Origin: Halogeometricum borinquense DSM 11551
GTDB lineage: Archaea > Halobacteriota > Halobacteria > Halobacteriales > Haloferacaceae
NCBI RefSeq assembly: GCF_000172995.2
Contig: NC_014732.1
Location: forward strand, 150,001 to 182,000
Length of the DNA stretch: 32,000 nucleotides
Reading direction: 5' to 3'
In this document: in pieces, positions 1-32,000 of the stretch
Layout of the letters: each line of letters begins with the position of its first letter
Position numbering within the stretch: position 1 is the first letter of the stretch
Program-made: the position numbers and the translations under genes
Notes under the pieces: generated by a model
Told to the model about the DNA's origin: nothing
Database searches by the model: none
Seen by the model: only the letters and a program-made list of their open reading frames with translations

Positions 1-359
1 TTTGAATTCACACTGGCGATTTTTAGTTCCCCAGACTCAATTTTCTCGTTGATTGCCCCAACTTGTAGTTGGATTTCTTGGAGAGTCACCAATTTGGCAC
101 CTTCTGGTGCTTCAGGAAAGTCTGAGATGTCAAGTTCGTCAATTTCTTCCTGAGTCACATTCAACTTGACCTTGTTTCCTTGCGCCTTAATCCAGCCCTT
201 TCCAACAGCAGAACTACCTTTGCGATCTTTTTGGGTTGATTCACTACCAGGGTCCGCACTGACTGCGCCCATAGACGCCAATCCAGCAATAGTGAGACCA
301 CTCACTTCCATCAATGTTCTTCTACTGATCTTGTTTGGAGGTTTCATCCGATTGATCAT
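1..359 (-). CDS. Secreted hypothetical protein, N-terminal part (gene runs off the left edge)
   Basis: Hand translation of the minus strand from ATG at 359-357 gives MINRMKPPNKISRRTLMEVSGLTIAGLASMGAVSADPGSE... This has a twin-arginine-type signal (SRRTL) followed by a hydrophobic region. The frame stays open to position 1. It is absent from the ORF track because the window edge truncates it. GC is lower than in the bulk of the window. Confidence 0.5.
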   Translation of the reverse strand, partial: MINRMKPPNKISRRTLMEVSGLTIAGLASMGAVSADPGSESTQKDRKGSSAVGKGWIKAQGNKVKLNVTQEEIDELDISDFPEAPEGAKLVTLQEIQLQVGAINEKIESGELKIASVNS

Positions 360-370
360 ATTAGGAGATA

Positions 371-384
371 GGCACTGTCTAGTT
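371..384. repeat. IS6 left terminal inverted repeat
   Basis: GGCACTGTCTAGTT is the exact reverse complement of 1102-1115. Confidence 0.9.
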
Positions 385-429
385 AAGCCAGTTTGAGGAA
401 CGAGCAGGTCGTTGAGTTAGTTGGTCAAG

Positions 430-1107
430 ATGCTCGCAGACCTGCTCAGCGAGTGCTTTGAGACGGATTATGAAGAAACTTGGGAGCGTGAGCGGACGGC
501 GACACCCGTCAGGGTGTTCGCCGTCCAGCTCCACGCGACCGGGTGTTCGCTTAGAGAGACAAAAGAAATTCTTCGAATACTCGGCGTTGAACGCTCTCAT
601 CAAGCTGTTTGGCAGTGGGTACATCGACTGGCTGACAGCGGTCACAACCCGCCTGAGGCAACGCCGAAGCGGGTTGCGGTTGATGAGACCGCTGTCAAAA
701 TCAACGGTGAGTGGTCTTGGTTGTACGCCGCAATAGACATCGAGACGAAGCTGATTCTCGATGTCGAGTTGTTTGGACGGCATGGTACCGATCCGGCTGC
801 TGCGTTTCTCCATCGACTTTCCGAGAAACATGATCTCTCAGATGCTGTGTTTCTGGTTGATGGCTATGGCTATCAGACTGCCCTCTCTCGATTAGGATTG
901 AGCGGTCGGCTTGACTACGTCGAGCGAAACCTCATCGAAAAATGGTTTCATACCCTCAAAATGCGAGTCGACCGCTTCCATAATTCGTGGGTGGGCAGTC
1001 ACGGAAGCGTCCGCGAGTGGTTCATACAATTTGCGCAATACTATAACTTTCAACGACCGCATCAATCGCTCAACGGACGTACGCCGGTTGAGGAGGTCAC
1101 TAACTAG
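430..1107 (+). CDS. IS6-family DDE transposase
   Basis: ORF track 421..1107. The track start is a TTG, and the first ATG is at 430 (MLADLLSECF...). The ~225-aa length matches IS6 transposases. Supporting segments are ...VAVDETAVKINGEWSWLYAAIDIETKLILDV..., ...VFLVDGYGYQTAL... and ...HNSWVGS...QYYNFQRPHQSLNGRTPVEE, giving a DDE/RNase-H-fold transposase pattern with the typical C-terminal ...RPHQSL... tail. Confidence 0.9.
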   Translation: MLADLLSECFETDYEETWERERTATPVRVFAVQLHATGCSLRETKEILRILGVERSHQAVWQWVHRLADSGHNPPEATPKRVAVDETAVKINGEWSWLYAAIDIETKLILDVELFGRHGTDPAAAFLHRLSEKHDLSDAVFLVDGYGYQTALSRLGLSGRLDYVERNLIEKWFHTLKMRVDRFHNSWVGSHGSVREWFIQFAQYYNFQRPHQSLNGRTPVEEVTN

Positions 1108-1115
1108 ACAGTGCC
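1102..1115. repeat. IS6 right terminal inverted repeat
   Basis: AACTAGACAGTGCC is the exact reverse complement of 371-384. It overlaps the transposase stop codon region. Confidence 0.9.
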
Positions 1116-1264
1116 TTCTGCGTCGTGCCCTCTACTATGTGATCTTCTTTACTGGGACATTGCTGCTGGCCCTGGAGACATTAAATCGAATTTTCGCATC
1201 AATGTAGTCCAAGCCAGATACCATCCCTGAACTGCGAGGATATACTCAAAAAGAGAAAGTATAA

Positions 1265-1503
1265 TATTTTCAACGAATAATTCAGGTAACGCTCAATCGT
1301 CGATCGAGTCCTCACTGTCATCCCTTGGAGCGCGTCATCGTGAAATCGAACTACCCGAAGATGGCGAGCGGATACAAGAAAGACGGCGAGTACAAGCGTG
1401 GATACAAGTACGCGACAATCACCTTCGTAGGAGATTACGCACCGATTGTTCTCGGATTTCACGGATTTGATGTCTTAGAGTATGTCGCTATCCATTTATT
1501 CTA
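1265..1503 (+). pseudogene. Possible transposase remnant (IS4/ISH8-like fragment)
   Basis: Hand-translated open frame without a convincing start: ...RVIVKSNYPKMASGYKKDGEYKRGYKYATITFVGDYAPIVLGFHGFDVLE... The G-x-K-x-G...(F/Y)K(F/Y)AT(I/L)(T/S)-x-VG...P(I/L)VL segment resembles a block I recall from haloarchaeal IS4-type (ISH8-like) transposases. The fragment is far too short for a functional enzyme. The call rests on weak, memory-based similarity only. Confidence 0.25.
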
Positions 1504-1745
1504 AGTTTGAGATAGACGAGTCTATGGTGCGAATAGCAGAATCCGTTCAGGCAGTCGGCGCGTATATTCTCTCTTTATTTACTGCATTGATTGTAGCTAT
1601 GCTCGCCGGCGTTGTCGTTGGCGGAAACGCTGAGCCGAGAACAATCTCAAGGGCTGTTGTTGTTCTCGTGTTCTTCACGACTCTCATCGGATCGATGATA
1701 TTTCTCAAAAAGTATAAAAATGAGGTTTTCTCCACCTTTACTTGA
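1482..1745 (+). CDS. Small membrane protein (two predicted TM helices), hypothetical
   Basis: ORF track 87 aa. Two hydrophobic stretches are present (AVGAYILSLFTALIVAMLAGVVVGG and AVVVLVFFTTLIGSMIFL). The region is low-GC. An alternative start is at MVRIAES. Confidence 0.4.
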   Translation: MSLSIYSKFEIDESMVRIAESVQAVGAYILSLFTALIVAMLAGVVVGGNAEPRTISRAVVVLVFFTTLIGSMIFLKKYKNEVFSTFT

Positions 1746-1972
1746 ATATCGGTCGTTCAGTCTCTGAGAACGTCATAGAACGCCTATCCAAGAGTCTATG
1801 TGTGAATGTGAGTCATTTGCACGTATGCTGAATCGTCTCTCGAAAGCCGTGGGAGGCGACGGTCCTGCAGGAAATTCAAACACCGTTACCAGATAGAGGA
1901 TGAACACAGCGCTCGTACTTGGGGGGTGTCTACGAATATCAAATCCGAGACAAATCGCGGAAAATACTGATC

Positions 1973-2407
1973 TCAGTCAAGGCGCACGATACTAACGCGT
2001 ACGATGTAATCCTGATATCTGACGTAGTCTATCCCGGCAACCCGTTCCATCTGCTCCTGAGAAGAGATTGATCCACCCCCGAAGGTATCAGAGTTCTCAC
2101 CCGCTTCTCGAACCGCCGACTGTACCTCCGCTAGGGCTTGGACTTCCGCATCACGATACCTGTAGACTGTCTCGGTCTCGGATATCTGGCTTTCATTTTC
2201 AACGATGTTTGCCTGGATGAATGACTCTTCGATGGGATCTGTTTCTTCGGTGACAACCGTGATTTGTTTGTCTGCTGTCGGTTGGTCCGCTTCTGTACTC
2301 GGCGTTGTTGTTATCGCATTCTCACGATCGGTTGACCGTCCACTGGTACATCCTGCGATCGATGCGAGTACCCCAACACTGGAGGCGACGAACGTTCGTC
2401 GCTGCAT
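1973..2407 (-). CDS. Secreted lipoprotein, hypothetical
   Basis: The N-terminus MQRRTFVASSVGVLASIAGCTSG combines a twin-arginine motif with a lipobox Cys. A Thr/Pro-rich linker and an acidic body follow, which is typical of haloarchaeal exported proteins. Confidence 0.65.
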   Translation of the reverse strand: MQRRTFVASSVGVLASIAGCTSGRSTDRENAITTTPSTEADQPTADKQITVVTEETDPIEESFIQANIVENESQISETETVYRYRDAEVQALAEVQSAVREAGENSDTFGGGSISSQEQMERVAGIDYVRYQDYIVRVSIVRLD

Positions 2408-2854
2408 GTCTTCATCTCAGATTCGTATCGGAGTCGTCATACGTTTTCTCTGAAATAAATGGCATGAACACAGCCTGATAATAGACATAACGGCAGTCCA
2501 AGTACAACCACGCTCAGACCGATATGGCCAAGACGACACTGAGAGGTCCACGTCCCGTTTCTCATGGGGTTCTGGAGGTGCGTGAGTCTGTACCGAGTGT
2601 CGTCTCGTGGGCCCTGCCGTGAAATCTCTTTTGAGCGAGAATACGCGGAACGGTTTCGTCAGAACGATGGGTGATACCACACCATATACAAGTACAGTTT
2701 ACTTAACAAAACCAGTATTGTTTTCATGCCGGGTTGTCCTGTGTCTACTATGGCTCCGGAACATCTTCGGCCTAATTCGGTACGCGGAGTGGCAGTACAG
2801 TCTCGTTTTTCTCCAGTTTTGATGCCGCGCCAACCAGTATCCGGGTGATTATCG

Positions 2855-4381
2855 ATGCAGAGACACTCTTCGAGGCGGCAATTTCTCGGCGGCGTAGCAG
2901 CAGGCGCTGCTGGGTTGATTGCGGGTTGTAGTAGCTCACAGTCCAACTCGGACGAAGGGTTCACTGTGGCTCTCGCTCGGGATCCGACACGAGAAAAGTG
3001 GGATGTCTTCAACGGTATCAACCCGTACTACACCCACGTATTCGAGCCGTTGGTGGGCGTTACGGATGATATGGAGACCGAACCACTGCTGGCAACTGAG
3101 TGGCGGACGGTTGACGAAACGACTTGGGACTTTTCTCTTCGAGAAGACGTTACCTTCCACAACGGTGATCAACTTACCGCTGACGCTGTCGTTCGCTCGT
3201 TCGACCGCGTTTTCGAGCAGTGGTCGTGGGTCCCGGGGTGGATCGGAGTCGAACCTGATGGCGTCACGGCAGTTGACGACTACACGGTCAGATTCCAGAC
3301 AGCAGAGCCGTTTCCTGCATTCCCCGGGACGATCTCGCACAACTACTTTGGGATCCAACATCCCGATACAACTGACAAACCGGTCGGTACAGGACCATTC
3401 CAAGTAGCGCATGTCGAAGAGGAACAGGCAGTCACGCTCGCGCCGTACGACGAGCATCGGGACGGAACGCCGAACCCCGCTACGCTCACGTTCAAATGGA
3501 TCAAAGATCCCAATACGCGCGTTCTCTCGCTTCAGGAGGGGTCAATCGATGTCGCCCAGAAAACCCCGAAAAGCAAGGCTTCGTCGCTTGCGGAGGCCGC
3601 CGAAACGGCCATCGAAACGCAACTTGCACCCGAAGCGGGATTCGTCGCAGTCAATCTCTACAAATCGCCAACGACGGACGAACAACTTCGCAAAGCCCTC
3701 AACTGGGCTGTCGATCAGAACCAACTCGTTGAGAGCGTCTTGAATGGAATCGGCGAGCCAGCACGAGGCCCCATCTCGTCAGTTATTCCGTGGGCTATCC
3801 ACGACGACCTCCCGACCTACGGTCCGGACAGAGACCGGGCACGAGAACTGGTCGCAGAGTCCGAATACGACGGCGAAACGCTCTCGATACTGATCAACAG
3901 CGAGAACACTGACGATAGAACGATTGCACAGATCCTCTCCGGATGGCTCGAAGACATCAACGTCGATAGCGAGATTCGGCAGGTTGACCCGGCATCGTTC
4001 TATGACAAGTTCACATCCGGTGAGTCACATCTGACACTCGTCGGGTTTGGCTCAAACAGCGCCGCCTGTGATTATCTCATTCGAGCGATGTTCCACTCGA
4101 AGGGAAGTGATAACCGGAAACTGCACAAGCAAAACGGAACCGGTATCTACAACCCCGGTCCGGAAATCGACCGCCTCATCGAGAAGGGATACCGGGCTGA
4201 GACAATGGCGGAGAAGCGCGATTACTACGGAGAAGTACAACGACGAGTCGTTGACACTGGTGCGATCATACCGCTGTACTACAACGAGTACGTCTTCGGA
4301 CGACAGTCGAACGTCTCCGGAATCGACGCTCATCCGATCGACAATATGGTGGATTGGTCCGATCTTTCTCGGAGTAACTGA
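2855..4381 (+). CDS. ABC transporter substrate-binding lipoprotein, family 5 (DppA/OppA/NikA type)
   Basis: Tat/lipobox signal MQRHSSRRQFLGGVAAGAAGLIAGCSS. The protein is 508 aa and acidic. It is the first gene of an SBP-permease-permease-ATPase-ATPase operon. Confidence 0.92.
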   Translation: MQRHSSRRQFLGGVAAGAAGLIAGCSSSQSNSDEGFTVALARDPTREKWDVFNGINPYYTHVFEPLVGVTDDMETEPLLATEWRTVDETTWDFSLREDVTFHNGDQLTADAVVRSFDRVFEQWSWVPGWIGVEPDGVTAVDDYTVRFQTAEPFPAFPGTISHNYFGIQHPDTTDKPVGTGPFQVAHVEEEQAVTLAPYDEHRDGTPNPATLTFKWIKDPNTRVLSLQEGSIDVAQKTPKSKASSLAEAAETAIETQLAPEAGFVAVNLYKSPTTDEQLRKALNWAVDQNQLVESVLNGIGEPARGPISSVIPWAIHDDLPTYGPDRDRARELVAESEYDGETLSILINSENTDDRTIAQILSGWLEDINVDSEIRQVDPASFYDKFTSGESHLTLVGFGSNSAACDYLIRAMFHSKGSDNRKLHKQNGTGIYNPGPEIDRLIEKGYRAETMAEKRDYYGEVQRRVVDTGAIIPLYYNEYVFGRQSNVSGIDAHPIDNMVDWSDLSRSN

Positions 4382-4446
4382 CATGACCGGGAACGAATGC
4401 GCGGCTGGTTCGTTCACTGCTCCGTCTGGAAGGTGTCGGGACTAGC

Positions 4447-5397
4447 ATGAACGGGCAGGAAGTTCTCAGGCGACTGCTGACAATGGGGGTCGTCCTGCTC
4501 GGCGTCTCACTTCTCACGTACGGGATGATATTCGTCACGCCCGGCGACCCCGCGCGAACGATACTGACTCAGCAGATGGATGGACAGACGCCGTCCCAAG
4601 AAGCAGTCGAGCAGTTCCGCGAGGAAAACGGGCTTGACGACCCGTTTTTGGTGCAGTACACGCGCTGGATGGGTGATGTGGTTCGTGGCGACCTCGGCCA
4701 GTCGTATTATAGCGATCAGGCGGTGACGGCGATGATCGTACAGCGATTGCCTAATACGGTTGCGCTCGCCGTCGCCTCGATGCTCGTTGCGATCACGATT
4801 GCGGTCCCTGCCGGAATCGCAAGCGCAGTCAACCCGGGTAGCCGGCTCGATTACACCGCACAGTTCGGTTCACTCGTCGGTGTTTCGATGCCGAACTTCT
4901 GGCTTGGGTACCTGCTCATCATCACCTGCTCTCTCTGGCTCGATATATTCCCCGTGGCGGGTGCGGGCGGGCTCGAATATTTGGTCCTCCCAGCGCTGAC
5001 GCTTGGATCGGGGATGGCGGCGATCATCACCCGGTTGGTTCGAACAGCGATGCTTGACGTACTCGATGCCGCCTACATTCGAACCGCTCAATCGAAGGGT
5101 CTGCGCGAGCGAATCGTGATCTACAAACACGCCTTCCGGAACGCGCTCGTTCCCGTCGTGACGATCATCGGATTACAGTTGAGTTACGTTCTCAACGGTG
5201 CGGTCGTCGTCGAGGCCGTGTTTCAACGGCCGGGTCTCGGAACGCTACTGGTTGATGCGATCTTCGCACGCGATTACCCGATTATTCAGGGCGTGACGCT
5301 ACTCATCGGTGTCATCTTTGTCCTGACGAACTTCGCGGTCGATCTGACCTACAGCCGACTCGACCCACGAATCGGTCTCGGGGGTGAACCGACGTGA
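4447..5397 (+). CDS. ABC transporter permease (DppB/OppB type)
   Basis: 316 aa and polytopic. It has a typical N-terminus and PGDPA motif, and the EAA-loop region ...YIRTAQSKGLRERIVIYKHAFRNAL... Confidence 0.95.
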   Translation: MNGQEVLRRLLTMGVVLLGVSLLTYGMIFVTPGDPARTILTQQMDGQTPSQEAVEQFREENGLDDPFLVQYTRWMGDVVRGDLGQSYYSDQAVTAMIVQRLPNTVALAVASMLVAITIAVPAGIASAVNPGSRLDYTAQFGSLVGVSMPNFWLGYLLIITCSLWLDIFPVAGAGGLEYLVLPALTLGSGMAAIITRLVRTAMLDVLDAAYIRTAQSKGLRERIVIYKHAFRNALVPVVTIIGLQLSYVLNGAVVVEAVFQRPGLGTLLVDAIFARDYPIIQGVTLLIGVIFVLTNFAVDLTYSRLDPRIGLGGEPT

Positions 5398-6287
5398 GTG
5401 GGTCCGCTTCTGATGTGCCGACACAGCGAACGACCGACAAGCGGCGACAGTGGACTGATATCGTTCCCGCGAATCGCCTCACGCAGTTCGGTGTTGTCGT
5501 CGTATTCGGGCTGCTCGTACTCGCGGTGTTCGGGCCGATGGTGTCTCCGTACGATCCGGTCGAACAGCATCTCCTCAACCGACTGCAGCCTCCATCGCTG
5601 GCACATCCGCTCGGAACCGACCAACTCGGCCGCGACGTACTCACGCGCCTCCTCTACGGTGCCAGATTATCACTCGGCATTGCAGTCGCTGTGACGGCTG
5701 TGCGACTCGTCGTCGGAGCGGCAGTCGGTCTCGTCGCCGGTTACGCTGGCGGATGGGTCGATGAGGCGCTGATGCGACTCGTAGATACGTTGCTCGCGTT
5801 CCCCGGCATCATCCTCGCACTCGTTATCGCTGGGATTCTCGGCCCGAGTCTCGTGAACATGATGCTCGCGCTGGCGGTGGTTGGCTGGGCGTCCTACGCC
5901 AGGTTGGTTCGGAGCAGTGTTCTCTCGCTTCGAGAACGGGAGTTCGTAACCGCTTCGAGGCTCCTCGGTCGCTCCCGGCTACACGTCGCTACGTCCCACT
6001 TGATTCCGAACATCGTCGCACCCGTCGTCGTTCTCGCCACACTCGATATCGGTGGAGTCATACTCGGGACTGCTGGGCTGTCGTTCCTCGGTCTGGGTGC
6101 CCAACCACCGACACCCGAGTGGGGGACGATGCTCGCGTCGGGGCGAAACTACCTGCGCCAAGCGTGGTGGCTCGTCAATGCTCCTGGCATCTGTATCATG
6201 CTCGCTGTCCTCGGATTCAACCTCCTCGGTGACCGACTCAGAGAAACACTCTCGCCGACCCAGTCGGCACAAATCGAGCAGTTGTGA
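5394..6287 (+). CDS. ABC transporter permease (DppC/OppC type)
   Basis: The GTG start overlaps the upstream stop (GTGA). 297 aa and polytopic. The EAA-loop-like segment is ...FVTASRLLGRSRLHVATSHLIPNIVAPV... Confidence 0.95.
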   Translation: MSGSASDVPTQRTTDKRRQWTDIVPANRLTQFGVVVVFGLLVLAVFGPMVSPYDPVEQHLLNRLQPPSLAHPLGTDQLGRDVLTRLLYGARLSLGIAVAVTAVRLVVGAAVGLVAGYAGGWVDEALMRLVDTLLAFPGIILALVIAGILGPSLVNMMLALAVVGWASYARLVRSSVLSLREREFVTASRLLGRSRLHVATSHLIPNIVAPVVVLATLDIGGVILGTAGLSFLGLGAQPPTPEWGTMLASGRNYLRQAWWLVNAPGICIMLAVLGFNLLGDRLRETLSPTQSAQIEQL

Positions 6288-7381
6288 CTGAGACACTACT
6301 TCGCGTCGAAGACTTGCACACGCGCTTCGACACTGACCGTGGAACTGTCCACGCGGTTGACGGTGTGACATTCAGCGTCGATCGCGGAGAAATAGTCGGT
6401 CTCATCGGTGAGAGCGGGAGCGGCAAGTCCGTTACCGCACAATCGATCCTCCGACTAGAAGATCCCGGGCGGATCACGGACGGAACGATACGGTTCGACG
6501 GAACCGAGCTAACTACCGCTGACGAAGCGACGCTCCGCCGAATTCGGGGGAATGAAATCTCGATGGTCTTTCAGGATCCGACCGAGACGCTGAACCCGGT
6601 GTTTTCGGTCGGTGAACAGATTGCCGAAGCGGTACGAATACACGAGACCGACTCTCGGCAGCGTCTTCTCGATTTTCTCGGCGTGCCGCTATTTCGGAAT
6701 CGTTCGGCGTGGGCAGACGCACGCGAACGCGCTATCGAGTTGCTGGAACAGATGGATATCCCGAACCCGGAATCCCGCTCGTCGGCATACCCACACGAGT
6801 TCTCTGGTGGACTGCGTCAGCGTGCGGTCCTCGCAATTGCATTGGCGAGTGATCCCGCGTTACTGGTCGCTGACGAGCCGACGACAGCGCTGGATACGAC
6901 GACCCAAGCGGATATTCTTCGGCGAATCCGCGCCCTAAGAGACGAGCGCGGAATCGGTGTCCTCCTCATCTCTCACGATATCGGCGTCATCGCACAAACC
7001 TGTGATCGCGTCGTCGTCGTGTACGGCGGGCAAGTGATGGAAGCCGGACCAGTTGATCAGGTGTTGACCGACCCGGAACACCCCTACACCCGAACGCTTC
7101 TCGACTGTTCGGTCCGAAATAGAGCGCCGGGCGAACGGGTTCGCTCAGTCGAGCGAACGCCCGTCGATTCTATCGGCGGCCACAAGGGATGTCCGTTTGC
7201 TGACCGGTGTCAGCACGCGACGTCGGCGTGTCGCGCGGGACAAATTCCAACCATCGAACTCGATGCTGGACATCGAGCGGCCTGCGTAGAAGCACCGCTT
7301 GCCACGGATCAACCGTCACCGCAGCGGACGGAACGGACAGTACCCGATGGGGGTGAGACGAATGACAGACCAGGAATGTAA
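6284..7381 (+). CDS. ABC transporter ATP-binding protein (DppD/OppD type)
   Basis: GTGA start/stop overlap with the permease. Walker A is GESGSGKS, the signature is FSGGLRQR, Walker B is LLVADEPTTALD and the H-loop is ISHD. The C-terminal oligopeptide-transporter extension carries C-x5-C-x6-C...C. Confidence 0.95.
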   Translation: MTETLLRVEDLHTRFDTDRGTVHAVDGVTFSVDRGEIVGLIGESGSGKSVTAQSILRLEDPGRITDGTIRFDGTELTTADEATLRRIRGNEISMVFQDPTETLNPVFSVGEQIAEAVRIHETDSRQRLLDFLGVPLFRNRSAWADARERAIELLEQMDIPNPESRSSAYPHEFSGGLRQRAVLAIALASDPALLVADEPTTALDTTTQADILRRIRALRDERGIGVLLISHDIGVIAQTCDRVVVVYGGQVMEAGPVDQVLTDPEHPYTRTLLDCSVRNRAPGERVRSVERTPVDSIGGHKGCPFADRCQHATSACRAGQIPTIELDAGHRAACVEAPLATDQPSPQRTERTVPDGGETNDRPGM

Positions 7382-8432
7382 CGTGAACGGATCACAACCG
7401 AGAAGGCCGGTTATCGAGTTACAGAACGTCTCGAAAGCGTTCTCGTCGGATCGGTCGTTCCTCGATTTGCTGCGGGACGACGAGCCACCAGCCAAAGCCG
7501 TCTGTGACGCTTCACTGGCCGTTCGAGACGGTGAAACGGTTGGGCTCGTCGGGGAGAGCGGATGCGGTAAATCTACCCTCGCAAAACTTCTCACTGGCCA
7601 ACTGACACCCGATCACGGGCAGGTTCTTCTCGACGGCACCTGTGTCGGCGGATACAGCGACCGGTCTCCCGCTCAGCGTCGTCGCATTGGTGTCGTGTTT
7701 CAGCACGTTCGGCAGAGTTTCGATCCGCGGTGGCCGATCAGTCGGTCACTTACCGAGGCGCTCGATGACTCGGGGACTGACACCGAGGACGGATCGGATC
7801 TCGACGGGATTGATGGCTTGTTGCAGAGTGTGAGTCTCCCCTCACACATCGCCGACCGATATCCGCGAGAACTGTCCGGTGGCCAACTCCAGCGTGTCGC
7901 GTTGGCACGAGCGCTGGCGCATAGCCCTGACGTGATCGTCCTCGACGAGCCGGTGTCTGGTCTCGACATGGCGACGCAGGCGACGATTCTCAACTTGCTT
8001 GAGGACGTACAACAGCGATTCGGCGTCGGATACGTGTTCATCTCACACGATCTCGATGTCGTCCAGTATCTCGCAGATCGGCTCGCAGTCATGTACGCTG
8101 GCGAAATCGTCGAAACCGGGCCAGCGAATGAACTGTTCCGGCATCCGAGTCACCCCTACACCGAAGCGTTGCTCCGCGCAATTCCGAGCGATGACCCTCG
8201 GGACGAACATCCGACTCCGCTTCGCGGTGATCCGCCGGATCCCGCTGACCGACCGGCAGGGTGTCCGTTTCATCCGCGTTGCTCCGCTGCGACTGCAGAG
8301 TGTGCTGAGCGCCACCCTGACTTCGAGATGATCGGAAACGCACGTGTCCGGTGCCTTCACGCGCCGGATGCGACGAGCGAGCATGGGAGCGAGCATGGTG
8401 ACGATGAACGAGCAATTTCTGAACTGCAATGA
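7362..8432 (+). CDS. ABC transporter ATP-binding protein (DppF/OppF type)
   Basis: The ORF track starts at 7299, but the plausible starts are ATG 7362 (MTDQECN...) or 7347, overlapping the end of the upstream gene. Walker A is GESGCGKST, the signature is LSGGQLQRVALARAL and Walker B is VIVLDEPVSGLD. A C-terminal C-x5-C-x6-C...C motif is present. Confidence 0.9.
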   Translation: MTDQECNVNGSQPRRPVIELQNVSKAFSSDRSFLDLLRDDEPPAKAVCDASLAVRDGETVGLVGESGCGKSTLAKLLTGQLTPDHGQVLLDGTCVGGYSDRSPAQRRRIGVVFQHVRQSFDPRWPISRSLTEALDDSGTDTEDGSDLDGIDGLLQSVSLPSHIADRYPRELSGGQLQRVALARALAHSPDVIVLDEPVSGLDMATQATILNLLEDVQQRFGVGYVFISHDLDVVQYLADRLAVMYAGEIVETGPANELFRHPSHPYTEALLRAIPSDDPRDEHPTPLRGDPPDPADRPAGCPFHPRCSAATAECAERHPDFEMIGNARVRCLHAPDATSEHGSEHGDDERAISELQ

Positions 8433-9151
8433 CTGAGACACACGAAACGATGACTGACAGCTACGATATCGCAATCGTCGGCGGCGGCCCTGCTGGCTCG
8501 GCGGCCGGCGTCTTTCTGGCTCGCGCCGACTTTGAGGTACTGCTCTTTGACCACGGACAATCGACACTCCAGAAGTGTGCATTCCTCGAAAACTACCTTG
8601 GTTTCCCGGCCGGAATCTCGCCGACGGACTTCCGGGAACTGACCCGCGAACACACCGATGCCGTCGGTTGTAACCGCCTCGAAGCAGCCGTAGAACGCAT
8701 TTCGGAAACGTCCGACGGCGGGTTCCGCGTTCACAGTCGGGAGGGGACGTACGGTACTCGGTACGTCCTCGTCACGTCGTGGGCGGAGACGGACTACCTT
8801 TCTCCGCTCGGCGTTGAGACGGTTCCGGAGAAACACCCGGGAGAGGTCCAAGTAGTGATGACGGACGACGATGGAGAGACGACTGTTGATGGAGTCTACG
8901 CCGCAGGCCGGGTCACAGAAACGTATCATCAGGCGATTGTGAACGCTGGTGACGGAGCGCGGGTCGCGCGGTCCATCATCGAACGCGAACGGCCGGAGTT
9001 CTATAACGATTGGGTCGTCCCAGAAGGGTACTACGAACGCTACGATAGGGCTGTCCCAGCAGGCGTCGAAGAGATATCACACGAGGAACGCCGCGAACGC
9101 GAGCGACGGGCCGCCAAGAAGATGGCAGCGTTCTTCAACAAGCATCAGTAG
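8429..9151 (+). CDS. FAD-dependent oxidoreductase, thioredoxin-reductase-like but lacking the NAD(P)H/CxxC module
   Basis: ATGA start/stop overlap with the ATPase gene. The N-terminal dinucleotide fingerprint is YDIAIVGGGPAGSAAG, followed by ...ENYLGFPAGISPTDF... and the C-terminal FAD motif ...VDGVYAAGRV...AIVNAGDGARVA... At only 240 aa, it has no CxxC and no second GxGxxA/G fingerprint. Confidence 0.8.
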   Translation: MTETHETMTDSYDIAIVGGGPAGSAAGVFLARADFEVLLFDHGQSTLQKCAFLENYLGFPAGISPTDFRELTREHTDAVGCNRLEAAVERISETSDGGFRVHSREGTYGTRYVLVTSWAETDYLSPLGVETVPEKHPGEVQVVMTDDDGETTVDGVYAAGRVTETYHQAIVNAGDGARVARSIIERERPEFYNDWVVPEGYYERYDRAVPAGVEEISHEERRERERRAAKKMAAFFNKHQ

Positions 9152-9299
9152 GTTCTTCGGTGATGTTTGTGACGTTGCCGTTTCTACTGCTCGTTCGCCG
9201 TTCTGTCAACTTATATTATTCATTTTATAGACACAATCCCAATATCTCGGCTTCGATCTGATATGTAGGCCGTCAACGGCCTTCACTGGCCAACAGCCT

Positions 9300-10025
9300 T
9301 CACTGAAAGTAAGACATCGACTCACTGGCGTGTTCGACGGTCTCGTAGGTGTCCGGTGCGTCCTCATACTCGTAGATCAGCCACTCGATGTCGTACTCTC
9401 TTACAGCCGAGGCGACGCCGGCGAGATCAAGGTCTCCCTCGCCGACTTTCGCGGGGCTCCCGGTTTCGGTGTCGTAGTCCTTGACGTGCAGGAGGTCGAT
9501 GCGGTCGGCGTAGGATTCAACAAGTGAGAGCGGTTCCGCACCGGCAGCGCCAGCCCATCCGAGATCGAGTTCGAGACCGACCTCCGGTGCGTTCTCAGCT
9601 AAGATTTCGAGCGCGTACTCGTCATCGAGTGTGACGAACTCGTGGTCGTGGTTGTGATAGTGCAAACTGTAACCGCGCTGGTCAAGCTTGGCTGCAATCG
9701 CTGAGAGGCGTTCGGCTAGTGCCTCGATTGTCTCGTGCGTCTCGAAGTGTTTCGGGTCGGCCCACGGAACGACGAACGTCTCGATGCCAAGCTGGCTCCA
9801 CACATCGACAGTCTCCGCGAAGTTGTCTTCGAGAGATTCGAGTCCGACGTGAACGCCCGCCACTCCGAGATCCGTTCGGTCGAGCGTATCGGCGATGTCG
9901 TCGGCTTCGTCGAGACGAAAGAACTCGACACCGTCGAGATCGGTTTCGGCCACATGTTCGAGAATCGTCGCGGTATCGTCGTCCAGTTCGTGAACCGAGT
10001 ATAGCTGAATAGCTATCTGTGCCAT
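9300..10025 (-). CDS. Sugar phosphate isomerase/epimerase (xylose-isomerase-like TIM barrel)
   Basis: The ORF track runs to 10055. The likely start is ATG 10025 (MAQIAIQLYSV...). Typical AP-endonuclease-2/TIM-barrel blocks are present: IQLYSV, GVEF, YHNHDHEF, LELDLGW, LLHVKD. Confidence 0.85.
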   Translation of the reverse strand: MAQIAIQLYSVHELDDDTATILEHVAETDLDGVEFFRLDEADDIADTLDRTDLGVAGVHVGLESLEDNFAETVDVWSQLGIETFVVPWADPKHFETHETIEALAERLSAIAAKLDQRGYSLHYHNHDHEFVTLDDEYALEILAENAPEVGLELDLGWAGAAGAEPLSLVESYADRIDLLHVKDYDTETGSPAKVGEGDLDLAGVASAVREYDIEWLIYEYEDAPDTYETVEHASESMSYFQ

Positions 10026-10051
10026 GCGTATGCTCTCTATCTGCTCGTACT

Positions 10052-10519
10052 TCACTGCCGCTTGTCGAATGTGACGGTCACGTAGCCGCCGAAGTTGAGG
10101 ATGACGTTCTGTGCGAAATCACCGAACAGCGCCTTTCCGGTCGGCGAACGCGACTCCCCGACGATGAAAGCGTGGTCACAGTCGTGTGCTGCGCCCGTCT
10201 CGATGAGGCGGTCTGCGCGTCTCTTGTCCGACGTTACCGAGACGGCGACGTTGAAATCGACATCGAACTCTTCGAGCACTACCTCCGCTAGCTCTCGGGT
10301 GTTTGCCGTTACTGCCTCCGTCACCTCGTCGGCCGTGTAGTTGACGTTCTCGATGTTGCCGATCGTCTCTAGCGTCTCGATCTCCTGCTCGTACGTTTTC
10401 TCGTCGAGAAATCGCAACAGTAACAGTTCGGCATCGGCACTTTCGGCGTGCTCGGCGGCCTCACATAACAGTTCTCGATGCGATTCGGTGTCGTCGATAG
10501 TGACCACTCCACGGTCCAT
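10052..10519 (-). CDS. Universal stress protein (UspA family)
   Basis: The ORF track start at 10555 is a GTG. ATG 10519 (MDRGVVTIDD...) sits ~25-30 nt downstream of a TATA-like TTTATATT, suggesting a leaderless mRNA. The C-terminal ...IVGESRSPTGKALFGDFAQNVILNFGGYVTV resembles the USP nucleotide-binding G-x2-G-x9-G region. Confidence 0.8.
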   Translation of the reverse strand: MDRGVVTIDDTESHRELLCEAAEHAESADAELLLLRFLDEKTYEQEIETLETIGNIENVNYTADEVTEAVTANTRELAEVVLEEFDVDFNVAVSVTSDKRRADRLIETGAAHDCDHAFIVGESRSPTGKALFGDFAQNVILNFGGYVTVTFDKRQ

Positions 10520-10630
10520 GCTACCAACGATTTGTTGAATTGAATATAAATCCACCGGGTGAGCGAAGAACGACCGCCAGCGTCGTGATTCCGTCGTGAG
10601 ATATCACGATAGCGGTCGGGTGCTGTGCGG

Positions 10631-11731
10631 CTAGTCGTCGGCCGTGATCGCCGCTTCGTCTGCTTCGAGTTCCGGGCTGTTCCAGTACTCGTGGTCGTCG
10701 TGCATGCGGAAGCAGGTGACCGACTGATCGCCGACCGTTGTCGCCGCCGGATGCTGCTGCTTGCAGACTGCACGTGCCTCGGGGCACCGCGTGTGGAATC
10801 GACACCCAGCGGGTGGATTCACCGGATCTGGGATGTCGATTTTCCGCATCGGCAGGCGACCGGTCTTACGCTCCGAGAGGTTCGGCGTCGCCCAGCGTAA
10901 CACCTTCGTATACGGGTGTTGTGGATCGTTGATGACATCCTCTGCAGGGCCGAACTCTGCGAGTTCACCGAGATACATCACGCCGATTTTCCCGCCGCCG
11001 TGCTGGCTGAAGTACCGGGCGTTCGAGAGATCGTGCGAGATGAACACGTACGACGTTCCGAACTCCTCTTGCAGATCGAGCATCAGGTCCATCATCTCGA
11101 CACGGAGCGAAACGTCGAGTGCGCTGATCGCTTCGTCGGCGAGGATCACGTCTGGGTTCATCAACAGCGCTCGGCACAGTGCGACCCGCTGTTGTTCGCC
11201 GCCGGAGAGTTGGTGCGGATACCGCTCGGCGAAGTCAGCCGCCGGATTCATTCCGACGCGTTCGAGAAGCGAATAGATTCGTTCGCGCTTCTCACCTGCG
11301 CTGAGTTCCGGGTGCGTCTGCCGAAGCGGTTCCGAGAGGATTGCAATCAACCGGCGGTTGGGGTTCAGTGAACTCCCCGGATCCTGATGGATAATCTGCA
11401 GTGACGTTCGCACGTCCTTCCAATCGATATTCGCGTCGCTCGTGCCGTCTCGGATCTCCCACATGTCGTGGCCACGGTAGTTGATCGTCCCACCAGTTGG
11501 TCTCTGCAGGCCGATAACGCTCTTTCCGAGCGTGGTTTTTCCGCACCCGCTCTCTCCGACGAGCGAGATAACGTCGTTCTCCTCGACATCGAAGCTGACG
11601 CCATCGACGGCACGAACGACGCGTGGATCGGAACCGAAGTCGAAGAGTCCACGCTCGTTCTCGAAATGCACTTCGACGTCGCGGAGCGAAATCAGCGGTT
11701 CTTCTCGAGTAGTCGGTCTGGTCTGTCTCAT
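10631..11731 (-). CDS. ABC transporter ATP-binding protein (OppF/DppF type)
   Basis: Walker A is GESGCGKTT, the signature is LSGGEQQRVALCRAL, Walker B is VILADEAISALD and the H-loop is ISHD. The C-terminal extension carries C-x5-C-x6-C...C. Confidence 0.95.
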   Translation of the reverse strand: MRQTRPTTREEPLISLRDVEVHFENERGLFDFGSDPRVVRAVDGVSFDVEENDVISLVGESGCGKTTLGKSVIGLQRPTGGTINYRGHDMWEIRDGTSDANIDWKDVRTSLQIIHQDPGSSLNPNRRLIAILSEPLRQTHPELSAGEKRERIYSLLERVGMNPAADFAERYPHQLSGGEQQRVALCRALLMNPDVILADEAISALDVSLRVEMMDLMLDLQEEFGTSYVFISHDLSNARYFSQHGGGKIGVMYLGELAEFGPAEDVINDPQHPYTKVLRWATPNLSERKTGRLPMRKIDIPDPVNPPAGCRFHTRCPEARAVCKQQHPAATTVGDQSVTCFRMHDDHEYWNSPELEADEAAITADD

Positions 11732-12813
11732 CAGTCGTCACCTCGTGCGGGGGTGTTGGGGTTTGCGCTGACTGAGGCTTTGTAGTTCAGTTCGATATCG
11801 TCGCGGGCTTGTTGCCAGTGGAAGCACGCGGTTCCATGGGCTTCACCCGTGTCGTGGAAGTGCGGATCCACACTGCGGCACTGTTCGTCCGCGAGCGGAC
11901 ACCGCGGATGGTACGAACACCCGCTTGGGACGTTGATCGGTGCGGGACTTTGGCCCGCTATCGGACGCATCTCTTCGAGCGGCGCGTCGAGATTCGGTGT
12001 CGAGTTCAGTAGCGCCCGAGTGTACGGGTGGGCCGCGTGGTCGATTATTTCGTCGGTTGGGCCCGCCTCGACAAGATCGAATGCGTACATAATGGCCATT
12101 CGGTCGGCCAGCGCCGCGACGAGCGGCAGGTCGTGGGTGATAAACACCATCGTCAGATCGTACTTCTCTTTTAGGTCTTCGAGCAACAGCAGTATCGAGC
12201 GCTGCATCAGCAGGTCGAGCGCCGCAGTCGGTTCGTCCATCACCAAGATGTCGGGTTCGAGGACGATGCTCAACGCGATCAGCGCACGCTGTTGCATCCC
12301 GCCACTCAACTCGTGGGGATACGAATCGAGAACGCGCTCCGGGTCGAGATAGACGTCCGCCAGTGCTTCCCGTGCCCGACTCATTCCCGCTTTGACGTCG
12401 GCATCGTGCGCCTGAATCGTCTCGCGGAAGTGCGCGCCGACCTTCATCGTGGGATTGAATGAACTCATCGCTCCCTGGAAGACCATCGAAATCTGCTCCC
12501 AGCGCATCGACCGCAACTCGTTTTTGTTGAGTTCGAGAATGTCGATGTCGGTGTCAGAATCGGGACGGTAGATAATTTCGCCCTGTAGCACGCCGGGATC
12601 GGGAATCGCATCGAGCATCGCCTCCGCGAGCATCGACTTGCCGGACCCGCTTTCGCCGACGATACCGAGGATTTCCCCCCGCCCGAGGTCGAGACTGACG
12701 TCGTTGAGAACGAACGAGTTCCCCTCGTCGAACGTGACTGACGCGTTCCGAAGCGAGAGGATTGGATCATCGACCGACAGACTGCCATCGAGTTCTTCCC
12801 GTTGGTTCGCCAT
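11731..12813 (-). CDS. ABC transporter ATP-binding protein (OppD/DppD type)
   Basis: Walker A is GESGSGKS, the signature is LSGGMQQRALIALS, Walker B is ILVMDEPTAALD and the H-loop is ITHD. A C-terminal C-x5-C-x6-C...C motif is present. There are 1-nt stop/start overlaps with both neighbours. Confidence 0.95.
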   Translation of the reverse strand: MANQREELDGSLSVDDPILSLRNASVTFDEGNSFVLNDVSLDLGRGEILGIVGESGSGKSMLAEAMLDAIPDPGVLQGEIIYRPDSDTDIDILELNKNELRSMRWEQISMVFQGAMSSFNPTMKVGAHFRETIQAHDADVKAGMSRAREALADVYLDPERVLDSYPHELSGGMQQRALIALSIVLEPDILVMDEPTAALDLLMQRSILLLLEDLKEKYDLTMVFITHDLPLVAALADRMAIMYAFDLVEAGPTDEIIDHAAHPYTRALLNSTPNLDAPLEEMRPIAGQSPAPINVPSGCSYHPRCPLADEQCRSVDPHFHDTGEAHGTACFHWQQARDDIELNYKASVSANPNTPARGDD

Positions 12814-13892
12814 CAGGTTAGCACCCCCGTGACGGTGTCCTCTTCGTCGCCTTCTGCGGTCGATGTGGACTCACCGGCGAGACGTGTCCGAACGCGCGGG
12901 TTGAACACGCGGTCGAGACCCTGCGCGAGAAGGATCATCGCAAGCGAGAGGCCCATGATTGCGACCATCGGAGCGATCAACCAGTAAGCGAGCGACGGGA
13001 GATAAAGCGCACCGCCGGTCGTGTAGGCGAGATTCAGCGTGACACCCCAGTTCAGCGTCGAGAACGGGAGAATCCCGAGGAAGTACAACCCGACGGAGGC
13101 GAAGATCACGTACCGCGCAGCGTTGACGAAACTGACGAGTACGTACGGCATGAGGTTCGGGATGATATCTTTCGTCAGGATACGAGTCGTACTGACTCCC
13201 ATCGTCCGCGAGGCTTCGACGTAGGAATTTCCGCGGATGGTCAGAACTTGCGAGCGGATCGCACGACCGAGGCCTGCCCAGTAGTTGATGGTGATGAGGA
13301 TCCCGATCAGTATCGGATTCTCGGGACTGAAGACGACCGCGAGAACCATGATAAGCGGAAGTCCGGGGATGGACATCGCAACGTCGGAGGCCGAGGTCAG
13401 CAGACGGTCGATTGATCCGCCTTTGTACCCCGCGACAGTTCCGATCACGAGCGCGATGCCCGTCGCCCAGATACCGCCGGCCGTCACCATAATCAGCATA
13501 TCCGGCGTCGCGTGAATGATAAGCGCCGCAAGGTCTTGTCCGGTCGCGGTGGTCCCCAACGGATAGTTCAAGTTCTGGAGCGGTGGAACGAATCGCGGAG
13601 CCTGATTCGTCGATGGATATCGCCAGACCCACGCACCGACCGTTCCCATGAGGATGTAGACGACGAGGAGAAGCGACCCGATTCGCGTCCGCCAATCGCT
13701 CCACGCGACGAGTCCCGGTTTGTAGATGAACTCTTCGTAGAACTCGCTGAGACGCTCGCGTCGGCTGGTCTCGACGCTAGAGCTAGTTTCGAAGGTGAAC
13801 TCACTTCCGTCAACTGTGTCTGTGTCAGTATGTTTCACTAGAATCACCTGCGCTAACGCGGGGATCGATGATGCCGTACGTGAGATCCGCAA
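12813..13892 (-). CDS. ABC transporter permease (OppC/DppC type)
   Basis: Polytopic, with an EAA-like segment ...YVEASRTMGVSTTRILTKDIIPNLMPYV... and an acidic tail. The start is uncertain: ATG 13892 overlaps the upstream gene by 68 nt, while a GTG at 13838 would give a shorter overlap. Confidence 0.88.
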   Translation of the reverse strand: MRISRTASSIPALAQVILVKHTDTDTVDGSEFTFETSSSVETSRRERLSEFYEEFIYKPGLVAWSDWRTRIGSLLLVVYILMGTVGAWVWRYPSTNQAPRFVPPLQNLNYPLGTTATGQDLAALIIHATPDMLIMVTAGGIWATGIALVIGTVAGYKGGSIDRLLTSASDVAMSIPGLPLIMVLAVVFSPENPILIGILITINYWAGLGRAIRSQVLTIRGNSYVEASRTMGVSTTRILTKDIIPNLMPYVLVSFVNAARYVIFASVGLYFLGILPFSTLNWGVTLNLAYTTGGALYLPSLAYWLIAPMVAIMGLSLAMILLAQGLDRVFNPRVRTRLAGESTSTAEGDEEDTVTGVLT

Positions 13893-14829
13893 TGTAGACT
13901 GCGAAGACGAGCGCCGTGGTGATGATGAGGAAGATGCCCATCATCAACGGGTAGTCTCGCGCCTGCAACGCGTTGAACATGTACCAGCCCACACCGGGAT
14001 ATTTGAAGACGCGTTCGAGGATAACCGAGCCACCGAGGTTGAATCCGATGAGTGTGAGAAACGACGTGTACATCGGGAGAATCGCGTTTCGAGCCACATA
14101 CCGAAGCGAGATGCGGTTATCCGAGAGGCCACGAAGGCGGGCGACGCGGACGTAATCCTCACCGAGAATCTGGATACTGTTACCACGCATCGTCAGCGCC
14201 TGCACGCCCGCCTGCGTGATGACGATGGAGATAATCGGAAGCATTGCGTGTTTGAGAGCCGAGACGAAGAACGTCAGCGACAGTTCGGGGTCCACGCCCG
14301 ACGCGACTTGGCCGCCGGTCGGGAAGACGTTGAGCTGATAGCCAAGAATGTAGACGAGTACGATGCCGAGAATGTAGAAGGGGAGCGACGACAGGATGAT
14401 CGACGTGACGCTCATCGCGGAGTCGAACCGTGATCCCTCTTTGTAAGCCTGCAACGCGCCGATCACCACACCCACTGCGAACATGAGGATCGTCGCCGTG
14501 ACCATCACGAAGATAGTCCAGGGGAGTGCCTCGGCGATGATGCTGGTAACCGTCCGGTCGTACGTCATTGACTTGCCGAGGTCCCCTTGTAAGAAGCTCA
14601 TCAGGTAGTCGAAATACTGGATATACACCGGTTGATCCAACTGCACGTTCTGATACACCGAGACCAGTTCGTTCACCTGATCGGACGGAATGCCCTGCCG
14701 AAGGAGTTTCGCGCGAATCCGAGTCAGCGGTCCGCCGGGGAGGAGCCGAATCATGCCGAACGTGAGAGTGATCACTAACCAAACTGTTAGGATCGCACGG
14801 CCGGTTCGTTTGAGATAGTACGAGTTCAT
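13825..14829 (-). CDS. ABC transporter permease (OppB/DppB type)
   Basis: 334 aa. The N-terminus MNSYYLKRTGRAILTVWLVITLTF...LPGGP is typical. The EAA-loop is ...YVRVARLRGLSDNRISLRYVARNAILP... Confidence 0.95.
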   Translation of the reverse strand: MNSYYLKRTGRAILTVWLVITLTFGMIRLLPGGPLTRIRAKLLRQGIPSDQVNELVSVYQNVQLDQPVYIQYFDYLMSFLQGDLGKSMTYDRTVTSIIAEALPWTIFVMVTATILMFAVGVVIGALQAYKEGSRFDSAMSVTSIILSSLPFYILGIVLVYILGYQLNVFPTGGQVASGVDPELSLTFFVSALKHAMLPIISIVITQAGVQALTMRGNSIQILGEDYVRVARLRGLSDNRISLRYVARNAILPMYTSFLTLIGFNLGGSVILERVFKYPGVGWYMFNALQARDYPLMMGIFLIITTALVFAVYIADLTYGIIDPRVSAGDSSETY

Positions 14830-14860
14830 GTGTTTCAGTAGCGTTGATGAGGTTGCTCCG

Positions 14861-16702
14861 TTACTCTCCTGCGTACGTCATGTCCCCTTGGCGGGGGAGC
14901 CAACTGCACGGCCATTTGGCGCTGTATTTGTCAGAACCTTCCGGCGGGAGATTCCATCCCTTACTACTGATCCACGATTGATTCTGTTTCTCGGCGATGG
15001 GAAGCATCGGAAGCTCCTGGTTTGCGACCCATGCGAGGTCGCGGATTTGAGTTCTCACTTTCTCTTCGTCAATCGTCTGTGCCAGTTGTTTGACCGCCGG
15101 TTTTAGCTCGACTGTTTCTGTGCCCGATCCGGTGCGTGACGGGACGGTGAGTTCTTCCGTGCCCGAGAAGCCCCACGTAATCGATGAGCCGGAACTCCCC
15201 GAGTACTCGGGGGTGAGTTGATGAGCGATCGGGAAGTACGGGAATGCCGAACGAGCGCCACCGGGCAACCAGTAGAACGAAGCCAGTGTGAAGTTCCCGT
15301 TGGACCAATCTTTCAACACCGTTCCGAAGTCCTTCGAGACGAGAGAGGAGTTGAAGCCAAAGGAGCTGAGTTGGTCGGCGGCGGTCTGCGCCGCGGTAAC
15401 CCAGTCACTCCAGCCGCTGGGGACGAGAATGGGCAACTCGACGACACTGCCGCTGCTGTCTTTCCACTGACCGCCCTCCTTAGTGAGTCCGGCTTCCTCG
15501 AACTTCGCCTCGGCCTTGCTCGTCATCGTCTTGTCTGCACCGTAGGATTCGAACGTATCGATTTCGTCCCCGAGATACCGCTCCTGTTGGCTGGCGGCGA
15601 TTGCCGTCGGTATCTCCGGGTAAATCTTCGAGTTCGGCGCTGCGTTGTTGACGATCTGTTTGCGGTTCAGGACGTACATGATTCCCTGCCGCATCTCCCG
15701 TTTGCCGAGGGGGGATTTGTTGTAGTTCGGCGCGAGACCGTATCCCCAGTTTGACGGGGGCTTCCCGACGCGCCAGTGGTCCGGAAGCTGATCAACGATA
15801 CGCGAGGGCGTAAACAGGGTATAAGCCGCATCAACTTTCCCTGATAAGAGCGCTTGCCACGTGGCCTGATTCCCGCCGGTGTAGTTCGACCGGTACCGTT
15901 CGAAGTTGATATTCTCCGCGTCGGGATGATCCGGATTACGGGTGTAGATCGCCTGCTGTTTGTCTGCGGACTGTTTCTCGAATGCCCCGCAACCGAGCGG
16001 ATCGGTCGGCGCGAACTCAGTGAGTTCCGCAATCGCCTTGTTCTCCTCCTCTTCGGACTCCGCTTCTTGAATTTTCTTCAGGTACTCTCCGTAGACGCTG
16101 TGCGGCACCGACGTGTAGTTGTACGCGATGGTGTGCTTGACGATAGTCGGATTCGTTTCCTGTGCGAGATTGATCACGAGTTTCGTATCGCCATCCATCT
16201 CGACCGACTCAGCGTACTGCCAGAGTTCCCCGCCGGTGTACTTCTGGAGTTCGAACTGCGTCTTGATGTCTCGCGACGTGACCGGGTCCCCGTTGAACCA
16301 CGTCAGTCCGTCACGAATCGTGATCGTCGCCTGCTCGGGTTCGACTGTCCAGTCGGAGATTGCGTAGTGAATGAACTCGCCCTTCGCGTAGTTGAACTGC
16401 ACGAAAAGGTCGAATACGTAATCGAGTCCGATCTGCGTGTAGTTGTTGGGATTGTACGGATTGAACTGGACGTTCTTGGGGATGAGGAAGTTAACGCCGT
16501 CCAGTTCGGCATCGTGAACCGTATCGCTACTACTCGGATCTGTGTTCGAACTCGTTTCACCATTCGTATCCGAGGTCGAACCGTCTTCTTGATCAGTCCC
16601 GCCCGAACAGCCGGCTAACGCGGTTGCTCCGGAGACGCCAGTTAATTCGATGAAACGCCGTCGGCTAACGAGGCTACTATAGTCTGCTTGCTTATTCGCC
16701 AT
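14861..16702 (-). CDS. ABC transporter substrate-binding lipoprotein, family 5, with Ser/Thr/Asp-rich linker
   Basis: The likely start is ATG 16702 (MANKQADYSSLVSRRRFIELTGVSGATALAGCSGG), giving a Tat motif plus lipobox. An S/T/D-rich linker follows (GSTSDTNGETSSNTDPSSSDT). It is the first gene of a 5-gene importer operon on the minus strand. Confidence 0.92.
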   Translation of the reverse strand: MANKQADYSSLVSRRRFIELTGVSGATALAGCSGGTDQEDGSTSDTNGETSSNTDPSSSDTVHDAELDGVNFLIPKNVQFNPYNPNNYTQIGLDYVFDLFVQFNYAKGEFIHYAISDWTVEPEQATITIRDGLTWFNGDPVTSRDIKTQFELQKYTGGELWQYAESVEMDGDTKLVINLAQETNPTIVKHTIAYNYTSVPHSVYGEYLKKIQEAESEEEENKAIAELTEFAPTDPLGCGAFEKQSADKQQAIYTRNPDHPDAENINFERYRSNYTGGNQATWQALLSGKVDAAYTLFTPSRIVDQLPDHWRVGKPPSNWGYGLAPNYNKSPLGKREMRQGIMYVLNRKQIVNNAAPNSKIYPEIPTAIAASQQERYLGDEIDTFESYGADKTMTSKAEAKFEEAGLTKEGGQWKDSSGSVVELPILVPSGWSDWVTAAQTAADQLSSFGFNSSLVSKDFGTVLKDWSNGNFTLASFYWLPGGARSAFPYFPIAHQLTPEYSGSSGSSITWGFSGTEELTVPSRTGSGTETVELKPAVKQLAQTIDEEKVRTQIRDLAWVANQELPMLPIAEKQNQSWISSKGWNLPPEGSDKYSAKWPCSWLPRQGDMTYAGE

Positions 16703-16902
16703 GGTTACACCTACCAATCGAAGCATGGCAAATAAGCATTACGCTAACAGGTCACAATACCATCTCGTTCGTCTCAGCACCTGTCCGCCTTTCGTACGGA
16801 TATTATACGACGAACCCGCTTCGTACGCTCGCCTCACCGGTGAGGTCGTTCCTCGAAAGCCCCGAGGCGAACACTCTTGATGAAGGAGGCAAAGTGAACT
16901 TC

Positions 16903-17154
16903 ATGAAACTGCCTGCGAAGTTCGGCTCTATCGTGTGCGATTACCAAGACCAGTTGCGGATCGGATTCATGCTCGGACTCCTCCTCCTCGTCTTCACGGT
17001 TCTTTCGTTCCCCTTCATCGAACCGGGGACTGCAGCGTACGCAATCATCCGTATCGATTTGATTCTCGTGTTGTTTCTCATCGTTGCCACTGGTGGCGCA
17101 CACTGGTGTTGCATCCGGTACCGACAGCAGGTAGGAGAGTTCTCGACGAGTTGA
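16903..17154 (+). CDS. Small membrane protein, hypothetical
   Basis: The ORF track 16840..17154 starts at a GTG. ATG 16903 (MKLPAKFGSIV...) is more plausible. Two hydrophobic helices are present (IGFMLGLLLLVFTVLSFPFI and AYAIIRIDLILVLFLIVATGGA). Confidence 0.4.
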   Translation: MKLPAKFGSIVCDYQDQLRIGFMLGLLLLVFTVLSFPFIEPGTAAYAIIRIDLILVLFLIVATGGAHWCCIRYRQQVGEFSTS

Positions 17155-17176
17155 TTGACGGGGGCAGACGGTCGTG

Positions 17177-18085
17177 CTATGCCCGTTCACGATCTAGCCA
17201 GTCGGCCGTCCGCACGGCCAGTTCCCGAAGGTCGCCGTTGTCGTACCGTTTTGCTGCGCTACGGAGTGGTTCAACGGCAGTCGCGGAACCGATGTGCCCG
17301 AGCGCCGTTATCGAGCGTGCTGCCACGACCTCGCTTTCACTGTCGAGACACTCGACGAGCGGCGGAACTAACGCCGCCGTGTCAACCGCCTCCATCTGAC
17401 CGATGCGCCCGAGAATCTCTGCGGCACACGCGACAACGTTCAGGTCTTCGGCCGTGAGCGCATCCATGATCGCAGGTGCGTACGGTGCGATAGCGGCCGG
17501 ATCACGGTCGGCAATTTCGATGAGGAGATTCCCCGCGGTCGCTTGGACGCTGTACTGCTGGAACTGCTCACCGTGGCTGACCGCAGCGAACTGCCTTTGA
17601 AGCGGGTCAGCCATCGTCCCGGTGAGTTCTGTCGCCTCGCTGGTCGGGTCAGTGATGTCGGCTCTGAGTGCCTCCAGCAACGGCTCGGGGTGACTGGTGA
17701 ACCACTCGGGATGCTCGGCACCGATTGTCTGGACAGCCTTTGCGGCGAACAGTTGGACTCGTGGGAGGTCGTGAGTCAGCAATGTCGCCAACGTCTCCGT
17801 TGCCTCATTCAGTTCTGTCGGTTGCTGCTGTGCGACGACGTTCAGTACCGTAACCGCTTTCAGCGCGACGTTGACGTTCTCGTCCCGCGCAGCCGTAACA
17901 ATCGCCGGAAGGAGTGGAAGAACCACCTCGACATCTTCATCTGCGAACGTCACACAGACTGCGGCCGCGCGGTCGCGGACGAGATTTTCGTCGTCGGTTA
18001 ACGCCGCCCGTAAGGTGGGAATAGTAACGTCTCCCGGCGAGACGTCGTCCACATCGAGTTCCGTTATCGACTCTGTAGTGCTCAT
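17177..18085 (-). CDS. HEAT-repeat (PBS-lyase HEAT-like) protein
   Basis: The likely start is ATG 18085 (MSTTESITELD...). The protein is acidic and all-helical in appearance, with recurring ~30-aa units ending in A-x-x-(L/V)-G-x-IG-type motifs (AAKAVQTIG, AAEILGRIG, SITALGHIG). Confidence 0.8.
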   Translation of the reverse strand: MSTTESITELDVDDVSPGDVTIPTLRAALTDDENLVRDRAAAVCVTFADEDVEVVLPLLPAIVTAARDENVNVALKAVTVLNVVAQQQPTELNEATETLATLLTHDLPRVQLFAAKAVQTIGAEHPEWFTSHPEPLLEALRADITDPTSEATELTGTMADPLQRQFAAVSHGEQFQQYSVQATAGNLLIEIADRDPAAIAPYAPAIMDALTAEDLNVVACAAEILGRIGQMEAVDTAALVPPLVECLDSESEVVAARSITALGHIGSATAVEPLRSAAKRYDNGDLRELAVRTADWLDRERA

Positions 18086-18172
18086 CGCTCTCTCTGAGAG
18101 AATCGTATCAACCCAAATATAGGTGATGGTCAAATCGGAAGAACAGATGCGAATCGAAAGCGGCCCCGTCGG

Positions 18173-19321
18173 TCACCACTCGGCGACGCTTCCGTCCGGA
18201 TGCCGCCAAATCGGATTGTGCCAGTCAGTATCGTCCTGCGCTCGCGCGGCGATGGTGTCTCTGTCGGGCGTAATTCCGAGTCCCGGCTGGTCAGTCGGGA
18301 TGAGATAGCCGTCTTCGAACTCGAATCCCGAACCGGCGAGGTAGTTCGATCCGTTGTTTCGACGGCCGGATTCGATATCGAAGCCTTGGTCCTGAACGAG
18401 AAGGTTCGGCGTGGCGGTACTCACCTGCAACGAGGCGGCGAGTGCTATCGGGCCGAGCGGACAGTTCGGTGCAACTGCGACGTTGTAGGCTTCGGCCATG
18501 CTGGCGATACGGCGCACTTCCGAGATGCCGCCAGCGTGTGAGACGTTCGGCTGGATGACATCAACTGCGCCGTCCTCAAAGAGCGGTTTGAAATCCCACC
18601 GCGAGTACATCCGCTCTCCAGTGGCGATGGGCACAGTAGAATGCGTCGCAACGTTCGCCAACTGATCGCTGTGTTCCGGGAGTAGCGGTTCTTCGACGAA
18701 CATCGGCCGAACGCTTTCGAGTTCGGACAGCAACTGCTTTGCCATCGGCTTCGCCACGCGTCCCCGGAAGTCAACGCAAAGGTCAACCTCATCGCCGATT
18801 TCCTTCCGGACACCGCTGATCCGTTCGACGATTGTGTCGATGGCCGCTGGCGTGTCGATGTGCGCTGTTCGTTCGGTCGCGTCCATCTTGATGGCCGTGT
18901 ATCCCGCGTTGACGAGTTTTTCTGCTTCTGCGATGAGGTCTTCCGGGCGGTCGCCTCCAATCCACTGATAGACGCGAACCTTATCGCGCGCTTTCCCGCC
19001 TAAGAGTTCATAGACCGGCGCATCGTAGCGTTTTCCTTTAATGTCCCAGAGGGCTTGATCGATACCTGCCATCGCACTCATCAAAACGGGACCGCCGCGG
19101 TAGAACCCACCCCGGTACATCGCTTGCCAGTGATCTTGTATCCGTTGAGGGTCCTTCCCGAGAAGGTAGCCGTCCATCACCTCAGTCACTGCGGTCTTGA
19201 CGGTCTTCGCGCGACCCTCAACGATTGGTTCTCCCCACCCGACTAGCCCATCGTCGGTTTCGATCCGCAAGAAGAGCCAACGGGGCGGGACTTCAAACAA
19301 CTCGTAGTCGGTGATTTGCAT
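18173..19321 (-). CDS. dgoD: D-galactonate dehydratase-type enolase-superfamily sugar-acid dehydratase
   Basis: From ATG 19321 (MQITDYELFEVPPRWLFLRIETDDGLVGWGEP...) the 382-aa product is collinear with E. coli DgoD as I remember it. Shared blocks are PPRW.FLKIETD.G.VGWGEP, GGP.LMSA.AGIDQALWDIKGK, AGERM.SR.DFK, SHAGGI, PLGPIALAA and the C-terminal NP.WRH.D.SVAEW. The 112 codons upstream in the ORF track are Cys/Arg-rich and non-homologous. Confidence 0.93.
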   Translation of the reverse strand: MQITDYELFEVPPRWLFLRIETDDGLVGWGEPIVEGRAKTVKTAVTEVMDGYLLGKDPQRIQDHWQAMYRGGFYRGGPVLMSAMAGIDQALWDIKGKRYDAPVYELLGGKARDKVRVYQWIGGDRPEDLIAEAEKLVNAGYTAIKMDATERTAHIDTPAAIDTIVERISGVRKEIGDEVDLCVDFRGRVAKPMAKQLLSELESVRPMFVEEPLLPEHSDQLANVATHSTVPIATGERMYSRWDFKPLFEDGAVDVIQPNVSHAGGISEVRRIASMAEAYNVAVAPNCPLGPIALAASLQVSTATPNLLVQDQGFDIESGRRNNGSNYLAGSGFEFEDGYLIPTDQPGLGITPDRDTIAARAQDDTDWHNPIWRHPDGSVAEW

Positions 19322-19388
19322 GTGTTCGTCATTTAGCGTGAGAGAGATAAGGGTCGGGGTGAAATATCGGTCTGGACAGCGAAATAGT

Positions 19389-19405
19389 GTCCACAATAGA
19401 TGGAC
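19389..19405. promoter_or_regulatory. Candidate operator, GTCCAC-N5-ATGGAC, in the dgoD/iclR divergent promoter region
   Basis: GTCCAC AATAG ATGGAC matches 11 of 12 positions of the palindrome GTCCAC-N5-GTGGAC. It is embedded in the larger dyad GTGTCCA-N7-TGGACAC (19387-19407). Confidence 0.45.
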
Positions 19406-19460
19406 ACAGTGAGTTCCAGAGCAATCTACTGAACCGCGACGGCAGAACTGTCGGCAACAT

Positions 19461-19477
19461 GTCCATAGATAGTGAAC
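19461..19477. promoter_or_regulatory. Candidate degenerate operator, GTCCAT-N5-GTGAAC
   Basis: GTCCAT AGATA GTGAAC matches 10 of 12 positions of the same palindrome. It lies ~34 bp upstream of the IclR start codon. Confidence 0.3.
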
Positions 19478-19510
19478 AATTATATTGGTTGGCCGTAAGT
19501 TGCTGGTACG

Positions 19511-20266
19511 ATGAAGGCCTCCAACACAGCGATGGTGGGTGCGACGGAGACATCCTTCGATATCCTCCAAGCGCTTCGAGAGCTCGGTGGCGCAGGGGTT
19601 ACCGAGACAGCAGAGCACCTCGACATTCCGAAGAGTACCGCTCACAAGCACCTCCATACGCTGGCACAGTTAGGATACGTTACGAACGAAGACGGAACGT
19701 ACGACCTCGGACTCCTGTTCGTCGGACTCGGGCAGTACGTTCAAGCGAACAGTGCGTTGGTCCAAGCGACGGGACCGGTCGTCGAGCGTCTCGCTGAGAC
19801 GACCGAAGCGGTGGCCGGATTCTTTGTCGAACGCGGCGGTCGAGGCTTCGAGGTGAATCAAGTCACCGCTGGAACATCCCGCGACCTCGACGGCGGCCTC
19901 TCGAAATACCTCCATTCCACTGCGCCGGGAAAGGCAATTTTGGCGAAACTTCCCGACGAAAGAGTTGACGAAATCGTCGATCAACACGGCCTTCCGGCTC
20001 TGACGCCGCATACGATCACAACGCGGTCAGCGCTCGAAGACGAACTGGCGCGTATCCGGGACCGAGGAATCGCCTTCGACAGAGAAGAAAACCGAACAGG
20101 AATGCGAGGCGTCGCAATCCCGGTCGTCCACGACGGCATTCGAGGAGCGATGTACGTCGTTGGCCCGCAACGACGGTTGACAGGGAAGTGGTTCAACGAG
20201 AATATCCCGGGAATCATCATCAGTTCCGTCAAAACCGTCGAACAACGACTCCGCGAGCAGGACTGA
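19511..20266 (+). CDS. IclR-family transcriptional regulator
   Basis: An N-terminal wHTH (...TAEHLDIPKSTAHKHLHTLAQLGYV...) is joined to a C-terminal IclR-type effector domain (...ENRTGMRGVAIPV...). It is divergent from the sugar-acid dehydratase gene. Confidence 0.92.
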   Translation: MKASNTAMVGATETSFDILQALRELGGAGVTETAEHLDIPKSTAHKHLHTLAQLGYVTNEDGTYDLGLLFVGLGQYVQANSALVQATGPVVERLAETTEAVAGFFVERGGRGFEVNQVTAGTSRDLDGGLSKYLHSTAPGKAILAKLPDERVDEIVDQHGLPALTPHTITTRSALEDELARIRDRGIAFDREENRTGMRGVAIPVVHDGIRGAMYVVGPQRRLTGKWFNENIPGIIISSVKTVEQRLREQD

Positions 20267-20294
20267 CGATGGTACGTGGATAGCCACCCCGCAC

Positions 20295-20316
20295 ATTACA
20301 GAACTAATTCTGTAAT
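20295..20316. terminator. Perfect 9-bp inverted repeat just after the IclR stop (possible terminator hairpin or operator)
   Basis: ATTACAGAA-CTAA-TTCTGTAAT, 29 nt downstream of the stop at 20266. No adjacent oligo-T run is present, so terminator function is uncertain. Confidence 0.25.
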
Positions 20317-20369
20317 CTTGTGGCGGTTTTGTCGGAGACCAGTTTCGACTGTCAAGGAGTTCGCCTCGT

Positions 20370-20386
20370 GTCCACGAGTCGTGGAC
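20370..20386. promoter_or_regulatory. Candidate operator, perfect palindrome GTCCAC-N5-GTGGAC
   Basis: GTCCAC GAGTC GTGGAC, in the 330-bp spacer between the iclR and GNAT genes. Confidence 0.45.
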
Positions 20387-20461
20387 GAACTGGATAGGTT
20401 TCCGTGGTATGGGTCACGAGTGAGTGTTCTCACGCTGTGCTGGTCTCCTGAGACATAGTTC

Positions 20462-20478
20462 ATCCACGCAACGTGGAC
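20462..20478. promoter_or_regulatory. Candidate operator, ATCCAC-N5-GTGGAC
   Basis: ATCCAC GCAAC GTGGAC matches 11 of 12 positions of the same palindrome. It lies 92 bp downstream of the previous copy and ~120 bp upstream of the GNAT start. Confidence 0.45.
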
Positions 20479-20597
20479 AACCCTCGGCGTCAGTACTGGT
20501 GGTTCGAGAATGCGCTATATGACCTGATACGACTGAATACCCACCCTTCACGGTTGTTATGCGGTAGATTTTTTATCTCGGTTTGATACTGTTTGGT

Positions 20598-21569
20598 ATG
20601 ACAACTAGTGTCGAAAGGCTAGTCAGTCGAGAGGAGATATTCGAGGGTATCGACGTTTGGAATCGTCAGCATCCCGACTTTCGAATCTCCGACGCACTTA
20701 TCGAGCAGAATCTCTTTGCACCGCTTCCGGATATCGAAGTCCGTTGCTATGGTGGATATGATGAACACGAACTCGTTTCGTTCGCGGTCCTCAAACAACT
20801 CGACAGTCCAGTACGGGAATTTGAGGACACTGACACGGCGTGGCTTTCGTTGTTCGCATTCGAACCAGACTCCGAACGAGCGCGAACACTCAGCAAAGAT
20901 CTACTGACGACCGTCGTGGATAAACACGTCGCCGCTGACCACTCAACGCTACATTTCGGCTGTAGCCCCCAGAACTTTGTGTCTGGAGTTCCGTCAACGT
21001 TCCCGGAACCGTATCGAAATGTGCTTCGTGATGTTGGGTTCGAATCCCAACAAACAGTGTACGATCTGAGTCGAGCGATTACGAGGTTCGACGACCCGGC
21101 TACCGTAGAGTCGGTCGGACGCGAATTGGAGACGCTCCGTGTAGAACGGGCTACTGGATCCGAGGCAGATCTGCTGTCGTTCCTCGAAGATCAATTTCCG
21201 GGGCGCTGGTACTACGAAGCGCGCAATATCTGTCGTATCCCCGGTGGAGCGGCCGACTACTGGCTGCTCCGCTGGGACGGTGATGTTGTTGGCTTCGCTC
21301 GTAGTAATCGCTGGGATGGATCGTATCGGGGACCGAACGTCAACTGGGGATGGCGTTTGTCCAACGTGTACTGTGGTGTTGGCCCGCTCGGGATCCACGA
21401 AGAGCAGCAAGGTCGCGGATGGGGGTTGTTCATGATCACGAAAATCGTACAGCGGCTGAAACAGGACGGATACGACACGATGGTTATCGACTGGACCGAT
21501 ATTCCGGGATATTACGAAAAGCTCGGGTTCGAAAGATGGATCTCTTACGAACGAATGGCAAGAGAATAG
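20598..21569 (+). CDS. GNAT-family N-acetyltransferase-like protein (C-terminal GNAT domain, N-terminal degenerate domain)
   Basis: ATG 20598 (MTTSVERL...) sits ~25 nt downstream of TATA-like TTTTTTATC. The ORF track start at 20583 is a TTG. The C-terminal ...GVGPLGIHEEQQGRGWGLFMITKIVQRLKQDGYDTMVIDWT...YYEKLGF fits GNAT motif A (Q/R-x-x-G-x-G/A) and the tail. Confidence 0.78.
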   Translation: MTTSVERLVSREEIFEGIDVWNRQHPDFRISDALIEQNLFAPLPDIEVRCYGGYDEHELVSFAVLKQLDSPVREFEDTDTAWLSLFAFEPDSERARTLSKDLLTTVVDKHVAADHSTLHFGCSPQNFVSGVPSTFPEPYRNVLRDVGFESQQTVYDLSRAITRFDDPATVESVGRELETLRVERATGSEADLLSFLEDQFPGRWYYEARNICRIPGGAADYWLLRWDGDVVGFARSNRWDGSYRGPNVNWGWRLSNVYCGVGPLGIHEEQQGRGWGLFMITKIVQRLKQDGYDTMVIDWTDIPGYYEKLGFERWISYERMARE

Positions 21570-21770
21570 AATGCGCGAAATCAGTCTGTGTCTCTCAGTA
21601 ACAGTAATACCGAATAAATATAATTAGACTTTTAGATTTGGTGCGAGTTTGTGAATTTCGGGATCAGATAGGCAAGTGGATACATCCCAAATATTGGAAA
21701 CATATACAAATAGATTAGCCACACACAGCCACAATTCTTAATTATTAAGTATGTATATTGTTCGAATACT

Positions 21771-22436
21771 ATCTGCTGGTGAGAGATAGCTCGAAAACCC
21801 GAGTACTGTCTGCAAAGTAGTAGTATTGAGCAGATATACGACCAGATAACGATGGTACTGGGTGAAATAGCCCTTTCTCAGAGGGTTGTCGGTCGTTTCG
21901 GATTCCAATTATAGGTTGAACAGGCGCAATACCACGCCGTTCACGGTGTGGATACGCGCCGTCACTTGTGGTGACGGCCACCGTTGAAATGCTTTTCCGA
22001 GTTCCCTACCGTGATGTTTAACTGACAGGCGAGCGTAGTAGCCGATAGGAATCGGTCGGAACGGAGCGGATTCCGAACCGTCCTTCGGAGGCGGCCTGTC
22101 CGCCCATGTAACGAGGCAGTATCCGAAAGGGCAGTCGGTGAACGCACATTCCAGAAGAGTGTGTCGACGTGCCGACTGCTGAAAGCGAGCACCACGATAC
22201 CCCCGACTCCACTGACACCTGCTGGCGTCCCTGTGGCAAAAACAACACTGGGACGCCGTACATGGTCAAGGATAGGGGTAACGGCCACTTGGCATGGCCA
22301 GCAGTCCACCAGTCCAACACCGTGGGACTACCCGTACCCGAAAGGGCTGGTAGTCCGCCGATTGGACTGCGAACCTGAAACTCCCACCGCTCGGGATTCC
22401 TCCGCGTTCACGCGGAGGAGGATGTCAAACTCTCAC
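21771..22436 (+). ncRNA. Candidate large structured RNA or non-coding structured element of unknown family
   Basis: The segment is GC-rich and sits in an AT-rich gap. It has no acidic ORF, and all ORFs here are basic, Cys/Trp/Arg-rich and spread over several frames. Dense stems are present, given as + strand 5' arm/3' arm. 21771-21777/21829-21835 (7 bp). 21923-21927/21956-21960, enclosing 21932-21939/21944-21951 (8 bp, loop TTCA, one G-U). 21961-21965/21971-21975. 22053-22061/22071-22080 (9 bp, 1-nt bulge). 22090-22094/22100-22104. 22131-22140/22170-22179 (10 bp including 2 G-U). 22224-22231/22250-22257 (8 bp). 22283-22287/22295-22299. 22311-22317/22362-22368, enclosing 22325-22332/22349-22356, enclosing CCC-GAAA-GGG (22337-22346). 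22397-22406/22411-22420 (10 bp, loop TTCA). The G-U pairs and GAAA loops favour the + strand. AT-rich TATA-like stretches lie at 21737-21760. The boundaries are approximate. Confidence 0.4.
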
Positions 22437-22911
22437 TCTACTCTACGGCAGTAATCTGGAGATGCTTTCCGGGAGCTACGTAAGAACACAATTCTCTATA
22501 AGTCCTAGTTGTACTGCATGATTATCCAGCATTCGTTTCCAGAGCGGTAGCTTCCAATTGGTATAGAGGTGTATTCTAACACCTGTAATAGGAGATACAG
22601 ATGATGCGGAGAGTTCTAACACGTAATAGAGGCACGCATCGAATCAGAACCAACTCATGGCCTGATAGCACACAGAGGTCGGCAGTAATTCGAATATGAA
22701 CCGTGTTCTGTGTGATGTCAGACAACAGTGGTTATCTCAAGAGGAACATATAATACAGTACTCCCAATTTAGAAACCGCTCAAACAAACGAGTAACCGGC
22801 TGTCTGTCCGAATCGGACAATTCTGTACAGACATCTTGCTTGATAAAGAACTCGACAGCTACTCAGTACAAACCGCATCCTTTTTGTTTTAGGTACCCCT
22901 AAAATCTGGTA

Positions 22912-23079
22912 ATGGCCGCTGGAACTCAGTCATACTCCGAGGAAATCTCGGACCCAGAACACCCCTCGACCCCCGAGATATCTGTCTGTGAGAGCTGCCC
23001 CGGCAAATCAGTTTTCATCGAAGACGGGAATACCGACGGCTGGATCTCCAGCGACATGACTGTTGACGTAACTCGGTGA
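22912..23079 (+). CDS. Small acidic CxxC protein (55 aa), hypothetical; below the ORF-track length cut-off
   Basis: Hand translation gives MAAGTQSYSEEISDPEHPSTPEISVCESCPGKSVFIEDGNTDGWISSDMTVDVTR*. T-rich TATA-like sequence (TTTTTGTTTTAG) lies ~25-30 nt upstream of the ATG. The gene ends 9 nt before the next gene. The CxxCPG motif and acidic composition resemble the small haloarchaeal CPxCG-related zinc-finger-type proteins. Confidence 0.55.
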   Translation: MAAGTQSYSEEISDPEHPSTPEISVCESCPGKSVFIEDGNTDGWISSDMTVDVTR

Positions 23080-23088
23080 GTAACTACA

Positions 23089-23391
23089 ATGTCCGACTCA
23101 AACGAAAGTGCTGACACGGAAAGCGAACGAACGACGATTCGGTCCGGACGTGAGTTCGAACAGGAGTACCGCCTTGACGCGAGCGAAGCGGGGAAATTTC
23201 TAATCAATCTCGGCGAACAGCTTCGCGATGAAGACGAGCTAACGATTTCCACCGAAAAGTGGGAGCTCCCGTTTGCGTTCGGCGAGCCGATCGAGTTGGA
23301 AATTGATTTTGACGGAGTTGGGGATCCCGAACTCGAAGTCGAACTGTCGCTACCGGGACGAACCGATGAAAAAGCGCCTGATATAGAGTAG
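23089..23391 (+). CDS. Amphi-Trp domain-containing protein
   Basis: A 100-aa, very acidic protein with a central ...TISTEKWELPFAFGEPIELEIDFDG... Trp flanked by charged segments. This fits my recollection of the amphi-Trp domain family. Confidence 0.75.
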   Translation: MSDSNESADTESERTTIRSGREFEQEYRLDASEAGKFLINLGEQLRDEDELTISTEKWELPFAFGEPIELEIDFDGVGDPELEVELSLPGRTDEKAPDIE

Positions 23392-23405
23392 CCACCGTAG
23401 AAGCT

Positions 23406-23951
23406 TCACTTCGTCGCGGATTCGAGCACGAGCGTGTCGTCTTCGAGGTAGTGGTCGATGACGTGCGCGTGTTCTTCTATGTCCATGAGTTGCTCTCGGA
23501 GCATCTCACCGGTTGCGTAGTCGCCAAGGCCCTCGATGAGTTCGATGTGTTCTCTGTAGCTCTCGATGATGTCACCGTACATTTCGAGGTCGTTCGAGAG
23601 CGACGTCCGGATGTCGTAGACATCCTCGTCTTCGGCTTCCACCGTTGCGGCCTCCGAGAGTGCGGTCATACTGGCGTGTGGGACACCACCGAGCGTCTGA
23701 ATCCGTTCGGCGACATCGTCAGCCGCGTCCTCGACGTCCTCGTAGGCTTCCTGGAGGAAAATGTGAATATCGCGGTGTTCAGCGCCCTCGACGTTCCAGT
23801 GGTGTTTGTGTAGTTGGTGGTAGAGGACGTACGCGTCCGCGAGGTCGGTGTTCAGCGCGTCTACAATCTGTTCTACTTTGTCTTCATCGAGTCGTACAGG
23901 GTTCTCGCCAACGGTTCCTTCTTGACGGCGAACGGTCTCTTGTGTGCTCAT
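23406..23951 (-). CDS. dpsA: Dps-family ferritin-like DNA/iron protection protein
   Basis: The likely start is ATG 23951 (MSTQETVRRQEG...). Dps blocks are ...LYHQLHKHHWNVEGAEHRDIHIFLQEAYEDVEDAADDVAERIQTLGG.P... and ...GDYATGEMLREQL... The protein is very similar in pattern to Halobacterium DpsA. Confidence 0.93.
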   Translation of the reverse strand: MSTQETVRRQEGTVGENPVRLDEDKVEQIVDALNTDLADAYVLYHQLHKHHWNVEGAEHRDIHIFLQEAYEDVEDAADDVAERIQTLGGVPHASMTALSEAATVEAEDEDVYDIRTSLSNDLEMYGDIIESYREHIELIEGLGDYATGEMLREQLMDIEEHAHVIDHYLEDDTLVLESATK

Positions 23952-24285
23952 TGCACGCAGTTGTTGGTTCGGAACCCTCTTAATACTTTCATCGATCAAA
24001 CAATTTTTCGCGTTGCCTAAAACACCACAATCGTACAGTAAATTGGTCTGTGGCGGAGTCTAGTGTATTCTCGAATTCCATGTGTCGATATTTCGAGTGC
24101 AATACGGTACGTTGATCGGGAAATGTCGTATCATCTTGGAACTCACAGATTCACGTTCAGCGTTCCGATTCTCGGACGTGCAATCAACAGGAGTTCCGAC
24201 TGGGGGGATTGCAGGGCCCGAAGAACGGGAGCGAAATACTCGCAAACGAACTTTCCAGTCTCTACCACCGGCATCACTCAAGATC

Positions 24286-24669
24286 TTACTTACATTCTGG
24301 ATAGGCCTCATCTGCCTGAACGCGGTCTTTGGCAGCGAGTTCAAGATAGGGCTTCAAAGCGTCTGCCCTCTCTTCGAGTTCGATCAGTTGTTGGTCTGCA
24401 TCGAACGTAAGTACACCAGCGTCATTGAGTTTCGAGAGGTGCGTATGGTAAAGAGACGTGACCGTTCGCTCACGATCCTCAGCAGTCGTCGTCTCGCACG
24501 CAACGAGTTGGTCGGCTAGTTCTTGCAGCCCGATAGTACCGGCATGATCCATGAGAAATCGTAGAACGTCGCGTCGCTGCCTACTTATGAGTAGGTCAAA
24601 CGCTGTATCTGGAGGAAACGCATTGCTGTGTGTATCTGGCTCTGACCAGTCTCTCTCTCGTTCGGTCAT
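24286..24669 (-). CDS. Winged-helix (ArsR-like, haloarchaeal DUF7344-type) transcriptional regulator
   Basis: ...AFDLLISRQRRDVLRFLMDH...LQELADQLV...SLYHTHLSKLNDAGVL... is the characteristic haloarchaeal HTH pattern. Confidence 0.78.
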   Translation of the reverse strand: MTERERDWSEPDTHSNAFPPDTAFDLLISRQRRDVLRFLMDHAGTIGLQELADQLVACETTTAEDRERTVTSLYHTHLSKLNDAGVLTFDADQQLIELEERADALKPYLELAAKDRVQADEAYPECK

Positions 24670-24839
24670 TATATCGTGTGTTATCTGGGACCGTCGAAAG
24701 TTGGGTTACTAGCGTACTAGCGATAGCGGATTGAATAGTCCAGTTGGGCAATAGATGTAGTGCTTCAGAGTGATCGGAGGGTATGCAGTCAGAGAGGAAT
24801 GCTCAGTCTCGCTGCATCACAAAAGAAGCACCGAGTGAC

Positions 24840-25073
24840 CTATGATTCAGTATTGAGATCTAATCCGCCGACTGCATCTTCCAGCCCATCCGCGTCAGTC
24901 GACGTTTTGACGTACTCAGAAAGAGATTGGTGTTCGTGATATTCTTCTAGGTCGTCAGTCCGCTGGAGACGAGATTCGTTCTGTTGCTCTGTTATCGTTG
25001 ATTCGCCAGTAATCGCAACGAACAGATCGCGGTACTTCTGACTCCGCTGTTGCTCGGTCGTTTTTTCGCTCAT
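24840..25073 (-). CDS. Small acidic hypothetical protein (77 aa)
   Basis: In the ORF track. Acidic composition is consistent with a real haloarchaeal protein. The start ATG overlaps the stop of an upstream 42-codon ORF (TAATG). Confidence 0.55.
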   Translation of the reverse strand: MSEKTTEQQRSQKYRDLFVAITGESTITEQQNESRLQRTDDLEEYHEHQSLSEYVKTSTDADGLEDAVGGLDLNTES

Positions 25074-25201
25074 TATCCCACCACGCCCCCGAGCGCTTCG
25101 ATTCTCACGGAGATGTTGTAGGTCACTTGGTAGTCAAGGCTGTTCTGGGAGTTGTTCGTTATCTCGGCGTTGAGTACTGAGTGAGGCTGGTAGTTGCTCA
25201 T
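25073..25201 (-). CDS. Possible 42-aa small ORF, translationally coupled to the 77-aa gene
   Basis: Hand translation gives MSNYQPHSVLNAEITNNSQNSLDYQVTYNISVRIEALGGVVG*. The stop TAA (25075-25073) overlaps ATG 25073-25071 of the next gene. TATA-like TCTATATTTT lies ~30-40 nt upstream of ATG 25201. The composition is Asn/Ser/Gln-rich and barely acidic, which is atypical for a haloarchaeal protein. Confidence 0.3.
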   Translation of the reverse strand: MSNYQPHSVLNAEITNNSQNSLDYQVTYNISVRIEALGGVVG

Positions 25202-25298
25202 TGTGCCAGTCTCACATCCGCAGAGGACGAAAATATAGACAATATCTAGAAGACTAGTGACCCACCGATGACCACTCGTCTGATAACGTCAGCCACAC

Positions 25299-27707
25299 CT
25301 AGTCGAACAGTCCAATCTCATCGATCTGTTCCAGAACCTTCCGAGTCGCCTTCCGCACGTGGAGGTAGAACGTCGGTGACGTGATCCCGAGCGCATCGGC
25401 GAGTTCATCACCGGTCGAACAGCGTGGCGATTCGAAGAAGCCGGCGCGGTAGGCGAGTTCCAGAACCTCACGTTGGCGGTCGGTCAACAGTTCGTCAAGT
25501 GCGTCCTGTGTGAGATTGATCGACCGAACTGGGCGGTCAACCGAACGCTTGGCGATGAAAGTCGTATCCGGGTACGCTGCTTGAATTCCGGAGATGATCT
25601 TGCGGCTATCCGCATCCGGGGCAATCTCTCCGACAACGGTTTCGTCACCGCTCTCGATGATTGCGGATGTCACAGTCGCACCGTATTCCAGCAGCGTCGT
25701 CACCGGTGACTGACTCACCTTGTATTCGACCGTGCCGGACGTTCCGGTCGCATCGACGACACGGGGATTTTCGACCACCGGCGAGGACGAGAGCTTCGTT
25801 GCTACCGCTTCGGGTGACACTCCATCAACCGACGTATAGCAGAGGTATGCGTTTTCAGAGGTGGGTACGATTGTTTTGAGTTCGAGCCGACAGTCGAGTT
25901 CCTCGCTTACCCGAACGAAGATCGATTCCGCACTTGACGTCTTGAACTCCAGTTCGACGACGGTATCCGTATGAAGGAGCCGTTCGTTCTCTGCGGCGTA
26001 GATTGCGTGCCCGATACGTTCCCCGAGTTCACGAAGCAATCCTTGCTCGTATTCGTCAAACGCGTTCGGCCGGTCCGAGTAGACCCCGATCACACCGTAA
26101 ACAGTTCCATCAAAGGCAACCGGGATGGCGGCTGACGATTGATATCCACCATCGAGCGCATTCTTATGCAACGATTCCGATAACGGATCAGTGAGGATAT
26201 TCCGGGCTGCTTGGACATCGCAGGAGTGGACGGCCCGGCCGACCGGTCCCCGAACCGAGTCACCCTCGTTAGTTGTCACCGCAAAGTCGTCGAGACACTC
26301 GTCTTCGATTTCAGCCCACTCCTGTGGGGTCACTTGTTCACGTTCCGGAATATAGTCGCCGTACCACGCAAACAGGTAGGCATCGGACGCCGCTAACTGC
26401 TCGCAGACCACCTGTTCGATTTCGTCTCGTGTTGGGGCCTGCGCGAGCGCTCGATTGAGGGGGCGAAGGCTGTCTGTGATTTGCTTAACGCGTTCGAGTG
26501 CGACCCGTTGCCGTTCGAGTGTGCGCTCGCGCTCTTTTTGGTCGGTGATATCAGCACTCACTGCGACGAACCGCTCGATCTCTCCGTCATCGTCTGTCAC
26601 TGGCGCGATCGTCTGATTAACGACGTATCGTTCGCCGGTCTTCCGCTGATTGGTCACTTCGCCCTGCCACACCTCACCCGAACGGATCGTTTCCCAAAGG
26701 TCCGCGTAGAACTCGTCGTTGTGCTCTCCGGAGCTAAGAAGTCGTGGCGTCTCGCCGCAGGCTTCTTCCTCCGAGTAGCCGGTGATATCCTCAAACGCTG
26801 GATTAACGTACTCGATGGTACCATCTGTATCAGTCATATAAATCGAGTGACCTGCTTGCTCAACTGCCTCGCGGAATGCCCGCAATCGCTCTTCGCGTTC
26901 CTTACGTTCAGTGATGTCCTCGGCGACGCCATCGATGTAGACCTCTCCCTGTTCTTCCCGCCTGATCGCCGTGATTGACGTCCAAATCGTCTCACCTGTC
27001 GCAGTTTGTACTTTCAGTTCTTCGTCCGATATAACGCCGTCCTCACGTAGCCGTTCCTGGAAGATCTGCCGCTCGTCTGGATCGGCGTAGAAATCCGCAG
27101 GGCCTTGCTGGAGGAGAGCCTCCATCGACGTGACGTCGAGCATCTCTCGTAACGCTGTATTCCCCTCGACGAAGGTGCCACCGGAACAGGCCTCCGTTCG
27201 GTAAATTCCCTCCGGGAGGTGCGTAATTATATCTTCGTAGCGCTCGAGTTCGTTCCGGCGTTTTTCTCGGTCGGTGTTGTCCCGGAGTATCCCCGTGAAG
27301 AGCCGTTGGCCGTCGTGGCTGTGTTCTCGAAAGCGAATTGAAACTGGGACCTCGTGGCCGTCTTTGTGTCGCGCTGGAAAGTCAACGTCGTCCCAGTCCA
27401 TCTGGCGTTCGCCTGTTTCGATGTACTGTTGGAACGCCCGCGTGTGCTGTTGGTCAAGTCGATCAGGGACGAGCGTGAGCAGCGGTTGGCCGACTAGCTC
27501 GTTCGGTTGGTACCCGAGGATACGTTCGACTGCCGGGTTAGCAAAGACGATTGTGCTGTCTTCATCTACTGTGAGAAGACCCTCCGATGTGTTTGCCACG
27601 AGCGCTTGACAGAACTCCGTGGCATCGACATCGAGAGGAGATGTAGTAAAAACGCTCTCGAGGTCCCCACCCCACTTAGAGAACGAATTCTCACTCCGAT
27701 TAGTCAT
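25299..27707 (-). CDS. Bat-type (bacterio-opsin-activator-like) regulator: multiple PAS/PAC, GAF-like and C-terminal HTH-10 domains
   Basis: 802 aa. PAS/PAC-like blocks are ...IVFANPAVERILGY..., ...ITERKEREERL..., ...IEYVNPAFEDITGY... and ...DITDQKERERTLE... A GAF-like middle region follows. The C-terminal HTH-10 is ...LTDRQREVLELAYRAGFFESPR...LADALGITSPTFYLHVRKATRKVL... Confidence 0.93.
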   Translation of the reverse strand: MTNRSENSFSKWGGDLESVFTTSPLDVDATEFCQALVANTSEGLLTVDEDSTIVFANPAVERILGYQPNELVGQPLLTLVPDRLDQQHTRAFQQYIETGERQMDWDDVDFPARHKDGHEVPVSIRFREHSHDGQRLFTGILRDNTDREKRRNELERYEDIITHLPEGIYRTEACSGGTFVEGNTALREMLDVTSMEALLQQGPADFYADPDERQIFQERLREDGVISDEELKVQTATGETIWTSITAIRREEQGEVYIDGVAEDITERKEREERLRAFREAVEQAGHSIYMTDTDGTIEYVNPAFEDITGYSEEEACGETPRLLSSGEHNDEFYADLWETIRSGEVWQGEVTNQRKTGERYVVNQTIAPVTDDDGEIERFVAVSADITDQKERERTLERQRVALERVKQITDSLRPLNRALAQAPTRDEIEQVVCEQLAASDAYLFAWYGDYIPEREQVTPQEWAEIEDECLDDFAVTTNEGDSVRGPVGRAVHSCDVQAARNILTDPLSESLHKNALDGGYQSSAAIPVAFDGTVYGVIGVYSDRPNAFDEYEQGLLRELGERIGHAIYAAENERLLHTDTVVELEFKTSSAESIFVRVSEELDCRLELKTIVPTSENAYLCYTSVDGVSPEAVATKLSSSPVVENPRVVDATGTSGTVEYKVSQSPVTTLLEYGATVTSAIIESGDETVVGEIAPDADSRKIISGIQAAYPDTTFIAKRSVDRPVRSINLTQDALDELLTDRQREVLELAYRAGFFESPRCSTGDELADALGITSPTFYLHVRKATRKVLEQIDEIGLFD

Positions 27708-27792
27708 TGGCGGCTCTGAGAGACAAGCACTGAAAAGCTCGTTGGAGAATGTGTATTATTGCCGTTCAAGATGGATTTGAATATCTACCCGC

Positions 27793-27839
27793 GCGTTCAC
27801 GAATAGAACTCCGTTTCACGCACTGAAACAGCGTTCACG
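27793..27839. promoter_or_regulatory. Three direct repeats at an exact 19-bp period in the divergent regulator/oxidoreductase promoter region
   Basis: GCGTTCACG at 27793-27801, CGTTTCACG at 27812-27820 and GCGTTCACG at 27831-27839. The third copy lies in a small hairpin, ACAGCG-TTCA-CGCTGT (27828-27843). Confidence 0.3.
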
Positions 27840-27895
27840 CTGTCGAACGTGTCTTGGTAGGAGGGGACAACACCTGTGTCACCGTTCGGTATAGT

Positions 27896-29311
27896 ATGAC
27901 GGGGAAGTCAATCAGTGGCGAACCAACAGAACAGTTCGAAGCGGCGTTATACGGTGACCTGATTCGTCCCACCGATGCCGACTACGACGACGCCCGTGCG
28001 GTTTGGAACGGGATGATCGATAAGCATCCAGCGCTTATCGTGCGGTGTCAGGGTGTCGCTGATGTCGTTGCCGCCGTGAACTTCGCCCGCGAAAACGATG
28101 TTCTTGTTGCGGTTCGCGGTGGCGGACACAACGTTTCGGGGAACGCAGTCTGTGACGACGGCCTCGTTATCGACCTTTCTGAGATGACCGGCGTCAGAGT
28201 CGATCCAGCGGCGCAGACGGCGTGGGTCCAAGCCGGTGCCACGTGGGCCGACCTCGACCGCGAGACGCAACTATTCGGACTCGCGACACCCGGAGGCGTC
28301 GTTTCGGATACAGGCATTGCCGGGTTGACACTCGGCGGCGGAATCGGTCATCTCCGCTGCAAGTACGGTTTGAGCTGTGACAATCTTCGTTCGGTAGAAC
28401 TCGTCACTGCCGACGGCGAGTTCCTGACGGCCAGCACAGACGAAAACGAAGAGTTGTTCTGGGGTCTCCGCGGCGGCGGCGGAAACTTCGGTGTAGTCAC
28501 GGCGTTCGAGTTCGATCTTCACCCGGTTGGACCCGATGTCGCAACCTGTCTCGTGTTCTATCCGGGTGACCAGTTGCACGACTGTCTGCAAGCATACCGG
28601 GCGTACGCCGAATCGTCACCGGATGAAGTGAGTTCGCTCACGTTTGCGGGTGTGATGCCCGATGCGGAACTCTTCTCGGCGGACGTTCTACACGACTTCA
28701 AAATTGCGTTCATGGGCTGCTATGCGGGTCCCGCCGGAGAGGGAGAGTCCGCGCTCGCTCCACTCCGGGAGTTCGCCGAACCGATTGCTGACTTCAGCGG
28801 GACGATGCCGTACACCGACTTCCAGCAACTACTCGATGAAGATTACCCCGACGGAATGCGGTATTACTGGAAGTCGCTCTACCTCGACGGACTCTCCGAT
28901 TCGGTCATCGAACGGATCGGACACTGGGCTGAGGCAGCGCCTTCACCGCTCTCAACAGTCGATGTGTGGCAACTCGGAGGTGCAATTGCGGATATCGATA
29001 CCGATGAAAGCGCCTTCGCTGGCCGACACGCTCCGTTCCTCCTCGGCGTAGAGGCCAACTGGGAAGATTCCGAAAACGACGACGACAACGTGGCGTGGGT
29101 CCGCGACTGCCTCGATGATATGCGCCAGTTTTCGGACGGATCAGTCTATCTTAATTTTCCGGGCTTCTTCGAGGAGGGCGACGACATGATGCGGACCACG
29201 TTCGGCCCAGCGTACGAGCGGTTGGCCGAACTGAAAGATGAGTACGACCCAACGAACCGCTTCAGCCTCAATCAGAACATCGTACCGTCCGGAACTGCAC
29301 AGACAGAATAG
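27896..29311 (+). CDS. FAD-linked oxidoreductase (PCMH-type FAD_binding_4 domain plus BBE-like C-terminus)
   Basis: The likely start is ATG 27896 (MTGKSISG...). Supporting blocks are ...LVAVRGGGHNVSGNA..., ...GLTLGGGIGHL..., ...GLRGGGGNFGVVT... and the C-terminal ...YLNFPG...YDPTNRFSLNQNI, typical of berberine-bridge-enzyme-like FAD oxidases. Confidence 0.92.
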   Translation: MTGKSISGEPTEQFEAALYGDLIRPTDADYDDARAVWNGMIDKHPALIVRCQGVADVVAAVNFARENDVLVAVRGGGHNVSGNAVCDDGLVIDLSEMTGVRVDPAAQTAWVQAGATWADLDRETQLFGLATPGGVVSDTGIAGLTLGGGIGHLRCKYGLSCDNLRSVELVTADGEFLTASTDENEELFWGLRGGGGNFGVVTAFEFDLHPVGPDVATCLVFYPGDQLHDCLQAYRAYAESSPDEVSSLTFAGVMPDAELFSADVLHDFKIAFMGCYAGPAGEGESALAPLREFAEPIADFSGTMPYTDFQQLLDEDYPDGMRYYWKSLYLDGLSDSVIERIGHWAEAAPSPLSTVDVWQLGGAIADIDTDESAFAGRHAPFLLGVEANWEDSENDDDNVAWVRDCLDDMRQFSDGSVYLNFPGFFEEGDDMMRTTFGPAYERLAELKDEYDPTNRFSLNQNIVPSGTAQTE

Positions 29312-29567
29312 CACCAACTCTCTCCGCCGTCCCTCAGTTTTGTTCAGAGAGATTTCGACAGGTCACCATTCCGTTCTCGGATGAGTTCGACTGGAACGAG
29401 GTCCAATTACCAGTTGTCGTTTGAGAAAACCACGTGTTGCTCAGATATCGGGGGTAATCAATCGCACACGGCGATCCCTTAGTAACACATGTGTACGACT
29501 ACGAAAGGTGGGTTGCTCGGATAAGTGACGCGCTGTGCGCGCGTAACAAAGATTGGGGGCACAACCC

Positions 29568-30263
29568 ATGTCATCACTGAGACGGAAATTTCAGACAGCA
29601 CTAGCATTCAGTGTTGCATTACTAATCGTCGTCGCATTCACGGTTCAACCCGTTGCAGCCAGCCACCGCAACTCAGTCGAGGTTAGCCACAAGGGTGACC
29701 GAATCGAGGTCGAGACGAATGACTTCGATATCGACCTACGGTCCGATAGGGCTGAAATCGATACGCAAGACGTCGACTACGAGTTCGAAGGTGACCGTGT
29801 CGAGATCGACAGCGACGATCTGGACGTCGAAATTGATGGCTCGAACATCGAAGTCGAGGGGCGGGAGCATAATCTCGATTTCGAACTTCGTGACGACGGT
29901 GACGACCTCGATGTCGAAAGCGACGACTTCGACATCGAGTTCAGAGACGGCAGATGGGAGGTCGAGAGCCACGACAGTGACCTCGAAATCGAGAGCCACG
30001 GTGACAGCGTGGAGATCGAAGGCGACAGCTTCGACATCGAGATCTTCAGAGGCCACGTCGAGATCGACAGCAGAGACTTCGAGATCGACATCGAATCGGA
30101 TGGCGAAATAGAGATCGAGACGGACAACTTCGACGTCGAGTACGAGAATCCAACCCTCGACCTAGAGAGTGACGACCCCGACCTCGACCTCGAATTCGAC
30201 GGCCAGAACGCTGACATCGAAACAGACACCCTCGACATCAAGATGGCGTTACGGTCGGAATAA
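29568..30263 (+). CDS. Secreted or anchored hyper-acidic tandem-repeat protein (about 20 units of ~8 aa, hydrophobic residues alternating with Asp/Glu)
   Basis: ATG 29568 (MSSLRRKFQTALAFSVALLIVVAFTVQPVAAS...) gives an RRKF motif plus a hydrophobic signal or anchor. The remainder is units such as RIEVETND, FDIDLRSD, RVEIDSDD, LDVEIDGS, FDIEFRDG, SVEIEGDS and EIEIETDN. C/G-ending haloarchaeal codons are used in this frame. The other frames are open only because of the repeat. Confidence 0.75.
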   Translation: MSSLRRKFQTALAFSVALLIVVAFTVQPVAASHRNSVEVSHKGDRIEVETNDFDIDLRSDRAEIDTQDVDYEFEGDRVEIDSDDLDVEIDGSNIEVEGREHNLDFELRDDGDDLDVESDDFDIEFRDGRWEVESHDSDLEIESHGDSVEIEGDSFDIEIFRGHVEIDSRDFEIDIESDGEIEIETDNFDVEYENPTLDLESDDPDLDLEFDGQNADIETDTLDIKMALRSE

Positions 30264-30316
30264 CCAACACATCAGAGAGGTACCAACGCGTCAGGGCGCG
30301 TCGTCACTCGTTCTTT

Positions 30317-31246
30317 TTAACAAGATAGAAAGGAACTCAGTTTGAATATCGGCGACTGGCGAGACGCTCGTAGTGGTCTAAGTGTATGGGAACCAGTTTC
30401 GGGAGCGACAACGTCAGTGGACAGAATGCGCGTGAACGCGTTTCCGAGCGCGTAGTAGCGGGAATTGAACGGCCGAACAACTGCGAGTGCAGCCTTGGCA
30501 AGCGGTTTCGGAACGTGTGTAGTCTTCACCCGTCCGTCGAGCGTACGAGACGCAAGCGCCGCAATCTCGTCGTACGTAAACGTCTCCGGGCCGCCCACAG
30601 CGAACTCCTCACGGTCGTCAGAGACCGCATCGGCGCACGCTGCAGCAAGGTCCGCACCGTGAATAGGGTTGATACGCGCGTTCCCGTCACCGACGAGGAA
30701 TACTCGCGCCCGGCGGGCCATCTCGAAAAACTCGGTCATATCCGAGAAGTACCCGGTCGGTCGAACGACCGTCTGCGAGATTTCGGCGTCGTATAACTCA
30801 TCTACGAACTGCTCTCGCGGTTCCACGAGCGATCCCCAAAGTTCCGGGGCGAACACCGAAACGAACACGAATCGCTCGACGCCTGCATCGAGCGCTAAGT
30901 CGAGAAGGGTTCGGTTCGCCCCGTAATCAACCTCCCAGTGACTCGCCTGCTGGCGAGTCACACCGAGCGACGAAAAGACCACGTCAATTCCATCGCACAA
31001 ACCGTCGAGCGTGTCCGAATCCGTAGCCGTGCCGACGAAGAGGTCGTCGATGTCCGACCGCACCGCCGGTTCGAGAAACCGACCTGGTGTAGAGAGTTTT
31101 TCGACCGATTGCGGCCGCGAAAGCGCCCGCACCCAGCAGCCGCGACGTTTGAAGGCGCAAACCGCGTATCGGCCGAGATAGCCGGTTGCACCGGCGACCA
31201 ACACCCGCGTCGGATTCTCCTCCAAGGTATTTTCTATATTTTGCAT
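30317..31246 (-). CDS. NAD(P)-binding atypical SDR / NmrA-like oxidoreductase
   Basis: The N-terminal Rossmann fingerprint is RVLVAGATGYLGRY. At ~300 aa, with ...VVRPTGYFSD..., it fits NmrA/HSCARG-like atypical SDRs. Confidence 0.88.
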   Translation of the reverse strand: MQNIENTLEENPTRVLVAGATGYLGRYAVCAFKRRGCWVRALSRPQSVEKLSTPGRFLEPAVRSDIDDLFVGTATDSDTLDGLCDGIDVVFSSLGVTRQQASHWEVDYGANRTLLDLALDAGVERFVFVSVFAPELWGSLVEPREQFVDELYDAEISQTVVRPTGYFSDMTEFFEMARRARVFLVGDGNARINPIHGADLAAACADAVSDDREEFAVGGPETFTYDEIAALASRTLDGRVKTTHVPKPLAKAALAVVRPFNSRYYALGNAFTRILSTDVVAPETGSHTLRPLRASRQSPIFKLSSFLSC

Positions 31247-31300
31247 ATAGTGAATATTGTGTCGTCAGTGTATTAACGTGCTGGTGCGAACGGTCGGGTA

Positions 31301-31846
31301 ATGACGGAAGAGGCGTACGACGAGGCACGAACCGAAATTGCCGACGCGATGGCTCGGACGGCGGAACTGTACGGACTCAACAGAAGTTATGGGCGAGTGT
31401 ACGGATTCCTCTACTTCGCAGGTGGACCCAAATCTCTCGACGAATTAGCCGAGGAGACAGGATACGCGAAGTCCACGGTGAGCAACGCGATGGGAACGCT
31501 CGAACGGTATCACCTCGTCCACAGACGGTCGGCACCCGGCGAGGGCCGGAAGGTATACTTCGAAGCCGAAACGGATTTCTGGACTGTTCTCACGGAACTG
31601 TTCGAACGGGAGGGTCGCCGAGAGATACGTATCATGCGACGAGCACTGGAGAACGCACAGGAGACGCTCGAAGAGGCGCCGGAGACAGAGGAGACGAAGC
31701 GTGCCGAAGAGCGAATCGAACAACTCCAGCAGCTCTACCGACAGTCAGAACGCGTCCTCGAATTCTTCACCGAGGTTCCCATCGACGAACTTCTCGCGTA
31801 TATCTCCGAGTTTCGGAACCGAGACACCGCCACCCGCGACGACTGA
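31301..31846 (+). CDS. GbsR/MarR-type winged-helix transcriptional regulator
   Basis: ...YGRVYGFLYFAGGPKSLDELAEETGYAKSTVSNAMGTLERYHLVHR... is followed by a charged coiled-coil-like C-terminus. The gene is divergent from the SDR gene, separated by a 54-bp spacer. Confidence 0.85.
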   Translation: MTEEAYDEARTEIADAMARTAELYGLNRSYGRVYGFLYFAGGPKSLDELAEETGYAKSTVSNAMGTLERYHLVHRRSAPGEGRKVYFEAETDFWTVLTELFEREGRREIRIMRRALENAQETLEEAPETEETKRAEERIEQLQQLYRQSERVLEFFTEVPIDELLAYISEFRNRDTATRDD

Positions 31847-31897
31847 CGGCGCTTCGCCGGTCCTCGACTGAATTCCTACTCCCGATTCCTCCGGTTC

Positions 31898-32000
31898 TCA
31901 CCCACTTGTGAGATGGCCGCCGACGAGTTTGAGGTAGAGGAACGGCGCGAACCACTCTAGACCGGGTTCCACAGAGACGAGCATGAGTCCGACGAGGACA
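31898..32000 (-). CDS. C-terminal end of a hydrophobic (membrane?) protein; gene runs off the right edge
   Basis: Hand translation of the minus strand gives ...VLVGLMLVSVEPGLEWFAPFLYLKLVGGHLTSG*, with the stop TGA at 31900-31898. Only 34 codons are visible. Confidence 0.35.
   Translation of the reverse strand, partial: VLVGLMLVSVEPGLEWFAPFLYLKLVGGHLTSG

Follow-up and report, generated by a model that had tools for sequence, protein, structure and literature searches.

What kind of genetic object occupies the GC-rich, hairpin-dense block that lies in an AT-rich gap of the window (the whole stretch of DNA analysed, 32,000 nt)? The first-pass annotation placed here, at 21771-22436, a candidate large structured RNA of no family it could recognise, probably read from the + strand. 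The composition it described is real, GC content being 0.56 to 0.61 in the core and 0.34 to 0.45 in the flanks. So is the density of hairpins, as the sequence folds far better than its shuffles (z about -5). The + strand of 21880-22440 gave -238.7 kcal/mol, whereas 100 dinucleotide-shuffled versions gave -202.0 ± 7.2 (z = -5.1), and the minus strand of the same interval gave z = -4.9.

A block of 520 nt showing 82 to 87% identity was found in Natronorubrum, Natrinema, Halomicrobium, Halobacterium, Haloarcula and other haloarchaeal genera. Several copies may lie on one replicon (up to nine places), mostly unannotated in the records, and the gene neighbourhoods of the copies are mutually unrelated. 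Alignment of the copies delimits a conserved unit of ~520 nt at 21909/21913-22428 of the window, which starts TTAT|A and ends GTCAA|, and the flanks diverge exactly at TTATA on the left and GTCAA on the right. The interval first reported therefore enclosed the hairpin-rich core, but its first ~140 nt (21771-21908) are ordinary flank and its right edge lies 8 nt too far. These findings argue against a single-copy RNA gene of unrecognised family and point to one copy of a mobile element that has IS200/IS605-type ends and belongs to a multi-copy family. The outline of the element is as follows.

21909-21912, + strand: TTAT target tetranucleotide, directly left of the element (TTATA in 35 of 36 copies)
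21913-22428, + strand: element body, almost certainly an HqIRS56-type PATE (non-autonomous IS200/IS605, IS1341-type), from sharp alignment borders and matching termini
22425-22428, + strand: TCAA terminal tetranucleotide, the last bases of the element (35 of 36 copies)

The 36 copies comprise 27 gene-less copies and nine with tnpB. Sequence upstream of TTATA is unrelated between them, and the one exception at this border, a copy that reads CTACA, sits at a locus edge. TTAT is presumed to be the TAM of the cognate TnpB. The left boundary would fall after TTAT, or after TTATA if the target includes the A at 21913. At the right end TCAA lies mostly inside GGATGTCAA, and the remaining copy is trimmed one base short. 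There is no target duplication, the flanks (..CCAA|TTAT and |ACTCTC..) having no common repeat, and TTATA and GTCAA do not form an inverted repeat; instead there are near-terminal palindromes at both ends. The empty site of this locus would be expected to read ...CCAATTAT|ACTCTCACTC... across the contiguous flanks. IS608 likewise terminates in TCAA. The published ends of ISHwa21 and HqIRS56 are TCAA too (Dyall-Smith 2011, PMC3119063).

On this evidence the element is almost certainly a PATE of the HqIRS56 type, a protein-less relative of the IS200/IS605 family (IS1341-type). PATEs were defined, and their origin by core deletions of IS605-type elements described, by Dyall-Smith 2011 (PMC3119063). 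At 520 nt the element is too short for a transposase and has no transposase open frame. Both termini are near-identical to those published for HqIRS56 (Table S9), over ~50 nt on the 5' side and ~45 nt on the 3' side, the termini alone being compared. HqIRS56 measures 532 to 574 bp and its wider type 466 to 688 bp (PMC3119063, Tables S8 and S9). Like the element, it begins with TTATA followed by ..GAGCAGGCGCAATACCACG..TTCAGGCCGTGGATACGCGCCGTCA, ends with CCACCGCTCGGGATTCCTCCGCGT..ACGCGGAGGAGGATGTCAA and lacks inverted terminal repeats, target duplication and transposase, and the 3' end of both resembles that of the tnpB transposon ISHwa21. The element differs in belonging to another genome (it matches draft GCA_000337855.1) and to subfamily A, which is found mainly outside Haloquadratum; the copies of Haloquadratum J07HQW1 (subfamily D) have a strongly different middle part. 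In two Haloquadratum walsbyi strains HqIRS56 is present in 19 and 23 copies, with 7/7 strain-specific insertions, and the empty sites retain 4 nt (Dyall-Smith 2011, PMC3119063).

Searches for the empty site of this locus through the neighbouring proteins found none: the GNAT-like protein was not on record, and the 55-aa CxxC protein retrieved only a contig identical to the window. A wider interval, compared with plasmids by BLAST, matched the element itself and nothing else, and phage records gave no BLASTN match to the element. Six viral-contig matches to the 16-mer GGATACGCGCCGTCAC were rejected as chance, since none fits the element profile beyond 31 nt.

The origin of the sequence between the termini emerges from comparison with full-length relatives. 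Elements of 1.46 to 1.54 kb with tnpB match unit positions 1 to ~120 (about 100 to 120 nt) and ~328 to 520 (the last ~190 nt). The profile HMM alignments of the ends cover nine tnpB elements that are complete and two that have internal deletions. Open frames in the full-length relatives encode 409 to 471 aa, and one of the proteins matches OrfB_IS605 (1e-27) and Cas12f1-like_TNB (1e-19). Elements such as L077 (Haloarcula onubensis), L056 (Haloterrigena sp. H1) and L037 (Haloquadratum J07HQW1) have the same TTATA...GTCAA termini, left-end hairpin, TATA-box position and right-end scaffold. They differ in size (1.46 to 1.54 kb), in encoding a TnpB of about 410 to 445 aa and in lacking the part at 22047-22180. 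Judging from these alignments, tnpB has been replaced by a hairpin-rich stretch of ~130 nt between a retained left end and a scaffold of ~230 nt. The parts up to this stretch are listed here.

21923-21960, + strand: left-end subterminal hairpin, GGCGC/GCGCC around CCACGCCG-TTCA-CGGTGTGG (21932-21951), from RNAalifold
22017-22022, + strand: TTTAAC, TATA-box-like, aligning with the tnpB promoter of full-length relatives
22047-22180, + strand: middle part of three hairpins (22047-22084, 22086-22125 and 22130-22180), in gene-less copies only

The left-end hairpin is common to tnpB-encoding elements, and within it two pairs of alignment A1, 29/38 and 31/36, change from G-C to C-G in eight to nine copies. 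Its stem and TTCA loop resemble those of the right-end hairpin. Full-length elements carry CTTTTACAA ~30 nt upstream of the tnpB ATG; gene-less subfamily A keeps CGTTTAAG at the aligned position, and subfamily B does so less exactly. From this single alignment with full-length elements, which also underlies the promoter assignment, transcription is predicted to start at about 22045-22052. The promoter originally suggested at 21737-21760 falls outside the element. The idea that the 5' half might be IStron-like (group I intron plus transposon) was discarded, there being no Rfam intron and the 5' end being an ordinary left end and promoter of a tnpB element.

The remainder of the element resembles the 3'-end RNA of a tnpB gene.

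22196-22428, + strand: omegaRNA/sotRNA-like scaffold, from Rfam sot0042/HgcC and homology to the right ends of TnpB elements
22196-22282, + strand: scaffold hairpin
22283-22299, + strand: scaffold hairpin
22301-22370, + strand: branched scaffold stem
22382-22396, + strand: scaffold hairpin
22399-22418, + strand: right-end hairpin CCTCCGCG-UUCA-CGCGGAGG ('RE-like tetraloop'), seen in the sequence; as DNA, GGATTCCTCCGCG-TTCA-CGCGGAGGAGGATGTCAA at the 3' end of the element
22429-22448, + strand: predicted guide segment ACTCTCACTCTACTCTACGG, flanking DNA after the scaffold, of an assumed 16 to 20 nt

In a permissive Rfam search sot0042 (RF02656) matched 22240-22419 with 43.2 bits (E = 1.6e-9), below its gathering threshold of 88, and the 5' helix of the model fits the element poorly. 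HgcC (RF00062) matched 22350-22441 with 26.2 bits (E = 1.2e-3), below its threshold of 50, only the terminal hairpin and tail aligning well. The sot0042 model is narrow, as L077, with a true tnpB 3' end from this lineage, reached 83.7 bits and was also just under gathering. At gathering thresholds Rfam reported nothing in the whole window or in five loci with full-length elements, and a tRNA/tmRNA scan of the sequence found none. Rfam likewise gave no RNase P RNA, SRP RNA, group I or II intron, riboswitch or other curated large RNA at E ≤ 10 over 21500-22950, in agreement with the first-pass annotation, whose further suggestion of an undescribed family fails in substance given sot0042 at 1.6e-9 and HgcC at 1e-3. 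Both families comprise RNAs from the 3' ends of tnpB genes, today termed omegaRNAs; the sotRNAs (sot0042, RF02656) are their haloarchaeal description and HgcC (RF00062) the methanogen one. The structured RNA locus is real, but it represents no new kind of RNA.

Like TnpB omegaRNAs (reRNAs), sotRNAs and HgcC, the element has the 3' scaffold helices and terminal UUCA hairpin, stops at the right end of the transposon and is followed by a variable flank at the position that a guide would occupy. It is unlike them in having no overlapping tnpB, a longer first scaffold hairpin (22196-22282, compared with about 30 nt in full-length elements) and a branched stem at 22301-22370 whose interior differs, and its Rfam scores are under gathering. 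Gomes-Filho 2015 (PMC4615843) reported the RE-like UUCA motif in sotRNAs, in HgcC and in one RNA derived from a PATE. VNG_R0052 (99 nt) and VNG_R6334 (275 nt) of Halobacterium salinarum are similar in being intergenic LE-RE fusions of IS200/IS605 elements with an RE-like UUCA hairpin, and their transcription has been demonstrated (Gomes-Filho 2015, PMC4615843). Both are shorter, whereas the element retains ~230 nt of scaffold and an extra structured part of ~130 nt. The sequence after the right end (22429-22448) is unrelated between copies; that it would act as guide follows from the omegaRNA layout, in which the scaffold stops at the right end and the adjacent flank is the guide (Meers 2023).

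The helices of the element are kept by compensatory substitutions and are biased to the + strand. Across 27 copies 85.2% of helix cells are paired, compared with 38 to 43% in slid controls, and compensatory change affects 58 pairs compared with 20 to 32. The observed score was reached by none of 500 shuffles, although this significance is overstated since the copies are related by descent, which makes the slid control the fairer one. Comparison of homologues, proposed with the original note as a check, thus supports real helices. The four helices common to TnpB-linked right ends are 92.5% paired (41 to 51% when slid), with compensation at 12 of 25 pairs, and the loop-closing pair of the right-end hairpin flips from G-C to C-G in 12 of 30 copies. 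The conserved helices contain 355 G:U and 140 A:C cells (2.5 to 1), which supports the proposed preference for the + strand, but as G:T wobble is tolerated in DNA too this bias cannot separate RNA from single-stranded DNA.

Several structural details seen by eye also stand. Both GAAA loops, at 22125-22128 and at 22181-22184, can be read in the sequence, as can the CCC-GAAA-GGG cap near 22338-22347, and the nested structure at 22311-22368 was recovered by RNAalifold at about 22301-22370. The helix thought to close the whole structure, GTGAGAG (21779-21785) with CTCTCAC (22430-22436), does not survive: both arms fall in flanking sequence that no other copy shares, so the 7-nt complement is read as chance. 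Long-range pairs given by RNAalifold (helices 5-7 of alignment A1) show little or no compensatory change and were left out of the argument.

The picture that best accounts for these observations, very probably the correct one overall, is that of a PATE copy carrying the scaffold of a guide RNA that probably acts in trans. A Y1 transposase (TnpA) supplied from elsewhere would excise and insert the element as single-stranded DNA, recognising both end hairpins. The retained promoter would drive an RNA of about 400 nt starting near 22045-22052, the 3' part of which, with ~16 to 20 nt of flank (22429-22448), could be loaded onto the TnpB of a full-length relative elsewhere in the genome. By cutting empty sites flanked by TTAT, this complex would help the element to persist. 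The sotRNAs have been equated with omegaRNAs, and PATEs often encode omegaRNAs used in trans (Meers 2023). For the element itself, supply of the RNA to a TnpB encoded elsewhere is slightly better than an even bet. The 32-kb window contains neither tnpB nor tnpA and so shows no partner for the source genome.

The strongest competing explanation is that the element is an inert fossil which lost tnpB by internal deletion and has no RNA function, its hairpins persisting owing to the youth of the copies or to a need for them in the single-stranded DNA intermediate of transposition. This is unlikely, though by no means negligible. PATEs do arise by core deletions of IS605-type elements (Dyall-Smith 2011, PMC3119063), and partly deleted relatives of 991 and 1198 nt occur in L058 and L032. 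DNA hairpins at both ends serve IS200/IS605 transposition (Gomes-Filho 2015, PMC4615843). A trace of the lost gene is also discernible.

22166-22309, + strand: weak TnpB C-terminal remnant, from tblastn with residues 381-419 of L077 TnpB

The remnant shows 33% identity (E = 5e-4, from a search of a very small database), and the frame over it contains GHLAWPAVH; with three TnpB proteins as queries, tblastn found no TnpB in the element beyond this 40-residue stretch. Against a fossil, A1 helices 12, 14, 16, 17, 19, 21 and 24, which are internal and not expected to be needed by TnpA, each have three to nine pairs altered on both sides. Subfamilies A and B have kept the same layout with different sequences, and the TATA box of tnpB and the whole omegaRNA scaffold are retained. 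Furthermore, H. salinarum expresses RNAs of related PATEs, and these influence its growth (Gomes-Filho 2015, PMC4615843).

Far less probable is the explanation closest to the first-pass annotation, a host-domesticated regulatory RNA of ~0.5 kb and of a new family, which merely has a terminal hairpin in common with transposon RNAs. The folding (z of -5), the covariation over the whole length and the part at 22047-22180, which has neither a TnpB-element homologue nor an Rfam match, would all fit it. They have to be set against a multi-copy distribution with unrelated flanks and neighbours, IS200/IS605-type ends with a TTAT target, homology of ~120 nt at the 5' side and ~190 to 230 nt at the 3' side to TnpB elements, and termini that are those of HqIRS56, a published mobile PATE with strain-specific insertions.

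The region had been called ORF-free, which is literally incorrect, as open frames of 97 to 115 aa exist on both strands, but none is credible: searches against Pfam (E ≤ 1) found no match except a faint one to DUF3678 below cut-off, and the frames are not conserved, their position and phase varying among copies of 82 to 87% identity. A frameshifted protein-coding pseudogene other than tnpB can be practically dismissed, since despite these overlapping frames base-pairing, not codon position, governs the substitutions. As the first-pass annotation held, this is no decayed whole gene but non-coding DNA whose + strand carries many helices.

Within the preferred reading, a PATE copy with a guide scaffold that probably acts in trans, the middle part deserves separate consideration. 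No counterpart of 22047-22180 was detected in tnpB-encoding relatives by profile HMM, and the interval had no match in Rfam. Its three-hairpin layout is common to subfamilies A and B despite sequence change, and helices 8, 12 and 14 of alignment A1 have two, five and three pairs, respectively, altered on both sides. In this part MAFFT did not align subfamilies C and D reliably with A and B, so the layout refers to A and B. It is conceivable, if quite doubtful, that the gene-less copies are not mere deletion products but a selected lineage of mobile 'guide-RNA-only' genes with a functional middle module. Such a module, the 5' part of the predicted RNA of about 400 nt, might for example take over from tnpB mRNA the stabilisation or processing of the omegaRNA precursor, or compete for the TnpB that full-length elements make. 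If functional, it would show a guide RNA persisting and spreading without its nuclease, an increment to TnpB biology rather than a new principle.

The main value of the identification is for annotation, as the block is unlabelled in most haloarchaeal records despite occurring in many genera, often in multiple copies. Once recognised as an HqIRS56-type PATE whose scaffold is omegaRNA-like, it accounts for a GC-rich island that recurs in AT-rich spacers, and its copies make up a ready collection of natural TnpB guide scaffolds unattached to a nuclease gene.

The family is multi-copy in other genomes; for the source genome an indirect sign of this is a contig break inside the element in the matching draft. 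Contig AOHT01000040.1 (GCA_000337855.1), which matches the window along 4829 nt at 100% identity, begins inside the element at 22251, as expected of a repeat, and the PATE identity thus also accounts for the break in the draft assembly.

The GC-rich core of the gap between the GNAT-like and small CxxC genes is a gene-less palindrome-associated transposable element (PATE) of the HqIRS56 type, ~520 nt long (~21909/21913-22428; unit positions 1-520 are counted from its left end). The first-pass annotation had read 21771-22436 as a candidate for an undescribed large structured RNA; what it observed was sound, with coordinates now trimmed, and that reading gives way to membership of a known mobile-element type carrying a known kind of guide-RNA scaffold.

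Features of the gap and its surroundings
20583-21569: GNAT-like gene, left border of the gap
22017-22022, + strand: TTTAAC, TATA-like motif aligned to that upstream of tnpB in full-length elements
22047-22084, 22086-22125 and 22130-22180: three hairpins of the middle part
22240-22419, + strand: sot0042 (RF02656), 43.2 bits, E 1.6e-9, permissive Rfam search
22350-22441, + strand: HgcC (RF00062), 26.2 bits, E 1.2e-3, permissive Rfam search
22912-23079: small CxxC gene, right border of the gap
23406-23999, - strand: Dps/ferritin gene, near the element
24286-24669, - strand: DUF7344 gene, near the element
25299-27707, - strand: gene for a multi-PAS protein (802 aa), near the element

The flanks of the gap are AT-rich (GC 0.34-0.45) and the core has a GC of 0.56-0.61. 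The folding energy of 21880-22440 was -238.7 kcal/mol, well below that of dinucleotide shuffles (-202.0 ± 7.2; z = -5.1, and z = -4.9 for the reverse strand), so the hairpin density noticed at first pass is real, and the GAAA loops and nested stem described then are present in the sequence. The core is overlapped by open frames of ≤ 115 aa, which had no Pfam matches and are not conserved among homologues.

BLASTN against plasmid records returned 21909-22428 as a block with 82-87% identity elsewhere, in up to nine places per record, mostly without an annotated feature, in Natronorubrum, Natrinema, Halomicrobium, Halorientalis, Halobacterium, Haloarcula and other genera. Unrelated genes flank each of four fetched copies, and in a five-way alignment identity begins at TTATA and stops at GGATGTCAA, with unrelated sequence outside. 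Scanning one genome per species with a 16-mer from the 5' part of the element gave 120 loci, many of them haloarchaeal. All but one of 36 tabulated copies run from TTATA[CG] to GTCAA between unrelated flanks, without target duplication; the exception, at the edge of its locus, reads CTACA. The draft contig AOHT01000040.1 (GCA_000337855.1), which matches the window at 100% identity across 4829 nt, starts at 22251, within the element, as would be expected where assembly runs into a repeat, and this break points to more near-identical copies in that genome. The chromosome of Halorarius halobius (locus L057) carries two copies in opposite orientation 4.6 kb apart (1872-2391, -, and 6967-7402, +), one complete and the other lacking the first ~70 nt.

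PATEs were defined in Haloquadratum walsbyi as elements without transposase, inverted terminal repeats or target duplication, with palindromes near termini that resemble the ends of IS605/IS1341-type transposons (Dyall-Smith et al. 2011, PMC3119063). HqIRS56 is 532-574 bp long, beginning TTATA TGCTGAGCAGGCGCAATACCACGATCTTCAGGCCGTGGATACGCGCCGTCA and ending CCACCGCTCGGGATTCCTCCGCGTGAACCCGGAGGAGGATGTCAA (Table S9 of that paper); the termini in the window, TTATAGGTTGAACAGGCGCAATACCACGCCGTTCACGGTGTGGATACGCGCCGTCA (5') and CCACCGCTCGGGATTCCTCCGCGTTCACGCGGAGGAGGATGTCAA (3'), are nearly the same. Two strains have 19 and 23 copies, 7/7 strain-specific insertions were reported, empty sites keep 4 nt, consistent with TTAT as the target, and the tnpB transposon ISHwa21 has a matching 3' end (PMC3119063). 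A PATE-derived intergenic RNA of Halobacterium salinarum, which is transcribed and affects growth (Gomes-Filho et al. 2015, PMC4615843), shares with the window element a "RE-like" UUCA hairpin.

The final ~65 nt of the block also match, by BLASTN, the 3' ends of genes annotated as "RNA-guided endonuclease TnpB". At nine loci or more, unit positions 1-~65 and ~335/360-520 are 1.46-1.54 kb apart, and the open frames found in these intervals, 409-471 aa long, have CxxC...CxxC and NADVNGAENI motifs; the protein of one such element, from Haloarcula onubensis, matches OrfB_IS605 (1e-27) and Cas12f1-like_TNB (1e-19). Profile HMMs built from gene-less copies align positions 1-~120 to the left end of full-length elements and ~328-520 to their last ~190 nt. 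The shared left part contains the subterminal hairpin and the TATA-like motif, ~30 nt upstream of the tnpB ATG in full-length elements. Neither tnpB nor tnpA lies within the 32-kb window, and at the protein level the only remnant of TnpB is a match of its residues 381-419 to 22166-22309 (E 5e-4 in a tiny database). Internally deleted tnpB elements with the same ends (L058:959-1949, 991 nt; L032:3951-5148, 1198 nt), in whose open frames a third to a half of TnpB is missing from the N-terminus, reveal that deletion intermediates exist, plausibly between full-length elements and gene-less copies.

No Rfam family reached its gathering score in the whole window. The permissive search, run on 21500-22950, gave two + strand matches, sot0042 and HgcC, both RNAs of the 3' ends of IS1341-type tnpB genes; the Haloarcula element scores 83.7 bits for sot0042 at its 3' end. 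Haloarchaeal sotRNAs are TnpB guide RNAs (omegaRNAs), and PATEs often encode omegaRNAs, necessarily used in trans by the TnpB of other elements (Meers et al. 2023).

RNAalifold on 27 aligned gene-less copies, in four subfamilies (A-D), gave 58 pairs, 31 with compensatory changes. A structure obtained from subfamilies A and B was scored over all 27 rows: 85.2% of cells were standard pairs (38-43% with 3' partners slid 1-3 columns), 58 pairs had changed on both sides (slid, 20-32) and the covariation score was 0.239 (slid, ~0.05-0.09). None of 500 shuffles reached these values; the slid control carries more weight because the rows are related by descent. G:U cells outnumber A:C (355 vs 140), favouring the + strand, as RNA or as transposed DNA strand. 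The final 200 nt were also aligned for 20 gene-less copies and 10 linked to tnpB, and four helices specified on this alignment (22283-22299, 22303-22368, 22382-22396 and 22397-22420) were 92.5% paired (41-51% when slid), with 12/25 pairs compensated; thus gene-less copies have preserved the scaffold found in the tnpB-linked RNA. Its first hairpin is enlarged in the window copy (22196-22282).

The IS200/IS605 and TnpB literature, and what is known of IS608, suggest how the element may move and persist. A Y1 TnpA supplied in trans would recognise both end hairpins and transfer the top strand to a position 3' of TTAT. The retained tnpB promoter may drive an RNA running through 22428 into the flank, whose scaffold (~22196-22428) would be bound by TnpB of a full-length relative; ~16-20 nt of flank (22429-22448) would then serve as guide, TnpB cutting TTAT-flanked empty sites.

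Only the middle part (22047-22180) is unexplained by the published descriptions consulted. It lies within unit positions ~120-~290, which have no detectable homologue in full-length elements. The three-hairpin layout also occurs in subfamily B despite many substitutions, and in helices 12 and 14 of the 27-copy alignment both sides have changed in 5 and 3 pairs, respectively. Hairpins abound here in subfamilies C and D too, but their alignment is unreliable, and conservation is claimed only within A and B. Residual interest lies in this structured part, specific to gene-less copies, and in the retained promoter; a functional role for the former seems rather improbable.

With the element removed, an AT-rich spacer of ~820 nt is left (21570-21908 and 22429-22911, GC 0.34-0.45), which is longer than haloarchaeal intergenic regions usually are; it contains no credible ORF and matched nothing in plasmid records. 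The GC of 18000-32000 is ~0.45-0.61, probably low for a haloarchaeon of this group; the stretch may represent a low-GC island or belong to a plasmid.

Some copies, not including that in the window, carry extra inserts of ~55 nt, each a pair of short perfect hairpins (for example CGAGAGAGC-GTC-GCTCTCTCG then CGAAAATC-TTG-GATTTTCG), located in the loops of hairpins that belong to the element itself (L001:3187-3242; L055:2969-3075; L048:2641-2695, -; L012:4089-4143 and 4236-4284). At L055 one insert is nested within another (107 nt in total). They are reminiscent of Haloquadratum SMR-A repeats, but half the size, and look like a tiny mobile repeat targeting PATEs.
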